Part shown: in pieces, positions 1 to 64,000 of the stretch | Layout of the letters: every line of letters begins with the position of its first letter | Position numbering within the stretch: the stretch's first letter is position 1 | Source: an uncultured Enterobacteriaceae bacterium | GTDB taxonomy: Bacteria > Pseudomonadota > Gammaproteobacteria > Eutrophobiales > Eutrophobiaceae | Reading direction: 5' to 3' | Length of the DNA stretch: 64,000 nucleotides | Assembly (NCBI GenBank): GCA_964523895.1 | Contig: CAZGBJ010000002.1 | Span: 86,898-150,897, forward strand | Notes under the pieces: model-generated | Database searches by the model: none | What the model was told of the DNA's origin: nothing | What the model saw: the letters and a program-made list of their open reading frames with translations, nothing else | Program-made: the position numbers and the translations under genes

Positions 1-1037
1 GCTTTTTCACCATACTCTCTGATTTTAGCTTCAATCTCTGCCAGAGATAATGCATCACCATCCCGTACTATAGGTACGACCAGACCTCTGGGAGAACTGA
101 CAGCAATACCGATATCGAAGTAACCATGATAAATGATGTTATCACCATCAACTGATGCATTAATGACAGGAAATTTTTTCAACGCTTCAATGACGACACG
201 TGTAAAAAAAGACATGAAGCCCAGTTTAATTCCGTGTGTTTTTTCAAATTCATCTTTATAACGTTTACGCATATCCATTACTGCTTGCATATTGACTTCA
301 TTGAACGTCGTTAACAGCGCATTTTCCTGTTGCGCACTGAGTAATCTTTCAGCGACTCGTTTGCGCAATCGTGTCATAGGTACTTTTTCTTCGGGCCGGT
401 CGCCGGTACTATTAGTCAAGACAGGCACGGGTGCAGCTTCCGTAGTTTTACTACTAGTGGATTCAATTTTTGCAGCAGGCGCTGGTTCTACAGGAGTAAT
501 TGCAGGGGCGGGAGTTTCAACCGGGGGTGCCACTGTTTTTTGCTCTGTTACGACGTCATTCTTATTACTCGTACTGTTACCGTCAATATAACGAAGTACA
601 TCTTCTTTAGTAATACGATCTGTTGTTGTCGGAATATCTGTTGCGTCAAGTTGATGTTCTTCCATGAGATTTCGAACAGCAGGACTTAATTTTGGTAAAT
701 CTGCTTCAGATAATTCTCCAGCTTTGGTATCCATTTCAGGAAGAGATTGTTGCTCAGGCTTTGATGTAGGTTCAGCATCCTCAGTTGCGCCCGCTTTTGC
801 CTCGGTATCAATGCGAGCGATAACTTCGTCGCTTAGAACAATTTCACCATCATCTTTTAATATTTCCAGAATAACGCCATCATTTAAAGCGGACACTTCA
901 AGCGTGACTTTATCAGTTTCTATATCAATTAAATTGTCGCCGCGTTTTACCTGATCTCCGGCACGCTTTTGCCAGGTCATTAATGTTGCTTCAGCGACGG
1001 ATTCTGCTAAGACAGGAACTTTGACATCAACTAGCAC
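1..1037 (-). CDS. sucB: Dihydrolipoamide succinyltransferase (2-oxoglutarate dehydrogenase E2), N-terminal part; 3' end lies beyond the window. The six-frame track misses it because the start is GTG.
   Basis: Minus-strand translation from the GTG at 1037, preceded by a GAGGAGAAG SD, gives VLVDVKVPVLAESVAEATLMTWQKRAGDQVKRGDNLIDIETDKV, a lipoyl-domain sequence. It sits immediately downstream of sucA on the same strand. Confidence 0.8.
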   Translation of the reverse strand, partial: MLVDVKVPVLAESVAEATLMTWQKRAGDQVKRGDNLIDIETDKVTLEVSALNDGVILEILKDDGEIVLSDEVIARIDTEAKAGATEDAEPTSKPEQQSLPEMDTKAGELSEADLPKLSPAVRNLMEEHQLDATDIPTTTDRITKEDVLRYIDGNSTSNKNDVVTEQKTVAPPVETPAPAITPVEPAPAAKIESTSSKTTEAAPVPVLTNSTGDRPEEKVPMTRLRKRVAERLLSAQQENALLTTFNEVNMQAVMDMRKRYKDEFEKTHGIKLGFMSFFTRVVIEALKKFPVINASVDGDNIIYHGYFDIGIAVSSPRGLVVPIVRDGDALSLAEIEAKIREYGEK

Positions 1038-1065
1038 GGTCTTCTCCTCTTTTATCTATCATAGA

Positions 1066-3909
1066 TCACACAATTTGTCTGTGTGTGGTTACTTCAAGTT
1101 TATCAATTTGTAATGCATTCGATACCAGTTCTTTTTGTTGAGCAAGATGAACTGGCATTAATCCCGTTGCTGGTGATGCAGAATAAAATCGCCCTGCATA
1201 ACCAAACGTGTGTTGTTTATTTAAACTACCAATCATAGTGCCTCTTGATTGCATGTAATACCAACTCCCCTGATTTTTTGGCTCCTCTTGTACCCATACG
1301 ACTTCTTTCAGTTTTGGATAGGAATTAATAACGGCTTGTATATCATCATGTGGGAATGGAAATAGTTGTTCGATTCGTGCAATCGCGATATTAGTGATTT
1401 CACTTTCACGTCGTTGTTCTAATAAATCGAAATAAACTTTACCACTACAAACTAGTAAACGTGTTATTTGTTCTCGATCAAGTTCATCTATTTCATCAAT
1501 TACCGTTTGAAATTTGCCATTAATTAAATCTTCTACCGGAGAAGTAGATAACTTTCTTCGTAATAAACTTTTTGGGCTCATGACGACAAGCGGTTTACGG
1601 TATGGGCGCAGAATTTGTCGTCGCAACATATGAAACATTTGCGCAGGTGTACTTGGAAAGCAGACTTGCATATTCTCTTCCGCACAAAGCTGTAGAAAGC
1701 GTTCCAGACGTGCTGATGAATGTTCTGGCCCCTGTCCATCATAACTATGAGGTAAGAGCATGGTCAATCCGCAATAGCGTCCCCATTTGGATTCACAAGA
1801 ACTAATGAATTGATCAAATACAACTTGTGCACCATTGGCAAAGTCACCGAATTGTGCCTCCCATATGACCAGAGAATTTGGTTCTGCACTACTGTATCCA
1901 TACTCATAAGCAAGCACAGCTTCTTCAGAAAGTGTTGAATTAATGACCAGAAAATTAGGTTGCCCCTTTTTTATGTGTTGTAGAGGTAAATGTTTTTGCC
2001 CGTCTTCCATATTATGTAGTACTGCATGGCGATGGAAGAATGTACCTCGGCCACTATCTTGTCCTGAGAGCCGAATCGGGTAGCCCGCATCGAGTAAAGA
2101 AGCATAAGCCATAGTCTCGGCAAAGCCCCAATCCATGAGCATCTCGCCTTTACCCATTTTTTCTCGGCTTTCAATTATCTTTTTAACGGCAGGACTTAAC
2201 TTAAAATTTTCAGGGATGTATGTGATCGATTCAGTCAATTTTTTAATAGCAGTTTTACTAATAGTCGTGTCGACCGCATGTTTCCATTCCGTTCCAATGA
2301 AATGTGAAAAATCGATCAGGTATTTTGGATTGGCATGTTCTGCATGCGTACCAGCAACACCCTTATTGCTTTCCAGTGAGTCGATATATTCTTTGACTAT
2401 TGCATCTGCATCATTTTGCGTAATAATGCCTTCAGCAATTAATTTATCCGTATGTAATTTGCGCACACCAGGATGATTTCGAACATGTTGATACATAATC
2501 GGTTGTGTTGACATCGGGTCATCAGCTTCACTGTGTCCATGTTTACGATAACAAACCATATCTATGACAACGTCTTTATTAAATTCCATCCTGAAATCAA
2601 GAGCGAGTTTAGTCACTAATACGACTGCTTCCGGGTCGTCGCCGTTAACATGGAAAATAGGCGCCTGAACCATTTTGGCAACATCAGTGCAATAAAGTGA
2701 TGAGCGTGAATCAAGAGGATCACTGGTGGTAAAGCCAATTTGATTATTAATAATGATATGTACTGTGCCGCCAGTGGTATAGCCACGCGTTTGCGAGAGA
2801 TTAAAGGTTTCCATGATGACACCTTGACCGGCGAAGGCGGCATCGCCATGAATTAACACAGGCAATACTTCATTGTGGCTATGATCGTTACGCCTATCCT
2901 GTCGTGCTCTAACAGAACCTTCAACCACGGGATCAATTATTTCAAGATGAGAAGGATTGAATGCCAGGGTTAAATGAACACTACCGCCAGGCGTGCTAAT
3001 GTCTGACGAATAGCCCTTGTGATATTTCACATCTCCCGAGCCGTTCGTGGTATCTATGGTCTTGCCTTCGAATTCATCAAATAATTCACTCGGCTTTTTA
3101 CCAATGATATTGACTAATACATTAAGTCGACCACGGTGAGCCATGCCAATAACCATTTCTTTAATATCTTGTGCTCCCCCCGATTGAATAATTTCATTAA
3201 GTAGAGGGATAAGTGACTCACCACCTTCTAGAGAAAATCGTTTTTGACCGACATACTTTGTGTGTAGATATTCTTCTAATGCATTTGCATCAATGACGCG
3301 ATCGAGTATGCGGATCCGTTCTTCTTTGTCGTAATCGGGTGTGGCAAGTGATTCTTCAAGACGTTTTTGTAGCCAGCGTTTTTGTTCGGTCTCATTAATA
3401 TGCATATATTCCGCACCGATGTGGCCGCAATACGTCGTTTTAATGATGTGGATGATTTCGCGCAGGGTGATTTCATCGGGCGCAAACAATGAACCTGAAT
3501 TGAAAGTTTTATCCATGTCTTCTTCAGTTAATCCGTGAAAAGCGGGATCAAGCTCAAGGGTATCGGGTCGTTGATATTGTTTTAGTGGATCCAGATCGCT
3601 TTGGCGGTGTCCATTAAAGCGATGTGCATTAATCAAGCGTAAAACAGAAGCCTGTTTTTGGTGTGAAATTGCATCAGCCGCCGGAGCCTGGCTCAATGTT
3701 GAATGAAGGCGATGTTTAGCGGCGTTGGCATACGCTTGTTGGACAGGGGTATGCGCAATATCTTTGGCTGACGATCCGTCTTGAAGAGAATCAAAATAGT
3801 CACGCCATTCCTGATCAATACTATCTGGTTTATTTAGATAGGTTTCATATAATTCTTCTACAAACCAGGCATTACCACTGTATAAGTGCGAAGGCACCGT
3901 ATTTTTCAT
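1066..3909 (-). CDS. sucA: 2-oxoglutarate dehydrogenase E1 component
   Basis: 947-aa ORF beginning MKNTVPSHLYSGNAWFVEELYETYL, with the typical OGDH E1 N-terminus and ThDP-binding regions. sucB follows downstream. Confidence 0.95.
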   Translation of the reverse strand: MKNTVPSHLYSGNAWFVEELYETYLNKPDSIDQEWRDYFDSLQDGSSAKDIAHTPVQQAYANAAKHRLHSTLSQAPAADAISHQKQASVLRLINAHRFNGHRQSDLDPLKQYQRPDTLELDPAFHGLTEEDMDKTFNSGSLFAPDEITLREIIHIIKTTYCGHIGAEYMHINETEQKRWLQKRLEESLATPDYDKEERIRILDRVIDANALEEYLHTKYVGQKRFSLEGGESLIPLLNEIIQSGGAQDIKEMVIGMAHRGRLNVLVNIIGKKPSELFDEFEGKTIDTTNGSGDVKYHKGYSSDISTPGGSVHLTLAFNPSHLEIIDPVVEGSVRARQDRRNDHSHNEVLPVLIHGDAAFAGQGVIMETFNLSQTRGYTTGGTVHIIINNQIGFTTSDPLDSRSSLYCTDVAKMVQAPIFHVNGDDPEAVVLVTKLALDFRMEFNKDVVIDMVCYRKHGHSEADDPMSTQPIMYQHVRNHPGVRKLHTDKLIAEGIITQNDADAIVKEYIDSLESNKGVAGTHAEHANPKYLIDFSHFIGTEWKHAVDTTISKTAIKKLTESITYIPENFKLSPAVKKIIESREKMGKGEMLMDWGFAETMAYASLLDAGYPIRLSGQDSGRGTFFHRHAVLHNMEDGQKHLPLQHIKKGQPNFLVINSTLSEEAVLAYEYGYSSAEPNSLVIWEAQFGDFANGAQVVFDQFISSCESKWGRYCGLTMLLPHSYDGQGPEHSSARLERFLQLCAEENMQVCFPSTPAQMFHMLRRQILRPYRKPLVVMSPKSLLRRKLSTSPVEDLINGKFQTVIDEIDELDREQITRLLVCSGKVYFDLLEQRRESEITNIAIARIEQLFPFPHDDIQAVINSYPKLKEVVWVQEEPKNQGSWYYMQSRGTMIGSLNKQHTFGYAGRFYSASPATGLMPVHLAQQKELVSNALQIDKLEVTTHRQIV

Positions 3910-4216
3910 GGGTTATTCCTTTAATTTTTGTTATTTATCACACCTTAGTCGTGCGTTTGGTTCAAAATTTCGAAAGAAATATTATAATTTTGTAATAAGG
4001 ACTCTAATTAAAATAAGTATCATCTCTAACTATAAGATTTCCTGAAAATAATTCCCATCGTTTTCATCTAATTTAAGCACATCAGTAGCAAATATCCATG
4101 CACAATTCAGGCCTAAGCATAATAAGGGGTCTTGCTGCAATGCCGTAAAGGCCTGTATGCTTGAGAAATTTAATATTCACAACTATAAATACAAGAAAAG
4201 ATTAGGGAGAAGTTCA

Positions 4217-5512
4217 ATGGCTGACACAGTCACGATTACTGATAACCGGACCGGAAAACAGGTCGATTGTCCGATACTGGATGGCGTATATGGTGCCCCG
4301 GTGATCGACACAAAGACACTTTATAAAGATCTAAATATGTTTACTTTCGATCCAGGCTTTGTGACGACAGCGGCATGTAAAAGCGCGATTACCTATCTGG
4401 ATGGGGAAAAAGGTATTTTACTTCATCGTGGTTATCCTATTGATCAATTAGCTGAAAACAGTTCCTATCTGGAAGTCTGTTATCTGTTGCTTTATGGGGA
4501 ATTACCTACAGAGACACAATTTAATGCATTTCGTACTAATCTTAATTCTCGTAATCTGGTACATGAACATCTTGAACGTTTTTACACGGGTTATCTGTAT
4601 GACGCGCACCCTATGTCGATGCTGATTGGTGTTACTGGAGCACTCTCTTCATATTATCACGAGGCAATGGATATCAATGATCCTGCTGATCGTGAACTAA
4701 CTGCAATTCGTATTATTGCCAAGATGCCAATTCTTGCAGCGCATTGTTATAAGCATTCAGTGGGACATCCTTTTGTCTATTCTCGAGATGATTTGGGTTA
4801 TGTTGAGAATTTTCTAAATATGATGTTTTCAGTACCGATGCGTGAATATGTGCCAAATCCAACAGCGGTTAAGGCTTTGAATTTAATGCTTATTTTGCAT
4901 GCTGATCATGAGCAAAATGCATCAACATCAACAGTAAGACTTTCGGGTAGTGCCGAGGCTAATCCCTTTGCCTGTATTGCTGCAGGTATTGTGACTTTAT
5001 GGGGCCGAGCCCACGGTGGCGCTAATGAAGCTGTTTTGAAAATGTTGGCCGAAATTGAAACGGTTGAGAATATTCCAAAATTTATTGAACGTGCTAAGGA
5101 TAAGAACGATCCATTTAGATTGATGGGTTTTGGCCACCGTGTTTATAAGAATTACGATCCTCGTGCGACCATTATCCGTCAGGTTTGTCATGATCTGCTG
5201 GAAGAAATTGATACTGTTGATCAACCTTTGTTTGATACGGCAATGGCGCTTGAAGAGATCGCATTAAAAGATGAATACTTTATTGAGCGTAAACTGTATC
5301 CCAATGTTGACTTTTACTCGGGTATTATTCTCAAGGCATTGAGTATTCCGACATCAATGTATACGGTTATGTTTGCTCTGGCTCGATCCGCTGGCTGGAT
5401 AGCACAGTGGTTAGAGATGATGGAAGATCCGGATTTCAAGATCGGTCGACCAAGACAATTGTATACGGGTTATGAATCAAGAGATTATGTCCCTATTGAT
5501 AAACGTGGTTAA
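4217..5512 (+). CDS. gltA: Citrate synthase (type II); start placed at the internal ATG that follows an AGGGAGA SD
   Basis: [15 protein letters not shown]...GYPIDQLAE...[14 protein letters not shown] are hallmark citrate synthase motifs. The gene is divergent from sucA. Confidence 0.9.
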
Positions 5513-5567
5513 AATTTTAGCCGTACTTTATAAAAATAAAATTGAGCTTTAAAAGGAGAGTGTTGTA

Positions 5568-6545
5568 ATGAAATCGCCTGTTCGTGTTGCTGTCACTGGA
5601 GCTGCTGGTCAAATTTGTTATTCGTTATTATTCCGTATTGCTTCCGGTCAGATGTTAGGCTCTGATCAACCGGTTATTTTGCAATTACTTGAAATCACAC
5701 CGGCGATGAAAGCATTGGAAGGTGTGGTGATGGAAATTGATGATTGCGCCTTTCCTCTGTCTGCTGGTTTTGTCTTGACGGATGATGTGAATACCGCGTT
5801 CAAAGATGTGGACTATGGTTTATTAGTTGGCGCAAAACCTCGTGGACCCGGCATGGAACGTAGTGACTTATTGGAGGCCAATGGCGGTATTTTTAAAGTT
5901 CAGGGAAAAGCATTGAACGATAATGCGAATGAAAATGTAAAGGTGGTGGTAGTCGGTAATCCAGCTAATACTAATGCAAGTACTGCGATGCTGAGTGCGC
6001 CCGATTTAAACCCTAGAAATTTTACGGCTTTGACTCGACTTGATCATAATCGTGCCTTGGCACAGTTAGCAGAACAAACGGGTTCTCAGGTAAGTGACAT
6101 TAAAAAAATGACGATTTGGGGTAATCATTCTACAACGCAGTATCCTGATATCAGTAATACGACTGTTGGCGGTAAAGCGGCAAAAGATCTGGTTGATGCG
6201 AGCTGGTATGAAAATGATTATATTCCTCGTGTTGCGAAACGTGGTGCCGAAATCATTGCAGCACGTGGTGCTTCAAGTGCGGCTTCTGCTGCAAACGGCG
6301 CTGTTGATCATATACATGATTGGGAATTAGGTACGCCTGATGGTGACTGGACCAGCATGGCCGTACCCAGTGATGGCAGTTATGGTATTCCAGAAGGCTT
6401 GATGTATTCATTTCCTGTGACTTGTAAGGACGGTGATTATTCTATTGTGCAGGGACTGGAAATTGATGAATTCAGTCAGGCAAAAATGGATGCGACTCAA
6501 AAAGAGTTGGAGGAAGAAAGAGACGCAGTAGCAAAAATGCTTTAA
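5568..6545 (+). CDS. mdh: Malate dehydrogenase (LDH-like, 325-aa type)
   Basis: [16 protein letters not shown] Rossmann N-terminus and an NAD-dependent MDH signature, preceded by an AAAGGAGAG SD. Confidence 0.9.
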
Positions 6546-6569
6546 GTTTAAGAAGTATTTAAAAATACA

Positions 6570-6606
6570 AAGCCTTTAACTAGAAATAGTTAAGGGCTTT
6601 TTTGTT
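6570..6606 (+). terminator. Rho-independent terminator of mdh
   Basis: Hairpin of about 12 bp (agcctttaacta / tagttaagggctt) followed by TTTTTTG. A second GC hairpin lies at 6619-6642 (gttcccgcgtaggcgggaaac). Confidence 0.6.
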
Positions 6607-6990
6607 TAGGTAATATGTCGTTCCCGCGTAGGCGGGAAACCAGTGGATAATGTTATCCCTATTGTTCTTAATATTTTGTATTCTACGTACTGTGCATTTC
6701 GCCTGACGGCGAGTCCACTGCTCTTTCGCATCCATGCGATCGCAGCATAAGTACATCCATGTACAAAACTTTTTTGCGTGGCCAAAAAGAACTAACGAAG
6801 AAAAAGGCCCCCAAATGTCTTGCCCTGCTGGTACCTTCTAGGCAATGATGACTATCGCGTTTTCACACAGTCTGGGTCGCTAGTAGTGTAAGTCATTATC
6901 TCAAACTAATAATAGGTCAGTTTTGTTTTTCTGCATTATTAAATGGTGATTGACACGGGTTTATTATGATGGGGTGGTTCAGCATAATTA

Positions 6991-7293
6991 TTATGCAATC
7001 AGTCTATTAGCGATATATTTTGGATCTTGTGCTGCGTGTATAACTGCTAATACAAAAATCGTATCATTCTCGATGGTATAAAAAACGATGTAGGGAAATG
7101 TGTGAGTAATTGATCTTCGGATTCCTTCATCGATTTCCTGATATTGGTGTGGATTGGATTTAATTCGATTTAAAGAATTCTCTATCTCATTCAGGAACCG
7201 CTCTCCTAGACCGTTGAGACGTTCTTCATAATCAACAAATCCATCCAGGATGTCAGACTCCGCTGACGATTTTACATGAAGCTTCCAGCTCAT
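6991..7293 (-). CDS. Type II toxin, RelE/ParE family
   Basis: 100-aa protein with a RelE/ParE-like sequence (…FPYIVFYTIENDTIFVLAVIHAAQDP). It overlaps the upstream antitoxin gene by 4 nt. Confidence 0.8.
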   Translation of the reverse strand: MSWKLHVKSSAESDILDGFVDYEERLNGLGERFLNEIENSLNRIKSNPHQYQEIDEGIRRSITHTFPYIVFYTIENDTIFVLAVIHAAQDPKYIANRLIA

Positions 7294-7505
7294 TTATTCA
7301 GTATTCTACCTTTTACCTCTTCCCAGGGTGATCCATCTTCAGGGTTAACCTTATGTTCAGACAATCTTTTCTTTAATAGCTCCAAAGTTGCTTCACTTAC
7401 TTCAATATTTTCTGGATTTTTTGCAATACTGTCCCAAATTTCTGCAACGAGTTCTATTCGTTCAGAGATTGGTAGCTCCAGGGTTTCAGCAATAGCTGGT
7501 TTCAT
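7290..7505 (-). CDS. Antitoxin (putative addiction-module component, TIGR02574-like)
   Basis: 71-aa protein MKPAIAETLELPISERIELVAEIWDSI, typical of this antitoxin family. It overlaps the RelE-like gene. Confidence 0.75.
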   Translation of the reverse strand: MKPAIAETLELPISERIELVAEIWDSIAKNPENIEVSEATLELLKKRLSEHKVNPEDGSPWEEVKGRILNK

Positions 7506-7567
7506 GTTTATAATTTAACATATTTACTTGGTAGATGTGATGAGTATAGCCTCTATATTAAGGCTGT

Positions 7568-8221
7568 CTATCTAAGACTAATCAACGGCCAGTTTTGTTT
7601 TTTTGCTTCTGCTACTAGAGTTTCATCTGCATCAATTGCAATCGCGTGGTCGACTTCTTTTAGTAATGGAATGTCATTATGTGAATCACTGTAGAACCAG
7701 GTCTCATCAAATGTTTGTCCGTAATTTTTTAACCAGTCATTAAACCTCGTTACTTTTCCTTCGGCGTAGGAAGGCGTGCCGACGACTTTACCGGTGTATT
7801 GACCATCAATTAATTCCGGTTCACAGGCAATTAAATTATCTATTTTAAACTCATTGGCAATGGGTTCGGTGATAAATCGATTGGTTGCCGTAACAATTAA
7901 TAATTCGTGACCTTTCTGACGATGTTCATCAATTAGTTCAATTGCTTTAGGTAGCATGATCGGTTTGATCTTTTCTTCAATATAATTTTTTCGCCATTCT
8001 TCTAATTGAAGTCGATCATTATCAGCCAGTACTTTTAACTGAAATTCCAGAAATGCATGAATATCCATAGTGCCGGCGACGTATTCTTCATAGAATCTCT
8101 CGTGGCCGGCCTGATAGGCCGCTGAATTAACATAGCCTTGCTCTGTCAGGTATTCTCCCCATAAGCAATCACTGTCTCCGGCGATTAAGGTATTATCAAG
8201 ATCAAATATAGCAAGTTTCAT
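7568..8221 (-). CDS. HAD-superfamily hydrolase (HAD-IB / phosphoserine-phosphatase-like)
   Basis: MKLAIFDLDNTLIAGDSD motif I and a downstream HAD fold. The track ORF begins at a TTG (8257); the ATG at 8221 gives the canonical HAD N-terminus. Confidence 0.75.
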   Translation of the reverse strand: MKLAIFDLDNTLIAGDSDCLWGEYLTEQGYVNSAAYQAGHERFYEEYVAGTMDIHAFLEFQLKVLADNDRLQLEEWRKNYIEEKIKPIMLPKAIELIDEHRQKGHELLIVTATNRFITEPIANEFKIDNLIACEPELIDGQYTGKVVGTPSYAEGKVTRFNDWLKNYGQTFDETWFYSDSHNDIPLLKEVDHAIAIDADETLVAEAKKQNWPLISLR

Positions 8222-8347
8222 GTTGTTGAATATTAAACAATTAAATAAAAACGCCAAGTTTAGAAGCTATTTCAAGCTAGGTAAATGAATTGCTTGTTTT
8301 GTTCTATTATTGGAGAATAAAGCTATGAACATATTTGGAATATTAGC

Positions 8348-8839
8348 GTGATTGATGGAGAGGGATTCCGAGCTAACGTTGGAATTATACTGACGAATAA
8401 TGATGGCCAGGTTTTTTGGTGTCGACGTTTGGGCGCTGATGCTTGGCAGTTTCCGCAAGGTGGTATAAAAAAAGATGAATCTTCTGAGTCAGCCATGTAT
8501 CGCGAGCTTAAGGAAGAAACAGGTCTTGAATCCGAACATGTGGAGATTGTTGGTTCTACTGATGATTGGCTGCGTTATTGGCTGCCGAAACGTTTTATTC
8601 GGCACAATACACATCCTTTATGCATAGGGCAGAAGCAAATTTGGTATTTATTGAAACTGATTGCTGATGAGAGTCATGTCAATCTGACTCATTCCGAAAA
8701 ACCTGAGTTCGATTTATGGAAATGGGTCGATTTCTGGTATCCGATTGATGAGGTTGTGTCATTCAAGCGTAATGTTTATGAACAGGCGCTAAAACAATTC
8801 GAACCGTTTATATTGAACAGTTTTGAACATAGTCAATAA
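8348..8839 (+). CDS. rppH: RNA pyrophosphohydrolase (Nudix)
   Basis: [15 protein letters not shown]...[28 protein letters not shown] is near-identical in pattern to E. coli RppH, including the Nudix box. GTG start. Confidence 0.9.
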
Positions 8840-8856
8840 ATAGCTAGAGCTAGGAG

Positions 8857-9228
8857 TTATTGACTTTGTGAAGCTCGATAGCTCATCAGGTTTCTTATTA
8901 AATTATTCGCACCTTTGTTACTGATACTACTAACAAAACTGCTCATTGCTTCAGGTGGATAACCTCCCGCTACTAAAAGTTGATAGAGTTCTTCAAGATG
9001 AACCACACAATCTTTCATAGCATGATCAGCTACAACTCTAATATCTGGCTGGCTCTGAGCATGATTAAGAGCAGACTCTTGCAGGCAATCATTATAATCT
9101 GCTGACGATTCCCTGACCTTTTGATATTCTTCATTAGTCATCTGACCAACATTTTTACTTTCAGCAAAGACATTCAGACTAATAACACAAAGCATTGAAG
9201 CCAGAGTGAGAATGATTTTAGCGTGCAT
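8857..9228 (-). CDS. Hypothetical small secreted protein
   Basis: 123 aa with an N-terminal signal peptide (MHAKIILTLASMLCVISLNVFA). No recognisable domain. Confidence 0.5.
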   Translation of the reverse strand: MHAKIILTLASMLCVISLNVFAESKNVGQMTNEEYQKVRESSADYNDCLQESALNHAQSQPDIRVVADHAMKDCVVHLEELYQLLVAGGYPPEAMSSFVSSISNKGANNLIRNLMSYRASQSQ

Positions 9229-9260
9229 CTTATTTCCTCATATCATTTATATTCATTAAT

Positions 9261-10421
9261 ATGAACAACAATAACACGAAAGATTCAGTTTTTCATAAAA
9301 CTGATTTAATTACTCCTTCCTATATCTATGAGCAGGAAAAGATTTTTCATGTGCTTGAATTGCTTGCTGAGATAAAAGAAAAGACGGGATGCTTTATTCT
9401 TTATTCGATTAAATCGGCAAACGTGACAGGTTTATTGGAAATAATTAAACCTTGCGTTGATGGGTTTTCTTGCAGTTCATTATTTGAAGTAAAGCTGGCA
9501 AAAGAAATACTTGATGATAATCAAACGATTCATATTACAACGCCTGGTTATCGAAATGATGAAATGGATATGATTCTCGAAAACACTGATTACGTAACGT
9601 TGAATTCTAATACACAAATAAATATCTATTCTGAAAAAGTTAATAGCATCGCAAGTTGTGGTATTCGCATTAATCCGGAAATATCGTTTGTTCAAGATGA
9701 GCGATATGACCCTTGTCACATTCATTCAAAGTTAGGTATTTCATTGGACGACATTACTGATAAAAGAATAAATATTGACTGGCAGTCTGTTGAAGGACTG
9801 CACCTTCATAATAATTGCGAATCTACTAACTTTGATGAATTAAAACAAAGTGTTCAAAAAGTGATGACAGGAATATCCACTGATGAAATGAATTTAAAAT
9901 GGATTAACCTTGGCGGTGGTTATCTATTAAATTCTAAATCAGAATTGACTCCATTAACTGACACGATTAAATGGTTACAAGATCATTACGCCGTTGATGT
10001 TTACTTTGAACCAGGTAAAGCAATAACAGGCCATGCAGGTTATTTAGTTTCAAATGTAATTGATCTTTTTACCAGTGATGGGAAACAGGTTGTTGTGTTG
10101 GATACAGCGATAAATCATTTACCGGAAGTCTTTGAATACCAGTATCAACCAAAAGTTATGAATAGCTGTGACAAGGGTGATTATGAATACCGTTTGGCCG
10201 GTTGCAGTTGCTTAAGTGGTGATTTATTTGGTGATTATTTCTTTGATGAACCGCTATCAATAGGAAGTCGAGTCGTTTTTGAAAATATTGGTGCCTATAT
10301 GCAAGTAAAGGCAAATACGTTTAATGGAATTAACTTGCCGGCGACATACTTGTTGAATAATAAAAATGAGTTTGAATTAATAAAGCAACATGACTATGAT
10401 TTTTTTCGACGTCGACTATAA
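9261..10421 (+). CDS. nspC: Carboxynorspermidine/carboxyspermidine decarboxylase
   Basis: Motifs KWINLGGGY, EPGKAITGHAGYLVS, YRLAGCSCLSGD..GDYFFDEPL and KANTFNGINLPA match the CANSDC family. Confidence 0.75.
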   Translation: MNNNNTKDSVFHKTDLITPSYIYEQEKIFHVLELLAEIKEKTGCFILYSIKSANVTGLLEIIKPCVDGFSCSSLFEVKLAKEILDDNQTIHITTPGYRNDEMDMILENTDYVTLNSNTQINIYSEKVNSIASCGIRINPEISFVQDERYDPCHIHSKLGISLDDITDKRINIDWQSVEGLHLHNNCESTNFDELKQSVQKVMTGISTDEMNLKWINLGGGYLLNSKSELTPLTDTIKWLQDHYAVDVYFEPGKAITGHAGYLVSNVIDLFTSDGKQVVVLDTAINHLPEVFEYQYQPKVMNSCDKGDYEYRLAGCSCLSGDLFGDYFFDEPLSIGSRVVFENIGAYMQVKANTFNGINLPATYLLNNKNEFELIKQHDYDFFRRRL

Positions 10422-10575
10422 AATCATTCAAAATAAAACGGTATTTTTTAGTAGCAGAGTTTCCTGTATTCCTGACAGATAAAAATATACGTAAAGTATC
10501 ACGGCTATATATACGCTACTATGTAGCGAAAACTCTATTCATGATTTTGCATTAATATTTAAGGATTTCAAGGTT

Positions 10576-11118
10576 ATGTTATCCACTAGTAAAGTACTTT
10601 TTTTAGCATTTTTTGATATTTGTCGTTTGATCAAACGACCACAGGACATTGCCGAGTCAAAAAACTTATTAACACTTTGCGTGATTGTTTATGGTTTTTT
10701 ATCGATCCTGTTGGCGAGTTTGTCTTACCCTACTGATAAAGCCATGCTTGCCGGTGTTGTGGAAGTATCACTAATCATGCTTTTTTCTTTGGCGTTATTG
10801 CAAATTTGTGGAAAATCTTCGCGTTGGACACAGACGGTTACAGCATTGGTTGGCACCAATATCATTATTAGTGTTATTGCATTTCCTATTTACATTTTAA
10901 TCGGTGTAGGTGAGCTCAGTGAGCATGAATCCAGTACAGGTCAGAGTATAGGCTTGTTGTTACTTGCATCGCTGGCGTGTTGGAATATTGTTATCATGGC
11001 ACATATTTTACGACATGCTCTTGAAACTAACTTTGTGTTGGCAATATTTCTGGCCATTACTTATATCTGGATTATTTTTAGCTTTACGTCGGTAATCATG
11101 CCTATGGAGACGAATTAA
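10576..11118 (+). CDS. Hypothetical integral membrane protein
   Basis: 180 aa with 5-6 predicted TM helices. No recognisable family. Confidence 0.5.
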   Translation: MLSTSKVLFLAFFDICRLIKRPQDIAESKNLLTLCVIVYGFLSILLASLSYPTDKAMLAGVVEVSLIMLFSLALLQICGKSSRWTQTVTALVGTNIIISVIAFPIYILIGVGELSEHESSTGQSIGLLLLASLACWNIVIMAHILRHALETNFVLAIFLAITYIWIIFSFTSVIMPMETN

Positions 11119-12470
11119 TGCATATTCATATTCTAGGGATTTGCGGAACATTCATGGGCGGTATTGCCCATATTGCGCGAACCTTGGGTCATGAAGTGAC
11201 GGGCTCGGATCAAAATGTTTACCCACCGATGAGCGAGCAACTTGAACAACAGGGCATCGCGTTGATGCAGGGTTACAAACCAGAACATCTTGATCCGGTG
11301 CCCGATTTAGTTCTTGTTGGAAATACAATTTCACGTGGAAATGCCGCTCTAGAATATGTACTGAACAGACAGATTCCATATACATCCGGGCCAGAGTGGC
11401 TATATAAGGCTGCTTTACATAATAAGCATGTTTTGGCGGTATCTGGTACGCATGGCAAAACTACGGCGACATCAATCTTAAGCTGGATACTTGAATATGC
11501 TGGGTTAAATCCCGGGTTTTTAATTGGTGGTGTAGCAGAAAACTTTGGAATATCAGCACGTTATACAGATTCAGAATACTTTGTTATTGAGGCTGACGAG
11601 TACGATACGGCTTTTTGTGATAAACGATCAAAATTTGTTCATTATCACCCAAAAACGTTGATTATTAATAATCTTGAGTTCGATCATGCTGATATCTTTC
11701 ACGATATTGCTGCTATAAGACGCGAATTTCATCATTTATTACGTATTTTGCCGGAACAGGCTAGGGTCATATATCCAGAAAACGAGCCAGAGATAGAAAA
11801 TGTACTCGAAATGGGCTGTTGGACGCCGACGGTCAGTTTTGGCGAAGTAAGCGCTAACTGGTCAATTGTGTCTGCGGATGTCGATTATCGACACTTTAAA
11901 GTAGAGCATGATGGAGAACGGCTAGGTGAAGTAAATTGGTCTTTGATTGGAGAACATAATGCTAATAATGCTTTGGCAGCAATTATAGCGGCAGAGCACG
12001 TAGGTGTTTCGGTAGATAAGGCCTGCAAAAGCCTGTCTGAGTTTAAATCGGTGAAACGCCGTCTTGAGTGTATTTTCGACTCGAATAATACCCGTATCTA
12101 TGATGATTTTGCCCATCATCCGACAGCGATAGCTAAAACACTTGAGGCTTTACGACAGCACGCAGGAGATGCACGCATTATTGCTGTGATGGAACCTCGT
12201 TCAAATACAATGCGTATGGGGTTTCATGCTGAGACGTTGGCGGCTTCTTTTGATAAGGCAGATCAAATTTTTCTTTTTCAGGCAGACAACGTGGATTGGG
12301 ACATAGCAAAACATATGCATGAATTAGGTGATCGCTGTATGGTCTTTACCGATATAGAAACAATGGTTAATTTGATAGCTGAGCAACATCAGCAGGGAGA
12401 TCAGATTGTAATTATGAGTAATGGTGCATTTGCTGGAATCCACAAAAAACTGATCGACAAATTAAGCTGA
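11118..12470 (+). CDS. mpl: UDP-N-acetylmuramate:L-alanyl-gamma-D-glutamyl-meso-DAP ligase
   Basis: MHIHILGICGTFMGGIAHIA... with the Mur ligase P-loop SGTHGKTT. 450 aa. Confidence 0.9.
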   Translation: MHIHILGICGTFMGGIAHIARTLGHEVTGSDQNVYPPMSEQLEQQGIALMQGYKPEHLDPVPDLVLVGNTISRGNAALEYVLNRQIPYTSGPEWLYKAALHNKHVLAVSGTHGKTTATSILSWILEYAGLNPGFLIGGVAENFGISARYTDSEYFVIEADEYDTAFCDKRSKFVHYHPKTLIINNLEFDHADIFHDIAAIRREFHHLLRILPEQARVIYPENEPEIENVLEMGCWTPTVSFGEVSANWSIVSADVDYRHFKVEHDGERLGEVNWSLIGEHNANNALAAIIAAEHVGVSVDKACKSLSEFKSVKRRLECIFDSNNTRIYDDFAHHPTAIAKTLEALRQHAGDARIIAVMEPRSNTMRMGFHAETLAASFDKADQIFLFQADNVDWDIAKHMHELGDRCMVFTDIETMVNLIAEQHQQGDQIVIMSNGAFAGIHKKLIDKLS

Positions 12471-12473
12471 TTT

Positions 12474-13064
12474 ATGAAGATCCCTTTATTTCTTCTAAAT
12501 ACAGTCATTTTCCCTGAAGGAGAGCTTCAACTGAGGCTGTTTGAACCTCGATATATTGATATGGTTAGTGAGTGCCTACGTAAGGAGTGTGGTTTTGGTA
12601 TTTGTTTAATACGTGAGGGAGAAGAAGCAGGTCAACCGGCTGATTTTTTTTCTATGGGAACCTATGTAAAAATCATCGACTGGCAGCAAATGGATGATGG
12701 TTTACTGGGCATTTCGGTAGAAGGTGAACAGCGTTTCAGAGTAGAGAGTTTTAAGATTCAGCAAGATAATTTATGTGTTGGCGAGATCATCTGGTTGAAT
12801 GATGATGAGGATCTCTTACCTGTCTCTTATCAGGGATTTTCAGATTTATTAAAAGAAATAGGACATCGTTATAAATTACCTTTTGTAAAAGAACCAGAAC
12901 GATTTAATGAAGCAAATTGGGTTAGTGAACGTTTGGCAGAATTGTTACCGTTTGAGATGACTGCCAAGCAGGAATTATTGGAAATGGATAGTGCTTTGTG
13001 CCGTTTTGACTATATGCAGAGTATGTTGGAGAAAATTGATTCAGGTGATCTTGCTAATTCCTAG
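12474..13064 (+). CDS. LON N-terminal (substrate-binding) domain protein
   Basis: MKIPLFLLNTVIFPEGELQLRLFEPRYIDMV matches the Lon N-domain signature. 196 aa. Confidence 0.8.
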   Translation: MKIPLFLLNTVIFPEGELQLRLFEPRYIDMVSECLRKECGFGICLIREGEEAGQPADFFSMGTYVKIIDWQQMDDGLLGISVEGEQRFRVESFKIQQDNLCVGEIIWLNDDEDLLPVSYQGFSDLLKEIGHRYKLPFVKEPERFNEANWVSERLAELLPFEMTAKQELLEMDSALCRFDYMQSMLEKIDSGDLANS

Positions 13065-13092
13065 AGGTCTTAGCAAAAGCTCTTTTGAATAT

Positions 13093-13200
13093 TTATTGAA
13101 TAAACTAAATAAGTAGGGTCAGGTACAACTTTTTAGATATCTTAATAAGTAGAATACGAAAAGTTGTACCTGACCCTACTTATTCTTTATCGAATAAACT
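13093..13200. repeat. MITE-like element: 27-bp perfect terminal inverted repeats flanked by 9-14-bp direct repeats
   Basis: aataagtagggtcaggtacaactttt (13108-13134) is the exact reverse complement of 13159-13184. The flanking direct repeats are ttattgaataaact (13093-13106) and ttatcgaataaact (13187-13200). Confidence 0.4.
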
Positions 13201-14044
13201 TGTTAGAGTCAGGTTCGTCAATTATTGGATTTTTTAGAACGCCAATATTTTCAATTTCTATTCTTACTTCATCACCTGCTTTCATATATCCACGTGGTTT
13301 CATCTTAACGCCGACACCGCTACTAGTTCCAGTCGCAATGATATCTCCTGGCTCGAGCGTCATCACTTGTGATAAGTACTCAACTAAAAAGTAACAATCA
13401 AAAACCAGATGTTTGGTACTAAAGTTTTGTCTTAAATCCTCATTGACCCAGGTTTTTATATTAAGATTATGCGGATCACCAATTTCATCGGGAGTGATAA
13501 TCCAGGGGCCGACAGGGCCATGTGTATCAAATGATTTGCCTAGCGTCCAGGTATGCGAACGCATTTGCCAATCACGAACGCTGACATCATTTACGATGGT
13601 ATAACCACCTATAACACTTGCAGCTTCATCATAACTGATGTTCCTACAACGTTTACCTATGATGACACCAAGTTCGCCTTCGTAGTCTAGTTTTTCAGAA
13701 ACATTGGGTCTGTGGATGGCATCGCCATCACCAATCACACAGGTGTTTTGTTTATTAAAAAGTGTTGGATATTCAGGTTTCTCCAAGCCGGTTTCTTCAA
13801 TGTGATCCGCATAATTTAAGGCAACGCCAAAAAATTTTTCAGGTTTGATTATAGGGGCAGTTAGTTCAATATCTGTTAATTCGTAATGTGTATTATCTGA
13901 TAATTGAGCTGAAGTAATTTGATCTTCAAGAAACTTAATCATTCCTTGTTGGCCATAATATTTAGAGTCTTGTTCGATGATTTGCGAATCTTTTATGATA
14001 CCAACGCGATATGTTTCGTTGTGAATAAAGGTGGCTAATTTCAT
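13187..14044 (-). CDS. Fumarylacetoacetate hydrolase (FAH) family protein
   Basis: 285 aa with FAH-fold motifs (…GDGDAIHRPNVSEKLDYEGELGVIIGK…). Confidence 0.85.
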   Translation of the reverse strand: MKLATFIHNETYRVGIIKDSQIIEQDSKYYGQQGMIKFLEDQITSAQLSDNTHYELTDIELTAPIIKPEKFFGVALNYADHIEETGLEKPEYPTLFNKQNTCVIGDGDAIHRPNVSEKLDYEGELGVIIGKRCRNISYDEAASVIGGYTIVNDVSVRDWQMRSHTWTLGKSFDTHGPVGPWIITPDEIGDPHNLNIKTWVNEDLRQNFSTKHLVFDCYFLVEYLSQVMTLEPGDIIATGTSSGVGVKMKPRGYMKAGDEVRIEIENIGVLKNPIIDEPDSNKFIR

Positions 14045-14220
14045 TATTTAATTATACAGGTTTATAGGATTTTATTGAAAGTGGGGATTATTAAGACAAA
14101 TGGTAATTGAATCTTTGACTTTAAAGGATTTGAGTTTAATTACACCCTGGCAAGTAATAACTCACATTTACTTTAATTCTCATATAGAATAGCTCTTTTC
14201 CTAGTTGTGGGTCATGTCGC

Positions 14221-14757
14221 ATGATTCAAAAATTTCAAAACGATGATATTCTAAAAGGCTTACTGGCATTCTCTCCTTTTTTTCTGAGTATTACTTCATT
14301 ATTTATTGGTTTCAGTACGGCTCTGATCGTGCTCGTTCTTATTTTATTTTTTGTGCCGATGAACTATTTTTTACGCAAGTTGATTCCGCCACAACAGAGA
14401 CTCGCTTTTATTCTTGTTTTTGGTGTCTCCTCGATGTTAATAATCAGGATGTTTCTTGAGGCTGAAGTTTATTCGCTGGCGGAAAAAATAGGCTTGTTTT
14501 TACCTTTGCTGTTAGTGAATAGTATGGTTTTATCTATAAGCGAATCGGTTTATTCATTGCCTGACCTTAAATCTGTAATGGGTAAGGTATTCTCTGTAGG
14601 CATAGCTATTTTATTATTCTTTGTAATATTTGGCTTCTTACAAGAATTGTTAAATGAGGTTTCATTTTTTACATCACCTGCAGGCTACTTCCTTCTTTCA
14701 GGCCTTCTATTTGCAATGATTAATTGCTTCAATAGAAAAACATTAAAAAGTTTATAA
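14221..14757 (+). CDS. Rnf/Nqr-family membrane subunit (RnfA/RnfE-like), orphan
   Basis: LAFILVFGVSSMLIIRMF and GLFLPLLLVNSMVL resemble the conserved RnfA/RsxE segments (RTLAFILVIAVVVQ; GIFLPLITTNCAVLG). It lies immediately upstream of nth, as rsxE does in E. coli. Confidence 0.55.
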   Translation: MIQKFQNDDILKGLLAFSPFFLSITSLFIGFSTALIVLVLILFFVPMNYFLRKLIPPQQRLAFILVFGVSSMLIIRMFLEAEVYSLAEKIGLFLPLLLVNSMVLSISESVYSLPDLKSVMGKVFSVGIAILLFFVIFGFLQELLNEVSFFTSPAGYFLLSGLLFAMINCFNRKTLKSL

Positions 14758-14760
14758 GCA

Positions 14761-15405
14761 TTGAATAAAGAAAAACGAACACGCATCTTTAATATATTGC
14801 GAGAACAAAACCCTTCACCTACGACAGAATTAATCTATCAGACACCATTTGAGCTATTAATCGCTGTCATATTGTCAGCTCAAGCTACGGATGTTGGTGT
14901 GAATAAAGCTACAAAAAAACTTTATGCTATTGCTAATACGCCAGAAGCTATTTTTTCTCTGGGATTAAAGCAACTGAAATCATATATAAAAACAATTGGT
15001 CTTTATAATAACAAGGCGAAAAACATTATTGAAACGTGTCGAATTTTGATCGAAAAGCATAATGGCAAGGTTCCTCAGGATCGTGAAGCATTGGAAAATT
15101 TAGCAGGTGTAGGTAGAAAAACCGCAAATGTAATTTTGAATACGGCTTTTGGCGAACCTACGATCGCTGTTGATACACATATTTTTCGCGTCTCAAACCG
15201 TACAGGAATAGCACCGGGTAAAAATGTGGTTGAAGTTGAGAAGAAATTATTAAAGTTTGTCCCGGATGAATTTAAAAAAGATGCACATCATTGGCTAATT
15301 TTACATGGCCGATATACTTGTATTGCTAGAAATCCAAAATGTAATACTTGTCTGATCTTTGATGAATGTGAGTGGAAAGATAGGAGAAAGCATATATCCC
15401 CATGA
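14761..15405 (+). CDS. nth: Endonuclease III
   Basis: HhH-GPD motif and a C-terminal 4Fe-4S cysteine cluster (CIARNPKCNTCLIFDEC). Confidence 0.9.
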   Translation: MNKEKRTRIFNILREQNPSPTTELIYQTPFELLIAVILSAQATDVGVNKATKKLYAIANTPEAIFSLGLKQLKSYIKTIGLYNNKAKNIIETCRILIEKHNGKVPQDREALENLAGVGRKTANVILNTAFGEPTIAVDTHIFRVSNRTGIAPGKNVVEVEKKLLKFVPDEFKKDAHHWLILHGRYTCIARNPKCNTCLIFDECEWKDRRKHISP

Positions 15406-15482
15406 TAGCTATGAACACGCATTTCTAACTATCATGGGTATAAAACATTGATAATAAAGCGTAAAATATTGGTAATAACTAA

Positions 15483-15920
15483 TTGGCTGAAATTATGTTT
15501 GTGCAGGATCGAAATGAAGCTCGTGATTACTTCTTTCAGGTGTGGGGTAAGCACAAGAATAAACTTCCTTTAGAGCCCATCGAGGCAATAATATCGGACG
15601 TGATATTGGAGCATCCTGAATATCATCATTATCTGGATGATAAAGAAACTTCTTCTAATAGTGACTTTAAACCTGAGCAAAATAAAACAAATCCTTTTTT
15701 ACATATGGGGATGCATATCGCACTAAAAGAACAAGTCAGTTCTGACAGACCAGCCGGGATTAATAATGTGTTTAATCAATTGATGACTAAATCAATTTCT
15801 ATTCATGATGCCGAACATAAAATGATGGAATGTCTGGGTCAAAGTCTGTGGGAAGCGCAGCGTAATAACGCACTTCCTGATGAAAATAATTATCTGGAAT
15901 GTTTGAAAAGGATTTCCTGA
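15483..15920 (+). CDS. DUF1841 family protein
   Basis: The NPFLHMGMHIALKEQVSSDRPAGI and EHKMMECLGQSLWEAQR motifs are characteristic of DUF1841. Confidence 0.7.
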   Translation: MAEIMFVQDRNEARDYFFQVWGKHKNKLPLEPIEAIISDVILEHPEYHHYLDDKETSSNSDFKPEQNKTNPFLHMGMHIALKEQVSSDRPAGINNVFNQLMTKSISIHDAEHKMMECLGQSLWEAQRNNALPDENNYLECLKRIS

Positions 15921-17200
15921 TGGAAACTCGTAACGTATATGATCTGTTTAGAAAACACGAATCTCATTCGCTTGAAGAGCAACTGCAACTTTTAGTAGAC
16001 ATTGCGCGAGGGTTTTCGAGCAGCCTCGATATTTCCAAGACATTAAAAAATTCCATAGAAAAAATTATGGAATACATGAATGCTGAAGCAGCTTCGATAT
16101 TTTTATTAGAAAATAATGCGAGTGAACTTGTGTGTGCTGAATGCGCCGGGCCAGTTGATATTACGGGTCTAAGGTTATCAGCGGGACAAGGTATCGTCGG
16201 GAAAACTGTAGAGGTGGGTTCTTGTCAGATGATTCGTGATGTTCTTAACGATAAAAATTTTACCAAGACAGTCGATCTGGGCACTGGTTTTCAAACGCGT
16301 TCTATCCTTTGTTCGCCGTTGATTGTTAATAATGAATGTATCGGTGCACTGGAACTATTAAATAAAAAAAATGATGATTTATTTGACGAACAGGACAGAC
16401 AACTTTCGTCGACATTAGCTTCGTATGCTGCCTTGGCGATCCATAATGCACGCATGGCAGATGCACTGGTTGAACAGGAACGTATGCGTAAAGAACTTGA
16501 ATTGGCAAGAGAAATCCAGCTTGATCTTTTACCTGATGAGTCTAAAGCAACGAATTTTCCTGTTAAAGGTATGAATGTTCCGGCACTGGAAGTCTCTGGA
16601 GATTTTTATGATTTTTTTAAACGAGACGATGGTTTAATTTATTTCAATCTGGCAGATGTTTCCGGCAAAGGTATGAATGCTGCCATGTTAATGGCAAAAG
16701 CGAGTAGCTTATTGCATCACCTGGCCAAGAACATTGATGATCCAGGTGAATTACTGGCCAGGGTTAATGATGAAATTTGTGAAACTGTTTCGCATGGCAT
16801 GTTTGTTACTATTGTATCCGGATTCATTGATACCAGTAATTGTACCATTCAGTTTTCAAATGCAGGTCATCAACCACCATTATTCCATCATATTTCGGGT
16901 GAGTTCGAAGAATTAGAAGCGAGCGCACCGCCACTTGGAATTATTGCTGGAACAGAGTTTCCTGTTTCAACAATTCGTCTTGAGGGGGGCTCAGTTTATT
17001 TATTCACTGATGGCGTGACTGAGAGCATGGATGAAGATCAAAAACTATTAGATGTCGGTGGTTTGATTGAGCTGATTGAAGATAACTCGAGACTAACTGC
17101 ATCAAAGCGACTGGAAGATATAGTTGCAAAAATTATTCATCCAAGCGTTGACCAACGAGATGACATTACTTTAATGGTGATAGAGTGCTGTCTGAAATGA
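15920..17200 (+). CDS. GAF-domain PP2C-type (SpoIIE/RsbU-like) serine phosphatase
   Basis: N-terminal GAF domain (…GIVGKTVEVGSCQMIRDV…) and C-terminal PP2C/SpoIIE motifs (GDFYDFF…, DVSGKGMNAAM, FTDGVTE). Confidence 0.8.
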   Translation: METRNVYDLFRKHESHSLEEQLQLLVDIARGFSSSLDISKTLKNSIEKIMEYMNAEAASIFLLENNASELVCAECAGPVDITGLRLSAGQGIVGKTVEVGSCQMIRDVLNDKNFTKTVDLGTGFQTRSILCSPLIVNNECIGALELLNKKNDDLFDEQDRQLSSTLASYAALAIHNARMADALVEQERMRKELELAREIQLDLLPDESKATNFPVKGMNVPALEVSGDFYDFFKRDDGLIYFNLADVSGKGMNAAMLMAKASSLLHHLAKNIDDPGELLARVNDEICETVSHGMFVTIVSGFIDTSNCTIQFSNAGHQPPLFHHISGEFEELEASAPPLGIIAGTEFPVSTIRLEGGSVYLFTDGVTESMDEDQKLLDVGGLIELIEDNSRLTASKRLEDIVAKIIHPSVDQRDDITLMVIECCLK

Positions 17201-17613
17201 GTATTGAAACCTTATTTGAAGTTCGATTTCCGGCCAAAGCAGAGCGTTTATGTCTGATTCGTGCTTTAGTTAAAAGAACGGCTGAAGTAGTGGGTTGTTG
17301 TTCCGAACTATCGGATAGACTGGTGCTTGCTGTGAATGAAGCCTGCATGAATGTTATCCAACATGCCTATCAGGGTGATGAACTGGGTGAAATCGTGCTT
17401 GAAATGCTCAATAATAATGGGAAGCTTCATTTCAGGTTAGTGGATTACGCTAAGCCTATTGATCTGGATTCAGTTAAACCACGTGATCTTGAAGATATAC
17501 GTCCGGGAGGACTGGGAACACATTTTATCAATGAAATTATGGATGAATGTGATATGGGGCATCTTGAGGAAGGCAAGGGGAATTATCTCGAGATGATAAA
17601 AAAAATAAGTTAA
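17197..17613 (+). CDS. RsbW/SpoIIAB-like anti-sigma-type Ser kinase (HATPase_c)
   Basis: 139-aa GHKL ATPase fold (NEACMNVIQHAY, GGLGTHFINE). Its ATGA start/stop overlap with the phosphatase indicates translational coupling. Confidence 0.75.
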   Translation: MSIETLFEVRFPAKAERLCLIRALVKRTAEVVGCCSELSDRLVLAVNEACMNVIQHAYQGDELGEIVLEMLNNNGKLHFRLVDYAKPIDLDSVKPRDLEDIRPGGLGTHFINEIMDECDMGHLEEGKGNYLEMIKKIS

Positions 17614-17631
17614 CAAAAACGAGTATCAAGC

Positions 17632-17964
17632 ATGAATATCAGCTCAGAAGAAAAAGAAAAATATACGCTTATTGGATTGGAAGGTGATGTTGATTTGTCA
17701 TGTTCGCCTGATGCTCGCAAAAGTATTCTCGCTGTACTGGAAGAAAATAAAAGTCTGTTAATTGATCTCGGGATGGTCACATATATCGATAGTTCCGGTA
17801 TTGCCAGTTTGGTCGAAGGTTATCAAACCGCTAAAAAACAATCATTGAGATTTGGTTTAGTGGGTGTCAGTGATGCTGCAATGAGCGTCCTGAAACTGGC
17901 AAGGCTTGATAAAGTTTTTCCTATATTTGATTCATTTGAAGACTATGAAAAAGAGGATATCTAA
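17632..17964 (+). CDS. STAS-domain anti-sigma-factor antagonist (RsbV/SpoIIAA-like)
   Basis: 110-aa STAS domain with the conserved phospho-Ser context (YIDSSGIASLVEG). Confidence 0.8.
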   Translation: MNISSEEKEKYTLIGLEGDVDLSCSPDARKSILAVLEENKSLLIDLGMVTYIDSSGIASLVEGYQTAKKQSLRFGLVGVSDAAMSVLKLARLDKVFPIFDSFEDYEKEDI

Positions 17965-18056
17965 ACTTCATTTCTATACTCAAACCTATCTAAAAATGAA
18001 CTTACTAAAATGAGCCAAATGCTCAATTAATTAACGTAAAAACAGTAAGCTTATAA

Positions 18057-20318
18057 ATGAATGCCATTCTAAAATTAATTAAGAAACAGTATTTACGAAT
18101 ACTACTTAATTTATTAATTACCATTATATTTCTTTCCTTCGTAGGATCTTACGATGATTCTTCTGGCGAAGGGAAAAATTATCTTTCTATAATGGAAAAT
18201 ATTGCTTATGACTATCGTATTGCTTTAACGATGTCTAACACGGTTGATGAACGTATTGTTATTATCGACATCGATGAAAAGAGTCTTGCAAAAATAGGTC
18301 GTTGGCCATGGGGCAGAGATACGATGGCTAACTTAACGAACCAATTGTTCGATGTATATGAAGTTGACTTGGTTGGTTTTGATATTGTTTTTGCCGAAGA
18401 AGATAAAAGTTCTGGATTACATATCTTAAATAAGCTGGTTGACAATGAACTAAATGATCAAAAAGAATTTATACAACGTGTTACAGAATTAAAAGATGTA
18501 CTGGATTACGATCAATTGTTTCTTAATAGTTTGTTGAACAGAAAAGTTGTTCTTGGATATTATTTTAATCGTGCAATAGGTGAAGAAGGAAAACTGATAA
18601 GTGGTAAATTACCAGAGCCTGTATATTCATCTGAAGAATTGAATGACATTAATATCGACGCAAGAAGTGCAACAGGCTATGGATCAAATCTTCCTCGATT
18701 TCAATCGGGTAGCACGGCTGCAGGACATTTTAATCCATCGATCGATACTGATGGCGTAGTTAGAAGAATACCTATGCTGTATGAATATAATGGTGATTAT
18801 TATGAGTCACTTTCTCTTTCTATGGCTCGTTTATTACTAGATGTTGATGTCATCATTCCTGTTTTTGCAGGTTCGAGTGAAACGGGCTCAGATTATTTTG
18901 AACTTGAATCACTGCAAATAGGTGATTTGAACATCCCTGTTGATGAACATATCCAGGCACTGGTTCCCTATCGTGGACGACAGGGAAGCTTTAAATATAT
19001 CTCCGCAGTAGATGTAATAAATGGAAAAATAGAAAAATCCGAATTACAGGGTCGTATTATATTGGTTGGTACATCTGCGCCTGCTTTATTCGATATGCGG
19101 ACTACCCCCGTGGGTGAAATTTATCCCGGTGTTGAGGTTCACGCCAATATGCTAGCCGGAATTATTGATGAGAGTATTAAATTAAAACCAAAATTTATAC
19201 TTGCCGTGGAATTCATTCAAATATTATTTGTTGGTCTCATTCTTTCTTTCATAATTCCTTGTATTAGTCCGTTAATGGCGAACTTTGTTTTTGGAATATT
19301 TTTGGCAATATTAATCGGTTTTAATTTTTATATTTGGGAAACTGCAAACCTGGTACTACCGATCGCACCCTTATTGTTGATGTTGCTTACTTTGTATCTA
19401 TTTAATATGACGTTTGGCTTTTTTATTGAACGACGAGGTAAACGTGAGATTTCAGGACTATTTGGTCAATATATTCCGTCGGAATTGGTTGACGAAATGA
19501 GTGACAATCCAGCGGCCTGTTCGATGGATGCAGAAAACAGAAATATGACGGTGCTCTTTTCTGATGTGAGGGGCTTTACCACAATATCAGAGGGTCTTGA
19601 ACCGGCTGAATTATCAAATTTAATGAATGCGATTTTGACACCACTGACAGGTGTTATTCATCACAGCCGAGGCACGATAGATAAATACATGGGTGATGCC
19701 ATTATGGCATTTTGGGGTGCGCCACTAGAAGATGAGAACCATGCTCGACATGCATTGCAAGCTGGTTACGATATGATCGAGCGATTACAGGCACTGAAGC
19801 ATGAATTCAAGGAACGTGGCTGGCCGGAAATTAATATCGGCGTGGGTATTAATACCGGTGAAATGAGTGTCGGCAATATGGGATCGGAATTTCGTATGGC
19901 CTATACCGTACTAGGTGATACTGTTAATTTGGGTTCAAGACTGGAAGGACTAACTAAAAATTACGGTGTTGATATTATTGTTAGTGAGTCGACAAAAGAC
20001 GCCGTGCCTGAATATATTTATATGAAACTTGATCGAGTTAAGGTAAAAGGAAAAAACGAGCCTGTAACGATTTATGAACCAGTAGCACTAATAGATGAAA
20101 TTTCCCCTGATGAAGAAATTGAAATAGATGAATACGATAAAGCGCTTAATTTTTATTATAGTCAGGATTGGGGCAGGGCTAAAAGTAAGTTTAATCTTTT
20201 GAAGGAATCTTATTCAGAAAGAAAAATCTATGATATCTATCTTGAGCGAATAGAGAATTATATCAATACGCCTCCGCCAGAAAAGTGGGACGGTGTGTTT
20301 ACTCACACTACGAAATAG
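18057..20318 (+). CDS. CHASE2 sensor-domain class III adenylate/guanylate cyclase
   Basis: N-terminal CHASE2 (…AKIGRWPWGRDTMA…), TM helices, and a C-terminal CYCc domain (MTVLFSDVRGFTTISE…DKYMGDAIMAFWGAP). Confidence 0.8.
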   Translation: MNAILKLIKKQYLRILLNLLITIIFLSFVGSYDDSSGEGKNYLSIMENIAYDYRIALTMSNTVDERIVIIDIDEKSLAKIGRWPWGRDTMANLTNQLFDVYEVDLVGFDIVFAEEDKSSGLHILNKLVDNELNDQKEFIQRVTELKDVLDYDQLFLNSLLNRKVVLGYYFNRAIGEEGKLISGKLPEPVYSSEELNDINIDARSATGYGSNLPRFQSGSTAAGHFNPSIDTDGVVRRIPMLYEYNGDYYESLSLSMARLLLDVDVIIPVFAGSSETGSDYFELESLQIGDLNIPVDEHIQALVPYRGRQGSFKYISAVDVINGKIEKSELQGRIILVGTSAPALFDMRTTPVGEIYPGVEVHANMLAGIIDESIKLKPKFILAVEFIQILFVGLILSFIIPCISPLMANFVFGIFLAILIGFNFYIWETANLVLPIAPLLLMLLTLYLFNMTFGFFIERRGKREISGLFGQYIPSELVDEMSDNPAACSMDAENRNMTVLFSDVRGFTTISEGLEPAELSNLMNAILTPLTGVIHHSRGTIDKYMGDAIMAFWGAPLEDENHARHALQAGYDMIERLQALKHEFKERGWPEINIGVGINTGEMSVGNMGSEFRMAYTVLGDTVNLGSRLEGLTKNYGVDIIVSESTKDAVPEYIYMKLDRVKVKGKNEPVTIYEPVALIDEISPDEEIEIDEYDKALNFYYSQDWGRAKSKFNLLKESYSERKIYDIYLERIENYINTPPPEKWDGVFTHTTK

Positions 20319-20384
20319 GGGACTGAATCCAGGGGGCAGGATTTAGGTACTGCTCTGTTTATACTCAATTCCCTAAAAACTATC

Positions 20385-21077
20385 CTAGGCTGCAGTAAAC
20401 TCCATCTTGATACCCGCTAGCTCAATCAGATCACTGCCCTTTAATTGATACGCTTTTGCACCTATTTCTTCACCATTTACAACAGGAAAACTGCTGCCTT
20501 CAATATGTGTGAGAAAATAACCTTGGGGTCGACGAGAAATAACCGCAACCTGAGTTCCTGGTTTACCTAAGGTGATTAATGCCTTGGTTAATTCCAATTC
20601 TTTGCCTGCTATTGGTCCATTTAAGACCGTTAAACGACCGAGAGGCATTCCACCTCCGGCAGGTGCAGCAGTAGCAGGCGCCGCAGATTCAACCGCTTTA
20701 TCAGCAGCTTGTGCCGCAGCAACGGCAGCACTAGCTGAACCAGGCTTGATGATCATGGTTTTTTCAAAATCATCATCATCCGCAGTTGCGTGTTCATTGA
20801 CGTATTTCAGTTCATGCTTACCAATAGCAATCACGTCACCATCTTTAAGTGCATGTTTTTTAACAAGCTTACCGTTTACGTAGCTGCCGTTCGTGCTACC
20901 AAGATCTTCCAGGAAAGAATCGTCGAGTATTGTTATAACCAGCGCGTGTTTACCACTAACCGCCAGGTTATCGATTGGAATGTCATTGTCAGGTTTACGC
21001 CCAATGGTCAATCGCTCTTGAGTGAGTTCATATTCACCTTGAACAACACCATTCATGCTTAGAACTAACTTAGCCAT
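20385..21077 (-). CDS. FHA-domain protein (N- and C-terminal FHA-like domains joined by an Ala-rich linker)
   Basis: LTIGRKPDNDIPIDNLAVSGKHALV… is an FHA signature. A second FHA-like segment lies at the C-terminus. Confidence 0.8.
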   Translation of the reverse strand: MAKLVLSMNGVVQGEYELTQERLTIGRKPDNDIPIDNLAVSGKHALVITILDDSFLEDLGSTNGSYVNGKLVKKHALKDGDVIAIGKHELKYVNEHATADDDDFEKTMIIKPGSASAAVAAAQAADKAVESAAPATAAPAGGGMPLGRLTVLNGPIAGKELELTKALITLGKPGTQVAVISRRPQGYFLTHIEGSSFPVVNGEEIGAKAYQLKGSDLIELAGIKMEFTAA

Positions 21078-21101
21078 AGCTAATTGCTATCCCCGTATTT
21101 C

Positions 21102-21929
21102 TTATTTATTAAAACGTTTTTTAATTTTTTGTAAAAAACCTTTGGGTGAAGAAAAATCTTCCCGGATACGCACCAAAATGATCGAGATGTTATCCTTGCC
21201 CCCTCTTTTGTTCGCAAATTCCACTAATTTATCTGCGGTTTGTGCAAGATTAGCACTATATTTACTTAGGGTTAAGTGAATTTCTTCATCTTTTACCATA
21301 TCATTCAATCCATCCGAGCAGAGAAGGTAAATATCGTCTGGTAAAACGCTTTCTTCGACCAAATCGACATCAACATTTGCATCTATTCCCATGGCTCGTG
21401 TCACCAGATTTTTAGGTGTGTTGGCATGTGCTTCTTCCGGTGTATATAAACCCCGGTCTATAAGCTCCTGAATTAAAGAGTGATCCTTGGTGACTTGTTG
21501 TAACTCATTGTTTCTTAAGCGATATAAGCGTGAATCGCCGACATGGGCAATGGACAAGATATTGTCATGAAAGAGTCCAACAACAATGGTTGTACCCATG
21601 CCCTGACATTGTGGATCGGCCTTGGCGGTATTGTAAATGACTGAATTTGCTTGAACTACCATCTCACGAACGACCAGAGACTCATTGCAGAAACCAGTAG
21701 CTTCATCAATTTGTCCTTTTTTTGCTTTATTTAGTCCATTAGTGATGCCATACAAAATATTGGTAACAGCAAGTGCACTGGCGACTTCTCCAGCTTTGTA
21801 GCCACCCATTCCGTCCGCTAGAATGACCAAGCCCTGTCTCCCATCAGTAATCGTGCTGTCTTCATTGTGTGGCCGCTTCCGACCAACATCAGACTGATTT
21901 ACGATTTCAAGTTTAGCTGAGAGATCCAT
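21102..21929 (-). CDS. PP2C-family Ser/Thr phosphatase (Stp-like)
   Basis: Motifs DVGRKRPHNEDS and ILADGMGGYKAGEVAS. 275 aa. Confidence 0.85.
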   Translation of the reverse strand: MDLSAKLEIVNQSDVGRKRPHNEDSTITDGRQGLVILADGMGGYKAGEVASALAVTNILYGITNGLNKAKKGQIDEATGFCNESLVVREMVVQANSVIYNTAKADPQCQGMGTTIVVGLFHDNILSIAHVGDSRLYRLRNNELQQVTKDHSLIQELIDRGLYTPEEAHANTPKNLVTRAMGIDANVDVDLVEESVLPDDIYLLCSDGLNDMVKDEEIHLTLSKYSANLAQTADKLVEFANKRGGKDNISIILVRIREDFSSPKGFLQKIKKRFNK

Positions 21930-24439
21930 TATTTATTTTTTTGTATAATTTTCAAGCAATTACGTAAATCTTTTACTAATTCCGCACCTGTTTGATAACG
22001 ATCTTCAGGTGTTTTTTCTAGCACCTTATTTATCATCGTACTTATCTCTGATGAAATTGGCATTAACTCTTTGCGTAAGGCTATTATTTCAGGATGTGGT
22101 TCATTTGCAATGCAAAACATTAATGAGGCCATTGAATCACCTTTAAATGGCAATTCTCCGGTTAATAATTGAAATAACATGACGCCAAGCGAGAATATAT
22201 CTGAGCGGCCATCAATATGTTTTCCCACGAGCTGTTCTGGTGACATATAAGAAGGTGTGCCTAACACCATCCCTGTTTTTGTTTTACTTGAATCTGTAAT
22301 TCGCGCTATACCAAAATCAGTTAGCTTAACCGTCGATTCTTTGGGAATTAACATAATATTGGCAGGTTTAATATCACGATGTACGACTTTTTGTTGGTGC
22401 GCATAACTTAATGCTTCGGCTGAAAGAATAACCAGTTGAATAACGGTTTTAATCGGAAGCAGTTTACCCTGTTTCGTATAACGCATGAGATCATGTCCAT
22501 CGAGAAATTCCATGGCGATGTAGGCCAGATCATGTTCATCACCGACATCAAAAATGGTGACAATATTAGGGTGGGTTAAGCGTCCGGCAGTTTCGGCTTC
22601 GCGAAAAAAACGTTCCTTGGCCTCATTTAGCTCATCTCCTTCAAATTCTTGTGACAAGGCCATTGTTTTTATTGCAACGACGCGATTGATTTTTGGATCC
22701 TTGCCCTGATAAACAATGCCCATCGCACCTTTACCTAATTCTTTTTCAATCTGAAAACGGCCTAGCATGGGTTTTTCTACAGAGCCATCTTCTAGAATAC
22801 TGACACCCGCTGTTCCACCGGAAGCACCAAACATAACGGTATCCTGCATAGCATTACTGCGTTTTATTCGATCAGCTACGTCCTTAAATTTAGCATCGTG
22901 TTTAGTCATGTATTCATAGATAGAAGATGCTTTATTAAATTGACGTTTGCGTTCGAAGTCGAGTGCCAGGTTATAAAGTGGTTCCATAATAGAGTCGTCG
23001 AGTGGACATTGGCGAAACTTATCCAACGCCATATCCAATTGCCCTTGTTGCTGGTAAGACAAGCCCAATGTTCGATTACTATCAGCCGATGCTTGATCTG
23101 ATTGAATCTTGCCTTTTTCTGTTACCAGGTAACGTTTGGATATCAGCAGTATGTAGCCGGCAATAAGTAATGTCGTCGGTAACATAAACTGTAACCAGAG
23201 ACCGGAATACAACAAAAACTGACTACTACCGATTAACAAAACAAAACAAACAAAACTGATCGTTGCAGCTAAGTTTGCAGATAGGCGTGGTAGTAATAAC
23301 ATCAGGTAGAGTGCAATCAGGATAAAAACAGAAATTTCAACTGGCCAGGCCCAGCCGGGTATTTCAATAAAGTCCTGATTCAAAATACTGGCAACAATAT
23401 TTGCTAAAACTAATACCGGTGGCATAGCTTCAGCAATCGGTGTAACAACCGAAGTGCCAACACCAAAAGCACTTGCGCCGATTAATACAATCTTGTCTTT
23501 GTAAATGCTTGCATCTATAACGCCGGAATAAACATCGTAAAATGAATCCATAGAAAAAGAAGAGTTACCTTGTGCATCCTGATAGAAGAAAGGATAAATG
23601 CGACCAATATCATCTAAAGTGATCGAAAGGTTACCGAGATTAAATTGTTTGTTTTCTGAAATTTTTAGATCCTGACTGCTAAGGTTCAGACTAGCGGCAG
23701 CAATCATTGCCGCAAGTGAAGGTATAATTTGTCCGTAGTGATCGACGGCCAACAGATCTGAACGAATACCGCCATCATTATCCAGCCACATATTCAGATG
23801 GCCTATGGCATGTGTTGTTTCGCCAAGAATATTGATTGGTGGTGTAGCACTGATGGTTGGATAAATATAGACACCACTGTCTATGTCTGCATTAAATCCC
23901 ATAGCATTACGAGAAACATATTCAGGCAAAGGTTCATCGGGTTTGCCAAGTGGCGTCCCTAGTTGAAACTGCATACCCATAACTACGTTGCCAGCGTGTT
24001 GCATGGCGTTGGCAAGCTTGCCGTCTGAATCCAGTTCGGATTGGCCTTGTTTCAATATATTTATAGCCTCACTCAATTCGGGATCAGATTTAGACTCAAG
24101 ATTATTAATTGCGTCGTTAAAGTATTTATCACCCAGATGGGTCTGAGGTTCTGATAAAAGAATACTGTTACCAATGACACTTACGCCACCTTGCGCGAGC
24201 TTTTCAATCATCTCTGCTTGAAGAGAACGTGGCCAGGGCCAACGTCCCAGGTTCTCTATGCTTTTATCATCAATAGCAATGACGGCGATATTTTGTTGTG
24301 ACTCACGAGCAAGCAGGTTCATTGCAAAGTCATAATTTGCAAATTCCAGTTTTTCAATGAATTGACTGTTGGCAAGGAATAAGAAAACAAGGGTTATAAA
24401 TAACCCTGCAAACCAGTCTTTTTTCCAGAAAGTTCCCAT
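21929..24439 (-). CDS. CHASE2-domain transmembrane Ser/Thr protein kinase with TPR-like linker
   Basis: N-terminal CHASE2 (LGRWPWPRSLQA), multiple TM helices, and a C-terminal Hanks kinase (LGKGAMGIVYQG…AIK; HRDIKPANIML; DFGIA). Confidence 0.85.
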   Translation of the reverse strand: MGTFWKKDWFAGLFITLVFLFLANSQFIEKLEFANYDFAMNLLARESQQNIAVIAIDDKSIENLGRWPWPRSLQAEMIEKLAQGGVSVIGNSILLSEPQTHLGDKYFNDAINNLESKSDPELSEAINILKQGQSELDSDGKLANAMQHAGNVVMGMQFQLGTPLGKPDEPLPEYVSRNAMGFNADIDSGVYIYPTISATPPINILGETTHAIGHLNMWLDNDGGIRSDLLAVDHYGQIIPSLAAMIAAASLNLSSQDLKISENKQFNLGNLSITLDDIGRIYPFFYQDAQGNSSFSMDSFYDVYSGVIDASIYKDKIVLIGASAFGVGTSVVTPIAEAMPPVLVLANIVASILNQDFIEIPGWAWPVEISVFILIALYLMLLLPRLSANLAATISFVCFVLLIGSSQFLLYSGLWLQFMLPTTLLIAGYILLISKRYLVTEKGKIQSDQASADSNRTLGLSYQQQGQLDMALDKFRQCPLDDSIMEPLYNLALDFERKRQFNKASSIYEYMTKHDAKFKDVADRIKRSNAMQDTVMFGASGGTAGVSILEDGSVEKPMLGRFQIEKELGKGAMGIVYQGKDPKINRVVAIKTMALSQEFEGDELNEAKERFFREAETAGRLTHPNIVTIFDVGDEHDLAYIAMEFLDGHDLMRYTKQGKLLPIKTVIQLVILSAEALSYAHQQKVVHRDIKPANIMLIPKESTVKLTDFGIARITDSSKTKTGMVLGTPSYMSPEQLVGKHIDGRSDIFSLGVMLFQLLTGELPFKGDSMASLMFCIANEPHPEIIALRKELMPISSEISTMINKVLEKTPEDRYQTGAELVKDLRNCLKIIQKNK

Positions 24440-24535
24440 ATATTCCCAGTTATTATTTTTATTTAGAATGCAATATAAATTAAAAGAATGGTTTTATTAT
24501 ACGCATCAACGAAATGGAAAACGATTAGTTATAGT

Positions 24536-26431
24536 CTATATTTTGGTCTCCAAATCATTTTTCTTTTCAAAACCAGAGAGAATAATTTCAACCTGTGTTC
24601 CATGCTCATCACTAGAAATATCCAGTTTTGCATTAATGCCTTCCGCACGTTTTTTCATATTTTTAAGTCCACGGCTTGTTCGGTCACTTTGATCGCACCA
24701 ACTTCCATCATCACGAATATGTATTAAAATTTCATGAATACCATCTTCATGATTATTTGATTTAGTTGCAACATAAAGATTTTTTGCACGACTATGTTTT
24801 AATACGTTTGATATAGCTTCTTGCAAAATTCGCATTAAATGGAGTGCTTTACGTGGGCCAAAATCTTCCAATATAGGTAAAGGTTTTACTTGCCAGTGAA
24901 GTTTTATACCATGTCCATCTAATCTTGGTTGTAAGCGAGAACGTAACATACCAAGCAGCGTTGGTAGATCTTCGCTCGCTGTATCTAATGAATCAATTAC
25001 AAGTCGTAAATCTGTTAAGCTCTGTGCTAACGCATCGCGCATATCTGATTGTGAAATACGGCCAGTATCAATCTCAGCTAACATTGCCACAAGTTGACCA
25101 CCAACACCATCATGCACATCCTGCATAATTCTATCGCGTTCTTCAGACAGTAGTTTTTCCTGTTCCATTTTTTTTAAGCGTTCATAGTTTTCCGTTAGTT
25201 CAATTTCCTTATTTTTAATTCTTTGTTCAAGTTGAAGGTTTAGTGATTCAGATTCTCTAAGTACATTTATGAATCTTGACAATAAAAACCAGATTAAAAC
25301 TAACATTGTGGGTAGACCACTGTATTGGATTAATAGACCTCGGGTTCGATCAATAAGTCCTGAAATAACTAAAAAATCATTTAAGCCAAACGTAAAAATG
25401 ATGGTTCCTGCAATTAGTAATAATTTAATTTCAATTATCGGTTTTTTACCATGTGCATATAAAAGGAAAAGCATCGTATAAGTTCCAATTGGTAATAATG
25501 AAAGATCCCATACCAAATAAGCATATTTATGAACCCATTCTTGTGAAAAGATAAATAAAGGTAATGCACCTAATAATCCATAAATCATTAAAGCTTTTTC
25601 TCGCTTTGGATAAACTTTACCAACATAACGATGGTTAAAAATAATTAACGCAATAACCATCCATCCTAACAAAGTAAAATATAAACCGTCCCACAGTGTT
25701 ACTGATATTCCATGCGGTGGATCGATAAAATGAGGAATGTTATGTAAGGTCCAAAAGAAGGTGCAAGCGGTAAACCACCCATACATTGAATCTTGTCTAC
25801 GTAATATCCAGAGTACTCCCATGAATAAACTTAAAAACAGCATGCCAAAAGTAATAATAGCAACAAGGGTAAAGCGATAATGATAGCGCCACTCCCAGGC
25901 AGATTTCATAGCTTGTGTCGGACCAAAATAAATATCACCGAGTAAACCATTTGCAGATGGCGAGCTGTGTAAATATATTTCTATCAGATGCTCGCCAGAG
26001 TTGAGACTACTTTCAGGTAGACTGACAAATAATGGTCTACTCCAGATACGACCACTTACAACATGTTCTGGATAATTGCTTTTGACAGGAGTTTGATCAA
26101 CCCAGACATCAGCAATCTGTTGAACATGCGTAATAAACAGTGCTAATGGTTGATCAATTGATTCTTCTATCGTTACTGGAATTTGATACCAACCAGATTC
26201 AATAGCAGTATCAACTCCTCGCCAATCATGAGGTAGTTGAATTAATTTTTTATTATTTGTTGGCTGATCGTTATCAGTAATGAAATAAACATTATCAAGT
26301 TTAAAGGATGAATCAGGATCAGGTAGCCAGGATGGTGAGAAAAAGACGATTAGTAAAAAAAACACACCAAAAACGAATATCCATCTTGGTGTATTTCTAA
26401 TAACAGAATATGTTTCTCTTAATACCTTCAT
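24536..26431 (-). CDS. 7TMR-DISM sensor histidine kinase (HisKA_3/NarX-type)
   Basis: Periplasmic 7TMR-DISMED2-like region, 7 TM helices, a coiled coil, then HisKA_3 (DVHDGVGGQL) and HATPase_c. Confidence 0.8.
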   Translation of the reverse strand: MKVLRETYSVIRNTPRWIFVFGVFFLLIVFFSPSWLPDPDSSFKLDNVYFITDNDQPTNNKKLIQLPHDWRGVDTAIESGWYQIPVTIEESIDQPLALFITHVQQIADVWVDQTPVKSNYPEHVVSGRIWSRPLFVSLPESSLNSGEHLIEIYLHSSPSANGLLGDIYFGPTQAMKSAWEWRYHYRFTLVAIITFGMLFLSLFMGVLWILRRQDSMYGWFTACTFFWTLHNIPHFIDPPHGISVTLWDGLYFTLLGWMVIALIIFNHRYVGKVYPKREKALMIYGLLGALPLFIFSQEWVHKYAYLVWDLSLLPIGTYTMLFLLYAHGKKPIIEIKLLLIAGTIIFTFGLNDFLVISGLIDRTRGLLIQYSGLPTMLVLIWFLLSRFINVLRESESLNLQLEQRIKNKEIELTENYERLKKMEQEKLLSEERDRIMQDVHDGVGGQLVAMLAEIDTGRISQSDMRDALAQSLTDLRLVIDSLDTASEDLPTLLGMLRSRLQPRLDGHGIKLHWQVKPLPILEDFGPRKALHLMRILQEAISNVLKHSRAKNLYVATKSNNHEDGIHEILIHIRDDGSWCDQSDRTSRGLKNMKKRAEGINAKLDISSDEHGTQVEIILSGFEKKNDLETKI

Positions 26432-26599
26432 CTTTTATAAGAGCTTTGCATGGATAGATATTTTGTTTTCATACGAGGCAAGAATGCGCGGAGAAGCGGA
26501 GTTTATATTACATAAATGAGTATTCGAGCACATTATTACCAACAGTAGGCGCTTTAGGCGACAAAGTTATGGGAGCAAAATAGCATTCGTGAAAAGCCC

Positions 26600-27307
26600 T
26601 TATGTGTCGGATTTGATAATACCTTGCTGCACTCCCTTCATAACAGCTTCAGCTCGTGTCTTGACTGCTAGCTTGCGATAAATATTTCGAATATGCGTAT
26701 TGACTGTATGACGTGAGATTTCATTTTGATCAGCAATCTCCTGCGCATTATATCCATGACTGACAAAGTTTAGAATTTCCTGTTCTCGTTTAGTAATTTT
26801 TTCTGTCGCTTGGTCATCTGATTCTTCAACAATAGGTTCATCATTACTTCGAAACCGTTTTAATAAATGTTGTGCAATTGCAGGACTGATTGGTGCACCA
26901 CCATTCATTAATTGAAAGATGGCATTGGCAATTTGATCAGCGCCGCCATCTTTTAATAAATAGCCACCTGCACCTGCTTCAATAGCACGAATAACATGTC
27001 TTTCATCACCAAATACCGAAATTACCATCGCTTCAGTATTCATATCATTTGTTTTAATCTGGTGAATCAAGTCCACTCCATCACCATCAGGTAAATCCAA
27101 ATCAGTAAGTAAAATATCAGGTGATAATTTGTGTAAGAGAGCACATGCCGTTGCATAGTCACCGGCATCACCCAGTAATTCCAGTTGTGGATGGCCAGTG
27201 ATAACTCGAGAAAAACGTTCACGTGTGGACGAATCATCCTCAACAATTAGGACAGTGGCTATTTTTTCCATTATTTCCGGTTGTTCTTTTATGGTGGATA
27301 GATTCAT
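26600..27307 (-). CDS. NarL/FixJ-family response regulator (REC + LuxR HTH)
   Basis: TVLIVEDD REC domain and a C-terminal LuxR-type HTH (LTKREQEILNFVSHGYNAQEIAD). The true start may be the internal ATG at 27271. Confidence 0.85.
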   Translation of the reverse strand: MNLSTIKEQPEIMEKIATVLIVEDDSSTRERFSRVITGHPQLELLGDAGDYATACALLHKLSPDILLTDLDLPDGDGVDLIHQIKTNDMNTEAMVISVFGDERHVIRAIEAGAGGYLLKDGGADQIANAIFQLMNGGAPISPAIAQHLLKRFRSNDEPIVEESDDQATEKITKREQEILNFVSHGYNAQEIADQNEISRHTVNTHIRNIYRKLAVKTRAEAVMKGVQQGIIKSDT

Positions 27308-27579
27308 ATGGAAAACTATCCTGCCATTTAAATTAGCCTACGAATATACCTAATTCTCAGTATATGAAACAGTAAATCTACCTAATACTGGTGATTGGAA
27401 TTAATACTTAAGCCCCACAAAATAGACACATTACTGCGAAATAAAGTTACGGGGTTGGGGGTCCTTTTGTTAACAGCGTTATATAGGGCTAAAATTCGTA
27501 TGCTTATGATATTTAACATGTTATTGTTTTTCTCAATAATAAAAGTCAAATCATTGGCGACAAAAACAACGGTAAAACA

Positions 27580-29148
27580 ATGGCTTGCATCAGGCTCAGT
27601 AGATTCATGTGTTGCGCAATCACACTATATGGTTTTATTGCCATGAGTCCTCTATTGTCTGCTGAAGAGATTCCCACGGTCAGTTTTTCTGTGACCGAAT
27701 TTTCTATTTTAGGTGAAAACCCTATTTCAGAGGAAGAAACTAATCAAACCTTATCTTCCTTCCTAGGCGAGCATCAAGGTCTTGACGGGTTATTAGAAGC
27801 GGCAGCTGAACTTGAAGCTGCGATTTTGAATGCCGGTTATTCATTTAATCGCGTCGTTCTACCACCGCAGACTTTACAAGCTGGAGTTGTTCAATTGAAA
27901 ATCACGCAAATTAAATTGGCCAATATTGAAATAGAAGGAAATCATTTTTTTTCAAATGAAAATATTATTCATTCAATCCCCGGTTTAGTTCCGGATACGG
28001 TTCCCGATACCAGACAACTGGCAAGGCAATTAATCGTTGCAAATAATCATCCATCTAAAAGCGTCACGATCAGAATGAAACAAAGTAAAAAACCAGAAAG
28101 TGTCGATGCTGTGCTGAATGTACAAGATCAACGACCCTGGCAAATATTTAGTGTTTTAAACAACATCGGCACATCGAAGACAGGTCGTTTAAGGTTTTCT
28201 GCAGGAGGACAACATAACAATCTATTAGGTTTCGATGACAGCCTTACTGCAAGCTATACCACCTCACCTGGCAATACCTCTGATGTAAAACAATGGGGTT
28301 TAAATTATCGGATACCCGTTTATAAATATTCCGGAGAGTTTAACTTCTTTTATTCTCGTTCAGATGTGGATAGCGGAACAGTACAAAGTGTTTTTGATGT
28401 GAGTGGTGCAGGTAAATTTCTTGGTGGTAGTTATACGCATACATTTCTCAATCGAAAAAATTATCGTCATCGGATGAGTGTCGGCGTTGATGATAAATTT
28501 TTTCAAAACAATGTGGCATTTCTAGGAGCACCAATCGGTATTGATGTTAGAAGCCGTCCATTGATGCTTTCTTATTTTGGTGAATACCAGATGGAAAAGT
28601 CACAAATCCGATTCAATATCAGCCATGTTCGTAATTTAAATGGCGGTAATTTAAATAGTAGTACAACTTATGCTGCTTCTCGAGCAGGTGCTCAACAAGA
28701 TTGGGATGTTGTTCGTTACAATGCTACCTATAACAGAGCATTATCTAAAAATTGGTTATTAAAATTTTCCTGGAATGGACAATGGAGTAATGAGCCTTTA
28801 ATCAGTGGTGAACAATTTGGTATTGGTGGTGTAAATTCAGTACGAGGTTTTGAAGAGCGTGCTGTTACTGGTGATAGAGGCGATCAGGCAACAGTCGAAT
28901 TTTCAAGACCAATCTTAAATAACAATACACAAGTAAGACTATTCACAGATATAGGCCATATTAAAGTTATATCACCTGCAGCGGGTCAAGTTGCCAGTCA
29001 AACATTAGCCAGTATTGGCGCTGGAATAAGCTGGCGCTGGAAAGACAAGCTGAGTTTCTCGCTAGATTATGCACATGAATTAAATGATGGCCGCACAATA
29101 GATATTGGTGGCACAAAAACACATGCCAGTATTTTCTTTCGGTTTTAA
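27580..29148 (+). CDS. Two-partner secretion outer-membrane transporter (TpsB; ShlB/FhaC/HecB family)
   Basis: POTRA and beta-barrel pattern with a C-terminal ...FFRF aromatic terminus and a signal peptide. The start codon is uncertain. Confidence 0.85.
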   Translation: MACIRLSRFMCCAITLYGFIAMSPLLSAEEIPTVSFSVTEFSILGENPISEEETNQTLSSFLGEHQGLDGLLEAAAELEAAILNAGYSFNRVVLPPQTLQAGVVQLKITQIKLANIEIEGNHFFSNENIIHSIPGLVPDTVPDTRQLARQLIVANNHPSKSVTIRMKQSKKPESVDAVLNVQDQRPWQIFSVLNNIGTSKTGRLRFSAGGQHNNLLGFDDSLTASYTTSPGNTSDVKQWGLNYRIPVYKYSGEFNFFYSRSDVDSGTVQSVFDVSGAGKFLGGSYTHTFLNRKNYRHRMSVGVDDKFFQNNVAFLGAPIGIDVRSRPLMLSYFGEYQMEKSQIRFNISHVRNLNGGNLNSSTTYAASRAGAQQDWDVVRYNATYNRALSKNWLLKFSWNGQWSNEPLISGEQFGIGGVNSVRGFEERAVTGDRGDQATVEFSRPILNNNTQVRLFTDIGHIKVISPAAGQVASQTLASIGAGISWRWKDKLSFSLDYAHELNDGRTIDIGGTKTHASIFFRF

Positions 29149-29153
29149 ATAAA

Positions 29154-30521
29154 ATGAATCAGCAAACACACACATCATTTTTTTTACATTTAGCATTTTT
29201 GTTTGTGTGTTTACCAACAATAGTTAAAGCGAATGTAAATCAGGAAGAAATTGGCGAAGTTGTTTTTGCAAGAGGCGCAGTATCTGCTCAATCTCAAATT
29301 GGTGAAGTTCGTGTACTAGGAAAAGAAGCACCTATTTTTCAAGGTGATGTGATAACAACGGGACCAAAAAGTTTTAGTGTCATAAAAATGATGGATGATA
29401 GCCGAATATCAGTTAGACCCGACACGGTGTTTTCATTTGAAAATTATTCGATGAAAGAAAATGATGAAAGTGCAGTAATGCAATTATTCAAAGGTGGCTT
29501 AAGAGCAATCTCCGGGCTAATTAGTCAACGTAATCCAGAAGCCTTTAAATTGAATACCGCTGTAGCAACCATTGGCATACGCGGAACAGATTTCGATGCA
29601 AGACTATGTGAAATCGATTGTGCAATTGATGATAAAAAATATAAAAAGAAAGACGCGACTGTTGCAAAAGTCGTATTCCTAAGAGGCAATGTAAGTGCCG
29701 TCAATATAAACAATGAACAACGAGAGCTTGAATTAAATTCATCTGTTTATGAAGGCGAAACATTAATAACAGGTAAAAAATCTTATGCTGTCATCGCGTT
29801 TAACGATGAAAGTAAAATGACTTTAAAAGCGGAAACAGAATTAAAAATAGAAAGACACCGTTATATCTCGCCCGAATCGGATAAGAATGATGCCGTTTAT
29901 AAATTAATCAAAGGTGGTATGCGCGCCTTAACTGGTTTGATAGGTAAAAACAATAAAGAGGCCTATAAAGTTAAAACAGCAACAGCAACGATCGGTATTC
30001 GTGGAACTGGCTATGACTTGATCTGGTTAGGTGCATGTACCGGTGGCGCCAGCAGTTGTGGTCTAACGGGTTCAGTCTGGTTAGGAGCTATCTATGCAAA
30101 GAATGATGCTGGTGAATTCGAATTATTGGAAAATCAATCATTCATAATTCGATTAACTGATACACCCGCTACAATTATAAATACACCACCGGTGTTTGAT
30201 AGTCCGCGACCAGATAAAGTGGATGTTAACTTTGACGAACTGTTTGGAGACGAAGCCGAAGATGTTCCATCAGGATTGTACGCCAATACCCGTGAAGGCA
30301 TTGTTTATATGGAACGCGATGGCGAGATTATTGAGATGCGACCGGGCGAAGGCGGCTTTGTCTCAACTGATGGCAGTATCATTGTTAAATTGGAACGACC
30401 ACGAAACTTCCAAACGAATGATCCGTATTTACAAACGATCAATGAAGAGTTTGAAACGCTTTATGAGTTACTCGATGACAGTGTTATCGAACAAAATGAA
30501 TTTGAGTGCATTGTGCAATGA
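29154..30521 (+). CDS. Double FecR-domain protein, secreted
   Basis: Signal peptide plus two FecR-like domains (VVFARGAVSAQ…; VVFLRGNVSAV…). Confidence 0.7.
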   Translation: MNQQTHTSFFLHLAFLFVCLPTIVKANVNQEEIGEVVFARGAVSAQSQIGEVRVLGKEAPIFQGDVITTGPKSFSVIKMMDDSRISVRPDTVFSFENYSMKENDESAVMQLFKGGLRAISGLISQRNPEAFKLNTAVATIGIRGTDFDARLCEIDCAIDDKKYKKKDATVAKVVFLRGNVSAVNINNEQRELELNSSVYEGETLITGKKSYAVIAFNDESKMTLKAETELKIERHRYISPESDKNDAVYKLIKGGMRALTGLIGKNNKEAYKVKTATATIGIRGTGYDLIWLGACTGGASSCGLTGSVWLGAIYAKNDAGEFELLENQSFIIRLTDTPATIINTPPVFDSPRPDKVDVNFDELFGDEAEDVPSGLYANTREGIVYMERDGEIIEMRPGEGGFVSTDGSIIVKLERPRNFQTNDPYLQTINEEFETLYELLDDSVIEQNEFECIVQ

Positions 30522-30536
30522 TAAAATATATTTTCG

Positions 30537-30800
30537 CTAACCAGACGTATGTAATTCTTCACGAATTATTTTGCGTAATGTTTTTTCAAGAGGTTGTTTA
30601 TTTTGCGAAATAGATTCTCTAAGCGCATCATTAATCAAGGTCTGGTAGTTACCACCACCGGCTTTATGAACTATTTTTTTAAAGTGATCAATGATGTCTG
30701 AATCTAATCGAATAGTTATGCGTACTTTATTCGGATCTGGTTTAACTACAGGTCCGCGTTTACCTTTACTGAAATCATCTTTCATAGTCTGTTTTTTCAT
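30537..30800 (-). CDS. brnA: BrnA antitoxin (RHH/CopG-like)
   Basis: …RITIRLDSDIIDHFKKIVHKAGGGNYQTLINDALRE is a BrnA signature. It sits downstream of brnT with a short overlap. Confidence 0.75.
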   Translation of the reverse strand: MKKQTMKDDFSKGKRGPVVKPDPNKVRITIRLDSDIIDHFKKIVHKAGGGNYQTLINDALRESISQNKQPLEKTLRKIIREELHTSG

Positions 30801-31059
30801 AATATTGTTTCGTTTCATGTTTTGTTGCTTTTCGTGCCGATATAATACGAATACAAGAATCATCAAGTTCTGCATGGATAACCAAAAGAAGTTTCAATTT
30901 TGCTCCTATACCAAGAGTTTTGAATCTCTGTTCAGCATGGTTAGGGTCTTCTATCGTCAAAGCCATGTCATCTTCCAAAGCAAATACAGCATCCGCAAAA
31001 TCAACACCATGCTTGCGAAGATTTTGGACTGCCTTGTCCTTGTCCCATTCATATTCCAT
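30775..31059 (-). CDS. brnT: BrnT toxin (DUF497 ribonuclease)
   Basis: MEYEWDKDKAVQNLRKHGVDFADA … IRIISARKATKHETKQY is a BrnT signature. Confidence 0.8.
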   Translation of the reverse strand: MEYEWDKDKAVQNLRKHGVDFADAVFALEDDMALTIEDPNHAEQRFKTLGIGAKLKLLLVIHAELDDSCIRIISARKATKHETKQYYEKTDYER

Positions 31060-31109
31060 ATACATCCAAGTATATGCACAAACTGTGCACAAATAAAGGT
31101 ACGGAAGAT

Positions 31110-34100
31110 ATGAAACGGATAAATAAAGCTATTTTCTGTGGATTAATTTTAGGTTTAGCTTGTGGTCAAACTGCTTATGCGAATCCGACAGGTGCAACTT
31201 ATGATCCAAGTCAGGTCAGTATGGCTACACCTACTCCAAATACATTAGAGATTACTAATACCAATGGTGCGATTATTAATTGGCAACAGTTTTCTATTCA
31301 ACAAAATGAAATTACTCGCTTCATTCAGTCAGGTGCGAATAGCGCTGTATTAAATCGTGTGACTGGTGGCAACCCCTCCTCTATTCTCGGGCAACTACTT
31401 TCTAATGGCCGTGTCTTTTTGATCAATCCGAATGGCATCGTCTTTGGTCCGAACTCAGTGATTGATACTGCAGGATTGATTGCCTCAACCCTGGACATGA
31501 CCGATGAAGATTTTATCAATCAAAATCTTAAGTTTCAGGGAGACAATGCAGCCGATATAAGTAACAAGGGTTATATAAAAGCCGGTGCTAATGGTGATGT
31601 CTTTTTAATTGCGCCGAATATAGAAAACAGCGGCATCATCGAAACTAACGGTGGTGAAATTATTTTAGCGGCAGGTGAGAGCGTCACCATTGCCAGTTTG
31701 GATTCTGATCACATTGTATTTGATGTACAAGCACCGGAAAACGAAGTGGTTAATCTCGGTGAGATGATCACAAATGGTGGTGCAGCCAAGATGTTTGCCG
31801 GCACCATTAAACACAATGGTTCCATTAATGCGAACAGTATCAGTGTTGATGCAAACGGCAACGTACAACTTTTTGCTAAGGCCGACATTGAAATCACCAA
31901 CGACGCAACGATTACTGCAAATGGGTCAAGCGGTGGCGAAATAAAAATAAAAAGCGACACGGGTACCGTTTGGAGCGCAGGTACGATTGAAGCCAAAGCC
32001 GAGGGTAAAGGAGGTAGTGTCCAATTACTCGGTGAGCGAGTTGCCTTACTAGATGATGCCAGTATTGATGTATCCGGTGAAACTGGTGGTGGTGAAGTAT
32101 TAATTGGTGGTGATTATCAAGGCAAAAATGACGAAGTTAAAAATGCCAAGCAAACCTATGTTGGTGAAGATACAACAATAACAGCGGATGCGATTACAAG
32201 TGGTGATGGTGGTAAAGTTATCGTTTGGGCAGATGAAACTGCACAAATACACGGCGATATCTCAGCCAAAGGTGGAAGTGAATCAGGTAATGGCGGTTTT
32301 GTTGAAACCTCAGCAAAAGAAAATCTTCAGATAACTAAAACACCTGATGTAACTGCACCAAATGGTCAGGGTGGTGAATGGCTTATCGATCCGAATAATA
32401 TTGATATTGTGGCAGGTGGTGGTAACACAAATATCAATGCCGTTGATCCTTTTGTATCAACAGCGGATGGTGCACAACTTGGTGTTGATCTCATTGAGGC
32501 AGCATTGAGTGGTGGTGTCAGTGTCAGTGTCACCACCGCTGCAGGTGGTGCTGAGCTTGGTAATATAAACCTGAATACTATATTAGAACTGGATGATACG
32601 GGTGGTCCAGCAACCAACACACTAACCCTGAGTGCCCACAACGATATTAATATTAATAGTGCCATTGTTGATACCACACCAGGTGGGCAAACACTTAATC
32701 TCACATTAATCGCAGATAGCGATTCATCAATTGGTGGTGTTATTAATATCAACGCTGATATCGATACTAATGGTGGATTGATTGATGCACAAAGCGCGGG
32801 TGCGGGTGTAATTTCGTTTAATGCGGCCTCATCCACAATTAATAGTAATCTTAATGCAACAACATTAAACATAGACGGTACAGACAACGTCAGTTTTAAT
32901 GGCACCACCAGTACCAATACACTTTCTCTCACGGGCAGCGGGACATTAAATGGCACGGGTAACGTGATAGTAACGGGAGATGGAACATCGGCAACGGATT
33001 TCACATGGAGCGGTTCCAGTACGGTATCGGGTGTTGCATCCAGTGGCGTTTTTCTCACTACGGGGTCTAGTGTTGATACCAACACAACCACGGGAGTGAC
33101 AACCAGTCTGGATACCAGCACTAATAATTTGATTCTTGACGGAAGCAGCTGGACCAATAATGGCACTCTCACATGGTCCCTGATCTCTGGCGACAGTAGT
33201 TGGCGCGTGATCAATGCTTCGACGGTTAACAACGCTGGGGTTTTCAATATCACTACGGGTTCAGGTGCGAATGTCAGTCAAACCGGGGGAACGGTGGGAA
33301 CAATTAACAACTCGGGTATCCTTAATTACAGTTCCAGCGGATCCACCACCGACCGATTGGATATTCATAGCAATTTTAACAATACGGGAACGTTAAATGT
33401 GAATGCGGGTTTTTTACAGATTGGTTCATCCGACTCTTCAGCTAGCGGAATCAGTTCTGGAAGCTTTGTTGTGGCCAGCGGAGCTATATTGGAGTTCCAG
33501 AACGATGTGCAAACAATATCTGGAACCTTCAGTGGAACAGGTTCCGTACGAATAGCATCTGGCACCCTAAACCTTAATGCAGATAACACCATCGCTGATT
33601 TGACCATGAGTGGAGGAACGTTACAGGGAACCGGGGATGTAACGGTAACAACCGCGATGTCGTGGAGTGGTGGGACGTTTGGCGGCACGGGAACGCTGAC
33701 CACGAACTCTGGCGTTACAACAACGATGGACGGAACTGCCGCTACCACTTTGGATCGTGACTGGACGAACAACGGCACGATCGATTGGACGACTACTTCG
33801 AGTCAAGATTTTACCATCAACAACACGTTGACCAATACCTCTACCGGCAACTTCAATTTGCAGAATACGGCTTCTGCCGCAGACATTGTCGGGAGCGGAA
33901 CTATAGATAATGCCGGTACGGTGACGGTGAATTTTACGGGTGGCGCCGATACTGATATTTTTCCGACCTTCAACAACACAGGCACGGTGACGGTCACTCA
34001 GGGCAATCTGGGAATCTTTGGAACAGGAACGGACACGGGAAGCTATACCGTAGCCAGCGGCGAAATCCTGACGTTTTCAAATTTCGTGACACGTGACCTG

Positions 34101-36866
34101 CAGGCGGGTTCGAGCATCACCGGCGCAGGGACGGTGTCCCTTGGCACGGGCACCCGCACCTTTGCCGGTACCTATAATATAACGGGGGTAACAAATCTCA
34201 ATAATGGCTCGAATAACTTTAATACGACAGCTTCAACAAATACGTTGATTCACACTGCTGGTATTTTAGGTGGCAGCGGCAGTTTAACGGTTAACAACAC
34301 CTGGACACCGACATCGGGTGTGACGATAGATGGTAATCTGATAACGCCGAATACACCAGTCAGCTTTGGTACATTTACTATTAAAGGATCAGGTGCAATT
34401 ACTTTGGGTGGTTCATTAACATTGAATAGTGGCACAACTGATATTGATCCAACATTGAATGTCACTGGTTTAACCACGATGAATAGCGGATCAACTTTAG
34501 ACGGTACCAACACCTTATTTGCGAATGGTGGATTCAATGTTGCTGGATTTGGCGGTACATTAACCTGGGTTATCAATCGAGCTGTACAAATAGCTGGAGG
34601 CACCTGGAATCCAAGTGCTGCAGGCAACCCAGCAACTAAACTGTTATCCGGTACAGGGTCAATTACTAATACGGGGACCTTAAATGCAACGGCAGGTTCC
34701 GGTTTTTCAACGTTTAATAATCGTTTACGCGTAGCAGTACCGTTTACAAATAACGGTATTGTTAATAAAAACACCAGTACTGATCGCGTTGACTTTGAGA
34801 ATACATTTAATAATAACGGTACTATCAATACTAATGATTCTGCAAAAGAACTTCTATTGAGTGGTGGTGGTACGCATACTGGTACATTTAGTGGTAGTGG
34901 TTTTCTCGATCTCGCTGGCGGTCATACCTTTAATACAGGTACAGTTTTTAATGGTTCGGGCAATGTTGAATTCTCTGGTGGTACCAATACGTTTAATGCG
35001 GGTACTTACAATATTACTGGTCAGACTCTTCTAACCGGCGGTACAACAACATTCGATGCTTCATTGAATTCGTCCTCATTATCTATTGGAAGTGGTACAT
35101 TGGATGGCACAGGTAACTTCAACATATCAGGATCAACCATATTAAATAATGCTGGGACTATTGGCGGCACAGGTATCTTGTTTGCGAATGGTGGGTTTAA
35201 TGTTTCTGGTTTTGGTGGTGGTTTAACCTGGTTCGTCAATCGCGATGTGCAAATGGCGGGGGGTAGTTGGAATCCTTCACATTCCGGTAACCCGGCAACG
35301 AAGCTCTTGTCTGGTTCCGGGTCAATCACGAATACGGGTACCTTGAATGTAACAGCGGGGTCGGGATTTTCAACCTTTAATAACCGTTTACGCGTTGCAG
35401 TAGCGTTTACCAATAATGGTATTGTGAACAAAAATACCAGTAATGATCAGGTTGATTTTGAAAGTACATTTAACAATAACGGTACGGTTAATGCCAATGA
35501 TGCTGCCAAGCCATTGCGCCTTACAGGTGGCGGCACACATACTGGCACGTTCAACAATACTGCAGCGCTCGTATTTGATGGTGGCATACATAATCTTGAT
35601 GACGGTGCGTTACTAACGGGTGGCGGAACCTATTTTTATACGGCTGGAAATTTAAATGCGATTGGTACGGGTGCTGGAGCAACACTTGATACCGGAGCGA
35701 CGTTAACTGTTAACGGTGGTCGTACCTTGGGTGGTGCCGGGAAACTTTCAAATAACGGTACACTTGTTTTTAATAGCGGTAGTCTGAGTGCCGATTTAAT
35801 TAATAACAATATGGTTCAATTTACTGGCGGTACTAATAATATCAATTCAGGTTCTGATGTCAGTGGAGGAGGTGATATCGCATTTACCGGTGGGACGACT
35901 ACTTTTGCTGCAGGTTCAACTTACACCATCAGTGGCGATACTGGTATCAATGGTGGTGATGCGGTTTTTAATATTAATGCTATTACTAATTCCTTAACTC
36001 ATGCAGCCGGGTCGTTTGGAGGTGGTAGTAGTGGCGATATCACAACATCAACCTGGATGCCAACCAGTGGTGTCACACTGAATGATATTGACCTGATACT
36101 TGCTGCAAATGGCACAAACACACTTACGGGTATTACTGTTAACTCTGCGGGTACGGCTACGGTCACTAATCAGGGTTCGTTAACCGTAAACGGTAGTACC
36201 ATTGCTTCGAACTTTACTAATACCGGTACATTTAATGTTAGCGGATCTTTAAATAATCTATCAGGTACCGCGACACAGTCTGCTGGTAGTTTTATATTAG
36301 GTGCGGGGTCAGATATCACAACTGCAAACTTGAACGTGGTTGGTGGAACATTAACAGGTACAGGTACACTTAATGGTAGTGTTAATAACTCGGGCGGCAC
36401 ACTCGCTGCGGGTAGTTCGCCAGGTACGTTAATTATTGGTGGTAATTATATTCAAGGTGCCGGTGGAACCTTCCTTGCTGAACTCGCTGGTACAGCTGTC
36501 GCTGGAACGGATTACGATTTATTATCTGTCGGCGGCACAGCTTCATTAGCAGGAACCTTAGATATTCAGTTGTTTGGTGGATTTAACGGTAATGTCGGCG
36601 ATCAATTCGACATCATTCAATCTACAGGCGCAGTAAGTGGTGACTTTACGACTGTGACTGTGCCTACTACACATACGTTTACCAATACACCACTTGCTAA
36701 TTCTTATCAGATTGAGATAGCAACAGTTTCATCTGGCACTACAACTGTTAATGCTACGGATGATATTGTTGTACTGGATGATTTTCAGGATCAACTGACG
36801 GTGATCTTTGTTGATCCAGATTCAAATGAAGAAGACGAAGAGAAAAAAGATCTCGCGTGTCGATAG
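31110..36866 (+). CDS. Large TPS-domain exoprotein (TpsA; filamentous-haemagglutinin-like beta-helical adhesin/exoprotein)
   Basis: Signal peptide, TPS domain with LINPNGIVFGPNSVIDTAGLIAST, then about 1700 aa of G/T/S/N-rich beta-helix repeats. It is the cognate TpsB cargo. Confidence 0.85.
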   Translation: MKRINKAIFCGLILGLACGQTAYANPTGATYDPSQVSMATPTPNTLEITNTNGAIINWQQFSIQQNEITRFIQSGANSAVLNRVTGGNPSSILGQLLSNGRVFLINPNGIVFGPNSVIDTAGLIASTLDMTDEDFINQNLKFQGDNAADISNKGYIKAGANGDVFLIAPNIENSGIIETNGGEIILAAGESVTIASLDSDHIVFDVQAPENEVVNLGEMITNGGAAKMFAGTIKHNGSINANSISVDANGNVQLFAKADIEITNDATITANGSSGGEIKIKSDTGTVWSAGTIEAKAEGKGGSVQLLGERVALLDDASIDVSGETGGGEVLIGGDYQGKNDEVKNAKQTYVGEDTTITADAITSGDGGKVIVWADETAQIHGDISAKGGSESGNGGFVETSAKENLQITKTPDVTAPNGQGGEWLIDPNNIDIVAGGGNTNINAVDPFVSTADGAQLGVDLIEAALSGGVSVSVTTAAGGAELGNINLNTILELDDTGGPATNTLTLSAHNDININSAIVDTTPGGQTLNLTLIADSDSSIGGVININADIDTNGGLIDAQSAGAGVISFNAASSTINSNLNATTLNIDGTDNVSFNGTTSTNTLSLTGSGTLNGTGNVIVTGDGTSATDFTWSGSSTVSGVASSGVFLTTGSSVDTNTTTGVTTSLDTSTNNLILDGSSWTNNGTLTWSLISGDSSWRVINASTVNNAGVFNITTGSGANVSQTGGTVGTINNSGILNYSSSGSTTDRLDIHSNFNNTGTLNVNAGFLQIGSSDSSASGISSGSFVVASGAILEFQNDVQTISGTFSGTGSVRIASGTLNLNADNTIADLTMSGGTLQGTGDVTVTTAMSWSGGTFGGTGTLTTNSGVTTTMDGTAATTLDRDWTNNGTIDWTTTSSQDFTINNTLTNTSTGNFNLQNTASAADIVGSGTIDNAGTVTVNFTGGADTDIFPTFNNTGTVTVTQGNLGIFGTGTDTGSYTVASGEILTFSNFVTRDLQAGSSITGAGTVSLGTGTRTFAGTYNITGVTNLNNGSNNFNTTASTNTLIHTAGILGGSGSLTVNNTWTPTSGVTIDGNLITPNTPVSFGTFTIKGSGAITLGGSLTLNSGTTDIDPTLNVTGLTTMNSGSTLDGTNTLFANGGFNVAGFGGTLTWVINRAVQIAGGTWNPSAAGNPATKLLSGTGSITNTGTLNATAGSGFSTFNNRLRVAVPFTNNGIVNKNTSTDRVDFENTFNNNGTINTNDSAKELLLSGGGTHTGTFSGSGFLDLAGGHTFNTGTVFNGSGNVEFSGGTNTFNAGTYNITGQTLLTGGTTTFDASLNSSSLSIGSGTLDGTGNFNISGSTILNNAGTIGGTGILFANGGFNVSGFGGGLTWFVNRDVQMAGGSWNPSHSGNPATKLLSGSGSITNTGTLNVTAGSGFSTFNNRLRVAVAFTNNGIVNKNTSNDQVDFESTFNNNGTVNANDAAKPLRLTGGGTHTGTFNNTAALVFDGGIHNLDDGALLTGGGTYFYTAGNLNAIGTGAGATLDTGATLTVNGGRTLGGAGKLSNNGTLVFNSGSLSADLINNNMVQFTGGTNNINSGSDVSGGGDIAFTGGTTTFAAGSTYTISGDTGINGGDAVFNINAITNSLTHAAGSFGGGSSGDITTSTWMPTSGVTLNDIDLILAANGTNTLTGITVNSAGTATVTNQGSLTVNGSTIASNFTNTGTFNVSGSLNNLSGTATQSAGSFILGAGSDITTANLNVVGGTLTGTGTLNGSVNNSGGTLAAGSSPGTLIIGGNYIQGAGGTFLAELAGTAVAGTDYDLLSVGGTASLAGTLDIQLFGGFNGNVGDQFDIIQSTGAVSGDFTTVTVPTTHTFTNTPLANSYQIEIATVSSGTTTVNATDDIVVLDDFQDQLTVIFVDPDSNEEDEEKKDLACR
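34500..35555 (+). repeat. Internal tandem duplication within tpsA: two copies of about 390 nt, 665 nt apart
   Basis: Copy 1 is 34500-34890 and copy 2 is 35165-35555. They encode about 90% identical 125-aa segments (FANGGFNV.GFGG.LTW.VNR.VQ.AGG.WNPS..GNPATKLLSG.GSITNTGTLN.TAGSGFSTFNNRLRVAV.FTNNGIVNKNTS), but the DNA has diverged mostly at synonymous positions. Confidence 0.7.
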
Positions 36867-36869
36867 TTA

Positions 36870-37310
36870 TTAACAATTTTCTTTTATGTATTTTTCGCGT
36901 TTATCTTCTTCGGCTTTGCGTTCTTTATCGGTATAAATTTTAGGGTTATTAGGATCGTCCGTTTCCTCGAATAAATGAGTAGAGTCTTTCATTTTTTTTA
37001 ATTTCTTTTTCATGTCAGAGCACTCTTTTTCTTGTTTCTCTTTTTTCTCCTTCTCTTCATTTTGTGACGTAATTTTTTCGTCTCGTTCTTCCTGTATTAC
37101 ATTAAGTAATTTTTGCTGTCTTTCATAGCGCTCCTGATAATACTTATCTTGCTTAGGTGGGTTTTTAATTTTTATTTTATCGGCATCGTTCGTTGTCGGC
37201 TTATCGCCATAGATTACCTTTCCATTTTCGTCGATCCATTTATAAACTTCAGAATAGGCAGTACTTACTTGGAGAAGCAGTAAGGTAATAAATAATAGTG
37301 TTTTATACAT
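36870..37310 (-). CDS. DUF4124-domain secreted protein with a Lys/Glu-rich tail
   Basis: Signal peptide followed by EVYKWIDENGKVIYGDKP, the DUF4124 signature. Confidence 0.7.
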   Translation of the reverse strand: MYKTLLFITLLLLQVSTAYSEVYKWIDENGKVIYGDKPTTNDADKIKIKNPPKQDKYYQERYERQQKLLNVIQEERDEKITSQNEEKEKKEKQEKECSDMKKKLKKMKDSTHLFEETDDPNNPKIYTDKERKAEEDKREKYIKENC

Positions 37311-37338
37311 AGTTCCTTTCTAGGCATAAATAATTGAA

Positions 37339-38760
37339 TCAGGCTACTTTTTTTACGATATCCTTTTTTGTTAGAGTAGACTCTATCGCTGTCTTGAGTT
37401 CGGTGCAAACTAATTTAAATGATTGTAGTTCGCTAGTTGCTAATTTCTTGTTAGATTCTCCATGGTCGACGTAAAAACACCCGGTTACTCTATTGTTTAT
37501 GTAAAATGAATTTACAATGATAGTTGCTGATGATTTCATTGGTCGTAATGCACTGGGAAGCATTTCTATGAATTTATGCTGGTTTTTTGAATTAATACAG
37601 AGTGTTTGTTCTTTTTTTAATAATTGACGAAAAAGTTTATTTAATTCAATCGAGATCTTTAATTGTTTAAGATTTGGAAGATTATTATCCAGTGATTGAA
37701 ATTTTACATTCAGGCATTTTTCATTTGTATCAAACGACATAAAGAGTACACGCGAGAATCCTATACCTTCTTTCATGGCTTTTATCGAAATTTCTATAAG
37801 TTCGCGTGCTGATTTAGCTGGATTATTCGAACGGAGTAATTTCATGCAATCTGGAAAAATTGTATTTTCGGGCGCTTCAATTTCTTTCGGCTCCTTTTTA
37901 ATGGATGACGGATAGCTCATCATCATCAGTAATAGAGGTTGATAAGGCAGATACTGTTGACTATGTCGAATGGTATTAATAATAACCCGATTTATTTCTC
38001 CCGCTGTCTGGTTTGCCGGAATACGAATATATTCTGCGATACGGTCGATCAACTCTTCAGGGTAGTGAATTGATGAATGAGTAACTATTTGATGCATCAG
38101 TTCTGTTGTAAGTAGTATCCCGGTTATTTTGGGATTATGGTGTTTGCCGGAATAGCTTTCACAAATTAATTCAGGTAGTTTCCAGTTTTTAGCCAGGGAC
38201 TCTGATATTTCATCCAGACTGTTACCAAGCAATTCTTTTTCCTTACTTATATAATTTTCACTCTCTGAAAAATATAATTCTTCCACTTGTCTGGCCTTTT
38301 CAGAATCAACCAGATACAACATGAAGCTTAAAAAGCTATGATTTAAACCTGCGGTAAAGAGTTCATTGTTTTCAGATTCCTTTCTCAAAATAGACCACTG
38401 TTTCGCCATGCAGGCAATTTGATGTTGATAAGCATAGATGTGCAGTATTTTTGTTACGATTTTCTTATCCAGCACTTTTTCTAACTGTGGTAAGTCCGTC
38501 AGCATCTTAGTCACAATGGGTATACTTATGAGAGAGATCGCATGAGAGAGAGTGGTGATTTCTTTTTTACTGGCACGGCCGGCATGGCGTAATAGTGACA
38601 TCGAAAAACCCGGGTCTTGCATAGCAATATCAGTCAAGACATTAAACGTAATGTCTTGTTCGTTTTCTTGTAGTTCATAAAGTCTGTGTTTGCTCTGATA
38701 CAAAACAGGTATTTCGCAATCGCTGAAGGCTTTTATCCAATGTGACAATGTATTAGCCAT
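37339..38760 (-). CDS. HDOD-domain signalling protein
   Basis: 473 aa with an N-terminal HDOD-like region. No catalytic GGDEF, EAL or HD-GYP motifs were seen. Confidence 0.65.
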   Translation of the reverse strand: MANTLSHWIKAFSDCEIPVLYQSKHRLYELQENEQDITFNVLTDIAMQDPGFSMSLLRHAGRASKKEITTLSHAISLISIPIVTKMLTDLPQLEKVLDKKIVTKILHIYAYQHQIACMAKQWSILRKESENNELFTAGLNHSFLSFMLYLVDSEKARQVEELYFSESENYISKEKELLGNSLDEISESLAKNWKLPELICESYSGKHHNPKITGILLTTELMHQIVTHSSIHYPEELIDRIAEYIRIPANQTAGEINRVIINTIRHSQQYLPYQPLLLMMMSYPSSIKKEPKEIEAPENTIFPDCMKLLRSNNPAKSARELIEISIKAMKEGIGFSRVLFMSFDTNEKCLNVKFQSLDNNLPNLKQLKISIELNKLFRQLLKKEQTLCINSKNQHKFIEMLPSALRPMKSSATIIVNSFYINNRVTGCFYVDHGESNKKLATSELQSFKLVCTELKTAIESTLTKKDIVKKVA

Positions 38761-38925
38761 ATCAATTTCACTTTGTTAGTCAGGAATAACCAGAGACTAG
38801 CGAGATTGTGTTTCAGTCCAGCATGCGCCTCTGTCTTAAAGGTTATCGGGAGAAAATGGGTAAATCTTGAGTAACTTGGTAGAAAATAAGAGGGCAGAAG
38901 GAATCTGCCCCCTGGAATAATCGTG

Positions 38926-39249
38926 TTAGCGTTCGAGGTGCTCTAGTTTACCGCTCTTGTCTTTCCACTCATCTGCATCTTCAGGCGCCGGTTTCATTTC
39001 GTTAATAACCGGCCAATCCCTTGATAATTCAGCATTTAATTCGATGAAGCTCTGATTATCTTCAGGCACATCTTCATCCGCCATAATGGCTTCAACCGGA
39101 CATTCAGGCTCGCATAGCGTGCAATCTATACATTCGTCCGGGTCAATGACCAACATATTTGGGCCTTCGTGGAAGCAATCGACCGGGCAAACTTCAACGC
39201 AATCGGTGTATTTACATTTAATACAGCTTTCGGTTACAACAAATGGCAT
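38926..39249 (-). CDS. fdxA: 7Fe ferredoxin (Azotobacter-type, [3Fe-4S][4Fe-4S])
   Basis: [29 protein letters not shown]…[12 protein letters not shown] shows the characteristic cysteine spacing. Confidence 0.9.
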
Positions 39250-39354
39250 CGTTTTTACCTATATATTCATAATTGTAGAAAAGAACGCGATCATACTCGT
39301 TCATAGCCCGGCATAAAAGCCCTGTTTTAGAGCAATTATGTTAGGCAATCCTAA

Positions 39355-40284
39355 TCAATTATTGTTCTTAATGACCTCTAAAATTTCGTCAGCAAGCGCC
39401 TTGCCTTTTTTTAGTTCTGATACGGCAATTTTTTCTTCACTAAGCTTAGAAAGTATCTTGATTTGAAGTTGTTCTGCCGAATCATCGTCATAATAGATTA
39501 GCCAGGATTTCATGTCGTTCTTGTCATTTTCAATTTTATTGATACCGCTAATTTCTTTTAGTATTTCGGATAAATTCACATCACTGGCTTTTTCCAGTCC
39601 GAGGCTAAAACATTGGCTAGTTCGGGTTAGTTCAGACAGGCTGCTATGGGTAACTAATTTACCTTTGTTCATAATGACAATGTCACTGCAGATATCTTCG
39701 ATTTCGGCTAAATTATGCGAGCTGATAACAACACTGTATTCACTACCTAATTGCCTTAATAAATTTCGTACTTCTGTTGCTGCAACTGGATCAAGACCGG
39801 ATGTCGGCTCATCCATCAATATTATTTCAGGATTACCAATCAAGGATTGCGCCAGCATCACGCGTTTACGTTGACCAAAGCTTAATGTTTCAGGGAATTG
39901 CTTGGCAAAGGCCATTCCGTTGACTTGTGACAAAACATTCTCCACTTCTTTAACAGAATTTTGCTTACTGATACCTTGTAGGCGAGCGTAATGTTTTAAT
40001 TGTGTGAATACATCGATACCTTTAAACATTAAGGTATCTTGAGGTAATAAAGATAATTTCCCTTTTACAGAAGAAGATTCTGGAGACTCGCCCATGACGA
40101 GAACCTTGCCTGATGTGGGCTTGATAAATCCACATAGAATAGCGAACAGTGTTGATTTCCCCGCACCATTCGGACCAACAATTCCGGTAGGTTGCGTTAT
40201 ATCGAATTGCAGGTTAAATCCATCGAGCGCTTTAATTGTCTGATAGCGTTTGCTTAGTGCTTCACATTCAATATGTACACTCAT
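39355..40284 (-). CDS. ABC transporter ATP-binding protein (ABC-2/DrrA-like)
   Basis: Walker A (GPNGAGKST), signature (LSFGQRKR) and Walker B (ILMDEP) motifs. 309 aa with a C-terminal accessory domain. Confidence 0.85.
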   Translation of the reverse strand: MSVHIECEALSKRYQTIKALDGFNLQFDITQPTGIVGPNGAGKSTLFAILCGFIKPTSGKVLVMGESPESSSVKGKLSLLPQDTLMFKGIDVFTQLKHYARLQGISKQNSVKEVENVLSQVNGMAFAKQFPETLSFGQRKRVMLAQSLIGNPEIILMDEPTSGLDPVAATEVRNLLRQLGSEYSVVISSHNLAEIEDICSDIVIMNKGKLVTHSSLSELTRTSQCFSLGLEKASDVNLSEILKEISGINKIENDKNDMKSWLIYYDDDSAEQLQIKILSKLSEEKIAVSELKKGKALADEILEVIKNNN

Positions 40285-41094
40285 TTACATATCCCTACGA
40301 TTGAATATGAAAAAACCTAAACTAAAATAGAATATTGAGTAAGCAATAAGGGCTGTAAATGAAGTAATAATATTTTCCATATTGATGTTTAAAAGCATGG
40401 ACTTGAATTCACTCGGGATTAAGTAGCTTGCGTATTCAATATCATTTTTTAACCAAAAGCTGAGAGCAATAAGAAAAACATACAGCATCATTCCCAGAGA
40501 TAAACATCCAAATGCAGAACGTGCAAATGCGGATACCATCGACATAAAAGCAATAAATGGCAGGCTGTATAAAAATATAATAGTAAAAGATTGCAGACCA
40601 TAAGTTATTACAAGTTCAATTGCTTCTTCTTCATTTATCAATGCCAGAATCGAAGCCCATAGGGAGGTAAGAAAGAGACACAATACAATCAGAAGGGTAA
40701 CGGAGATAAATCGAGATAAATATAATTCCATTCGTGTTGCACGGGTCAAAATAAATCGAAATGCGCCTCGCGATGCGTCACTGGAAGATTGATTGTTTGC
40801 TGCCAGCAAAATAAAAAAAGGAGCGGTTGTTAATGATAGAAACAGATAAATAGACAAACTGGCGGAACGGTCAACTAACATTTGTATAACCAGATCTTGA
40901 TCTTGTAATAACCATGACGCAAAAAATATACTTTCTGCACCTGATAAATTTTCAATAGGTATTTCATTTAAGCGATCAAAAATAAATAACCAGAAAAAAA
41001 AGTAGGGGATAATAAAGGCCAGGCTTTTTAGACTAGCCAATGATTGTTGAAAATCAAAGAGAGTAAGTTCTTTTAGTCGATATAGATTTAGCAT
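40285..41094 (-). CDS. ABC-2 type permease
   Basis: 269-aa, 6-TM protein adjacent to and translationally coupled with the ATPase. Confidence 0.65.
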   Translation of the reverse strand: MLNLYRLKELTLFDFQQSLASLKSLAFIIPYFFFWLFIFDRLNEIPIENLSGAESIFFASWLLQDQDLVIQMLVDRSASLSIYLFLSLTTAPFFILLAANNQSSSDASRGAFRFILTRATRMELYLSRFISVTLLIVLCLFLTSLWASILALINEEEAIELVITYGLQSFTIIFLYSLPFIAFMSMVSAFARSAFGCLSLGMMLYVFLIALSFWLKNDIEYASYLIPSEFKSMLLNINMENIITSFTALIAYSIFYFSLGFFIFNRRDM

Positions 41095-41200
41095 ATTAAA
41101 TAAGAAGTCAGTAGTCAGAAGTCAGTTGCAGGTGAAATTGGTTTAACCTGATGAACCTCTTTTCTGAATACTGTCTTCTGGATTCTATTATTCTTTGGCA

Positions 41201-43756
41201 TCATTGATCCAGCATTGCACGTAGTTCATATAATATTGCCAGTGCTTGTTTTGGATTGGTTGAGTCGGGGTCAATGTTTTTTAATTTTTCCAGCAAAGGA
41301 TTTTCATTAAATAAATCAGCTTGTGGTTTTTCTGTGTTTTCTATTGGGCTTTGATGTTCTATTTCATTTAAGCGATTTTTGGCAGCAGTAATAATGGTTT
41401 TTGGAATGCCGGCAAGCGAAGCCACTTGTATGCCATAGCTTTGATTTGCTGGACCCGGTTTTACTGAATGTAGTAAAACGATTTCATCGCCATGTTCAAC
41501 AACATCCATATGTACATTAACAACATTGTTTTCGTGTTCTGGTAAAGACGTTAATTCAAAATAGTGAGTAGCAAATAATGTATATGCACGGGTTACTTTT
41601 GCCAGATGTGAAGCGCAGGCCCAGGCTAATGCCAGCCCATCGTAGGTACTTGTACCGCGACCTATTTCATCCATTAAAATCAGGCTGTTGTTTGTTGCAT
41701 TATTAAGGATGTTTGCCGTTTCAGTCATCTCCACCATGAAGGTTGAACGGCCGCTGGCTAGATCGTCTGAAGCACCGATACGGGTAAATATTCTATCAAT
41801 GGGACCGATGATAGCCTTTTTTGCCGGAACATAACTGCCAATATGAGCAAGCAGTACTATCAACGCTGTTTGACGCATATAGGTTGATTTACCGCCCATA
41901 TTCGGACCAGTAATAATCAGCATTTGGTGATCAGTATCCAACGTTAAGTCATTTGCAATAAAAGGTTCGGACTGAATTTGTTCAACGACAGGGTGTCTTC
42001 CCGCCTCGATAGTAATTACTTTATTCTTTGTCAGGACAGGCGCGGTAAAATTTAACGTTTCAGCAATTTCTGCAAAGCAAAGGTAAATATCAAATTCAGC
42101 AAGTGCCGAAGCACATAGTTGCAGTTTAGATAAATAGTTAGCAATGATATCCAGTAATTGAACATATAGGATTTTTTCGCGTGCTAAAGATTTGTCCTTT
42201 GCACTTAGGATCTTATTTTCAAATTCTTTTAATTCCGGCGTAATGAAACGTTCGCTCGCTTTCAATGTTTGGCGACGATTATAATTGTCGGGGACATCAG
42301 CAGAATGGAGGCGACTGATTTCTATGTAGAAGCCGTGGACGCGATTATAGCCGACCTTTAAACCTTGAATTCCGGTGCGTTGTTTTTCTTGCTCTTCCAG
42401 ATCAGTTAAAAACTTGCCTGCATCATCACTAAGTTGTCTTAATTCATCCAATTCAGAATCATAACCCGCAGCGATAACACCACCATCGCGTATAATCAGC
42501 GGTGGCTCATCTACTAATGCACTGTTTAATGTTTCAAGTAACTCAGGAAATAAGTCAATATCTTGAGACAGGTTGTCGAGTCTGGGACTGTCAATTTTAG
42601 CCAGGTCTTGTTTAATTTCCGGCAAAAGACTCAGGCTGTCTCGAAGTTGTATCAGATCACGTGGTCTTGCTGATTTTAAAGCGACCCGTGACATAATGCG
42701 TTCGATGTCACAAATACCCCGCATGCTTTCATGGAAATCACTATGACATCGATTGTTTATTAATTTTTCTACGGCATCGTGACGTAGCCTTAAGCTGTCA
42801 TGATTGCGTATGGGTTGTTGACACCATCGACGCAATAAACGTCCGCCCATAACGGTTGAAGTTGTATCGATAACATTTAGTAGAGAGTGTGATTTTCCTT
42901 CAACTAGTCCGGTTTCAAGTTCAAGATTACGGCGTGAAATAGCATCGATTTGAATAATATCATCGGCAAGATTTATCTTTGGTGTTTGTAAATGAGGTAA
43001 GCTTATTTTCTGCGTATCATTAAGATATTGAATCAAACATCCCAGTGCTGCTACGCAGGCATCCATATCCTGACAACCGAAACCATTCAGATCGTTAACC
43101 TCATACTGTTGCTTAATAATTGATTCAGCCGTCGTTTGATTAAAGTGCCAGTCAGGACGTTTAGTCAGAATTTTGTTTTGGCTACCTAGTGTTTTTTGAT
43201 CAAATGATTCGCTAATTAATATTTCTGCAGGTTGATATTGCTCAATAATATCTTCTAAAGAGTCACCATGTTCAATTTCTAAAAGAGAGACCTGACCACT
43301 GCTCAGTTCAACAGAAGCTAAACCAATGTGATTTTTTGTTTCGTAAATAGATAATAAAATGTTTGAAACTCGTTCTTCCAGTAAAACCTCTTCAGTTATA
43401 GTTCCGGGTGTGATTATTCGAGCTATTTGTCGCTCAACTGGACCTTTACTGATAGCGGGATCACCGACTTGCTCACAGATAACAATGGATTCACCGAGTT
43501 TGATTAATTTAGCCAGGTAATTATCAACTGCATGGTAGGGCACACCTGCCATCGGGATGGCATTACCGCCTGATTTACCACGTTTAGTCAGGGTAATGTT
43601 TAATAAACGCGCTGCCTTTTTTGCATCTTCGTAGAACAATTCATAAAAATCACCCATACGAAAAAACAACAACATATCGGGGTACTCGGCTTTAAAACCG
43701 AGATACTGCTGCATTACGGGTGTATGTTGTGGGGGCTGCTGTGTTTTTACAGGCAT
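41201..43756 (-). CDS. mutS: DNA mismatch repair protein MutS
   Basis: 851 aa with N-terminal mismatch-binding (…[26 protein letters not shown]) and a Walker A ATPase (GPNMGGKST). Confidence 0.95.
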
Positions 43757-43813
43757 GGAAAGCTATTCTAATAAAATAGCCAGGAATTCGCTAGTGGGGT
43801 GTGATGTTTTGAC

Positions 43814-44743
43814 TCAACAGGACAGTGGATTAGCAGAGTCAAGCATTTTGCATTCGATAGCAGCTGACTGCATTCTCATTATTCCCTGAGCGTTGAGAAC
43901 GACACTGTATCGTTGATCACCATTAGGCTCAATATAATTTATACAGGTAGCAGCAAAGGTCCCTGCGGTCGGTGTACCAAAGTACGCTGAATTATTTGTT
44001 GTGTTTCCACCGGTTCGTTTTGATTCAATGTCAGCGCCACCACTCAATGCATGTAATGACCATATAATCCTATCAGCAAAAGGAACAATTAATTCAAAAC
44101 AGTAACCAACATGAACTTTCAGCAGGTTGGCATCTTGAAGTGATTGTGATGAGACTCCACCACCAACTAATCTTGCGTCCCGATACATTAAATTGTCATT
44201 AGGAATGGCTGTTTCAGTTGAGCCATCGACATCGATATCAACGCCAAAATCTGTAAAAGAACTTACACTTGGGTTAACCACGGTAATATTGACTAAACCA
44301 TTACTAATTTCATCTTGCACTTTACGTCTGGCACATATCACACTGTCTGAGTTGAAATTACCAATATTGGCATTGCGAACGTTTTGGGTATTAATATCAA
44401 CTATTTGAGTTGTACCTACTCTAGCTTGTCTGCCGGCATCAGTATTTAAAAAAGTACTAGAGCAATCATTGCTTGTATCTATACTGTAATAGCTGGTGGT
44501 GTAGAGCGGCGCCATATTACTGGCAAAAGCCATTTCCATGTCATCAAGAGAGGCATTGTTTATGCTACCCGTTCTAGCAGTTTGAAAGGCCGCATAGTTG
44601 AGCGTGATTTTAGCTTGGTAGATGAAAGCAAATTGTAATAAGCCCATTATCAGAAGTAACATCACCGGCAAGATAATAAGAAATTCGACCATTGCCTGTG
44701 CGTTAGAAAATTTGTTTAGCTTTTTTAAATAGATTTTACGCAT
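43814..44743 (-). CDS. TadE/TadG-like pseudopilin (Flp-type prepilin-like N-terminus)
   Basis: N-terminus …AQAMVEFLIILPVMLLLIMGL… followed by the TadE-like motif. Confidence 0.65.
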   Translation of the reverse strand: MRKIYLKKLNKFSNAQAMVEFLIILPVMLLLIMGLLQFAFIYQAKITLNYAAFQTARTGSINNASLDDMEMAFASNMAPLYTTSYYSIDTSNDCSSTFLNTDAGRQARVGTTQIVDINTQNVRNANIGNFNSDSVICARRKVQDEISNGLVNITVVNPSVSSFTDFGVDIDVDGSTETAIPNDNLMYRDARLVGGGVSSQSLQDANLLKVHVGYCFELIVPFADRIIWSLHALSGGADIESKRTGGNTTNNSAYFGTPTAGTFAATCINYIEPNGDQRYSVVLNAQGIMRMQSAAIECKMLDSANPLSC

Positions 44744-44778
44744 ACTTATCTAGAGAATATTTTCTCGAATTTGTTTAT

Positions 44779-45237
44779 TCATTTCTGTTCAATAATAGTT
44801 TTAATCCCTTCCAGCAAATCTTTCGCTTTGTCATACAAAGGGTCATCTATATCAGCATACTGTATCATTTCATTTAGACTGTAAGCCGTCTGCTTCAATT
44901 GGACAATGCTTAAGTTATACCAGGCCTTGGTATATTTTGGGTTACGAATTACAGCTTCACGGTATAGAGTAATCGCCGCCGAAGGACGATTAGTACGAAC
45001 AAATATATTAGCCAGTCTGAACCAATTTTGCGCAATTGCAGGTTTTTCTTTAACCAGAATTTGGTAACCTTTTTCGCTCTCTACCAGATCATCATTTAGA
45101 TATGCCGTGTCAGCTTGTTTTTGAATTTCAAAATAGTCGATATTGGCGCTATTGCTAGTTTCTATATTTTCTTCTTTTATGCTTGACGTATTGCAGGCTG
45201 CAAGATTAAACATCAAGATTATTGTTAGTATTCTCAT
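44779..45237 (-). CDS. TPR-repeat lipoprotein (TadD-like)
   Basis: Lipobox LAAC plus TPR repeats. Located within the tad operon. Confidence 0.6.
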   Translation of the reverse strand: MRILTIILMFNLAACNTSSIKEENIETSNSANIDYFEIQKQADTAYLNDDLVESEKGYQILVKEKPAIAQNWFRLANIFVRTNRPSAAITLYREAVIRNPKYTKAWYNLSIVQLKQTAYSLNEMIQYADIDDPLYDKAKDLLEGIKTIIEQK

Positions 45238-45243
45238 ATTAAA

Positions 45244-45597
45244 CTAGGCATTTTCATGCCATTCCAGTTGTTGTCCATTAGTTAATTGTAATCGCTCGAG
45301 GCTATCCGTTGCCAATTCTAATACCATACTTGCGGCACTTGAAGCCGCCATACGCCAGGGCTTTAGTGCCTTAACAGTTTTTATGATAGTCAATTGTTTA
45401 TCGAGAAATACCAGGTCAATGGCATAAGTCATGCCAAAGGTATGTACTGAAGAACAGGGCACGATCAATAAACCTTCGTTTTGTTTAAGCGGGGCTGAGC
45501 CTAAAAGGCCGCGCATTCTGTCAATGAAATTAGTAGTTTTTGAAACGTTCTGTATTACTCGATCATCATTAGCTCTGGTCAAGCAGCCATGGATCAT
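45244..45597 (-). CDS. DUF192-domain protein
   Basis: …GLLGSAPLKQNEGLLIVPCSSVHTFGMTYAIDLVFLD… matches the DUF192 pattern. It overlaps tadC by 4 nt. Confidence 0.7.
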   Translation of the reverse strand: MIHGCLTRANDDRVIQNVSKTTNFIDRMRGLLGSAPLKQNEGLLIVPCSSVHTFGMTYAIDLVFLDKQLTIIKTVKALKPWRMAASSAASMVLELATDSLERLQLTNGQQLEWHENA

Positions 45598-46475
45598 AAC
45601 ATTCCTTCACCCATAAACTTCATGACGATAGGGAAACCAAGAACGATAAATGTAACCGGGAAGATAAACATGATTAATGGACCTACCAGTTTAATTGGTG
45701 CTTCCATTGCCAGCTTTTCTGCACGTTGGAAACGTTCATCGCGGCGTTGTTCGGATTGAACCCTTAAAACAGTTGCAAGCGAAGCCCCCATTTTTTCTGC
45801 CTGAATAATGGAGCTAACAAAGCTGGTGATTTCAGGGATATCAAGTCGTTCTGCCATACGTCTTAAAGCATCTGCACGTGACAGTCCTGAACGTAGATCG
45901 CGAAGTACAATTGCAAATTCATTACGCAATGGCCCAGGAGGTGCTTTTTCCATTGCTTGACCTAATGCACCTTGTAAGTTCAGGCCGCCTTCCACACACA
46001 TAGTAATAAAATCGAGATAGACTGGTAGGCTGCGAATGACAGCAGTATTGCGTTTCTTTCGGGTGTCAGATAACCATATCAACGGCAACATAAAACCAAC
46101 TATTGGCATAAAGATAAACCAGATAGGTTGAAAATTATTGAGGCAGATCATAATAAACAGTGCCATACCAGGTGCGATTATGGCTGAGATGATACGTAGG
46201 GCTATAAATTGTTCTGCATTGAGAAGATATCCTACACCAGAATTAGTAATTTTTGTTTCCGTGCTTTCAAGTATCTCGTAGGGTAAATAGACACAGAAAA
46301 AATTAGCGATGATTTGGATAAAGGGCCAGATTAATTTTAATTTCCAGGATAAAGGATCCATAAATGCCCTGTCATCCTGATTGACCATGGCATAGAGAGT
46401 GCCAATCAGTAATGTAAACAGAATAGTAGCAAGAGCATAAGAGATGATGCTACCTTGAAAATAAATGCTATCCAT
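45594..46475 (-). CDS. tadC: Tad pilus inner-membrane platform protein TadC (T2SS-F fold)
   Basis: T2SS-F domain. The start is set at the internal ATG at 46475 to avoid a 100-nt overlap with tadB. Confidence 0.8.
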   Translation of the reverse strand: MDSIYFQGSIISYALATILFTLLIGTLYAMVNQDDRAFMDPLSWKLKLIWPFIQIIANFFCVYLPYEILESTETKITNSGVGYLLNAEQFIALRIISAIIAPGMALFIMICLNNFQPIWFIFMPIVGFMLPLIWLSDTRKKRNTAVIRSLPVYLDFITMCVEGGLNLQGALGQAMEKAPPGPLRNEFAIVLRDLRSGLSRADALRRMAERLDIPEITSFVSSIIQAEKMGASLATVLRVQSEQRRDERFQRAEKLAMEAPIKLVGPLIMFIFPVTFIVLGFPIVMKFMGEGML

Positions 46476-46489
46476 TATTTCGTATCCTA

Positions 46490-47371
46490 TTAAACATCGA
46501 TACTTGTTATTTTGGTAATCATAAAATAGCCAAGTATCTCCATCATGATGATAATGGACAGAACGATATAACCGATGGTGGTTGTCCATAGCTTACTCAT
46601 GGCTTCTGGTTCCATGAAATTAAGTAATACGCCAAGCAAGACAGGTAGCCCAGTCATCACAATACCTTGAAGTTTACCTTGAGCAGTTAGACTCTGGATT
46701 TTACCTTCCATCATGCCTTTTCGACGTAGGGTTTCTCCCAGCGTTTCCATAGTTTCTGCAAGGTTGCCACCGACTTCACGGTTAATCAGAAGGGCAGTGA
46801 CGAGCATGCCAAAGTCCTGAATAGGAATGCGTTCTTCCATTTTTTTTAATGAATCTTCAAACTCTACCCCGAGCCGTTGTTCTTTGAGGAATAATTCAAA
46901 TTCTTGTGAAAGCGGCGCAGGTTGTTCTTTGACCAAACTTTCAAGAGCAATCGTCAGACTAGCACCGGCACGCATTGCACCAGAAATCATAACCAGGCCA
47001 TCCGGTAATTGCTGTTCAAAGCGTTTCAGGCGTTTATTGCGCATAGAACGATAAAAGAGAGAAGGTAACAAAATAATAACGACCAACATGCCTAAGGTTG
47101 CAGGTAGGTCTTCTGTTATAAACCAGGTCAGGATGGGCAAAACGATAATTGCAACAATATTGATCATAAACATCTGATTGGCATCAATAGATAAAAACAT
47201 ATCAGACATATTACTACTGGCCGTCTGAGTGAAATTCTCTTTGTAATTATCCATAAATGTTTGCGCTTTCCTTAAAAACGCAAACCACAGACAGGCCATC
47301 GTAATAAAAACGGCAGCCAGCGTTAGATAATAACTGGTACCGGCGGTGAAATTGATTATGGCATCAAACAT
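46490..47371 (-). CDS. tadB: Tad pilus inner-membrane platform protein TadB (T2SS-F fold)
   Basis: 293 aa with the T2SS-F domain and characteristic TM topology. Confidence 0.8.
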   Translation of the reverse strand: MFDAIINFTAGTSYYLTLAAVFITMACLWFAFLRKAQTFMDNYKENFTQTASSNMSDMFLSIDANQMFMINIVAIIVLPILTWFITEDLPATLGMLVVIILLPSLFYRSMRNKRLKRFEQQLPDGLVMISGAMRAGASLTIALESLVKEQPAPLSQEFELFLKEQRLGVEFEDSLKKMEERIPIQDFGMLVTALLINREVGGNLAETMETLGETLRRKGMMEGKIQSLTAQGKLQGIVMTGLPVLLGVLLNFMEPEAMSKLWTTTIGYIVLSIIIMMEILGYFMITKITSIDV

Positions 47372-47375
47372 TTTC

Positions 47376-49064
47376 TTAAGAAAATATTGACATATCTACG
47401 GGTAAACCACGTTGACGCATTTCTTCATAAAAGTGGGGTATTGCGCCTGTTGCTTCGAAATGCCCTTTTACTTTACCATTTTCATCAAATCCCTCTTGTT
47501 GATAACGAAAGATGTCTTGCATTGATACGATGCCAGATTCAACGCCTGTTATCTCAGTGATATTGGTAAGGCGACGACTACCGTCGGAGTAGCGAGATAT
47601 TTGAACGATCATGTGAATAGCAGAAGCGACCATTTCCCGAATAGCTGATACAGGTAAATCCAGGCCTGACATCATTACCATGACTTCTAAGCGGGCGATC
47701 ATATCCCGGGGTGTATTCGCATGAGCCGTTGTTAAGGAACCGTCATGGCCGGTATTCATAGCTTGTAACATATCCAGTGTTTCACCACCACGACACTCAC
47801 CAACAACGATTCTATCAGGTCGCATACGTAAACAGTTTTTCACCAAGTCACGAATAGGAATGGCGCCTTTGCCTTCCAGGTTTGCCGGCCGTGCTTCAAG
47901 GCTGACCAGGTGGGGTTGTGTTAATTTTAGTTCTGCAGCATCTTCGACGGTAATGATACGTTCGCCAGGGGGAATAAAATTAGACAAAACATTCAATAAG
48001 GTTGTTTTACCACTGCCAGTACCGCCAGAAATAAGAATGTTCATATGGTTATTAACAGCGGTTTCCAGAAACTGTACCATCCCGTCATTTAATGCGCCAA
48101 AGTTAACCAAATCGGAAGCCTGTAACTTTTGTTTGGCAAATTTTCGAATCGTCAGACAAGGGCCACGTAATGCCAGTGGGGGAATGATGGCGTTAACACG
48201 TGAGCCATCTTTTAATCGGGCATCAACCAGGGGTGAGCTTTCGTCGATGCGCCTTCCCAAAGGGGAAACGATACGCTCGATGGACGTCATGACAGCATCA
48301 TCACTTGAAAATGTGATATCAGATAAGGTGAGCTTGCCAGATTGCTCAATAAAAATTTCATCAAATTTATTGACCATGATTTCTGTGACAGTATCATCAG
48401 CAAGCAATTGTTCTAGCGGTCCTAATCCAACCGCCTCATTCAATACATCCTCTAAAAGTTTTTGCTTATCTACATCAGCGGGTAATTTGGAACCCATCTC
48501 ATCGATGATTTCTTTAACCATACCCTCTACGTGTTTACGTAAACCGTCCTCATCCATACTGCTGATATCAGTGCGACGTAAATCCATTGCCGCGAGTAAT
48601 TCTTCGTGTACTCGGTTACGCCATTTGAATTTTTCGTTGTGCTGCAGGTTGACTATTGTTTTACTGAGTTCTTCTGATTCATCCAGGACTTCATGTTGCT
48701 GAACACCGATGACGGTCTTCATGTCTTCAAAGGCATCGTCATCGTCATCATCGATTTCCTCTGCCGAATCAGCGCTGATACCCGCCTGTATATGGTAACC
48801 CGCAATAATGATTTTATCCGCGGAGCGGATTGGACCATGATGATCAACATCTTCATCATTAACTTCGATGCGACTTTGACCGGTTTTATCTTCTATAAAA
48901 AGGCCTTCAGATGTACGGCTGATGACAGCATGATAGGGAGCTACTTTCCAGCCACGTAATTGTATGAAGTTATCGCGTGCCTTGCCGATAGTGCATTCAG
49001 CAACCGGGCAACTAAAGTTCTTAATTCGTTCGCCTTTACTGTTATTAACTAAAACATCAAACAT
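47376..49064 (-). CDS. tadA: Tad/Flp pilus ATPase TadA/CpaF with N-terminal FHA domain
   Basis: N-terminal FHA (…CTIGKARDNFIQLRGWKVAPYHAVISR…SRIEVND…) and a C-terminal CpaF ATPase (ISGGTGSGKTTLLN; VGECRGGE; HDGSLTTAHAN). Confidence 0.85.
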   Translation of the reverse strand: MFDVLVNNSKGERIKNFSCPVAECTIGKARDNFIQLRGWKVAPYHAVISRTSEGLFIEDKTGQSRIEVNDEDVDHHGPIRSADKIIIAGYHIQAGISADSAEEIDDDDDDAFEDMKTVIGVQQHEVLDESEELSKTIVNLQHNEKFKWRNRVHEELLAAMDLRRTDISSMDEDGLRKHVEGMVKEIIDEMGSKLPADVDKQKLLEDVLNEAVGLGPLEQLLADDTVTEIMVNKFDEIFIEQSGKLTLSDITFSSDDAVMTSIERIVSPLGRRIDESSPLVDARLKDGSRVNAIIPPLALRGPCLTIRKFAKQKLQASDLVNFGALNDGMVQFLETAVNNHMNILISGGTGSGKTTLLNVLSNFIPPGERIITVEDAAELKLTQPHLVSLEARPANLEGKGAIPIRDLVKNCLRMRPDRIVVGECRGGETLDMLQAMNTGHDGSLTTAHANTPRDMIARLEVMVMMSGLDLPVSAIREMVASAIHMIVQISRYSDGSRRLTNITEITGVESGIVSMQDIFRYQQEGFDENGKVKGHFEATGAIPHFYEEMRQRGLPVDMSIFS

Positions 49065-49082
49065 AAGTGTTCCTTGGAAATT

Positions 49083-50567
49083 TTAATAAACGATATCAAG
49101 AGATTTTTCATCAATTACGTTGATGATTTTTTCAATATGATTATTGGTATTTTGAATGTCTCTCTGATTAAGTTCAGACTGTGCATCAAATACGGTAGGT
49201 GTAACAAATATAACCAATTCACTCTTTTTATCTCGGAAGCTTTTGGATTGAAATAGTTGTCCGAGTATGGGTATATCCATAAGGAATTTAAGTCCACTGA
49301 TATCTTTGGATGCCTCCTGATTGAGCAAACCTGACATGACTAACGTTTCACCTGATCTGAGAATAACATCAGCATCAGACGTTCTTGTAAGTAGCCCCGG
49401 AATACCATTAATAGCAACGGAATTATCAATTGAACTAAGTTCGGTCGAGACTTTTGCTCGAACATTGTTATTAATATCTACGACAGGTTGTACAGAAAGT
49501 TTTATACCAAACTGTTTAAACGTCACTGTCGTGCCATTGGTGTTCGATGTTTCTATAGGGAACTCACCACCCGCATGAAAGTTTGCTTCACCACCGCTAC
49601 GAGCTGACAAGCGAGGTTCAGCTAGAATCAATGCATTACCTGAACTAACTGCAAAGTTAATTCGAGATGTGATTTCCGAGACTATACCAAAGTATCCGAG
49701 TGCACTGCGTCCTATCTCAGGCGCCAAACCAGCAAAGGATGTATTTGGCAATTCTGAAGCTGCAAATGTTGCATTACTTACGGCGCTAGAAGCTACCGCA
49801 GCTGCAGGACCAGCAACAGATGAATCCCACTCAACACCCAAAGATTCAAGGTAGTTTTTATTAAAATCAGTGATCTTGGTTTGAACGATCACCATTTTAT
49901 TATCTGGACTTTCCATATTGATACTGTCACCGCTGCGAGTCAGATCCATGACTTCTGCAAATACGCTTTTCACGGTGTCAATTGAGTCTTTATATCCTTC
50001 ATCAATGTTTCCAGTCAGGACAATATGTTCACCGACCAAGCGTACATTTAATCCATCAACATCAGAAAGCATGTCTTCGATTTCCAGTTTCTTTCTGACT
50101 AGAGTATTTACGGCAAAATTGATATTAATGACGACTTCTTCATAGGTTTCTTTGATGCTGTTGATTGAATCTTCATGTCCAAAGGCAACCAGTCCTGACA
50201 GTACAATTCGATCACCAACAATATCTATTGCAAGTCCATCTATATCAGAGAAGATCCCTTCTAATTCAGCTTTTCTTTTAATGAGATTGCCAGATTGTTC
50301 AATGACATGAACGGTGTAATCATCTTCATTGCCGTTATTAAACCAGATATGTAAATTACTGGTGCCAGCGGACTCTGCGATAAGTAGTAATTGGCCATTA
50401 TTGAGCAATGAGTTACTGGCGACTTCAGGATCACCCATTGCGATACGTTCGATATCTCCGAGCCGGAGGATCTTTATCTCACCAACGTAAAGTTCTATTT
50501 GTTCTCCCGCTATACAAATACTTGTTGTAAATAGCAAAAGACTAGCCACGAATATATTTTTAATCAT
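49083..50567 (-). CDS. rcpA: Tad secretin RcpA/CpaC
   Basis: Signal peptide, two BON-like N-terminal repeats and a C-terminal secretin domain (…LVMSGLLNQEASKDISGLKFLMDIPILGQLF…VIFVTP). Confidence 0.85.
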   Translation of the reverse strand: MIKNIFVASLLLFTTSICIAGEQIELYVGEIKILRLGDIERIAMGDPEVASNSLLNNGQLLLIAESAGTSNLHIWFNNGNEDDYTVHVIEQSGNLIKRKAELEGIFSDIDGLAIDIVGDRIVLSGLVAFGHEDSINSIKETYEEVVININFAVNTLVRKKLEIEDMLSDVDGLNVRLVGEHIVLTGNIDEGYKDSIDTVKSVFAEVMDLTRSGDSINMESPDNKMVIVQTKITDFNKNYLESLGVEWDSSVAGPAAAVASSAVSNATFAASELPNTSFAGLAPEIGRSALGYFGIVSEITSRINFAVSSGNALILAEPRLSARSGGEANFHAGGEFPIETSNTNGTTVTFKQFGIKLSVQPVVDINNNVRAKVSTELSSIDNSVAINGIPGLLTRTSDADVILRSGETLVMSGLLNQEASKDISGLKFLMDIPILGQLFQSKSFRDKKSELVIFVTPTVFDAQSELNQRDIQNTNNHIEKIINVIDEKSLDIVY

Positions 50568-50710
50568 GATGTATATTTCCTGATTCCCTTAAACAATATA
50601 TTTTAATTTTTATAAACAGTCGTATTAACTATGACTGATATTTTTTCTAATTTTAGAAACTGATTTATGAGCTAAATACAGCTATGAGTTAGCTCTCTTT
50701 CTGTTTCAAA

Positions 50711-50992
50711 CTAATCCTCGACGGGTAAGTTGACTTGTTTCGCCAACCCATCCTCCGACTGTCCACCTACTATCATTTTTATAGAACGTCCTTTTTGTTT
50801 TTTTATAACCCTGGTACTGATAATTCCTTCAGGCAATTTTTTTGACATAGTGTCTGTATTAATTGTCTGTTTATCATCAGAGCTCATATCCTCCACTAAT
50901 GATTCTTTATAACTGTCTTCTTCTGCTGCAAGTGTAAGATAACTCCATCCCATCATAATAATGATGGGATAGAGCAATGGTCTAATGCGCAT
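50711..50992 (-). CDS. Small secreted protein sharing a C-terminal motif with the CpaB-like protein
   Basis: Signal peptide. Its C-terminus IVGGQSEDGLAKQVNLPVED parallels the CpaB-like C-terminus IIGGASEDGVAKSTTVSVP. Confidence 0.4.
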   Translation of the reverse strand: MRIRPLLYPIIIMMGWSYLTLAAEEDSYKESLVEDMSSDDKQTINTDTMSKKLPEGIISTRVIKKQKGRSIKMIVGGQSEDGLAKQVNLPVED

Positions 50993-51004
50993 AAGCCTTA
51001 ACAG

Positions 51005-53116
51005 TTATTTTTTCTCTCCACTTTCTTTATCTTTTGGTACAGATACGGTTGTTGATTTAGCAACGCCATCTTCACTCGCACCACCGATGATAAGGTCGTA
51101 GTTCTCAGGCGTTTTTAACTCACCTGTAATCGACTGATTTTCGGCAATCAATGCAATCTCATCTGAACTTAGAATCTTGCCATTAGCGCCAATCATGATA
51201 TTGCTTGGGTCGACAATATTGCCATCCTTATCAACAATATCTCCATTCTCATTAATGGTGTAACCAGCTGCTTCTAATTGTGCGCGACTGGCGAGTGTCT
51301 TACCGCTCGCGTCAACCAGGTTGCCATTTTCATCGACACCCGATGCGACCTTAATACCAGACGCTTCGAGTTGTTTCTTACTGAGAATCTCGCCGTTAGC
51401 AGAAGTGATCAAATCATCTTTATCAATGACATTGCCATTCGCATCAACAATCTCACCGTTCTCGTTAATGCTGAGACCGGCTGCTGCGAGTTGCTCTTTG
51501 GTCATGATGCTGCCGTCGGCTGCAACGACCAGGTTATTCGGATCAACGATGTTTCCATCCTTATCCACGATTTGTCCATGCTCATTGACCGTCAGTCCGG
51601 CTGCGGCTAATTGTTCTTTACTTAAGACAGAGCCATCAGCGGCGATATTTAGATCTTCAGGATTAATGACGTTGCCATCTTTATCAACAATCTCGCCATT
51701 CTCATTGACACTGTAGCCTGCGGCTGCCAATTGCTCCTTCGTTAATACGGTGCCATCTGCATTTACGATGATATCTTTGGTTGAAATAACCTTGCCATTG
51801 GCATCGACGATTTCACCATTTTCATTGACGCTGAGTCCGGCTGCTGCCAATTGCTCTTTGGTCATGACACTACCATCAGCGGCAATAACAACATCATTTG
51901 CATTAACGACATTACCGTCTTTATCAACCAGTTGTCCGTTTTCATTGACAGTGAGTCCGGCGGCGGCGAGTTGTTGTTTGTTCAACACAGTACCATCTGC
52001 GGAAACACAAAGGTCAGTTACATTAACGGCATTGCCATCTTTGTCTACGACTTGTTTATTGTCATTGATATTATAACCAGCAGCAGTCAGTTGCTTGCGA
52101 TTGATGAGTTTGTTTTTATCTGCATCGATTAGATTACCATTTATGTCGATGTCTACAGCACAAGCGGCGCGAGAAGCGCGATCTTTCTCTGCTGCAGCCA
52201 TACGCGAGGCATTGCCAAATAGATCAGTAGGGGCAACAGAAGTAAAAGAAGAAGCACTTTGATCATCCCGATTACGTAATAATGCCAACATGTCACCTTT
52301 GTCTTCAGCCAAGGTAATCAGAGCCGCCTGGTCTGGCGTTACTTCAATAGTGATATGAGAAAAATGGGTTTCAGTACGGCGTTGTGGTTGTCGTAATGCA
52401 TCCAGCGTTTCTTGGTAGGGGTCTCGACCGGTAGCTAATACAGTGATATTTTGCAGTACAGGTATAATAACGTCAGTAGGTGAAATACCGGCTAATAGTG
52501 CTTCAGGTTCTTCTAAGGTATCCGTAGCTGCCAAAAGTTCAGCCGGGATCATATCTTGCGCTTCTTGTGGTAGTAGTTCTAACAGACCGGCTTCTTTTGC
52601 AGCGATGATCATTGCGGGATTAATACCCGATGTTGCAAATGGAATATTGACAAAAACATCGATGCGATTACCCGGACGTAGAAAGCCGCCAATAGAGTTT
52701 ACATCATCAACAGTAATAGTAATGGCGCGTTTACCTGGAGGTATGATGTCAGAGAAGTCACGAGGAAAATCTTCATCCACAAAGCTTCTTAATAGGGGTT
52801 TCCCTCTACCTAGGTTGGTGGTCAGCGAGCGTCCCAAATAACGGTCAAATTCACTTGGGTAAATAGCATCTTCATGTACATAATTGGTAGGGACAGGACG
52901 CTGACTAAAAAGGTTTTGTGTTATCTCTTGTCCTTTGCGTAAATCGCCAGTTGCCACAACGACCATGATTTGCCTGGCCTTGTCTTGTTCGTATTTTGCT
53001 TTTAACTGCGCTTCACGTGTATTTAGATAAAACATTGCTAGCAAAGCGGCGATAATACCGAACCCGATTGCACCTGCCAGTAAAGGCATAGAATTTTTTT
53101 CTTGTTTTTTAGCCAT
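51005..53116 (-). CDS. cpaB: CpaB/RcpC-family Flp pilus assembly protein with a long C-terminal tandem-repeat extension
   Basis: N-terminal TM helix and SAF/CpaB domain (…QIMVVVATGDLRKGQEI…), followed by 8 tandem 40-aa repeats of KEQLAAAGLxVNENGxIVDKDGNVVxxxDLxIAADGSVxT. At 703 aa it is far longer than the usual 250-300 aa. Confidence 0.8.
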   Translation of the reverse strand: MAKKQEKNSMPLLAGAIGFGIIAALLAMFYLNTREAQLKAKYEQDKARQIMVVVATGDLRKGQEITQNLFSQRPVPTNYVHEDAIYPSEFDRYLGRSLTTNLGRGKPLLRSFVDEDFPRDFSDIIPPGKRAITITVDDVNSIGGFLRPGNRIDVFVNIPFATSGINPAMIIAAKEAGLLELLPQEAQDMIPAELLAATDTLEEPEALLAGISPTDVIIPVLQNITVLATGRDPYQETLDALRQPQRRTETHFSHITIEVTPDQAALITLAEDKGDMLALLRNRDDQSASSFTSVAPTDLFGNASRMAAAEKDRASRAACAVDIDINGNLIDADKNKLINRKQLTAAGYNINDNKQVVDKDGNAVNVTDLCVSADGTVLNKQQLAAAGLTVNENGQLVDKDGNVVNANDVVIAADGSVMTKEQLAAAGLSVNENGEIVDANGKVISTKDIIVNADGTVLTKEQLAAAGYSVNENGEIVDKDGNVINPEDLNIAADGSVLSKEQLAAAGLTVNEHGQIVDKDGNIVDPNNLVVAADGSIMTKEQLAAAGLSINENGEIVDANGNVIDKDDLITSANGEILSKKQLEASGIKVASGVDENGNLVDASGKTLASRAQLEAAGYTINENGDIVDKDGNIVDPSNIMIGANGKILSSDEIALIAENQSITGELKTPENYDLIIGGASEDGVAKSTTVSVPKDKESGEKK
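51190..52150. repeat. Tandem 120-nt coding repeats (about 8 copies) inside the cpaB-like gene
   Basis: Periodic DNA/protein repeat. It also generates spurious antisense ORFs (51278-52132 +). Confidence 0.75.
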
Positions 53117-53154
53117 AATCCGTTTTACTTTTTAAGTTGGTATTTGTTTGATGT

Positions 53155-53520
53155 TTAAAAAAAACTGGTTGCCTCTTCAGTTATCTGATCGACTAGATAA
53201 TCTTTGCCCATGTCTAAATCAGGTACTTCCAAGTCAGGAAAACTGGTGTATTCCTCTAATGCTGTAACTAGAGCTGACGGGTCAATTGGATTGATGACAT
53301 CTGCATCAATTAAGTAATCTGCCAGATTGTCATGATCGGGTAGGGTAGATAAGGAACTGGCGTACGAATAACCTTGATACTTATCATTCATGACCCCGAG
53401 TAGATCCAGTAATACATCTCCGCCAGGGCCGACAGTCATTACCATGACACCAAACACCAGAACGACAACATATTCGACCATACCCTGGCCTCGCTGCTTT
53501 ATGTGCTGTTTCGTTTTCAT
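53155..53520 (-). CDS. Flp-like prepilin/pseudopilin with an acidic C-terminal tail
   Basis: N-terminus …QRGQGMVEYVVVLVFGVMVM… carries the Flp-type G/xxxxEY prepilin motif and hydrophobic helix. Confidence 0.5.
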   Translation of the reverse strand: MKTKQHIKQRGQGMVEYVVVLVFGVMVMTVGPGGDVLLDLLGVMNDKYQGYSYASSLSTLPDHDNLADYLIDADVINPIDPSALVTALEEYTSFPDLEVPDLDMGKDYLVDQITEEATSFF

Positions 53521-53536
53521 GTCAATCCCAATTATC

Positions 53537-54292
53537 TTAAAAAATAGAGTTAGTTACAGAATTGATGACGATCCGAGTGTCATTATTATCTTTTATGAAT
53601 ATCATAGTAATTCTATTTCGTTTACTTTTAAAGACTAAACTGTGCATTTTGCCTACGCCGCCAAGATCCGTATCTGTTTCGTTAGTCCAGCCCAAGCCCT
53701 CATAGTGGCTGCGGTAGAAAGCAATATTATTTTCTATCGTATGGTTATTGGAAATAAGTAACGTTTTTGCCTTTTTCCCGGGATCTTTACTGGTTGATTC
53801 ATTGAGTACTTGGCTGTCCCTCATTTTGGGTATGCCTTTACCCCGTTCAAAATCAAAATCGTCCATATCGGGTAGACGACCCAGAGATAAATAGCCCCAG
53901 GATCCTTTACCAGTACGCTCATTGACTTGAACCTGCACCGTAAGCAGATAACCTTTTTCAGCGCGGCTGATAATATACCAGGGAGCCGCTGCAATATTTT
54001 CCAAATAGCCAGGCATATCTTTGCCAACCGGATTTCGCCATTCCTTACGATAAAATTCCACGACGTCTTCTATCGACTTATTACTATGAAATGCGCGTAC
54101 AGCTGATGGAATGCCATTAATTTCCATATTTTGTCCGACCCATTCGACGCTTGCTTGCGGCGGCGGTGGAAAATCAGGCGCGGCGCTGAGTATGGTTGGA
54201 TTCAAACATATAACGATCAGAGCAAACGTTAGCCATGGAGATTGGTTCATAAGTCTATATGTTCGATTAGTCAACATCATGGTGCCAAGCAC
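53537..54292 (-). CDS. Hypothetical secreted protein in the tad operon
   Basis: Signal peptide and no known domain. It overlaps the upstream gene by 16 nt. Confidence 0.45.
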   Translation of the reverse strand: MLGTMMLTNRTYRLMNQSPWLTFALIVICLNPTILSAAPDFPPPPQASVEWVGQNMEINGIPSAVRAFHSNKSIEDVVEFYRKEWRNPVGKDMPGYLENIAAAPWYIISRAEKGYLLTVQVQVNERTGKGSWGYLSLGRLPDMDDFDFERGKGIPKMRDSQVLNESTSKDPGKKAKTLLISNNHTIENNIAFYRSHYEGLGWTNETDTDLGGVGKMHSLVFKSKRNRITMIFIKDNNDTRIVINSVTNSIF

Positions 54293-55368
54293 TCTCGTTC
54301 AGCAAGTGTGCGAATCACATCAAAATCACACATACCGGCATCATTACATGAATGAGCGCCAATGGTGTCTCCTGTATTCGGGTCAATCAGTCGATCGGGG
54401 TGTGTGGCGTCAATATCAATATGTCCGAGCCACAAACTGCCTTTGTCATCTGCTGGATATATACCTCCTGGATTACACAGGCGTAGTTCAGGCGCAAAGA
54501 TGGTTACGGCATTCCAAATATCTGTCATGCCTGGAATTAGAGTAAACAAAGAAGCTAACATCGTGATCGGTGCCGTACCTCCCACTTGATTATAGGTATG
54601 AACTTTACCGCCTGCATTCCAGGCATTTGATAGCACTGCGGCGCTACTATTAAAATCCAGTGTGCCGCCAGTTAGTTCATTGGATGTACCGGCTACCCCA
54701 TTCATATTGTTGTAATTTGTCACGAAAGTGGGATTCACAGCCACCTGCATTGAGATGGTTGACTCAGCATAAGCATCATTATTGATTGCATCAAACCCGA
54801 CATTGGAGCCCACAAGCCCCATTAGATCACCGAAAATCTCGAAGATGAAACCAATACCATCACTGATGACTTGAACGATGTCGCCGAGTACGGGTACGGT
54901 CGGTGTGTCTTCTGAGCTTCGCAAACTCGCAGTTGCTCCATCAACACCGGAGTATAAAATATTGCCTGCATGATCGGTCCAGAGTGGGTTTCTACTTGCA
55001 GTGGTCCAGTCAGTGACTGAATCTGTACTGGTAATCGGCAAGGTCGTTGTTTCATTACCGGGATTGGTAAAAAAACGTTGCCGCGCCTCTTGTTGAGTCT
55101 CTACTGTAGACTTGAATGGTTGAGTAACAATAGCAGTACCACTGTCATCTTCGAAGCCCGACATGATTTCTGAATTACTGTCATACCAGACAGTGTACTC
55201 CCATGCTTGATAACGTGAGGCCTGAATAGCTGAATGTTTAATATCGATATATTTTGCCAATAGTGAGACACCAAGAAAGAGGGGTACAAGAGCGAATGAG
55301 GCACAAACCAAAAATTCAGTCATAGCTTGACCGCGTTCACTTTTGAATATTCTGTTAATCAGTATCAT
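54277..55368 (-). CDS. TadE-like pseudopilin
   Basis: N-terminus …ERGQAMTEFLVCASFALVPLFLG… shows the TadE-like motif. Confidence 0.7.
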   Translation of the reverse strand: MILINRIFKSERGQAMTEFLVCASFALVPLFLGVSLLAKYIDIKHSAIQASRYQAWEYTVWYDSNSEIMSGFEDDSGTAIVTQPFKSTVETQQEARQRFFTNPGNETTTLPITSTDSVTDWTTASRNPLWTDHAGNILYSGVDGATASLRSSEDTPTVPVLGDIVQVISDGIGFIFEIFGDLMGLVGSNVGFDAINNDAYAESTISMQVAVNPTFVTNYNNMNGVAGTSNELTGGTLDFNSSAAVLSNAWNAGGKVHTYNQVGGTAPITMLASLFTLIPGMTDIWNAVTIFAPELRLCNPGGIYPADDKGSLWLGHIDIDATHPDRLIDPNTGDTIGAHSCNDAGMCDFDVIRTLAERECLAP

Positions 55369-55369
55369 T

Positions 55370-57307
55370 TTAAAATGGTAAATAACTCAATAGATCGCCA
55401 AAAATAGTATTAAATGAGCCTGTGAGGTTGATAAAATTTTCTTTTTGTTGAATGAGTAAAGCAAGTATACGGTCAGCATAACTCGTCTCGATTAATCGCG
55501 CTTGCCAGTAGGGGTTGAAGGCATTTCCTGTCTCTGTATAACCATCCCCACGATGAAAATGGGAGGCCAGATTATCGGTAGGTCTGGCAAAGTAAAGTTC
55601 TGATTTTGATAAGACAGCCAACTCATCATCAGCGAGATCCTCGGTAAGGGAGAAGCGACCCGTGGGTTCGCTGTTAGCAGGAGTGGTGCTATCAAAATCG
55701 GGTTCGTCTTGCACCAATCCAATAATAACATTCGGCGCTCCGACTCCCATGAAGGACTCATGTCCCGAATTTGAATCAACATAATAGGGCAGGCCTTTAT
55801 AACTTTTGTTGACTCGGTTACCGACAGTTGTTTGCAGTGGTTCAAATGAAGATGGATGGATACCATAAGGCCCTGTTCCTGGTACCGTTACGTACCAGGC
55901 CGCCAGATTATTAGCGGCTTCTCCATATTGATCATTTTCGACAGGACCCGGGTTCGTCATATGCCCAGAATTCAAGTTATTGTCTGTTTTACCGACCTCT
56001 GCAAATCCGGCAGCAAAAGGGACACCGGTGGGGACTGGAATAGAGGGAATGATAGGTATATCAATGCCCCAAAAACTCACAGTCAGACTGAGCGAAGAAT
56101 CACCGAAGTCTAGTTCTCCACCTACGTCGAGTAGATCTTCACATGCTCCAAGTATGCAACCCTCAACCCAAAGTCGAAATCGCAAATAAATATCAAGAAA
56201 TAGACCGGTTGTATCGGCGGCGGACCAGTTAACGTTTCCGGCACTGACATTACCAGACGTGGGTAAGACAAAACGCATTTCAGTGCCACCTCTGCGTTCC
56301 AAAGATATATCAAGGTAAAACTCAAATTCAAAACCGGCCTCAATACAGCCGACGGCACAAGGACCGTAGGGGCCAAACGTTTCACTTTCATCGATATCTA
56401 TGGGAGGAAACGCTTTCAGTTCCCAACCTGGACGCCCATCTGCTAACTCTTGAGTAGTGCAGAACAAGCAGAAGGGATCCTGACCGCGGTACATACTGAA
56501 GGGATCACGGGAATCTCTAATCAGGGCTTGCAGGCGGGCATAACCATAGCCACCATCATAATCTCCATTTGCGTCTTCAGTGCTACCATAATCAGCGACG
56601 TCGACCGTTGTTGCGCCATAACCAGGGATGCCTCCAGCACTATATACCGTTGTAAATTGGTCGCCGGGTAGGCTGGGGTGTAGACCTAAAGTGGCAATAT
56701 GTGCAATAAGTGAAATAATACCGAAATCAGAGAGTTTGGCACCGGGCGGACCATTTTGTGTGATCGTGTCATCCAGTACACCAATAGAAGAAATAATACT
56801 GACGATATGCAATATGGTTGAGGCAAAACCGTAAATTTGATTAATGATGTGTAGTGCAGATGTGATCCCATTGGCTAGGGTCTTCATTGCCGTAATTGCT
56901 ACTCCCCCACCTGCTTTCCAGACGCTAGTAATTGCTGAAACGATGGGGGTTGAAGTCCCTAAAGTGATTGGTGAGAACAGTAGTTTGTCGTAAAGATCGA
57001 GATATTGGGCAAATGAATTGAAATGGTATGCCCAGGATGCCAAGCCAACGCTTTGGCCGATGGCGACTTCATTAGCGACGATGCCCCGATTGATATAAGC
57101 GGTGAAATTCATGTCTCGCGCTTCTACCGTAGACATACTATAGGCAGCGGCATCTGCAGCATTTTGCAACTGCATTTTGTTACTGGTGAGTTTCCCCATC
57201 TTGAACAGGGTGAGGGCGGAGACGACCAAGATTGCCATAAACAGCATCACCATCACCGCAGCCTGACCGCGTTGTGAAGAATGACTTATGGACTTATATC
57301 CTGACAA
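55370..57307 (-). CDS. TadG-like pilus assembly protein
   Basis: N-terminus …QRGQAAVMVMLFMAILVVSAL…NAADAAAY… matches the Tad-like PF13400-type N-terminus. 645 aa. Confidence 0.7.
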   Translation of the reverse strand: MSGYKSISHSSQRGQAAVMVMLFMAILVVSALTLFKMGKLTSNKMQLQNAADAAAYSMSTVEARDMNFTAYINRGIVANEVAIGQSVGLASWAYHFNSFAQYLDLYDKLLFSPITLGTSTPIVSAITSVWKAGGGVAITAMKTLANGITSALHIINQIYGFASTILHIVSIISSIGVLDDTITQNGPPGAKLSDFGIISLIAHIATLGLHPSLPGDQFTTVYSAGGIPGYGATTVDVADYGSTEDANGDYDGGYGYARLQALIRDSRDPFSMYRGQDPFCLFCTTQELADGRPGWELKAFPPIDIDESETFGPYGPCAVGCIEAGFEFEFYLDISLERRGGTEMRFVLPTSGNVSAGNVNWSAADTTGLFLDIYLRFRLWVEGCILGACEDLLDVGGELDFGDSSLSLTVSFWGIDIPIIPSIPVPTGVPFAAGFAEVGKTDNNLNSGHMTNPGPVENDQYGEAANNLAAWYVTVPGTGPYGIHPSSFEPLQTTVGNRVNKSYKGLPYYVDSNSGHESFMGVGAPNVIIGLVQDEPDFDSTTPANSEPTGRFSLTEDLADDELAVLSKSELYFARPTDNLASHFHRGDGYTETGNAFNPYWQARLIETSYADRILALLIQQKENFINLTGSFNTIFGDLLSYLPF

Positions 57308-57392
57308 TGTTAACTCCGTTAAATTGCCAGAATTATCTGAGAATGGGCTTTATTCTTTAATATTGCTGGCTTTTATTATTCTTATAGACGGT

Positions 57393-57420
57393 GCTTCTGC
57401 CAGCCTAAGGCTGGCAGAAG
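57393..57420 (-). promoter_or_regulatory. Perfect 12-bp stem-loop immediately downstream of flp (possible attenuator or mRNA stabiliser)
   Basis: cttctgccagcc / ggctggcagaag with a 3-nt loop. No canonical U-tract follows. Confidence 0.35.
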
Positions 57421-57448
57421 ATGTCATTCATACTTTAATTAAGGCTAA

Positions 57449-57691
57449 TTATTGTACAGTGTCACTGTCTACGTAGGTTGCCATACCTCTTTGGGTCTCT
57501 GCAGCACCACCCTCAGTATAAGTATCTGCAGTTGCAGTGCCACCGGATAGCTCTGCCGTCATGTTACCCATTTGGTCGGTAATGGTGTCGCCAAAGACAC
57601 TATAGATACCGATTGCTGCAATAGCGATTAGCGCAACGATGATGATGTATTCTGTCATGCCTTGACCTAACTGTTTCATAAAACGTTTCAT
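57449..57691 (-). CDS. flp: Flp-family major pilin
   Basis: MKRFMKQLGQGMTEYIIIVALIAIAAIGIY: Flp prepilin motif (G/xxxxEY) and hydrophobic helix. 80 aa. It is the first gene of the tad operon. Confidence 0.8.
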   Translation of the reverse strand: MKRFMKQLGQGMTEYIIIVALIAIAAIGIYSVFGDTITDQMGNMTAELSGGTATADTYTEGGAAETQRGMATYVDSDTVQ

Positions 57692-57826
57692 ATTTCTCTC
57701 TCCAGAAAATTTACTAACTATTAAGCACTTAATGTCTAATTATTGCTCCTAATCAGGCTAAACGCAATGTCCGGTTCGGGTAAATTATTAACTAAATATC
57801 AACTCTAAGTGGTTTCCCAATAAATA

Positions 57827-57854
57827 CTTGAAATAAATCAGTTAATCCCAATAT
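57827..57854 (+). promoter_or_regulatory. Sigma-32 (RpoH) heat-shock promoter of htpG
   Basis: CTTGAAA, 13 nt, then CCCAATAT matches the sigma-32 consensus CTTGAAA-N13/14-CCCCATNT. It lies about 45 nt upstream of the htpG ATG. Confidence 0.5.
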
Positions 57855-57898
57855 ATGCCAGACAACAAATTCATATCATTTTGAGGTGGAATACAAAC

Positions 57899-59854
57899 AT
57901 GTCTGTCGAAGCAAAACAGGAAACATTAGGGTTTCAAACCGAGGTTAAGCAGTTGCTGCACCTCATGATCCATTCTCTTTATAGTAATAAGGAGATATTT
58001 TTACGTGAGTTAATCTCGAATGCCTCGGATGCAGCAGATAAATTACGTTTTGAAGCACTAAAAGACGATGGACTTTATGAAGATGATTCTGAGTTAAAAA
58101 TAAGAGTTGAATTTAATAAGGATTTAAAAACGATTACCGTCATCGATAATGGTATCGGTATGTCGCGAGATGATGTTGTCGAACATCTCGGTACCATTGC
58201 TAAATCGGGCACCAGCCAATTTTTTGAAGCACTTACTGGTGATCAATCTAAAGATTCACAACTCATTGGTCAATTTGGAGTGGGTTTTTATTCCTGTTTT
58301 ATTGTCGCAAAGAAAGTCGAAGTCACCACACGGCGCGCTGGACTAGCTGCAGAGGAAGGTGTGCGTTGGACATCAGAAGGTGAAAATGATTACAACGTAG
58401 AAACGCTGGATTGCCTCAAGCGCGGTACTAAAGTGGTATTGCATCTGCGTGATGATATGGATGAATTTTTAAACGACTATAAATTAAAAGGGATTATCAC
58501 TAAATATTCTGATCATATTTCTTTGCCAATCGTCATGGATAAAGAGGTGCAGATTGAAGAGCCTGAAGAAGAAGGCGAAGCTAAAGAAGCTGAGAAAAAA
58601 GAAGATGAAAAGAAAGAGCCTAAATTTGAGGTAGTTGAAGATACGGTTAACAGTGCTACGGCTTTATGGGCACGTAACAAGAAAGACATTAAACCCGAAG
58701 AATATAACGAATTTTATAAACATGTCGGTCATGATTTTGAAGATCCGATGGCGCATATTCATAGCAAAGTTGAAGGTAAGCTCGAATACAATTCTCTCTT
58801 ATATATACCTGCAAGAGCGCCATTCGATCTGTGGGACAGAGATCAACGTCATGGCGTAAAGCTATATGTAAAACGTGTGTTTATTATGGATGATGCGGAC
58901 CAGCTAATTCCATCATGGTTACGTTTTGTGCGTGGCGTTGTCGATTCAGATGATTTGCCACTCAATGTGTCACGTGAAATTTTGCAACATAATAAAGTGA
59001 TCGATTCGATACGTTCAGGTAGTACGAAAAAAATTCTTGGCTTGTTAAAAACAATGTCTGAAAAGGAACAGGATAAGTACGCTGAGTTCTGGAAAATTTT
59101 TGGCAAGGTGTTAAAGGAAGGTGTAATTGATGCACCGGATCATAAAGAGGATTTATCAAATCTATTCCGTTTTGCCAGCTCACATGAAGATAGTGAAGAA
59201 CAAAAAGTATCTTTGAAAGATTACGTTGAGCGTATGCAAGAAGGACAAAAAGCCATATATTTTGTTACAGCTGATACCTATGCCAAGGCGAAGAATAGTC
59301 CGCACCTTGAAATCTTCAGGAAAAAAGATATTGAAGTATTATTATTCTCGGATCCGATAGATGAGTGGGTAACATCGCATCTAAATGAATTCGACGGTAA
59401 ACCATTACAGTCAGTCAATAAGGGAGCACTTGATCTTGGTGATATTCAGGATGAAGATGAAAAGAAAGAAGATGAGAAAAAGAGCCAGGATTATGACAAA
59501 TTGGCAAAACGCATTAACAAGATTCTGGATGAAAAGGTTAAAGAAGTTCGCGCGACATCACGTTTAACAACTTCACCTGCTTGTCTGGTCAGTGATGAGC
59601 ATGATATGGGACGACATATGGAACAGATACTTCAGGCTTCTGGACAAAGTATTCCCGGTTCCAAACCCATTCTTGAGATTAATCCAGATCATCCGATTGT
59701 TAAAAAGATAGATAATGAAGCGGATGAAGATTTATTTGCGGATTGGTCTCACATTCTTTTCGAACAGGCCTTATTAAGTGAGGGTGGACAACTGGATGAT
59801 CCTGCCACTTTTGTAAATAAACTGAATGCGTTGATAGTCACGCTAGCAGACTAA
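57899..59854 (+). CDS. htpG: Chaperone HtpG (Hsp90)
   Basis: GAGGTGG SD, then MSVEAKQETLGFQTEVKQLLHLMIHSLYSNKEIFLRELISNASDA, the canonical HtpG N-terminus. Confidence 0.95.
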   Translation: MSVEAKQETLGFQTEVKQLLHLMIHSLYSNKEIFLRELISNASDAADKLRFEALKDDGLYEDDSELKIRVEFNKDLKTITVIDNGIGMSRDDVVEHLGTIAKSGTSQFFEALTGDQSKDSQLIGQFGVGFYSCFIVAKKVEVTTRRAGLAAEEGVRWTSEGENDYNVETLDCLKRGTKVVLHLRDDMDEFLNDYKLKGIITKYSDHISLPIVMDKEVQIEEPEEEGEAKEAEKKEDEKKEPKFEVVEDTVNSATALWARNKKDIKPEEYNEFYKHVGHDFEDPMAHIHSKVEGKLEYNSLLYIPARAPFDLWDRDQRHGVKLYVKRVFIMDDADQLIPSWLRFVRGVVDSDDLPLNVSREILQHNKVIDSIRSGSTKKILGLLKTMSEKEQDKYAEFWKIFGKVLKEGVIDAPDHKEDLSNLFRFASSHEDSEEQKVSLKDYVERMQEGQKAIYFVTADTYAKAKNSPHLEIFRKKDIEVLLFSDPIDEWVTSHLNEFDGKPLQSVNKGALDLGDIQDEDEKKEDEKKSQDYDKLAKRINKILDEKVKEVRATSRLTTSPACLVSDEHDMGRHMEQILQASGQSIPGSKPILEINPDHPIVKKIDNEADEDLFADWSHILFEQALLSEGGQLDDPATFVNKLNALIVTLAD

Positions 59855-59874
59855 TCTGAATGCATTAAGTCGTT

Positions 59875-59900
59875 ATGGGGCGACATCGCCCCATTTTCCA
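59875..59900 (+). terminator. Rho-independent terminator of htpG
   Basis: atggggcga cat tcgccccat hairpin followed by TTTTCC. Confidence 0.55.
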
Positions 59901-59956
59901 TTTCACTCTTCATGGCGCATACCCTAAAATGAGTTCAAATCATTTTTTGGCTTGTT

Positions 59957-61594
59957 ATGGAATATTCTGAAAAAAATATTTCGAGTTTACTTCGTGAACT
60001 TAACGAAATTGGTATCGCGCTATCTGCAGAAAAAGATCACGCTCGTTTATTAGAACTCATTCTGGTCAAGGCGATGGAAATCACCAACGCCGATGGCGGC
60101 ACCTTATATAGTTGTACTGAAGATGATCACCTTAAGTTTGAAATTCTGCATAATCAATCTCTGAACATCCATAAAGGCGGTACCAGCGGCGAAGAAATTT
60201 CTTTTCATCCGCTGGCCTTGTTCGACGACGAAGGTAAACCTAACCATCATATGGTTGCTGCTAGTACTGTAGTTCGTGGTGAAACAGTCAACATTCCTGA
60301 CGCCTATGCCAGCAAAGAATTTGATTTTTCCGGTACGCGTAGTTTTGATAACAAAATGGGTTATCGTTCAACTTCATTTCTGACAGTACCGATGACCAAC
60401 CATGAAAATGACATCATCGGTGTATTGCAACTCATCAATGCCATTGAACAGGATTCAGGTAAGGTCATTCCCTTTTCATCATTGGATCAACAAGTCGTGG
60501 AATCACTTGCTTCACAAGCCGCAGTGACTATTACCAATAAAGGCTTAATAGATGCACAGAAAAATTTATTCGATTCATTTATTCAACTGATAGCCGATGC
60601 GATTGACGAAAAGTCACCATATACAGCAGGTCATTGTCGCCGTGTTCCTGTGTTGACCAATATGCTGGCAGTGGCAGTAAATAAAATTGATGTAGGTCCG
60701 TTAAAAGACTTCAGTATGACTGAAGATGAAATATATGAACTTGATGTTGCTGCCTGGTTACATGATTGTGGAAAAATCACGACACCAGAATATGTTGTTG
60801 ATAAAGGAACAAAACTGGAAACAATCTTTGATCGTATCAACTTGGTAGATATGTCATTTGAAGTATTAAAGCGTGATGCTGTTATTGATGCACTAAAATC
60901 TAGATTAGTAAACGGAAATGGTTCGGCTGATATTGATCAGGAATTAGAGTCTGATACAGACTTGCAAAATAAATTCATCGCCTTAACAAAGGAAAGAGAA
61001 GATATACGTAAATACAATGTTGGTGGTGAATCACTGGAAGATGAAGATATAAAACGGATCGAAGAGATTGCTAATAGAACATACGTCGATCCAGAAGGTG
61101 AAACAGTTAAGTTGTTGGGTGAAGAAGATGTAGAAAATCTGGAAATAGGTCGCGGTACACTTTCAATTAGAGAAAGAGAAATTATTAATAATCATGTTTC
61201 AGTTACGATAAAGATGCTTGAATCTTTACCTTATCCTAAACATCTGACTCGCGTGCCCGAATTTGCAGGCGGACATCACGAGAAAATGGATGGCACTGGC
61301 TATCCAAACAAATTAACAAAACAACAAATGTCAGTACAAGCGAGAATGATTGCAATTGCTGATGTGTTTGAAGCCCTCACTGCCAGTGACAGGCCTTACA
61401 AGAAAGCAATGAGCTTATCACAATCATTAAAAATACTAGGGCAGATGAAGCTGGATAATCATGTTGATGCTGATCTATTTGATATTTTTATACATGAAAA
61501 AATTTATCTTGATTATGCCAATAAGCATCTAGGTAAAAAACAAATTGATGATGTTGATTTTGAAGATATTCCCGGTTATGAAATGCTTGAGTGA
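59957..61594 (+). CDS. GAF-domain HD-GYP c-di-GMP phosphodiesterase
   Basis: N-terminal GAF and C-terminal HD-GYP (HDCGKITTP… GGHHEKMDGTGYPNKL). Confidence 0.8.
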   Translation: MEYSEKNISSLLRELNEIGIALSAEKDHARLLELILVKAMEITNADGGTLYSCTEDDHLKFEILHNQSLNIHKGGTSGEEISFHPLALFDDEGKPNHHMVAASTVVRGETVNIPDAYASKEFDFSGTRSFDNKMGYRSTSFLTVPMTNHENDIIGVLQLINAIEQDSGKVIPFSSLDQQVVESLASQAAVTITNKGLIDAQKNLFDSFIQLIADAIDEKSPYTAGHCRRVPVLTNMLAVAVNKIDVGPLKDFSMTEDEIYELDVAAWLHDCGKITTPEYVVDKGTKLETIFDRINLVDMSFEVLKRDAVIDALKSRLVNGNGSADIDQELESDTDLQNKFIALTKEREDIRKYNVGGESLEDEDIKRIEEIANRTYVDPEGETVKLLGEEDVENLEIGRGTLSIREREIINNHVSVTIKMLESLPYPKHLTRVPEFAGGHHEKMDGTGYPNKLTKQQMSVQARMIAIADVFEALTASDRPYKKAMSLSQSLKILGQMKLDNHVDADLFDIFIHEKIYLDYANKHLGKKQIDDVDFEDIPGYEMLE

Positions 61595-61636
61595 AACGTC
61601 GAGCGTGAAAAGTGCACTTTTAACGTTTCACGTCGC

Positions 61637-62500
61637 ATGACTCCTCGACAATTAGTTCAACAAACTGAAAAAATATTTTCATCATCTGACTTACATTACG
61701 GTCATGGTACTGACAATGCACTTGATGAGGCTTTTTATCTGGTAATGGCTGCCGCTGGACTGGAATTTGATTGTGGTGAAGCGAAATTAGACGAAGACAT
61801 ACAGCAAAATTTACTTAGCCATATTGAAAGTCTGATCGATAAACGGATGACGCAACGCATTCCCGTTGCCTATCTTGTTAATCAGGCCTGGTTTGCCGGG
61901 CGAGAATTTTATGTTGATGAACGGGTCTTGATACCGCGGTCACCGTTTGCGGAATTAATAACATCACAATTTATGCCCTGGCTATCTTTTAATAAGGTCA
62001 ATTCGATTCTCGATATTGGAACCGGCAGCGCTTGTATTCCCATTGCCTGTGCTTATGAATTTCCTCATGCTGAAATTAATGCCGTTGACATTGACGATGA
62101 TGCACTTGAAGTTGCGAAAATAAACGTAAAGAAACACGGTTTTAATGATCGCGTACAACTTTATAAATCAAATTTATTCGAACAACTTGAAGGTAAAAAA
62201 TATGATTTAATTATTAGTAATCCACCCTATGTGGGTAATGATGAAATGCAATTGTTACCGGAAGAATATCTACATGAACCAAGTCATGCTCTGGAAGCGA
62301 ACGACAATGGACTGGAATTAGTTGGACAAATTTTAAAACAAGCTTCGGCTTATCTAAATGAAGGCGGTGTTCTCGCAGTTGAAGTAGGCAATAGTAAAGA
62401 GATATTGATTGAGCAGTATCCAGAGCTTCCCTTCATTTGGCTGGACTTTGAGAACGGTGGTGACGGTGTATTTCTGTTGAATAAAAGCGATTTGGCTTAA
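61637..62500 (+). CDS. prmB: Ribosomal protein L3 glutamine N5-methyltransferase (HemK family)
   Basis: SAM-binding DIGTGSACI and NPPY motifs, plus the PrmB-type N-terminal region. Confidence 0.8.
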   Translation: MTPRQLVQQTEKIFSSSDLHYGHGTDNALDEAFYLVMAAAGLEFDCGEAKLDEDIQQNLLSHIESLIDKRMTQRIPVAYLVNQAWFAGREFYVDERVLIPRSPFAELITSQFMPWLSFNKVNSILDIGTGSACIPIACAYEFPHAEINAVDIDDDALEVAKINVKKHGFNDRVQLYKSNLFEQLEGKKYDLIISNPPYVGNDEMQLLPEEYLHEPSHALEANDNGLELVGQILKQASAYLNEGGVLAVEVGNSKEILIEQYPELPFIWLDFENGGDGVFLLNKSDLA

Positions 62501-62589
62501 ATTTAAAAAATATAGGAAGTATTCGGAAACTAATTTAGTATTTATACTACTAAAAGTTGAAATAACAAAAATAATAGCGAGGCAGGTTA

Positions 62590-63954
62590 ATGGCAGGGGC
62601 TGACAGCAGGGAACTGAAACTCGAGGAAAATCAGGTTGCTGGCAATGGCTTACTTGATCGACGCCTGTTTTTAAAAAAAGGTCTGCAGTTTGGTGCGATT
62701 ACCACACTTGCTTCAACAAGCTCGCTAGCGGCATCTGAATCAGCAACACCTGCTAAGGTTGAACCGGATAAGCTGCCGTGGATGCATACGCCTGGTAAGC
62801 CCTTTTCAATTTATGGCTCCCCCTCAAGTTTTGAAGATAATGTGGTTCGCTATCCCTCGCCGAATGAACTTGTTGCTGGCAATGGTGTTTCCTGGACACC
62901 GTTACATTTAATGGAAGGCAGTATTATCCCCAACGGTCTCCATTACGAACGTCACCATAACGGCGTGCCGCAAATTGACCCCAAAAAACATCGTTTGTTA
63001 ATTCATGGTCTGGTAAAGAAGGATTTAAGTTTTAGCATCGATGATTTATTGCGTTATCCGATGCAGTCTAAAATTTGCTTTATCGAATGTGGTGGTAACA
63101 GCAATGCTGGCTGGAACAAACAACCGGCGCAGGCAGAAGCCGGCTACTTCAATGGCATGGTATCTGGTAGTGAATGGACTGGTGTGCCGCTTTCTGTTTT
63201 GTTAGATGAAGTCGGTTTAAGAAAAAAAGCAAAATGGATTATAGCTGAAGGTGCTGATGCCTTTGCCATGCAAATGTCGATTCCAATAGAAAAAGCACTG
63301 GATGATGCATTCCTTGCACTGTACCAAAACGGTGAACGTATTCGTCCGGAAAATGGCTATCCCTTGCGTTTAATTGTTCCCGGCTGGGAAGGCGTTTTGA
63401 ATGTGAAATGGTTACGACGACTCAAAGTCACTAATCGTCCAGTCATGGCGCGCAATGAAACGTCGAAATACACTGAATTACAACCTTCCGGCAAGGCAAG
63501 AATGTTTACCTTTCTGATAGAGGCAAAATCTTTAATTACTTCTCCCTCGGCACACATGTTGTTAAAAACTCCCGGCTTATATCAACTGACCGGACTAGCG
63601 TGGTCGGGTCGTGGCAAGATTAGTCAGGTTGATGTGTCTGCCGATGGCGGTAAAACATGGGCAGAAGCTGAACTACAAGAACCCGTTTTAGACCGTGCCT
63701 TGACTCGATTTAGATTACCCTGGCATTGGGATGGTTCGCCAGCAGTATTATTAAGTCGCGCGGTGGATGAAACAGGTTATGTGCAACCGGATCGAAATAC
63801 TTTAGTTAAAGAGCGAGGTCGAAAAGGCTTCTTTCACTACAACGCAATCACACGATGGAACGTCGACACAGATGGTTTTGTATCACATGTTTATAAAAAA
63901 GATGAATCAGCAAAAGATACTTCTGATATCAGCATTGATAGCGACTGGGATTAG
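62590..63954 (+). CDS. TAT-exported sulfite-oxidase-family molybdoenzyme (SoxC / sulfite dehydrogenase SorA-like)
   Basis: Twin-arginine signal (RRLFLKKGLQFGAITTLA) and Moco-binding and dimerisation-domain pattern. Confidence 0.7.
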   Translation: MAGADSRELKLEENQVAGNGLLDRRLFLKKGLQFGAITTLASTSSLAASESATPAKVEPDKLPWMHTPGKPFSIYGSPSSFEDNVVRYPSPNELVAGNGVSWTPLHLMEGSIIPNGLHYERHHNGVPQIDPKKHRLLIHGLVKKDLSFSIDDLLRYPMQSKICFIECGGNSNAGWNKQPAQAEAGYFNGMVSGSEWTGVPLSVLLDEVGLRKKAKWIIAEGADAFAMQMSIPIEKALDDAFLALYQNGERIRPENGYPLRLIVPGWEGVLNVKWLRRLKVTNRPVMARNETSKYTELQPSGKARMFTFLIEAKSLITSPSAHMLLKTPGLYQLTGLAWSGRGKISQVDVSADGGKTWAEAELQEPVLDRALTRFRLPWHWDGSPAVLLSRAVDETGYVQPDRNTLVKERGRKGFFHYNAITRWNVDTDGFVSHVYKKDESAKDTSDISIDSDWD

Positions 63955-64000
63955 TCCTGCACTCGCTGAATCACCTCAAGGCCCGGGACTGGGAAGTAAT
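63902..64000 (+). CDS. 5' end of a signal-peptide protein overlapping the SoxC-like stop (possible cytochrome c partner SoxD/SorB); truncated by the window
   Basis: An ATG at 63902 opens MNQQKILLISALIATGISPALAESPQGPGLGSN, a typical Sec signal peptide. Genes of this family are normally followed by a c-type cytochrome subunit. Confidence 0.3.
   Translation, partial: MNQQKILLISALIATGISPALAESPQGPGLGSN

Follow-up and report, generated by a model that had tools for sequence, protein, structure and literature searches.

In Escherichia coli the STAS protein MlaB, which has Thr52 at the phosphosite position, binds MlaF, and the T52E substitution weakens this binding (Thong 2016, PMC5016091; Kolich 2020, PMC7367683); phosphorylation of MlaB was hypothesised in both studies, the kinase not being known. 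The MpcEFDA transporter of Brucella abortus is a chimeric Mla-Pqi system in which MpcE carries an N-terminal MlaB-like STAS domain, MpcD is 331 aa long and MpcA is PqiC-like (PMC12436622). Partner switches have been described as RsbU-RsbW-RsbV/sigma-B and SpoIIE-SpoIIAB-SpoIIAA/sigma-F in Bacillus subtilis; Shewanella CrsR/CrsA and Pseudomonas HsbR/HsbA-RssB are partner switches that act on RpoS (PMC6482189), and in P. aeruginosa the HsbR-HsbA-HsbD (PMC5085249) and SiaABCD (PMC8457831) systems have a phospho-switch protein with a non-sigma client. The window, that is the whole 64-kb stretch of DNA analysed, encodes a triad of phosphatase, kinase and STAS protein (Table 1) that resembles the B. 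subtilis switches in its three protein families, phosphoserine and tight operon packing, but differs in having no sigma gene, in a GAF domain that takes the place of the RsbU N-domain, and in that the conserved neighbour of the triad is a transporter. In most relatives the triad fronts an operon for a lipid transporter, which the window no longer carries, and its position beside a CHASE2 cyclase is therefore secondary.

Table 1. Features of the locus, in window coordinates.
Feature	Position	Strand	Size, matches and remarks
DUF1841 gene	15483..15920	+	Pfam DUF1841 3e-55; probable true start ATG 15495 (141 aa)
GAF-PP2C (SpoIIE/RsbU-type) serine phosphatase	15920..17200	+	426 aa; Pfam GAF 5e-14, SpoIIE/PP2C 1.7e-42
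GAF domain of phosphatase, predicted cyclic-nucleotide-binding subtype	15965..16459	+	aa 16-180; from best PDB matches
RsbW/SpoIIAB-type serine kinase	17197..17613	+	138 aa; Pfam HATPase_c_2 8e-25
Single-domain STAS protein	17632..17964	+	110 aa; Pfam STAS 1.3e-15
STAS-cyclase spacer	17965..18056	.	92 nt; site of 3.3-kb MlaE-MlaF-MCE-lipoprotein block in relatives
CHASE2-sensor class IIIb cyclase, predicted adenylate cyclase	18057..20318	+	753 aa; Pfam CHASE2 2.6e-54, Guanylate_cyc 4.7e-22
FHA protein, convergent to cyclase	20385-21077	-	Pfam, synteny
PP2C phosphatase of convergent module	21102-21929	-	Pfam, synteny
CHASE2-TPR-Ser/Thr kinase of convergent module	21929-24439	-	Pfam, synteny; module spans 20385..24439

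The three-gene switch is real. ORF calls and sequence indicate that the phosphatase, kinase, STAS and cyclase genes are all four intact, with Pfam matches far beyond chance, and the RsbU/RsbW/RsbV-like architecture with a CHASE2 cyclase that the first-pass annotation had proposed is borne out by these matches. The tight packing that it described was reproduced at every junction: the phosphatase stop TGA (17198-17200) and the kinase ATG (17197) form an ATGA overlap, the kinase stop ends at 17613, leaving an 18-nt gap to the STAS ATG at 17632, and the STAS stop ends at 17964, 92 nt before the cyclase ATG at 18057. The phosphatase was taken to start at ATG 15920; an alternative ATG at 15899 would give 433 aa. 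The statement that no sigma factor is adjacent also holds, as a Sigma70 domain turned up in none of the window ORFs of at least 120 aa, and a sigma-70-family gene nowhere in the 64 kb.

Conservation of the catalytic and regulatory residues extends across the orthologues of each protein. Homologues of the phosphatase number above 5000, and its orthologues are 50-96% identical to it; the metal-binding aspartates (D228, D231, D246, D364, D414 and D415) do not vary across 126 orthologues, and the PP2C domain shows weak similarity to SiaA. Across 132 orthologues the kinase conserves its N-box (E..N..H.Y), G1 Asp and PGGLG; among PDB entries it matches B. subtilis RsbW (6M36) best. The predicted phosphosite of the STAS protein is Ser54 (codon AGT, 17791-17793) in the motif YIDSSG, of which DSSG is invariant in 136 orthologues.

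Comparison of orthologous loci identified the transporter as the principal neighbour of the STAS gene. The gene that follows STAS in 75 species-level loci is MlaE in 55, a convergent FHA gene in 12, a cyclase in 7 and another gene in 1. In relatives the block runs in the order MlaE permease (TIGR00056 above cutoff), MlaF-like ATPase, long MCE/MlaD protein and PqiC-like lipoprotein (ABC_trans_aux), and the coupling to STAS is close: over 127 loci, the STAS and MlaE genes overlap in 91 and lie no more than 30 nt apart in 28 more (119 of 127 in total). A search centred on MlaE, covering 600 stretches, gave the same picture from the other side, since among the matches listed all 80 metagenome loci with readable upstream DNA carry STAS or DUF1841 upstream, with DUF1841 and not STAS preceding MlaE in L128 and L130. 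Throughout the Betaproteobacteria (Azonexus, Propionivibrio, Rhodoferax) only the triad and the transporter are held in common, and no cyclase was found near these loci.

Given this arrangement, the four genes from DUF1841 to STAS would represent one half, the regulatory one, of a cluster that is widely conserved among proteobacteria; its second half would be an Mla/Mpc-type MCE lipid ABC transporter (MlaE, MlaF, long MCE protein and PqiC-like lipoprotein). The STAS protein would then correspond, as a separate polypeptide, to MlaB of E. coli and to the STAS domain that Brucella carries within MpcE. As in E. coli MlaFEDB, the orthologous loci encode a small STAS protein with an MlaE/MlaF/MCE transporter, Ser or Thr occupies the SpoIIAA phosphosite position (Thr52 in MlaB, Ser54 here), and the loss of MlaF binding by phosphomimetic MlaB is the regulatory logic proposed for the window protein. 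The two differ in that MlaB has no known kinase or phosphatase whereas both are co-encoded here, in that MlaB is a minimal fold, and in that the relatives have the order STAS-E-F-D-lipoprotein without MlaC, the window itself being without any transporter. The likeness to Brucella Mpc lies in the composition of the block, with MlaE, MlaF, a PqiC-like lipoprotein and an MCE protein of ~330 aa whose C-terminal region is long and helical, and in the STAS domain at the MpcE N-terminus, which corresponds to a STAS gene that overlaps the MlaE start in relatives; Mpc, however, has no kinase, phosphatase or GAF input. What counts against an MlaB-like reading is that the window protein is a full-length SpoIIAA-type domain for which anti-sigma antagonist models score far above MlaB: it exceeds the TIGR00377 cutoff and matches MlaB only weakly, and in the PDB it matches TM1442, RsbV and SpoIIAA, MlaB reaching E 0.005.

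These matches, and that of the kinase to RsbW models, raise the possibility of a classical anti-sigma switch, in which the RsbW-like protein would hold a sigma factor encoded elsewhere, such as RpoS, until freed by STAS. The Gram-negative switches on RpoS provide precedent, and in L029, L030 and L041 the triad stands alone, without transporter, DUF1841 or cyclase, which implies that its client is encoded at another place or that it has a second role. This scenario is nevertheless unlikely: a sigma gene is absent from the 64 kb, the annotated relative L161 showed none, the kinase scores far below the NCBIfam RsbW equivalog cutoff, and the fusion-like coupling of STAS and MlaE across the family points to a non-transcriptional client.

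The first-pass annotation took the adjacency of STAS and cyclase as a sign that the STAS protein may control the cyclase. Its general idea, a partner-switch module with a non-sigma output, stands, but its reading of the adjacency is not supported. In a model of this kind unphosphorylated STAS, or the kinase, would bind the cytoplasmic catalytic domain of the cyclase and control cAMP synthesis, as in HsbA-HsbD and SiaC-SiaD. The cyclase does share the strand of STAS, and the spacer showed neither a terminator or promoter consensus nor an unusual fold; direct adjacency recurs (L002, L003, L011, L028, L033, L035, L036, L161/L162), and ~22 further species have the cyclase beyond the transporter block, where it ends the same-strand run of genes. 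The tree, however, places the cyclase beside STAS only after loss of that block, and the nearest relatives of the window (L005 and L012), like all the Betaproteobacteria, retain the triad with no cyclase next to it. Furthermore, the P. aeruginosa switches act on GGDEF diguanylate cyclases that co-occur with them in a conserved manner, whereas the class III cyclase of the window is not conserved with the triad: its position among relatives is variable and it co-varies with the CHASE2-kinase (2 x 2 table 11, 5; 2, 22; Fisher p = 1e-4), and in L165 it lies between nth and the convergent FHA, PP2C and kinase genes with the triad absent. Control of the cyclase by the switch is thus judged distinctly improbable; the cyclase belongs functionally, as far as synteny can indicate, to the FHA/PP2C/CHASE2-kinase module, and any link to the triad would place it upstream. 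The conserved neighbours of paralogous CHASE2 cyclases are different ones, a beta-barrel protein plus a FecR-domain protein, an arrangement that may be compared with Sinorhizobium meliloti CyaD1/CyaD2/CyaK and outer-membrane NsrA (PMC7529298, PMC13001267). There, as in the window, a CHASE2 periplasmic sensor is fused to a class III cyclase; unlike that system, the window cyclase itself adjoins the FHA/PP2C/CHASE2-kinase module.

A functional link between cyclase and triad is plausible, probably in the direction opposite to that first proposed. Sequence matches assign the GAF domain of the phosphatase to the cyclic-nucleotide-binding type (PDE2A/CyaB2-like): the best PDB matches are PDE2A GAF-B (1e-22), PDE5 GAF-A, PDE10A GAF-B and CyaB2 GAF, with E values from 1e-22 to 1e-15 over the PDE2A, PDE5, PDE10A and Anabaena CyaB1/CyaB2 domains. 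Six of nine PDE2A GAF-B contact residues are conserved, and the pocket equivalents S59, I92, D119, T122, T126 and E145 are (near-)invariant in orthologues, as are N148, K149, F155 and D159 of the NKFDE motif, a mark of cNMP-binding GAF domains. Against this, the final residue of the motif is Arg here and variable across the family, and the equivalent of PDE2A Asp439 is absent; some NKFDE-type GAF domains do not bind nucleotide. The window domain is fused to a PP2C phosphatase rather than to a phosphodiesterase or cyclase. The CHASE2 part of the cyclase spans aa 42-395 and its catalytic domain aa 494-671. When aligned with the Cya2 and CyaB structures, the cyclase shows Lys within IDKYMGD and Thr within YTVLGDTVN, and the metal Asp, Asn and Arg are in place; the Lys/Thr pair, typical of adenylate cyclases, marks it as adenylate-specific. 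The GAF type and these residues suggest the order cyclase, cAMP, GAF-PP2C, STAS, and a cyclase that feeds the switch with cAMP is more likely than a switch that controls the cyclase. The kinase would phosphorylate Ser54 of STAS and the GAF-PP2C protein would remove the phosphate, whereupon unphosphorylated STAS would bind and activate an MlaF-type ATPase; cAMP would be the likely input through the GAF domain, and the neighbouring cyclase, where encoded, its probable source.

The transporter block is not found anywhere in the window. The tree indicates that it is ancestral, Betaproteobacteria included, and that roughly 8-9 separate losses have removed it from the locus, one of them in the clade of the window, with the triad retained each time. 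Comparative genomics shows that the lineage of the window lost all four transporter genes at this locus. Through this loss the cyclase, which normally follows the transporter, came to lie 92 nt from STAS; the spacer holds no remnant of the block and its sequence is not conserved between lineages. As the ancestral client genes are no longer at the locus, the triad could be a decaying, functionless remnant, but this is barely credible, given intact reading frames, conserved catalytic residues, retention through so many independent losses and, among five transporter-less genomes, dN/dS values of 0.02-0.15; this purifying selection indicates that the triad still works. Given the conserved transporter after STAS and the tie of the cyclase to the FHA module, the STAS protein is best read as a phosphorylatable MlaB-like transporter subunit with its client missing here. 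The most parsimonious client in this genome would be another MlaF-type ATPase encoded elsewhere, there being none nearby, and the transporter may have moved within the same genome. Taken as a whole, the explanation, a regulatory half whose client has left the locus and whose input is cAMP, is considered probable with moderate confidence.

The DUF1841 gene upstream of the phosphatase had been overlooked. Its stop TGA shares 1 nt with the phosphatase ATG, and this overlap, together with its conservation with the triad, indicates that the unit begins one gene earlier than first annotated. DUF1841 lies upstream of the triad in most gammaproteobacterial loci, and it pairs both with the triad and with the transporter: in L130, where the triad is absent, it is directly 5' of MlaE. 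It is possible that the triad acts on or with this co-transcribed protein, perhaps a metal-binding helical protein, as the real output in transporter-less genomes. This is highly improbable, since DUF1841 is missing from the Betaproteobacterial loci and from ~10 gammaproteobacterial loci that keep the triad, and searches of the PDB by sequence and by fold returned no match and so no structural or functional clue. The gene is itself under purifying selection (dN/dS 0.04-0.08), and its product has invariant His/Glu/Cys motifs and an all-helical AF2 model (pLDDT 88).

The genes around the partner-switching triad (a GAF-PP2C phosphatase, an RsbW-like kinase and a STAS protein) are compactly arranged, and every junction quoted in the first-pass annotation was recovered exactly from the ORF calls and the sequence; the genes between 15.4 and 24.5 kb match Pfam families with E-values from 1e-12 to 1e-56. 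The phosphatase is an intact PP2C of the SpoIIE/RsbU family (Pfam SpoIIE, 1.7e-42), its six metal-binding Asp residues being invariant in 126 orthologues. The kinase (HATPase_c_2, 8e-25) aligns to B. subtilis RsbW (6M36) and is a GHKL serine kinase of the RsbW/SpoIIAB type; it scores below the NCBIfam equivalog cutoffs, and its N-box and G2 box (GGLG) are kept in 132 orthologues. The STAS protein scores 65 bits against the TIGR00377 cutoff of 53 and can be aligned over its full length to TM1442, RsbV and SpoIIAA, with Ser54 of YIDSSG (the DSxG motif) at the phosphoserine position and invariant in 136 orthologues. It is not a minimal fold: in the 108-position anti-sigma antagonist model its 110 aa fill positions 3-107, and the alignment to the 110-residue TM1442 runs to residue 109, the C-terminal strand and helix being retained in both alignments. 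It falls outside the MlaB family (NF033618 mlaB, 27.6 bits, cutoff 90), and its PDB match to MlaB has an E-value of 0.005 as against 2e-10 for TM1442. Of the features of a sigma-B/sigma-F-type partner switch, the PP2C phosphatase, the RsbW/SpoIIAB-type kinase and the STAS protein with a phosphorylatable Ser are present, and what is absent is a gene for an alternative sigma factor alongside them. A Pfam search of all ORFs of at least 120 aa in the 64 kb, shadow ORFs included, found no sigma-70-family domain, in agreement with the earlier description of a switch lacking its sigma factor, and none was seen in the neighbourhood of the orthologous locus L161.

Coordinates of the triad and of other features in the window
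Feature	Position	Strand	Junction or context
DUF1841 gene	15483/15495-15920	+	stop TGA overlaps phosphatase ATG by 1 nt (TGATG)
GAF-PP2C phosphatase	15920-17200	+	ATGA overlap with kinase
RsbW-like GHKL kinase	17197-17613	+	18-nt gap before STAS
STAS protein	17632-17964	+	92-nt gap before cyclase
CHASE2 class III cyclase	18057-20318	+	
Cyclase C-terminal extension	20070-20318		aa 672-753
FHA protein	20385-21077	-	convergent on cyclase
Second PP2C		-	convergent on cyclase
CHASE2-TPR-Ser/Thr kinase		-	convergent on cyclase
Segment of higher GC	24536-36866		
ABC ATPase	39652-40281		ABC_tran/DUF2705 pair
Tad/Flp pilus locus	43814-57307	-	
TadA-type ATPase	47376-49064		N-terminal FHA domain
Second GAF protein	59957-61594	+	

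The cyclase that follows the STAS gene fits the layout of CHASE2 receptors in Pfam and in sequence, with an N-terminal periplasmic CHASE2 domain (PF05226, 2.6e-54, aa 42-395), transmembrane helices in the hydrophobic stretch behind it and a cytoplasmic output domain. The catalytic domain was aligned to Synechocystis Cya2 (2W01) and to 6FHT, a bacteriophytochrome fusion with that same cyclase domain; P. aeruginosa CyaB (3R5G) is a further match. Class III cyclases carry two metal-binding Asp residues, a transition-state Asn/Arg pair and a substrate specificity pair, Lys and Thr in adenylate cyclases. The alignment (motifs FSDVRGF, GDAIMAF, TVNLGSRLE, IDKYMGD and YTVLG) contains the two Asp and the Asn/Arg pair, and the specificity residues are the Lys of IDKYMGD (Glu in Cya2, a guanylate cyclase) and the Thr of YTVLG, which is the pattern of a class IIIb adenylate cyclase. 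At the level of these residues the phosphatase, kinase, STAS protein and cyclase all look functional. Past the catalytic domain the cyclase has an extension of about 80 aa that gives no domain match in Pfam; it ends in WDGVFTHT(T/S)K, a stretch nearly the same in a Methylohalomonas locus (L040) at an overall identity of 56%.

Close orthologues of the phosphatase (50-96% identity) were found in Betaproteobacteria and in many uncultured Gammaproteobacteria from the sea and from groundwater; 80 species-level genome loci were fetched and the window proteins mapped onto each. Many of these loci have a 3.3-kb insert after STAS with four genes, for a permease of the MlaE family, an ABC ATPase resembling MlaF, an MCE protein (about 335 aa) whose C-terminal region is long, and an ABC_trans_aux (PqiC-like) lipoprotein. 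Among the 75 loci readable past STAS the next gene is MlaE in 55, the convergent FHA gene in 12, the CHASE2 cyclase in seven and a different, inverted CHASE2 cyclase in one. The two genes are tightly joined, MlaE similarity beginning at or before the STAS stop in 91 of the 127 loci with both and no more than 30 nt away in 28 others. In the reverse search, on 80 metagenome loci found with MlaE, STAS lies directly upstream of MlaE wherever upstream DNA suffices, the exceptions being L128 and L130, where DUF1841 is immediately 5' of MlaE and the triad is absent. For the betaproteobacterial loci (Azonexus, Propionivibrio, Rhodoferax) the triad and transporter are the sole overlap with the window; in the Azonexus locus L055 the upstream ORFs have no Pfam match and the downstream genes belong to an unrelated oligopeptide ABC transporter. 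The family comprises well over 100 Gamma- and Betaproteobacterial loci, including the cultivable Azonexus hydrophilus (strain ZS02, L055) and Methylohalomonas lacus (strain HMT 1, L040).

Neighbour joining on the concatenated triad gives a tree with the transporter block on every deep branch, in which the order triad, transporter, cyclase, convergent FHA/PP2C/kinase is ancestral in a large gammaproteobacterial clade and the block departed the locus some 8-9 times independently, the triad staying each time. The transporter-less clade of the window comprises the window, L001, L002, L005 and L012, and in L005 and L012 the convergent FHA gene directly follows STAS. Given that the block is ancestral on the tree, that the 64-kb window holds no MlaE/MlaF-type transporter genes and that the 92-nt spacer holds no transporter remnants, the adjacency of STAS and cyclase is best read as a deletion junction, a scar and not a conserved functional pairing, and the window as a derived, transporter-less member of the family. 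The spacers of the seven cyclase-adjacent lineages are mutually unrelated, and that of the window has no terminator or promoter consensus and an RNA fold that is not unusual. As to relocation in related genomes, the MlaE-centred metagenome search gave no orphan copy of the transporter among 600 stretches. The ABC ATPase of the window was considered as a transporter copy and set aside, being generic, at 27% identity. The slot between STAS and FHA repeatedly gains CHASE2 signalling genes; in L001, the closest relative, it is occupied by a different CHASE2 cyclase of 30% identity in inverted orientation (12043-14382 of that locus, minus strand). The window thus carries a caution, that a striking gene adjacency may be a deletion scar and that the client of such a switch cannot be read from local gene order.

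The first-pass annotation had proposed, by analogy with HsbR-HsbA-HsbD, that the STAS protein may control cAMP/cGMP synthesis by the adjoining cyclase. The co-occurrence typical of HsbA-HsbD and SiaC-SiaD fails here, with cyclase beside STAS in seven of 75 loci and no cyclase beside the triad in the nearest relatives or in Betaproteobacteria; furthermore, the client in those systems is a GGDEF diguanylate cyclase, whereas Pfam assigns the output domain of the candidate in the window to class III Guanylate_cyc, not GGDEF. In locus L165 nth and the cyclase are followed by the convergent FHA, PP2C and CHASE2-kinase genes, with DUF1841, triad and transporter all missing. L161 and L162 have the same arrangement as the window. 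Presence of the cyclase near the cluster co-varies with that of the CHASE2 Ser/Thr kinase ([[11,5],[2,22]], Fisher p = 1e-4, an indicative value only since kinship is ignored). It is suggested that the cyclase is a separable module and, while the switch without a sigma factor stands, the adjacency count, L165 and the deletion junction together argue against the cyclase being controlled by STAS. Paralogous CHASE2 adenylate cyclases of 54-57% identity (L163, L164, L166, L167, L168) occur in the order bipA, cyclase, autotransporter-type barrel, FecR, flanks that recall the S. meliloti CyaK/NsrA pairing, and in the window a ShlB gene and a FecR gene lie together at 7 kb from the CHASE2 genes. One such paralogous cluster shares a 479-kb contig with a triad of the window clade.

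The transporter of the relatives offers a different role for the STAS protein. In E. coli the STAS protein MlaB binds the MlaF ATPase, which depends on it for activity; Thr52 of MlaB sits where SpoIIAA has its phosphosite, and MlaF binding is weaker in the T52E mutant. Phosphoregulation of MlaB has been proposed, with no kinase or phosphatase known (Thong et al. 2016; Kolich et al. 2020). In Brucella MpcEFDA an MlaB-like STAS domain forms the N-terminus of MpcE, the MCE protein MpcD has 331 aa and MpcA resembles PqiC (PMC12436622); the transporter block has the same architecture, and the overlapping STAS and MlaE genes of the relatives can thus be regarded as the split form of a known fusion. 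MlaB-type subunits share an operon with MlaE and MlaF, an arrangement that the window lacks but that is found in 55 of 75 orthologous and nearly all MlaE-centred loci. From gene order, the fusion and the MlaB precedent we infer that in this family STAS would be an MlaB-equivalent subunit whose phosphorylation state is set by the kinase and the GAF-PP2C. The literature search found no description of an RsbU/RsbW/RsbV-type module linked to Mla/MCE transporters, and the family-level arrangement extends the theme of partner switches with a non-sigma output in a new way. Given that in this family kinase, phosphatase and a STAS protein with a phosphorylatable Ser are encoded together beside an Mla/Mpc-type transporter, in cultivable species too, the MlaB phosphorylation hypothesis becomes directly testable; if the assignment is right, the regulatory step hypothesised in the E. 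coli Mla field would have its first natural pair of kinase and phosphatase.

The GAF domain bears on the input. Its closest PDB match is PDE2A GAF-B (E 1e-22), then PDE5 GAF-A, PDE10A GAF-B and Anabaena CyaB2, and PtsP-, NifA-like and DevS-type GAF domains match far more weakly. Pocket residues were placed through a HMMER alignment, in which nine PDE2A residues hit the correct letters at one constant offset; these are the ligand contacts of GAF-B (S424, D439, I458, A459, Y481, D485, T488, T492 and E512), as reportedly listed by Martinez and colleagues in 2002. By this contact list, checked by the offset only, the equivalents of S424, I458, D485, T488, T492 and E512 are kept, Thr and Val stand in place of Y481 and A459, and the position of D439 is a gap. 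Four residues of the NKFDE motif (N148, K149, F155 and D159) do not vary among 126 orthologues, those of Betaproteobacteria among them; the final Glu is Arg in the window and variable across the family. This motif sets cNMP-binding GAF domains apart (PMC11977230). Given a probable cNMP-type GAF domain and a neighbouring adenylate-type cyclase, a path from cyclase through cAMP and GAF-PP2C to STAS, the reverse of the arrow first drawn, would be the more economical link, with the chances for and against it about equal. A cAMP-regulated or cNMP-GAF-regulated PP2C was not found described in the literature search, and such a protein would be a new type of bacterial cAMP effector; one apparent report of a cAMP-GAF-PP2C (PMC9127174) was discarded, the text match being to the name 'Campbell' and not to cAMP. 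For envelope lipid transport, the family suggests a cyclic-nucleotide input. The second GAF protein of the window joins GAF to an HD/HD_5 phosphohydrolase, its GAF domain being closest to PDE5 and CyaB2, and hence the genome may hold several cyclic-nucleotide-GAF effectors.

After loss of the transporter the triad could be a relic; however, dN/dS values of 0.02-0.15 for the triad and DUF1841 in the transporter-less clade show strong purifying selection, so that these genes are not relics (the cyclase value, window against L002, was left out as the L002 tblastn match covers part of the gene). L029, L030 and L041, moreover, keep the triad entirely on its own. Being conserved and persisting alone, the retained triad must have a client encoded elsewhere, for which our estimate, from most to least likely, is another MlaF-type ATPase, a sigma factor such as RpoS (precedent in PMC6482189), the cyclase and DUF1841. 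The combined model, in which the triad would be a cAMP-gated phospho-switch for an MlaB-like MCE-transporter subunit that, after the transporter was lost in the lineage of the window, is still fed by the cyclase and redirected to a different client, is put forward tentatively and is on the whole doubtful.

The DUF1841 gene is, by its TGATG junction, predicted to be translationally coupled to the phosphatase, and DUF1841 co-occurs pairwise both with the triad and with MlaE and its companions. The HPEYH, NPFLHMGMH, H..EH and EC motifs are invariant in the family, and a metal site is suggested by these His, Glu and Cys residues. AF2 gives a confident, all-helical model (pLDDT 88), with no solved relative and no PDB fold match. 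The FHA protein has an N-terminal FHA domain, an Ala/Pro-rich linker and a conserved domain at its C-terminus. Its identity is 89-95% in relatives in which that of the phosphatase is only 81-86%, a constraint unusual for a signalling adaptor. The segment of higher GC (0.44-0.46 against about 0.39 for the window) encodes a HisKA_3 histidine kinase, a LuxR-type response regulator, a ShlB/TpsB-type outer-membrane protein, a FecR-domain protein and ORFs of 140 and 1930 aa with no Pfam match; it looks like an inserted block, is missing from L161, where DUF4124-HDOD directly follows the CHASE2 kinase, and L005 and L011 have part of it. The Tad/Flp pilus locus encodes TadE/G-like proteins, two T2SSF proteins, a secretin and an RcpC-like protein, and its FHA-bearing TadA-type ATPase may be one more target of signalling by the Ser/Thr kinase genes close by.

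Follow-up and report, generated by a model that had tools for sequence, protein, structure and literature searches.

The locus described here raises the question of why a two-partner secretion (TPS) system should carry, between the gene of its outer-membrane transporter and that of its exoprotein, a secreted FecR-domain protein and an antisense BrnT/BrnA toxin-antitoxin pair, and whether these extra genes belong to the secretion system. It lies in a stretch of 64,000 nucleotides, the whole of which is referred to as the window. The five-gene layout tpsB, fecR, brnA, brnT and tpsA given in a preliminary description of this DNA holds in position and strand for every gene:

27580-29148, + strand: tpsB, a TpsB/Omp85 outer-membrane transporter of 522 aa (Pfam POTRA_2, ShlB and Omp85)
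29154-30521, + strand: fecR, a double-FecR secreted protein of 455 aa (PF04773)
30537-30800, - strand: brnA, antitoxin of 87 aa (PF14384)
30775-31059, - strand: brnT, toxin of 94 aa (PF04365)
31110-36866, + strand: tpsA, a Gly/Thr/Asn-rich exoprotein of 1918 aa (TPS domain, TIGR01901)

The two-partner secretion identity, likewise proposed earlier, is borne out by both partners. TpsB matches the Pfam families POTRA_2 (4e-13), ShlB (2.9e-31) and Omp85 (6.5e-06), and its translation includes the L6 motif VRGF, within NSVRGFEE. TpsA has at its N-terminus a TPS domain (Pfam, 9.5e-29; NCBIfam TIGR01901, 4.9e-24) with the motif LINPNGIVFG; both matches depend on scanning the N-terminal 400 aa by themselves, the Pfam scan of whole-length TpsA giving zero matches, and Pfam found nothing in three 500-aa pieces of TpsA or in the C-terminal 260-aa pieces of three family members. 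The overall architecture is that of a signal peptide, the TPS domain, long repeats and then a charged tail that ends in ...EEDEEKKDLACR. An autochaperone-like C-terminus of TpsA, as found in autotransporters, was considered and dropped, the sole lead being a 22-bit NCBIfam match to EprS, and the only PDB sequence matches of this region, to designed ‘Pizza’ repeat proteins, were set aside as a compositional artefact. With FhaB/FhaC and EtpA/EtpB the cluster has in common the clustering of the genes, a ShlB-type POTRA plus Omp85 barrel with VRGF in TpsB, and a TpsA with Sec signal, NPNGI-containing TPS domain and long beta-helical repeats; in contrast to these systems, it adds a conserved double-FecR gene, and its TpsA a lone penultimate cysteine.

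The locus is a type Vb (two-partner) secretion system in which the double-FecR gene is a regular third member. The FecR protein had been regarded as an accessory that TPS loci carry only ‘sometimes’, a view that does not survive comparison with its family (2,534 matches at E<=1e-5), in which it is a family-wide third partner whose terminal cysteine is matched by one in TpsA. Counted over 82 distinct related loci, the same-strand neighbours of fecR include TpsB in 73/82, a TPS domain in 57/82 and both in 54/82. The gene order varies among these loci (B, tpsB; F, fecR; A, tpsA), being BFA in 29, AFB in 13 and ABF in 9, which argues for a functional and not merely inherited linkage of the three genes. 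The gap between fecR and tpsA is mostly below 250 nt among the relatives, and is 9 nt in L001. Housekeeping genes (pepP, ubiH-like, ion channel) flank many of the FecR loci.

PF04773 matches the FecR protein in two stretches (1.2e-20), and the AlphaFold model (pLDDT 82.6) has repeated beta-sandwich modules at residues ~32-152 and ~169-291. From the N-terminus, this Sec-exported protein consists of a signal peptide and two FecR modules, followed by a third domain rich in beta structure and an acidic tail, disordered over 439-455, in which the lone Cys452 is located (codon 30507-30509). Using Foldseek, the periplasmic domains of FecR/PupR proteins are matched (4m0n, 4m0h and 6ovk_R; PupR CCSSD, BDI_1681), as is the ‘cell surface anchoring domain’ of MpIBP, 5ix9 (E=1.6e-3, TMt 0.78, 31% identity), which is found again when a profile of the FecR family is compared to PDB sequences (E=4e-4). 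The NCBIfam model retention_LapA (NF033682) scores 47.6 bits on the FecR protein, under its cutoff of 50. Proteins with the FecR fold generally resemble the retention module.

The cysteines of the two exported proteins follow a common pattern. All 120 of the 120 FecR homologues examined have a cysteine 2-6 residues from the C-terminus, at -4 in 107 of them, and in 111/120 the count of mature cysteines is odd, those other than the terminal one standing in close pairs (i,i+4 and similar). A cysteine at -2/-3 is present in 29 of the 31 partner TpsAs that are complete, and the remaining TpsA cysteines are mostly close pairs; in the TpsA of the window, Cys1917 at -2 (codon 36858-36860) is the sole cysteine of the mature protein. 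The cysteines of TpsB, at positions 3, 11 and 12, all belong to the signal peptide, leaving mature TpsB without any. A lone terminal cysteine occurs in none of the TPS loci without a FecR gene that were compared (n=7), 2/7 of which have paired cysteine loops near the C-terminus.

From two properties, the conservation of these cysteines and their parity, we propose with a probability of roughly one half that the tail of TpsA is disulfide-tethered to a periplasmic FecR stopper, i.e. that the two proteins form a ‘cysteine hook’ in trans. TpsA would pass through TpsB N-terminus first, and its short, highly charged C-terminal tail would stay in the periplasm, a topology that we assume by analogy with CdrA. 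In the periplasm, the penultimate cysteine of TpsA would then be joined by a disulfide to the one free cysteine that the FecR protein has in its disordered tail. As a folded protein of ~45 kDa would not get through the pore, the FecR protein would serve as a stopper and so hold the filament at the cell. In such an arrangement two known devices would recur in trans: the cysteine hook that CdrA forms within its own chain, and the LapA/MpIBP retention module, which the FecR modules resemble in fold. Two points speak against the tether: the tails of TpsA and of the FecR protein are both acidic, so that their pairing is not obviously favoured, and lone cysteines could form homodimers or carry another modification.

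In CdrA/CdrB of Pseudomonas aeruginosa, as proposed here, a TPS adhesin is held by its C-terminus in the TpsB pore via cysteine chemistry. However, CdrA forms its hook within one chain, by a disulfide that joins two of its own cysteines, whereas in the window the two cysteines are divided between TpsA and another, periplasmic protein; the single cysteine at -2 sets mature TpsA apart from the two-cysteine anchor by which CdrA is defined. CdrA is released by the LapG protease; inspection of the TpsA tail by eye, which was not a targeted search, revealed no canonical (T/P)AAG LapG motif, and no LapG or LapD genes turned up among the window ORFs scanned, again outside a targeted search. The LapA/MpIBP module (5ix9) is a small periplasmic beta-sandwich that retains a giant adhesin because it cannot get through the outer-membrane pore, and the FecR modules resemble it in structure and in sequence profile. 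It differs in being the N-terminal part of a type I-secreted RTX adhesin with a TolC-like pore, while the FecR protein of the window is a separate protein of a type Vb locus.

One alternative involves the genes upstream of tpsB, of which the CHASE2 kinase, the PP2C phosphatase, the FHA protein and the CHASE2 cyclase had been passed over in silence in the earlier account:

18057-20318, + strand: CHASE2 adenylate/guanylate cyclase, 753 aa (CHASE2 2.6e-54, Guanylate_cyc 4.7e-22)
20385-21077, - strand: FHA-domain protein (Pfam FHA 8.6e-21)
21102-21929, - strand: PP2C-type Ser/Thr phosphatase (Pfam PP2C_2 4.4e-11)
21929-24439, - strand: CHASE2 Ser/Thr protein kinase, 836 aa (CHASE2 3.7e-49, Pkinase 2e-56)
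24536-26431, - strand: sensor histidine kinase, HisKA_3/HATPase_c (Pfam, topology)
26600-27307, - strand: NarL/LuxR-type response regulator (Response_reg 6.9e-21, GerE 6.5e-16)
27320-27400, no strand: conserved block in the divergent intergenic region between the response regulator gene and tpsB (alignment)

The FecR protein may, instead of being bound covalently, be a non-covalent periplasmic partner, either as a chaperone for unfolded TpsA or as an adaptor from TpsB/TpsA to an inner-membrane sensor such as the CHASE2 kinase or cyclase or the histidine kinase, with the terminal cysteine serving homodimerisation or stability. FecR-type domains are known periplasmic signalling modules, in agreement with the Foldseek matches to the PupR CCSSD and to an anti-sigma FecR domain, and the CHASE2, Ser/Thr kinase and histidine kinase genes are conserved neighbours: the CHASE2 cyclase gene has the identical place in L004/L005, the FHA and PP2C genes are conserved in L004/5 and L007, and the CHASE2 kinase gene adjoins TPS genes also in L001, L004/5 and L007. 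Moreover, FecR-CHASE2 gene pairs occur without TPS genes, as in the Burkholderia ‘BiofilmReg’ operon and at S. meliloti smc02177, where a periplasmic FecR-domain protein is encoded beside a CHASE2 receptor (PMC5192318, PMC5498481). In the NsrA pathway of S. meliloti, an outer-membrane protein is required for signalling to CHASE2 cyclases. The number of smc02177 suggests a place next to the CHASE2 cyclase gene cyaD1 of S. meliloti. The Burkholderia and S. meliloti FecR-CHASE2 systems have not been described with TpsA or TpsB genes, whereas the locus in the window has both, and the literature searched contained nothing linking CHASE2 or FecR with TPS. Non-covalent partnership would nevertheless leave unexplained why a single unpaired cysteine is maintained in both TpsA and the FecR protein, at a set spacing from the C-terminal end, when mature TpsB and the periplasmic CHASE2 domains, that of the kinase at 21929-24439 included, contain no cysteine at all, and why the lone cysteine is missing from TPS loci without FecR. 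In addition, a sensor gene is absent near most loci. A CHASE2 gene is located within 10 kb in 11/82 distinct loci, often in the same operon, and iterated CHASE2 HMM searches did not raise the CHASE2-linked loci above 14 (11 distinct). As a replacement for the tether, we regard non-covalent partnership as rather unlikely.

That the FecR protein is a classical FecR/PupR-type anti-sigma factor acting via an ECF sigma factor, to which the Pfam FecR domain and the structural match to the periplasmic domains of PupR and BDI_1681 would point, is effectively refuted by its architecture, since the first FecR module starts at about residue 32, directly after the signal peptide, which leaves no cytoplasmic anti-sigma domain or internal TM segment, and since neither the window ORFs scanned nor the related loci with gene calls yielded a gene for an ECF sigma factor or a TonB-dependent transducer. 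The periplasmic fold is common to FecR/PupR regulators and the window protein; in contrast to them, the latter has a duplicated FecR module and an extra C-terminal domain, and is devoid of an anti-sigma domain.

The histidine kinase/response regulator pair (24536-27307, - strand) had been put forward as the obvious regulator of the locus and described as a 7TMR-DISM kinase with a LuxR-type partner. The pair is real, with HisKA_3 and HATPase_c in the kinase and Response_reg and GerE in the regulator (Pfam), the latter having NarL-like NCBIfam matches below cutoff. The kinase has one TM segment, a periplasmic stretch of ~150 aa and several TM segments between residues 189 and 391, so that its general topology agrees with the 7TMR-DISM type; the Pfam label itself fails, with no match even at E<=10. 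As for the regulatory proposal, the divergent position is kept in L004/5, L007, L008 and L097-100, down to 49% FecR identity, and the intergenic block is conserved, both of which strengthen the candidacy. From synteny we infer that the pair, the most constantly linked regulator in the clade, is a good candidate for controlling the locus. The block between the response regulator gene and tpsB holds TACCTAAT as a direct repeat at 27347-27354 and 27379-27386, as well as GAATATACCTAA, which is invariant across five lineages in the alignment, and may represent a response-regulator site.

In the interval between fecR and tpsA, two further features are distinguished in addition to the genes brnA and brnT:

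30537-31099, - strand: brnTA cassette, bounded by the brnA stop codon and by CAAATAAAGG immediately before tpsA (cross-lineage DNA conservation)
31075-31089, no strand: inverted repeat TGCACAAACTGTGCA in the interval between the brnT start and the tpsA start (sequence reading)

BrnT matches PF04365 over the full profile (1-77 of 77; 3.1e-25) and BrnA matches PF14384 (2e-12); the toxin gene comes first and the ORFs overlap. An alternative brnA start at 30785 would yield 82 aa, and gene calls of 82 and 87 aa are found in L094 and L097. A protein identical to BrnT (P0121) is encoded on other contigs of the same organism. On the brnT strand, TTATTT (-35-like) and TATACT (-10-like) flank the inverted repeat. 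The cross-lineage alignment shows no variation in the TATACT box or in the right arm of the repeat, TGTGCA, the palindrome as a whole being partly conserved. The brnTA pair appears to carry its own putative promoter and operator, the palindrome TGCACAAACTGTGCA being a candidate BrnA operator. Full-length domains, toxin-first order, overlapping ORFs and a palindrome in the promoter region are all features of BrnT/BrnA type II toxin-antitoxin systems. Compared with other such systems the proteins are ordinary, and it is their fixed position within a single type of TPS locus that stands out. The cassette, ~560 bp in length, lies antisense between fecR and tpsA and ends 10 nt short of the tpsA start codon, a position that implies convergent transcription with tpsB-fecR and puts the putative operator directly upstream of tpsA.

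A comparison of related loci, suggested earlier as a way of finding out whether brnTA is an insertion, indeed reveals that its presence differs: the cassette is absent from 82/82 distinct related loci, among them those of the nearest relatives, in which synteny is otherwise the same (L001, L004/5, L006, L007 and L008). A first impression that brnTA is unique to the window (0/85 loci) was overturned with BrnT itself as the query. BrnT homologues of >=78% identity stand beside fecR/tpsA genes in five lineages, in four of them in the same slot. The fecR-tpsA slot is occupied in L094-96, L097-99, L100 and L101/102, while in L104 brnTA abuts a fecR remnant beside TPS-domain genes. The FecR proteins of the hosts of these homologues are 49-77% identical, and the junction 10 nt from the tpsA ATG is shared by the window, L097 and L100. 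Synonymous divergence (pS) is 0.46-0.51 in brnTA and 0.72-0.87 in the flanks, so that brnTA looks younger than its surroundings; a low value could also reflect constraint instead of transfer. No direct or inverted repeats marking the cassette ends were found, a recombinase gene adjoins the cassette in one locus only (IS110 in L100), and no mechanism for slot-specific insertion is visible. Scanning JGI metagenome contigs for the cassette promoter plus brnT start returned only the contig already known. Taken together, brnTA is, from these sequence comparisons, a recurrent, slot-specific cassette. The earlier idea of an inserted module is right insofar as the cassette is accessory, being missing from the 82 loci; an account by simple insertion falls short, given the lower synonymous divergence and that no fewer than three further lineages (L101/102, L097-99 and L100) carry brnTA at this position. 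Since most relatives do not have brnTA, yet several lineages have it at the identical place and it seems younger than its flanks, it either spreads horizontally into the slot or is kept there by selection.

Of the two readings that follow, the one we find nearly as probable as not is that brnTA, an addiction cassette, serves only itself and plays no part in TPS; it would persist and spread because losing it is difficult, its position being a historical accident spread by recombination among related bacteria. Most relatives have intact tpsB-fecR-tpsA operons without it, it forms a self-contained unit with its conserved putative promoter/operator, its synonymous divergence below that of the flanks is what horizontal spread predicts, IS110 is its neighbour in L100, and BrnT homologues of <=70% identity occur in unrelated contexts. 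An accident is harder to reconcile with the fact that all five contexts of the closer BrnT homologues are beside fecR/tpsA, four of them in the slot, although the host FecR proteins are so divergent, and with the identical junction to the tpsA ATG in the window and L097/L100. Furthermore, the flanks are too dissimilar between hosts for ordinary homologous recombination.

The same repeated occupation of the slot would suit functional integration, in which a BrnA-controlled divergent promoter and the antisense orientation uncouple tpsA from tpsB-fecR, so that the cassette gates tpsA or links the adhesin to BrnT-mediated growth arrest. In agreement with this, brnTA takes the place of the short operon junction of the relatives, the palindrome is located 20-35 nt upstream of the tpsA ATG, near which the cassette ends, and fecR and brnA are convergent with their stop codons 15 nt apart and no terminator between them. 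However, most family members work without the cassette, and a clear tpsA promoter was not found: scans for sigma-70 promoters and terminators returned fewer sites than in shuffled sequence and nothing convincing in front of tpsA. We consider integration possible but doubtful.

Returning to the proposed tether, a speculative extension is that the FecR stopper, given that FecR-type domains serve in protein-protein signalling in the periplasm, may also couple the filament to the nearby CHASE2 kinase or cyclase, or to the histidine kinase. The whole would then be a trans-envelope sensing device: TpsA, covalently tethered through TpsB to the FecR adaptor, which would inform the CHASE2 kinase and cyclase and the histidine kinase whether the filament is bound, pulled, cleaved or released, with brnTA in some lineages tying filament expression to toxin-mediated growth arrest. 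We judge this assembly as a whole to be improbable. A FecR-CHASE2 coupling cannot be general when so few of the 82 loci have a CHASE2 gene nearby, and the many loci flanked by housekeeping genes indicate that CHASE2 is not a core member.

If true, the sensing device would give CHASE2 its input. To our knowledge, no ligand class has been established for the CHASE2 sensor domain, and what its receptors sense has been asked ever since it was defined; a FecR-type adaptor placed between an outer-membrane secretion pore and CHASE2 receptors would be a concrete candidate. The recurrent cassette in one intergenic slot, in turn, offers a useful case for asking whether chromosomal toxin-antitoxin modules serve only themselves or are enlisted in local regulation. 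Finally, how two-partner-secreted adhesins are retained on the cell is understood in few cases, e.g. the CdrA hook and the C-terminal loop of HMW1. The family described here may represent a large, previously undescribed class of TPS adhesins that delegates retention to a separate periplasmic protein by way of a single cysteine pair.

The layout set out in the preliminary description, with the toxin-antitoxin cassette brnTA antisense between fecR and tpsA, is confirmed by the ORF map together with domain scans, which also place the toxin gene first in the cassette, overlapping brnA.

27580-29148, + strand: tpsB, outer-membrane transporter (POTRA_2 4e-13, ShlB 2.9e-31)
29154-30521, + strand: FecR-domain protein, 455 aa (PF04773 1.2e-20, two FecR matches)
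30537-30800, - strand: brnA (PF14384 2e-12)
30775-31059, - strand: brnT (PF04365 3.1e-25)
31110-36866, + strand: tpsA, 1918-aa ORF (TPS domain 9.5e-29, TIGR01901 4.9e-24)

The window is chromosomal, as sucA, gltA, mdh and mutS are present, and its closest labelled relatives are uncultured Gammaproteobacteria/Thiotrichaceae MAGs. Detection of the TPS domain in TpsA requires the N-terminal 400 aa to be scanned on their own, and a Pfam scan of the full-length protein returns zero families; when an exoprotein is long and of low complexity, its defining domain can escape a whole-length scan, as here. An internal duplication in tpsA (34467-34766 and 35130-35429; 300 nt, 74% identity, 663 nt apart) is matched at the protein level by a repeat block of ~220 aa. 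On the opposite strand, a DUF4124 protein (36870-37310) lies directly 3' of tpsA, followed by an HDOD-domain protein (37339-38760). Further on, a TadE-like pilus assembly protein (43814-44743) and more same-strand ORFs at ~43.8-50.6 kb may form a Tad pilus cluster, in which case the window would encode two systems for surface attachment.

The FecR protein is a regular third partner in a large TPS subclass, rather than the occasional accessory first suggested. A search with the protein returned 2,534 homologues (E<=1e-5), from which 85 loci (82 distinct) were compared by placing the window proteins on them with phmmer: 5 metagenomic loci, carrying the two closest FecR homologues, and 80 from species-representative genomes. 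A same-strand TpsB gene is present in 73 of the 82 distinct loci, a same-strand TPS-domain gene in 57 and both together in 54; many of the others lie on truncated contigs. The order of the three genes varies (tpsB-fecR-tpsA 29, tpsA-fecR-tpsB 13, tpsA-tpsB-fecR 9), the pattern expected of functional linkage and not of mere inheritance. The best match in this search was 78%, yet the same collection holds contigs with the identical gene, reached via BrnT; absence of a gene cannot be concluded from the lack of a 100% match in the FecR homology search.

The AlphaFold model of the FecR protein (mean pLDDT 82.6) comprises two repeated beta-sandwich modules, a third beta-rich domain and a disordered tail (residues 439-455, pLDDT <50) bearing C452. 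Foldseek comparison to the PDB yields the periplasmic domains of FecR-type anti-sigma factors (4m0n, 4m0h, PupR 6ovk_R) as well as 5ix9, the 'cell surface anchoring domain' of a Marinomonas ice-binding adhesin (31% identity over 62 columns, TMt 0.78). The latter is also matched by the FecR family profile on sequence alone (E=4e-4), and the NCBIfam LapA retention-module model scores 47.6 bits on the FecR protein against a cutoff of 50. 5ix9 represents a periplasmic plug that keeps MpIBP and LapA from being secreted completely through their outer-membrane pore (bioRxiv 10.1101/198937).

Four cysteines of the FecR protein (C152, C156, C295 and C452) are invariant in an alignment of 18 family members. 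All 120 FecR homologues listed carry a cysteine 2-6 residues from the C-terminus (107 exactly at -4), and the mature-cysteine count is odd in 111 of them. As the non-terminal cysteines form close pairs, e.g. i,i+4 and i,i+7, the terminal cysteine is the unpaired one. The partner TpsAs likewise have a charged C-terminal stretch with a cysteine after it, at -2 or -3 in 29 of 31 complete proteins (window, ...EEDEEKKDLACR; and in loci from other genomes or metagenomes, L001, ...EEKRELACR; L016, ...RRRALMCS; L077, ...RRLKQCR). Further cysteines of these TpsAs are mostly in close pairs, and in the window Cys1917 is the sole one beyond the signal peptide. Neither mature TpsB nor the periplasmic CHASE2 domains contain cysteine. 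As controls, seven plasmid or megaplasmid TPS loci without a FecR gene were considered; a lone terminal TpsA cysteine occurs in none of the seven, and two (Nitratireductor and Methylomagnum) instead have a cysteine pair within the last 30 residues, a hook-like loop.

Based on these matched lone C-terminal cysteines, we infer retention by a cysteine hook provided in trans. TpsA would pass through TpsB with the N-terminus leading, while its charged tail remains in the periplasm. There its lone penultimate cysteine would form a disulfide with its counterpart, the lone cysteine in the flexible FecR tail; unable to enter the pore once folded, the FecR protein would act as a stopper. Alternatively, the lone cysteines may form homodimers or carry another modification. 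The proposed tether accounts for the linkage of tpsB, fecR and tpsA, for the lone cysteine that TpsA and the FecR protein each have at a fixed distance from the C-terminus, for the cysteine-free TpsB and for the paired cysteines of some FecR-less TpsAs, and we assign a probability of about 45-50% to this hook from a retention-module-like protein.

The divergent histidine kinase/response regulator pair (24536-27307; HisKA_3/HATPase_c and NarL/LuxR-type) is real according to the domain scans, whereas Pfam gives no match for the '7TMR-DISM' label of the kinase, whatever the threshold; hydropathy indicates one transmembrane segment, ~150 periplasmic residues and several further transmembrane segments. 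The pair is the most constant neighbour in the clade of the window (L004/5, L007, L008, L097-100), with linkage holding down to 49% FecR identity. The intergenic block between the regulator gene and tpsB (27320-27400) is conserved across the lineages bearing the pair, with GAATATACCTAA invariant and TACCTAAT repeated at 27347 and 27379, 32 bp apart, and may be a site for the NarL-type regulator. Conserved position and block together support the earlier choice of this pair as candidate regulator.

Another set of signalling genes, not named in the preliminary description, adjoins the locus, along with PP2C phosphatase and FHA protein genes.

15899-17200: GAF-SpoIIE phosphatase, partner-switching set
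17185-17613: RsbW-like HATPase_c_2 kinase, partner-switching set
17632-17964: STAS anti-anti-sigma protein, partner-switching set
18057-20318: CHASE2 adenylate/guanylate cyclase
21929-24439: CHASE2 Ser/Thr kinase

The partner-switching set (15899-17964), immediately upstream of the cyclase, makes up with the downstream genes a ~11-kb signalling island next to the TPS genes. Using an iterated CHASE2 profile, a CHASE2 gene was detected <=10 kb away in 14 loci, corresponding to 11 of the 82 distinct ones, often in the same operon as the TPS genes (Methylobacter L067, L072 and L079, where CHASE2 cyclase, tpsA, fecR and tpsB share one strand; also L071) or divergent beside tpsB (L045, L049 and the window clade). 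Since housekeeping genes flank many other related loci, CHASE2 is a frequent associate and not a core member. After the same-strand genes of L067 and L079 comes a PAS-SpoIIE phosphatase (~770 aa), a different signalling output on the same three-gene core. FecR-CHASE2 gene pairs without TPS genes occur in Burkholderia (PMC5192318), and S. meliloti has the FecR-domain gene smc02177 (PMC5498481). Signal perception by the S. meliloti CHASE2 cyclases requires NsrA, an outer-membrane protein. Judged by locus number, smc02177 presumably adjoins the CHASE2 cyclase gene cyaD1. The pairs found elsewhere and the need for NsrA make it plausible, if speculative, that the FecR protein serves as an adaptor towards CHASE2 receptors. 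The literature searched holds no paper connecting FecR or CHASE2 to TPS systems, and the recurrent CHASE2-receptor link of FecR-type TPS loci is absent from it.

The fecR-tpsA gap is usually short (9 nt in L001), and tpsB-fecR-tpsA looks like a single operon in the relatives; in the window the gap is 588 nt, filled by brnTA. BrnT/BrnA are absent from all 85 FecR-anchored loci (82 distinct), including the closest relatives with otherwise identical synteny (L004/5, FecR 74% and TpsB 81%; L001, FecR 78%), where the junction contains only short, unalignable spacers. A private insertion in the window was nevertheless overturned by a search with BrnT as query.

BrnT homologues, with identity to the window BrnT
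P0121, 100%: L094-96, contigs from the organism of the window, layout as in the window
P0124, 85%: L100, same fecR-tpsA slot, with IS110 beside brnA
P0126, 82%: L097-99, same slot
P0122, 81%: L101/102, same slot
P0125, 80%: L104, beside a 26-codon fecR 3' remnant and TPS-domain genes
Homologues <=70%: L103 and L106/107, unrelated contexts

The insertion suggested earlier thus stands in so far as close relatives of the same synteny lack the cassette, but it recurs in the same slot in other lineages, the FecR proteins of the carriers being only 49-77% identical to that of the window. In the cross-lineage DNA alignment, the conserved block is sharply bounded, from the brnA stop codon (30537 in the window) to CAAATAAAGG (31090-31099), ending exactly 10 nt from the tpsA start codon in the window, L097 and L100; it contains a -35-like box, the palindrome TGCACAAACTGTGCA (31075-31089), a -10-like TATACT, brnT and brnA. 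Between carriers, the proportion of synonymous differences is 0.46-0.51 in brnA/brnT versus 0.72-0.87 (saturated) in flanking genes of the same genome pairs, so that brnTA is younger than its host loci or unusually constrained; window and closest cassette-free relatives differ by 0.61-0.76. On either reading, brnTA is a recurrent, slot-specific element. Neither insertion scars nor a targeting mechanism were seen at brnTA, and a metagenome scan for the cassette promoter gave zero new copies. In L100, an IS110-family transposase (4707-5534) separates brnA from fecR, and tpsB is fragmented; the junction seems insertion-prone. In L104, brnTA abuts the last 26 codons of fecR (1077-1154), followed by two TPS-domain fragments, which indicates that this copy of the locus has been rearranged or has decayed.

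With 15 nt between the stop codons of fecR and brnA, and no terminator predicted there, transcription would be convergent; the palindrome, a putative BrnA operator, sits 20-35 nt ahead of the tpsA start codon. For the TPS system the cassette may have no consequence, may act as a gate on tpsA, or may tie production of the adhesin to the activity of BrnT.

In conclusion, the preliminary observation is confirmed, while its interpretation is borne out only in part. TPS system, BrnTA pair and two-component regulator are ordinary parts of the locus. The literature searched has no description of a large subclass of TPS loci in which a FecR-type protein is the third partner, of matching lone cysteines at the two C-termini, which point to a trans cysteine hook, or of a toxin-antitoxin cassette faithful to one intergenic slot.

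Follow-up and report, generated by a model that had tools for sequence, protein, structure and literature searches.

A Tad/Flp pilus operon with an FHA-fused motor ATPase and no TadZ at the locus in an uncultured marine gammaproteobacterium

Gene content of the operon

The window (the whole 64-kb stretch of DNA that was analysed) carries 14 minus-strand ORFs between positions 43814 and 57691, in the order flp, tadG-like, TadF-like p363, p251, flp2, cpaB, p93, rcpA, FHA-tadA, tadB, tadC, DUF192, TPR lipoprotein and tadE. Families were assigned by Pfam and NCBIfam profile matches, and all 14 ORFs of the Tad/Flp operon described in the initial annotation were recovered at their positions and in order (arrows mark predicted leader cleavage):

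57449..57691, minus strand: flp1, major Flp-type prepilin, 80 aa; leader MKRFMKQLG↓QGMTEYIIIVALIAIAAIG; weak Pfam Flp_Fap match
55370..57307, minus strand: TadG-like large pseudopilin, 645 aa, TTG start; PF13400 Tad, 1.7e-07
54277..55368, minus strand: p363, TadF-like pseudopilin; leader ERG↓QAMTEF; no Pfam match
53537..54292, minus strand: p251, membrane-anchored or secreted periplasmic two-domain protein; subtype signature
53155..53520, minus strand: flp2, second Flp-like prepilin, 121 aa, acidic tail; leader QRG↓QGMVEY
51005..53116, minus strand: CpaB/RcpC alignment protein, 703 aa; TIGR03177, 1.6e-40; RcpC, SAF and DUF3659 repeats
50711..50992, minus strand: p93, small secreted protein, 93 aa; C-terminus IVGGQSEDGLAKQVNLPVED
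49083..50567, minus strand: RcpA/CpaC secretin, 494 aa; PF00263, 4e-38; PF13629, 1e-13
47376..49064, minus strand: FHA-fused TadA/CpaF motor ATPase, 562 aa; T2SSE, 1.1e-63; FHA, 28.3 bits
46490..47371, minus strand: TadB platform protein; PF00482
45594..46475, minus strand: TadC platform protein; PF00482
45244..45597, minus strand: DUF192 protein; PF02643, 2e-16
44779..45237, minus strand: TadD-like TPR lipoprotein, lipobox LAAC; TPR_16 and TPR_14 matches
43814..44743, minus strand: TadE-family pseudopilin, 309 aa; PF07811, 2.6e-12; leader SNA↓QAMVEF

The two adjoining PF00482 proteins represent the paralogous platform pair TadB and TadC. The tadC start most likely lies at 46475 (M39 of the 331-aa ORF) rather than at 46589, and TadC of the relatives is called as 293 aa. 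The secretin carries PF00263 together with the pilus-formation N-terminal domain PF13629, and with the TIGR03177 match of CpaB this identifies both RcpA/CpaC and RcpC/CpaB. Downstream of the operon lies mutS, with no adjacent toxin genes.

Compared with the canonical Tad systems of Aggregatibacter actinomycetemcomitans, Caulobacter crescentus and Pseudomonas aeruginosa, the operon shares the Flp pilin, TadE/F/G-like proteins, CpaB/RcpC, RcpA, TadA/CpaF, TadB and TadC, as well as the core gene order with a TPR lipoprotein at the TadD position. In contrast to these systems, TadZ/CpaE is missing from its usual place between secretin and ATPase, and the locus lacks TadV/CpaA/FppA and RcpB/CpaD. 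The ATPase has gained an FHA fold and an acidic linker, p251, p93, flp2, DUF192 and an insert of ~330 aa in CpaB are additional, and the pilin motif is G↓QGMTEY instead of G↓xTAIEY.

Distribution of the layout

For comparison, 80 loci (77 at species level) were drawn from a scan, limited to its first 600 matches to the pattern, and they are thus not a random sample; the window ATPase was 47-60% identical to CpaF of the 80 loci listed. Among the loci compared, L006, L009, L010, L011, L013, L035 and L079 have the same gene order, which was found in Chromatiales, Oleiphilus, Granulosicoccus and Acidithiobacillus as well as in several Betaproteobacteria. It also occurs on a Moraxella bovis plasmid (NZ_CP087831.1), where RHS toxin genes directly follow the operon. 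In an ATPase-core tree built by neighbour-joining only, the proteobacterial FHA-TadAs formed a single clade, and the betaproteobacterial relatives (Alcaligenaceae, Castellaniella, Thauera and Burkholderiales) grouped in one clade with the window ATPase. The loci constitute a beta/gamma-proteobacterial subtype that is conserved and bears four marks: the GQGMTEYIIIVAL motif in the Flp pilin, p363 and p251, DUF192 directly after tadC, and an FHA-linker-TadA/CpaF. The initial view that this Tad machine is an architecturally distinct variant is supported; the variant is shared by relatives and is not a one-off. The subtype is widespread but little described.

Prepilin-like proteins and the prepilin peptidase

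Class-III leaders of the form (R/L/N)(G/A)↓Q(G/A)xxE(Y/F) were present in five proteins, in agreement with the five prepilin-like proteins first counted, with the Glu missing in the TadG-like protein alone. The Flp_Fap match of flp1 (21 bits) falls below the cutoff of 32.2, and it is therefore called Flp from its length, its place in the operon and the GQGMTEY motif; it has the features of a small Flp pilin (80 aa, LG↓QGMTEY, Glu at +5 and Tyr at +6), and GQGMTEYIIIVAL is nearly invariant in Flp pilins across all subtype loci. The extra Flp-like prepilin with an acidic tail is flp2, with 16 acidic residues and 1 basic residue among the 61 of its tail and homologues in L003, L006, L009 and L011. 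The three TadE/G-like pseudopilins previously noted correspond to the TadE protein (PF07811), the TadG-like protein (PF13400), which has homologues at the same position in L006, L009-L011, L013, L023, L035, L055 and L079, and p363, which is conserved in position in the subtype loci and is called a pseudopilin by its leader motif only.

TadV/CpaA was missing from the locus, as reported earlier. No Peptidase_A24 was found among window ORFs of at least 120 aa outside the operon, or among six-frame fragments of at least 30 aa from the 64-kb window searched with our own A24 HMM, and ~10 kb of additional contig sequence upstream contained neither Peptidase_A24 nor a ParA/CpaE-like protein. TadV was present in 0 of 10 proteobacterial FHA loci of at least 15 kb compared with 22 of 38 non-FHA loci (P = 0.0009); its absence from the locus is a trait of the subtype. 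Sharing of a prepilin peptidase between systems is documented (PMC6668835; bioRxiv 10.64898/2026.07.08.737194), and in Bdellovibrio, where the tad loci also lack tadV, sharing of prepilin processing with another type IV filament system has been tested (bioRxiv 10.64898/2026.07.08.737194). The five prepilin-like proteins, with their common cleavage motif G↓Q-x-x-x-E-Y/F, would be cut in trans by an A24 peptidase encoded elsewhere, with PilD/GspO or an orphan TadV as candidates.

Absence of TadZ from loci with an FHA-fused ATPase

TadZ/CpaE is a Tad-specific ParA-like ATPase that is non-core in recent models. None was encoded in the operon or among window ORFs of at least 120 aa outside it, and a search of six-frame fragments of at least 30 aa with our own TadZ HMM revealed no genuine TadZ in the 64-kb window; together with the ~10 kb of extra contig, these results uphold the absence first reported. 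The sole TadZ-HMM match was to the receiver domain in a response regulator of the LuxR type (26603-27307).

Among the matches listed, TadZ was missing from all 16 FHA-TadA loci and from 5 of the 61 non-FHA loci at species level (Fisher P = 1.5e-12, uncorrected for phylogeny). In the remaining 56 non-FHA loci, TadZ was adjacent to TadA (43 loci), fused to its N-terminus (12 loci) or located elsewhere (1 locus). FHA fusion thus accompanies TadZ loss, and TadZ appears from gene content to have been lost in the subtype. In the neighbour-joining tree the FHA-TadA lineage adjoins the TadZ-TadA fusions, and Kil-like FHA-TadAs are nested within them, which suggests that FHA and TadZ occupy the same N-terminal slot.

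The system could instead function canonically, with tadZ and tadV as stand-alone genes in another part of the genome; the FHA would then be only an extra regulatory add-on. Published models allow tadV as a possible 'loner' (PMC6668835), in some planctomycete loci (L043) the genes tadZ and tadA are separated, and our search for TadZ and TadV spanned about 76 kb of the genome, so that either gene may be present as an orphan. However, 55 of the 61 non-FHA loci listed had TadZ next to TadA or fused to it, compared with 0 of the 16 FHA loci, a split too sharp to be expected if TadZ were still needed, and the M. bovis plasmid encodes neither TadZ nor an A24 peptidase anywhere in its 129.6 kb. We regard this explanation as decidedly unlikely.

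Residues of the FHA domain

The N-terminal FHA domain recognized earlier on the ATPase was confirmed by its Pfam match (aa 24-86; 28.3 bits against a cutoff of 20.7). The FHA fold (aa 1-95, nt 48780-49064) is followed by an acidic disordered linker (~aa 96-145) and the ATPase, which matched T2SSE at aa 211-491 and TIGR03819 at 1.2e-102, slightly below the family cutoff. The AF2 model of the full-length protein had a pLDDT of 49, and the fold is therefore assigned from Pfam and PDB sequence matches, the best of which was the KIF13B FHA (3fm8).

Canonical phospho-threonine-binding FHA domains contain Gly-Arg, Ser-x-x-His and a Ser/Thr-Asn-Gly loop (R70, S85, H88 and T106/N107 in Rad53 FHA1). The corresponding residues in the window FHA are G27-K28, A42-x-x-H45 and a Q63-S64-R65 loop. 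The phosphate-binding Arg was replaced by K28 in 121 of 121 close homologues and the Ser by A42 in 117 of 121, and the SxNGT loop of the clade lacks Asn. The domain itself is strongly conserved, with K28, H45 and N69 invariant in the 121 sequences. Ser and Asn are lost in the whole proteobacterial clade, with R, K or S at the Arg position; the exception is M. bovis, which has an NGT loop.

These substitutions bear on the suggestion in the initial annotation that phospho-threonine recognition replaces TadZ. The FHA would then read a mark placed by a Hanks-type kinase, and Ser/Thr phosphorylation would switch how the Tad motor is assembled or placed, as for type VI Fha and as proposed for Kil. 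The domain exceeds the Pfam cutoff, Lys could still contact phosphate in place of the Arg, and the class III FHA is called phospho-threonine-binding in PMC12019362; however, the residues are replaced across the clade, while a stand-alone FHA protein of the same window retains every canonical one. That protein is encoded with a CHASE2 Ser/Thr kinase and a PP2C at 20385-24439, but this kinase lies ~20 kb from the operon in a separate CHASE2/two-partner-secretion cluster. Kil-like FHA-TadA loci contain kinases and phosphatases, and a Ser/Thr kinase (STK) adjoins the tad operon in L006; 9 of 10 large proteobacterial loci have no kinase within 10 kb, and the STK of L006 is the only syntenic kinase or phosphatase in the proteobacterial loci. 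The suggestion was thus not sustained, and we consider phosphorylation-dependent control unlikely.

Comparison with related systems and proposed role of the FHA fold

FHA-CpaF has already been published as 'class III' (PMC12019362), and the window ATPase, with a domain architecture identical to that of the class III protein of Achromobacter xylosoxidans (FHA-IDR-ATPase, E3HIW0), belongs to this class; the betaproteobacterial relatives recovered by our scan are the same as those of class III. That study treats the class III FHA as a phospho-threonine binder and never mentions CpaE/TadZ; in contrast, the FHA of the window clade lacks the phospho-threonine residues and its loci are uniformly without TadZ and TadV. 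Neither the strict exclusion of TadZ nor the degeneration of the FHA seems to have been described so far.

An FHA-fused ATPase, with a single ATPase and no TadZ, is also common to the Kil system of Myxococcus xanthus (PMC8460266). Rather than an adhesive pilus, the operon might therefore encode a Kil-like device for contact-dependent killing or secretion that is assembled from Tad components, and the RHS toxin genes behind the M. bovis operon would fit such a device. Kil has many extra FHA proteins, the prepilin peptidase KilA, a short secretin without N0, and no TadD or TadG (PMC8460266). The window operon, in contrast, has none of the extra FHA, kinase or PP2C proteins of Kil-like loci; it retains TadD-like and TadG-like proteins and a 494-aa secretin with a pilus-formation N-terminal domain, and is followed by mutS with no toxin gene adjacent. 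Its ATPase clade is also separate from the Kil-like ones. The Kil-like loci L015 and L026 keep the canonical FHA residues and have STKs nearby, and two further loci, L017 and L027, keep Arg, Ser and His with the loop Asn missing; all four carry STK and/or PP2C, and all but L026 encode extra large FHA proteins. A killing or secretion device is very unlikely on this evidence.

A comparable arrangement is TadZA of Bdellovibrio bacteriovorus (bioRxiv 10.64898/2026.07.08.737194), in which a localisation/docking module is likewise fused to the TadA N-terminus through a linker; the module there is TadZ (ParA/MinD-like), whereas here it is an FHA fold without TadZ. The EssC N-terminus (T7SS) offers a precedent for secretion-ATPase FHA folds without phospho-threonine residues (PMC4925161), and in EssC and KIF13B (3fm8), as in the Tad FHA, the phospho-threonine contacts are replaced in an FHA on a secretion or motor ATPase, although the likeness is limited to the fold, with no further homology.

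Taken together, these data make it probable that the 14 genes form a single operon encoding a complete Tad/Flp (type IVc) pilus machine that spans the outer membrane, with the FHA fold replacing TadZ as docking module and the prepilins cut by a peptidase encoded elsewhere. The operon would be expected to direct piliation. The fused FHA would act as a protein-protein docking module, like the EssC or KIF13B folds, and may take over the docking and positioning of the motor from TadZ; such docking is most likely phosphorylation-independent, since other residues stand in place of the Arg, Ser and Asn that contact phosphate. More tentatively, FHA-TadA systems may represent a separate Tad lineage in which a phosphorylation-independent FHA took the hub role of TadZ and which, with no peptidase of its own, uses the A24 enzyme of the host. 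If so, this would be a portable pilus module, plasmid-borne in M. bovis, with its own accessory set of p251, p363 and DUF192.

Accessory features

As originally noted, DUF192 is coupled to tadC, through a 4-nt stop/start overlap (ATGA). It immediately follows tadC in 27 of 35 loci from several phyla. Its linkage to Tad genes is common in many phyla and not specific to this operon; no function has been assigned to its PDB relatives 3m7a and 3pjy. The ~330-aa insert in CpaB comprises about eight 40-aa repeats (roughly 51154-52129) ahead of the C-terminal hairpin motif, the role of which has been described (PMC12307814). The C-terminus of p93, a protein restricted to the close marine clade, mimics that of CpaB.

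Content of the tad operon

The tad operon (43814-57691, minus strand) comprises 14 tightly packed ORFs, with intergenic gaps of -16 to 143 nt, and lies between htpG and mutS. Its components were assigned with Pfam and NCBIfam.

Genes of the tad operon and its flanks
57881-59854, plus: htpG, flanking the operon
57449-57691, minus: flp, first gene, 80 aa (Flp_Fap weak, 21 bits, below cutoff)
Operon, minus: TadG-like protein (PF13400)
Operon, minus: CpaB (TIGR03177, 1.6e-40)
Operon, minus: secretin, carrying the pilus N-terminal domain
Operon, minus: ATPase, T2SSE (1e-63) with N-terminal FHA (28.3 bits, cutoff 20.7)
Operon, minus: two platform proteins (T2SSF)
Operon, minus: DUF192 protein, TPR lipoprotein and TadE
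41201-43756, minus: mutS, flanking the operon on the other side

Despite its weak Flp_Fap match, the flp product resembles a Flp pilin in size, position and leader. One leader pattern was common to five proteins of the operon; it reads (R/L)G|Q(G/A)xxE(Y/F) in four of them, where cleavage after the Gly preceding Gln would put Glu at +5, while TadE carries Ala at -1. The leader Glu is missing from the TadG-like protein. An ATGA overlap joins tadC and the DUF192 gene, in line with the translational coupling proposed in the initial annotation; the true start of tadC is probably M39 (nt 46475), as judged from calls on related contigs.

Neither a ParA/CpaE-like protein nor a Peptidase_A24 appeared in Pfam scans of the window's other ORFs of at least 120 aa. 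HMMs for TadZ (CpaE) and for the A24 prepilin peptidase (TadV) were built from Pfam-confirmed families of related loci (CbiA/ParA, Peptidase_A24) and run against every six-frame fragment of at least 30 aa in the window. The best A24 match was no better than E = 0.28, and the sole TadZ match (26603-27307) fell on a receiver domain, that of a LuxR-type response regulator, and not on a TadZ. Only housekeeping genes were found in the ~10 kb further upstream on the same contig. The periplasmic protein p251 was ruled out as a hidden peptidase or TadZ; it is a Mog1/PsbP/DcrB-like two-domain protein. For the window, these analyses confirm the initial description of an operon without TadZ or TadV and with an FHA-fused ATPase.

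The layout defines a conserved subtype

The window ATPase itself was matched exactly in marine metagenomes, as were its close relatives (76-94% identity), in all more than 120 clusters, labelled "Gammaproteobacteria bacterium", "marine bacterium B5-7" or "Legionellales bacterium", and a 2.66-Mb contig (GCA_038142205.1) carries the same htpG / tad / mutS arrangement. The layout was compared across at least 80 tad loci among the first 600 pattern matches listed, from one genome per GTDB species, a sample neither exhaustive nor random. The full order is flp, tadG-like, p363 (a TadF-like pseudopilin), p251, (flp2), cpaB, rcpA, FHA-tadA, tadB, tadC, DUF192, (tadD), tadE.

Recurrence of the gene order in other tad loci
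L006, Chromatiales: full order
L009, "Deltaproteobacteria" MAG: full order
L011, Oleiphilus: full order
L079, Granulosicoccus: full order
L013, Quisquiliibacterium: tadD not detected
L035, Alcaligenaceae: tadD and tadE not detected
L010, Acidithiobacillus ferrianus: order in part

Cultured Moraxella bovis has the order too, on a plasmid of 129.6 kb (L086, NZ_CP087831.1, 68367-91242), where PGAP gives the genes routine pilus names or calls their products hypothetical. Flp of the subtype loci, including M. bovis, contains a nearly invariant GQGMTEYIIIVAL(I/V)A, and p251 HMM matches were confined to subtype loci among the matches listed. The layout is thus a conserved subtype rather than a local oddity; the distinct architectural variant proposed initially is supported and extends to many taxa. 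Absence of the A24 peptidase is likewise a trait at subtype level: among the matches listed, it was encoded in 0/10 large proteobacterial FHA loci versus 22/38 non-FHA loci (p = 0.0009), and none was found anywhere on the M. bovis plasmid. The TadZ HMM match on that plasmid was a plasmid ParA, not TadZ.

Mature pilins and pseudopilins of the subtype would all begin with Gln if cut after the Gly or Ala preceding it (57449-57691, 53155-53520, 54277-55368 and 43814-44743 in the window), and this predicted N-terminal residue could cyclise to pyroglutamate. The M. bovis plasmid is of the Dot/Icm type with a complete FHA-type tad operon aboard, followed directly on the same strand by RHS-repeat toxin genes and a lytic transglycosylase. 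This locus is a hint that the subtype moves horizontally, and that it may be linked to antagonism in M. bovis.

FHA and TadZ are mutually exclusive

Placement of the machine is ascribed to TadZ as a Tad-specific hub, by which genome-mining models also recognise Tad systems; in recent models TadZ is a non-core, Tad-specific element and TadV a possible loner. We counted TadZ in 77 species-level loci, with the window clade entered once and an upstream flank required.

Location of TadZ by type of TadA, among the matches listed
FHA-TadA (16 loci): adjacent 0, fused 0, elsewhere 0, none 16
Non-FHA TadA (61 loci): adjacent 43, fused 12, elsewhere 1, none 5

Adjacent TadZ was encoded directly upstream of tadA, and fused TadZ was attached at the TadA N-terminus. 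The exclusivity was pronounced among the matches listed (Fisher p = 1.5e-12, uncorrected for phylogeny). Four of the five TadZ-less non-FHA loci were planctomycete (L045, L067, L069, L083) and the remaining one was from Pseudobacteriovorax (L037). In L043, a related planctomycete locus, tadZ is separate from tadA. A neighbour-joining tree built on the ATPase core grouped the FHA-TadAs of beta- and gamma-proteobacteria in a single clade and placed the others (Myxococcota, "Delta", Lentisphaerae) beside or within TadZ-TadA fusion lineages. This placement indicates that the N-terminal slot of TadA holds either TadZ or FHA, which fits functional replacement of TadZ by FHA. The TadZ-TadA fusions (L014, L016, L018, L020, L021, L024, L030, L033, L041, L047, L064, L080) are ~700-810 aa long (1260 aa in L030) and are common well outside Bdellovibrio, in Omnitrophota, Elusimicrobia, WOR-3, Eremiobacterota and Oligoflexia.

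FHA-CpaF has been published as the "class III" architecture, reported mainly from betaproteobacteria, in a paper that makes no mention of CpaE/TadZ (PMC12019362). The Kil system of M. xanthus shares with the window an FHA-fused ATPase and "a single ATPase" (PMC8460266). In B. bacteriovorus TadZ and TadA are fused and, as in the window, the tad loci are without tadV (bioRxiv 2026.07.08.737194), but the fused module is TadZ there and FHA here. A search of the open-access literature on TadZ-less or FHA Tad loci yielded only these Kil, class III and Bdellovibrio papers, and no statement on FHA/TadZ exclusivity or a degenerate proteobacterial FHA was found in that literature. A whole proteobacterial lineage, found in abundant marine bacteria, in betaproteobacteria of the Achromobacter type, in Acidithiobacillus and on a plasmid of Moraxella bovis, appears to manage without TadZ, always with an FHA fold on the motor. 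This makes the real role of TadZ, and its possible replacements, a directly testable question.

The FHA domain of the subtype is non-canonical

The conserved FHA positions with phosphate-binding roles are G69/R70, S85, H88 and T106/N107 (Rad53 FHA1 numbering). Alignment of the window FHA with Rad53 FHA1 and EmbR placed G27-K28, A42, H45 and the loop Q63-S64-R65 at these positions. The initial annotation had proposed that phospho-threonine recognition probably takes the place of the usual polar-localisation and assembly logic. Against this reading, among 121 close homologues K28 was invariant, A42 was present in 117/121 and the loop was variable; H45 and N69 were invariant, so that the domain is conserved but non-canonical. 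Across the entire proteobacterial clade the Ser position is Ala or Gly, and the loop Asn is gone except in the M. bovis protein, where an NGT loop persists. The window's stand-alone FHA protein (20385-21077), by comparison, has fully canonical residues. The top PDB sequence match to the window FHA was the KIF13B FHA (3fm8, E = 0.007), ahead of EmbR; an AF2 model of the full-length ATPase was of too low confidence to show the FHA pocket (pLDDT 49; shallow alignment, 77-94% identity). EssC shows that such a fold, when carried by a secretion ATPase, can be without pThr residues (PMC4925161).

A different picture was seen in the other FHA-TadA loci. The FHA domains of L015 and L026 keep R/S/H and SANGT, and those of L017 and L027 keep R/S/H. 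STKs are encoded in L015, L026 and L027 (with an additional PP2C in L027), extra FHA proteins of 720-810 aa in L015, L017 and L027, an A24 peptidase in L015, L017 and L026, and a second ATPase gene of the same family in L015, L026 and L027. The proteobacterial subtype has none of these, save one STK upstream of the L006 operon. By this contrast in FHA residues and accessory genes, TadZ-less FHA-TadA systems come in two flavours; a logic of phospho-signalling suits the Kil-like flavour, not that of the window, and phospho-threonine recognition is an unlikely mechanism for the subtype. We favour, with some reserve, a functional type IVc pilus in which the FHA fold on the motor would stand in for TadZ, docking independently of phosphorylation, and prepilin cleavage would be supplied in trans. 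The degenerate FHA also cautions against taking every bacterial FHA for a phospho-threonine sensor.

A Hanks-type signalling cluster (18057-24439) lies ~20 kb from the tad operon.

Signalling genes of the window
18057-20318, plus: CHASE2 and adenylate/guanylate cyclase
20385-21077, minus: canonical stand-alone FHA protein
21102-21929, minus: PP2C phosphatase
21929-24439, minus: CHASE2 and Ser/Thr kinase
24536-26431: histidine kinase, after the cluster
26600-27307: LuxR-type response regulator, after the histidine kinase

No synteny of this cluster with tad loci elsewhere was seen, except for the STK in L006, and no regulator by the operon (LuxR-type response regulator, histidine kinase or STK) showed consistent synteny across subtype loci.

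DUF192, CpaB repeats and p93

DUF192 (45244-45597; COG1430) was present in 34/77 species-level tad loci tabulated among the matches listed, and lay within 300 nt downstream of tadC in 27/35 matches examined (loci L006-L085). It accompanies tad in Firmicutes, Chloroflexi, Acidobacteria and Proteobacteria, whether or not TadZ and TadV are present. A role as stand-in for TadV or TadZ was ruled out, since many non-FHA loci have DUF192 alongside both; DUF192 is therefore a general, unrecognised Tad companion and a substitute for neither. The breadth of its link to tadC points to an unrecognised Tad component. No DUF192/COG1430-Tad link was found in the open-access literature searched, and DUF192 is missing from the published Tad component lists found. 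Single-sequence PDB searches gave no match for DUF192 or p251; a DUF192 profile matched only 3m7a and 3pjy, both uncharacterised.

CpaB has a normal transmembrane segment and SAF/RcpC domains, followed by about eight 40-aa repeats and a C-terminal motif, LIIGGASEDGVAKSTTVSV. It is 703-750 aa long in relatives and 278-642 aa in other subtype loci.

CpaB repeat region
51154-52129: tandem repeats (…KEQLAAAGLSVNENGEIVDKDGNVI…), between the RcpC domains and the C-terminal hairpin motif

The repeats weakly matched a designed 8-blade propeller in the PDB (Tako8, E = 9e-4); long antisense ORFs across this stretch were repeat artefacts. [quoted passage not shown] The secreted 93-aa p93 (50711-50992), restricted to the close marine clade, ends in IVGGQSEDGLAKQVNLPVED, nearly the CpaB C-terminal motif IIGGASEDGVAKSTTVSVPKD (51005-51100). 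By analogy with RcpC hairpin-secretin binding, p93 may compete or cooperate at the secretin site.

Two further gene sets were observed in the window. At 15899-17613, a GAF and SpoIIE (PP2C-type) phosphatase overlaps a HATPase_c_2 anti-sigma-like kinase, a partner-switching pair. At 27580-36866 lies a two-partner-secretion-like set, where GC rises to 0.44-0.46.

Two-partner-secretion-like genes
27580-29148: ShlB/FhaC-type transporter
29154-30521: FecR-domain protein
31074-36866: Gly/Thr/Asn-rich protein, 1930 aa, no Pfam match, with an N-terminal TPS-domain hallmark (…VFLINPNGIVFG…)

Follow-up and report, generated by a model that had tools for sequence, protein, structure and literature searches.

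The pilus motor ATPase encoded in a stretch of 64,000 nucleotides (64 kb; the window) carries an N-terminal FHA domain that, as judged from its alignments, has lost the canonical phospho-threonine (pThr) pocket, and the Tad/Flp locus in which it lies is without tadZ. We assign a probability of about 0.55 to the reading that this is a class III motor, that its tethered FHA domain serves as a phospho-independent docking or positioning module replacing TadZ, and that the FHA/PP2C/CHASE2-kinase operon of the same window is a separate cassette. The host would be an uncultured marine gammaproteobacterium with a complete Tad/Flp pilus machine. The motor gene and the parts of it discussed here are as follows.

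47376-49064, minus strand: FHA-fused Tad motor ATPase (class III CpaF/TadA), 562 aa (Pfam, structure match, orthologs)
48780-49064, minus strand: N-terminal FHA domain, residues 1-95, non-canonical, with G27-K28, A42, H45, S64 and an invariant W39 (hhalign, HMMER, clade conservation)
48645-48779, minus strand: acidic, weakly conserved linker, residues 96-140, with the clade-invariant MKTVIG at 115-120 (identity and motif mapping)

A fusion of FHA and TadA had been proposed in a sequence-only reading of the window and was confirmed with Pfam. FHA (PF00498) matched residues 24-86 at 28.3 bits (cut-off 20.7) and T2SSE (PF00437) matched residues 211-491 at 215.6 bits. The elements of a PilT/VirB11-type ATPase core are all present, namely Walker A (GGTGSGKTT, residues 347-355), the Walker B region (RIVVGECRG, 418-426) and the His box (HDGS, 440-443), and the nearest solved structure is that of Caulobacter CpaF, 9e24 (E 4e-124). 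The orthologs, in more than 120 clusters with 76-94% identity, all have both FHA and T2SSE. Among the matches listed in the genome-contig scan there were no relatives above 60% identity; the close relatives (L081-L090, L093 and L094) were reached via contigs encoding homologs. The gene is that of a Tad/Flp pilus motor ATPase of the known class III CpaF type, predicted to power extension and retraction of the pilus. The architecture is not new, having been described for Myxococcus KilF and, by Yen et al. (2025), for class III CpaF. In the proposed layout, the FHA domain would be followed by an acidic disordered linker, a helical bundle, the NTD and the ATPase. AlphaFold2 modelling of the full-length protein with 18 close orthologs gave overall low confidence (mean pLDDT 50), too poor for fold search or pocket geometry, and only its secondary-structure pattern was used (low pLDDT at 98-142, helices at 130-211).

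Alignment of the TadA FHA domain with canonical FHA domains by hhalign was ungapped (99.6% probability, E 1e-24). In this alignment, as in that made with HMMER to the EmbR FHA domain, K28, A42, H45 and S64 occupy the Arg, Ser, His and Asn columns, so that Arg is replaced by Lys28, Ser by Ala42 and Asn by Ser64. The Gly-Arg of the beta3-beta4 loop reads G27-K28, with the Lys invariant in 18/18 orthologs. In the beta4-beta5 loop the Ser-x-x-His has become A42-P-Y-H45; the His is retained but the Ser is lost, position 42 being A in 16 of the orthologs and S in 2. The Asn of the beta6-beta7 loop is S64, in a column that is free to vary (S/T/G/D/E/N across the 18 orthologs). Ser and Asn are missing throughout the beta/gamma-proteobacterial FHA-TadA lineage; R/S/H/N are invariant in canonical FHA-TadAs. 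The top PDB sequence match of the domain is the KIF13B FHA, for which the alignment puts Ser in the Arg column and Leu in the Ser column, and a Yop-YscD_cpl Pfam match was sub-threshold. These alignments indicate that the canonical pocket is lost, and the domain is proposed to act independently of phosphate. Contact with a phosphate might still be made by Lys28 and by Arg30, a near-invariant residue close by.

Loss of the pocket residues would also suit a functionless, decaying domain left over from an ancestral motor under phospho-regulation, and on a rough neighbour-joining (NJ) tree of the ATPase the canonical FHA-TadAs branch basally with the degenerate ones nested within. This explanation appears very unlikely. 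Purifying selection on the FHA domain is clear: its mean pairwise identity across the clade is 76%, compared with 55% for the linker and 87% for the ATPase, many residues including W39 are invariant, and the domain is retained across the ortholog clusters and in several orders.

It had further been suggested that the TadA FHA domain reads pThr set by a CHASE2 kinase encoded about 23 kb away. The operon in question was confirmed by Pfam and NCBIfam at a distance of 22.9 kb (24439 to 47376), and a cyclase gene lies next to it.

20385-24439, minus strand: operon of CHASE2-Ser/Thr kinase, PP2C and stand-alone canonical FHA protein (Pfam, NCBIfam)
20385-21077, minus strand: stand-alone FHA protein (FHA 74.6 bits)
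21102-21929, minus strand: PP2C phosphatase (NCBIfam Stp1 248.8 bits, cut-off 230)
21929-24439, minus strand: CHASE2 and Pkinase protein (168 and 191.7 bits)
18057-20318, plus strand: CHASE2-adenylate/guanylate cyclase (Pfam CHASE2 184.9 bits, Guanylate_cyc 78.9 bits)

By six-frame HMM scan, FHA domains occur in the window only in the TadA and 20385-21077 ORFs. The stand-alone protein keeps the GR, S, H and N residues and is canonical. Its description as a double-FHA protein holds for one domain, which is above threshold; the C-terminal half gave sub-threshold matches only (E 0.018 to a custom FHA HMM, E 0.022 to Yop-YscD_cpl) and was rejected as an FHA domain.

If the kinase and PP2C were to set pThr on a Tad component and the TadA FHA domain were to read it, pilus assembly would be gated in the manner of PpkA/PppA/Fha1 in type VI secretion (T6SS). 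Several observations on gene neighbourhood favour this explanation. In relatives, htpG, Tad, mutS, fdx, DUF4124 and STK-PP2C-FHA form a conserved co-directional block in which tadA and the kinase are about 9 kb apart, closer than in the window, and this proximity of Tad and kinase genes is conserved in the window's clade as far as Methylohalomonas lacus. A Ser/Thr kinase is present within 10 kb of 4/12 FHA-TadA loci as against 1/68 others (Fisher p 0.0014), and the canonical FHA-TadA loci L008, L017 and L018 have kinases and extra FHA proteins. One of the four kinase-bearing loci, L001, has a degenerate FHA like that of the window, and a historical or residual Thr-phosphorylation link is therefore plausible. 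The kinase and LuxR regulator of L001 were considered as orthologs of the window genes and rejected (38% identical over the kinase domain and 24%, respectively). TadA and kinase genes share one contig in at least 10 relatives, which reflects shared synteny and was not accepted as independent co-occurrence.

Co-occurrence of FHA-TadA with the kinase operon, put forward as a check in the sequence-only reading, gave a mixed picture, with a conserved neighbourhood in the clade but individual relatives that have one locus without the other nearby. In L093, htpG is directly beside mutS, the Tad locus is missing and the same kinase block is present; in L094 the kinase trio is accompanied by the cyclase and by a phosphodiesterase, in surroundings quite unlike these and again without a Tad locus. 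Conversely, L090 encodes a TadA that is 77% identical in a Tad locus placed elsewhere, without a kinase within 10 kb, and L002-L006, L024 and L040 are also Tad loci without a nearby kinase. No kinase is near in 7/8 of the degenerate-type FHA-TadA loci. Housekeeping genes (mutS, ABC transporter, ferredoxin) stand between Tad and the kinase genes, and the kinase operon has a canonical FHA protein of its own. With the triad now K28/A42/S64 and position 64 unconstrained, reading of pThr by the TadA FHA domain is unsupported by the sequence, and we hold this form of gating to be unlikely. The CHASE2 cyclase adjoins the kinase trio in L083, L085, L087, L093 and L094 and is its constant neighbour. 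The kinase-to-pilus link in the window is weak; the cassette more probably belongs with the adjacent cyclase than with Tad. Most likely the operon is a separate cassette working with its own canonical FHA protein and this cyclase, and most likely it is not wired to Tad. Nothing specific to such a CHASE2-kinase/FHA/cyclase cassette was found in the literature searched.

Phospho-control could also be indirect, with the kinase marking TadA (for example at Thr117 in MKTVIG) or a platform protein, the stand-alone FHA protein reading the mark and the TadA FHA domain acting as a scaffold. MKTVIG, which comes after an acidic run, is invariant within the clade where the rest of the linker varies (outside the clade it is not conserved), the kinase operon includes an FHA protein predicted to be pThr-competent, and the two loci are conserved neighbours. 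Against indirect control, the KTV of the motif is kept in L090/P0119 despite no kinase nearby. The Gly at +3 is not a usual match to the pT+3 preferences of FHA domains, and the constant partner of the kinase trio is the cyclase. Such indirect control seems quite improbable. An equally slim chance is given to a combined scheme, in which the TadZ ring would have been exchanged for a phospho-blind FHA domain, and yet the kinase and PP2C would set the mark on Thr117 or the platform for the stand-alone FHA protein to read, as a T6SS-like checkpoint of Tad pilus assembly spanning two loci.

The Tad/Flp locus itself is complete at 43814-57691 (Flp, TadG, CpaB, secretin, TadA, TadB, TadC and TadE) except for the missing TadZ. 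Around tadA it contains the following.

43814-44743, minus strand: TadE-like pseudopilin (Pfam TadE 47 bits)
44779-45237, minus strand: TPR protein in TadD-like position (Pfam TPR_16 and related repeats; syntenic in relatives)
45244-45597, minus strand: DUF192 protein, conserved in this locus type (Pfam DUF192 60 bits)
45594-46589, minus strand: TadC-like platform protein (Pfam T2SSF 72 bits; 293-295 aa in relatives)
46490-47371, minus strand: TadB-like platform protein (Pfam T2SSF 57 bits)
49083-50567, minus strand: RcpA/CpaC secretin, directly upstream of tadA at the usual tadZ site (Pfam Secretin 131 bits and T2SS-T3SS_pil_N)
50711-50992, minus strand: small secreted protein, 93 aa, with a signal-like N-terminus (ORF, no Pfam match)
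51005-53116, minus strand: CpaB/RcpC with a long C-terminal array of repeats of about 30 aa (NCBIfam pilus_cpaB 139 bits; Pfam RcpC, SAF)
53155-55368, minus strand: three conserved ORFs, two with pseudopilin-like N-termini (RGQGMVEY, RGQAMTEF) and one secreted (translations, synteny)
55370-57307, minus strand: TadG-like protein (Pfam Tad 31.8 bits)
57449-57691, minus strand: candidate Flp pilin, 80 aa, motif GQG/MTEYIIIVALIAI (Pfam Flp_Fap, sequence motif)

The DUF192 gene is also present in L001, L002, L003, L005, L006, L024 and L040, and tadB is syntenic in L001, L003, L005 and L081-L090. As listed, the tadC ORF overlaps tadB by 100 nt, and its start is probably further downstream. Counterparts of the 93-aa secreted protein (86-93 aa) occur in L081 and L088. 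The repeat array of CpaB/RcpC was matched by Pfam DUF3659 in five stretches. The three ORFs at 53155-55368 had no Pfam matches and are syntenic in L081-L090. The candidate pilin matched Flp_Fap at E 2.8e-4 and 21 bits, below the cut-off of 32.2. No member of the prepilin-peptidase family was found among the larger ORFs scanned.

From the secretin stop to the tadA start there are only 18 nt. The absence of TadZ noted earlier was upheld: a six-frame HMM scan found no ParA/MinD-like ORF in the 64-kb window, although a tadZ may lie elsewhere in the genome. Matches to the TadZ HMM in the window and in L003 were confined to the N-terminal, receiver-like part of the model and were set aside as response regulators; the sole such match in the window falls on a LuxR-type regulator, in its receiver domain. 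The association of the FHA fusion with the missing TadZ, also suggested from the sequence, was supported across 73 Tad loci, in which the 2.6 kb upstream of tadA were scored for tadZ. A ParA-like tadZ closely precedes the motor gene at 46/52 loci with plain motors, 0/11 with FHA-fused motors and 0/10 with TadZ-fused motors. An FHA fusion, a TadZ fusion and a stand-alone tadZ exclude one another among these loci, although the Fisher p of 2e-8 for this exclusivity overstates the evidence because few evolutionary events in one clade underlie it. FHA-fused and TadZ-fused motors form a single clade as sister groups on the NJ tree, consistent with an exchange of one N-terminal module for the other.

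TadZ/CpaE is a ParA/MinD-like protein; in Caulobacter, six of its dimers make up a ring around CpaF, and it positions the machine. CpaE encircles CpaF in situ and is termed ubiquitous (PMC13170226). In the proposed mechanism, six FHA domains tethered to the TadA hexamer would act as a phospho-independent protein-binding module. Through it the motor would be docked or placed, either on the TadB/TadC platform or at some landmark in the cell, which is the job of TadZ. The literature searched held nothing specific on TadZ/CpaE combined with FHA. The domain may instead be a regulator in cis, acting on hexamer assembly, ATPase activity or extension/retraction bias via the acidic linker or NTD, with no replacement of TadZ. 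Conservation of the FHA domain and its tether is consistent with this, as is the effect of truncating the N-terminal IDR of Caulobacter CpaF, after which ATPase tended to increase in vitro and pilus activity decreased in vivo (PMC12019362). Regulation in cis leaves unexplained both the absence of tadZ at every FHA-TadA locus and the sister grouping of FHA-fused with TadZ-fused motors, and we consider it unlikely.

No functional study of FHA-fused Tad motors (class III CpaF) was found in the literature searched. The FHA domain of class III CpaF has been assumed to be a pThr reader, and the beta/gamma-proteobacterial members, the window protein among them, are without the phospho-binding residues. 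Loss of the pocket and mutual exclusivity of FHA fusion, TadZ fusion and separate tadZ would redirect experiments on these motors and lead to a testable hypothesis for motor docking or positioning in Tad machines that lack TadZ.

Several known systems bear comparison. Like the T6SS PpkA/PppA/Fha1 set, the operon in the window encodes a Hanks kinase, a PP2C and an FHA protein together. The PpkA/PppA/Fha1 cassette sits inside the T6SS gene cluster and uses a pThr-competent FHA domain, whereas the cassette here is 22.9 kb from the machine and is found without it in the relatives L093 and L094, and the FHA domain of the machine is without the pocket. The KIF13B FHA domain and the T3SS YscD/PrgH cytoplasmic domain are phospho-independent FHA or FHA-like binders; they resemble the TadA FHA domain (as best PDB match and through the sub-threshold Yop-YscD_cpl match) with no close homology.

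Class III CpaF has the order FHA-IDR-3HB-NTD-CAD, as in Achromobacter xylosoxidans E3HIW0 (Yen et al., Nat Commun 2025, PMC12019362). The domain order is the one proposed for the window TadA, whose degenerate FHA group also includes the Alcaligenaceae loci L024 and L040. That paper describes FHA as pThr-binding in generic terms only, while here the pocket residues are missing and the locus is without TadZ; the window protein is gammaproteobacterial and has the Arg additionally changed to Lys. KilF of the Tad-like Kil killing apparatus in Myxococcus xanthus is a Tad-type hexameric ATPase with an N-terminal FHA domain (Seef et al., eLife 2021, PMC8460266). T6SS-like Thr signalling on an FHA-fused Tad ATPase has already been proposed for Kil, and CpaE/TadZ is nowhere mentioned in that paper (PMC8460266). 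The Myxococcota-type locus L008 has a canonical GR/S/H/N FHA domain, extra FHA proteins and a nearby kinase; the window has a degenerate FHA domain in a Tad locus without other FHA or kinase genes. The TadZA fusion of Bdellovibrio bacteriovorus binds RomR, a polar hub, by means of its TadZ part and linker (preprint 10.64898/2026.07.08.737194). Like the window TadA as proposed here, this protein has an N-terminal positioning module on a flexible linker and no separate upstream tadZ, and it belongs to the sister clade on the ATPase tree; its module is a ParA/MinD-like TadZ domain, where the window TadA has FHA.

The ORF at 47376-49064(-) encodes a 562-aa protein, whose residues 24-86 match the Pfam FHA domain (28.3 bits, cut-off 20.7) and residues 211-491 the T2SSE ATPase (215.6 bits). 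Walker A, Walker B and the His box are all intact, and among solved proteins Caulobacter CpaF (9e24, E 4e-124) is the nearest. The FHA-fused TadA ATPase proposed in the sequence-only reading was thus borne out. The gene lies in a full Tad/Flp locus, all on one strand.

Genes of the Tad/Flp locus
57449-57691 (-), candidate Flp pilin
55370-57307 (-), TadG-like protein
53155-55368 (-), three conserved ORFs, two with pseudopilin-like N-termini
51005-53116 (-), CpaB/RcpC
50711-50992 (-), 93-aa secreted protein, between CpaB/RcpC and secretin
49083-50567 (-), secretin
47376-49064 (-), FHA-TadA
past FHA-TadA, down to the lower end at 43814 (-), TadB, TadC, DUF192, TPR protein and TadE-like protein

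CpaB/RcpC differs in length between relatives (578 to 980 aa) and has ~30-aa repeats (LTKEQLAAAG..NENGEIVDKDGNV) arrayed at its C-terminus, matched by Pfam as DUF3659. The end of the 93-aa ORF (IVGGQSEDGLAKQVNLPV) closely resembles that of CpaB (IIGGASEDGVAKSTTVSVP), and therefore a common C-terminal motif is present in both. The prepilin-peptidase family (TadV/CpaA) was not found in Pfam scans of the larger ORFs of the window; processing of the Flp candidate must depend on a gene encoded elsewhere.

The secretin stop and the tadA start, between which tadZ is usually found, are separated by 18 nt, and a six-frame HMM scan of the 64-kb window detected no ParA-like TadZ. In a profile scan of genome contigs, tadZ was counted at 73 Tad loci among the matches listed, each with at least 1.5 kb upstream of tadA.

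ParA-like tadZ within 2.6 kb upstream of tadA, among the matches listed
Plain TadA (no N-terminal module), 46 of 52 loci
FHA-fused TadA, 0 of 11 loci
TadZ-fused TadA (Bdellovibrionota, Oligoflexia, Omnitrophota, Elusimicrobiales, WOR-3), 0 of 10

These counts support the earlier remark that tied the FHA fusion to the missing TadZ. FHA-fused and plain motors differ at 2e-8 by Fisher's test among the matches listed; despite this value, the pattern reflects few evolutionary events, since FHA-fused and TadZ-fused motors group as one clade when the ATPase domains are placed in a rough NJ tree. The best reading of it is that one N-terminal module was exchanged for another. In situ, CpaF is encircled by six dimers of CpaE, which is called ubiquitous in Tad systems (PMC13170226), and TadZA of Bdellovibrio is a fusion whose TadZ part and linker bind the RomR polar hub (preprint 10.64898/2026.07.08.737194). 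Both are consistent with a docking or positioning role for a tethered FHA domain. A literature search found no report linking the FHA fusion to TadZ absence. TadZ-TadA fusions extend beyond Bdellovibrio to MAGs under the labels Oligoflexia, Omnitrophota, Elusimicrobiales and WOR-3 (fusion loci L007, L009, L010, L012, L013, L015, L022, L029, L033, L046 and L054); at L013, L015 and L033 a small, separate ORF with a receiver domain lies downstream.

FHA domains contact the phosphate through Arg and Ser, and mutation of either abolishes binding. The TadA FHA was aligned to that of EmbR with HMMER (top PDB match, KIF13B FHA), and an ungapped profile-profile alignment to canonical FHA domains had 99.6% probability (E 1e-24). 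At the canonical Arg, Ser, His and Asn columns TadA carries Lys28, Ala42, His45 and Ser64. K28 and W39 do not vary across 18 orthologs, of which 16 have Ala and 2 have Ser at position 42; position 64 takes S/T/G/D/E/N and is therefore unconstrained. Taken over its full length, the domain has nonetheless stayed conserved (mean pairwise identity 76%, against 55% for the linker and 87% for the ATPase). Judged from these residues, canonical pThr reading would be unlikely, because the phosphate-contacting Arg and Ser are replaced. FHA-TadAs fall into two types: canonical, with invariant R/S/H/N (Myxococcota and the "delta"-type loci L008 and L017; L018 in part), and degenerate, with no Ser or Asn and a conserved GW[RK]-[VI]-[AG] motif (window, L001, L002, L004-L006, L024 and L040; Chromatiales, Oleiphilus, Acidithiobacillus, Quisquiliibacterium, Alcaligenaceae). 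In the NJ tree canonical members are basal and the degenerate beta/gamma group is nested.

The FHA / PP2C / CHASE2-kinase operon (20385-24439(-)), 22.9 kb from tadA, was likewise confirmed, with a canonical FHA protein, a Stp1-type PP2C and a CHASE2-Hanks kinase. The description of its FHA protein as "double-FHA" was overstated, the second half being sub-threshold. No further FHA domain was found in the 64 kb by six-frame HMM scan. The sole constant neighbour of the trio is a CHASE2 cyclase. This four-gene cassette of kinase, PP2C, FHA and adenylate/guanylate cyclase (window 18057-24439; L083, L085, L087, L093, L094) suggests coupling of Thr phosphorylation to cyclic-nucleotide signalling. Beside the cyclase lies a partner-switching module (15899-17964; GAF-SpoIIE phosphatase, RsbW-like kinase, STAS protein), an arrangement kept in L083, L085, L087 and L093. 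In L094, from a distant relative and in an unrelated context, there lie downstream of the cassette a class II cNMP phosphodiesterase-like gene, a TPR protein, a FecR-domain protein (18673-21336) and a GAF-domain-fused T2SSE ATPase (21341-22556; 788 aa). FecR-domain proteins thus neighbour CHASE2 sensor genes twice, in contexts that are unrelated; the window gene (29154-30521) also adjoins a ShlB/POTRA transporter, and together these may form a multi-component envelope sensor.

Relatives (L081-L083, L087, L088, L089 and Methylohalomonas lacus L085) share the block htpG / Tad locus / mutS / (ABC transporter) / ferredoxin / (HDOD) / DUF4124 / CHASE2-kinase / PP2C / FHA / CHASE2-cyclase / STAS / RsbW / RsbU, in which the kinase starts only ~9 kb past tadA. 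Compared with L083 and L087, the window has ~12 kb extra (24536-36866) between DUF4124 and the kinase, encoding a histidine kinase, a LuxR-type regulator, a ShlB/TpsB-type outer-membrane transporter, a FecR protein, a BrnA antitoxin and a 1930-aa protein without a Pfam match. At 32-36 kb, GC climbs to 0.44-0.46. The window HDOD gene (37339-38760) is found in L089 too.

The co-occurrence expected between FHA-TadA and the kinase operon held as conserved neighbours within the clade, but was broken in three loci: L093 retains the whole kinase block and L094 its cassette, both without a Tad locus, and L090 (TadA 77% identical), whose Tad locus lies between ligA and a GGDEF / nadB / rpoE region, has no kinase within 10 kb. 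Although co-occurrence is real inside the clade, vertical inheritance around the mutS-fdxA anchor confounds it. The Tad locus (43814-57691) acts as a ~14-kb cassette between htpG and mutS, which are 53 bp apart in L093 (1520-6101). Among the matches listed, a kinase lies within 10 kb of 4/12 FHA-TadA loci against 1/68 other loci (p 0.0014); three of these four FHA domains are canonical or near-canonical, and at the fourth, L001, the kinase is not orthologous to that of the window.

A phospho-Thr checkpoint on the Tad pilus, with the TadA FHA reading the marks of the CHASE2 kinase, finds no support in the pocket residues, which are replaced, and weak support in the genomic context. We slightly favour, at roughly 55%, a phospho-independent docking module: the TadA FHA would stand in place of TadZ, and the kinase cassette would serve the neighbouring cyclase. 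There is also a low probability of a phospho-link that is residual or indirect, for example the stand-alone FHA protein reading invariant Thr117 of the linker motif MKTVIG (48705-48722; residues 115-120). The rest of the linker varies, but this motif, which follows an acidic run, does not; it is confined to the window clade and absent from other FHA-TadAs.

FHA plus T2SSE was present in all of more than 120 ortholog clusters from marine gammaproteobacterial MAGs (76-94% identity). With clustering at 50%, an N-terminal FHA at E < 1e-3 was present in 42 of the best 150 representatives. In Myxococcus, the ATPase KilF is likewise fused to an FHA domain, and a T6SS-like phospho-signalling cascade has already been proposed for it (PMC8460266). 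The architecture itself has been published as "class III" CpaF (PMC12019362), of which the window motor is a genuine example, here in a Tad locus without TadZ.
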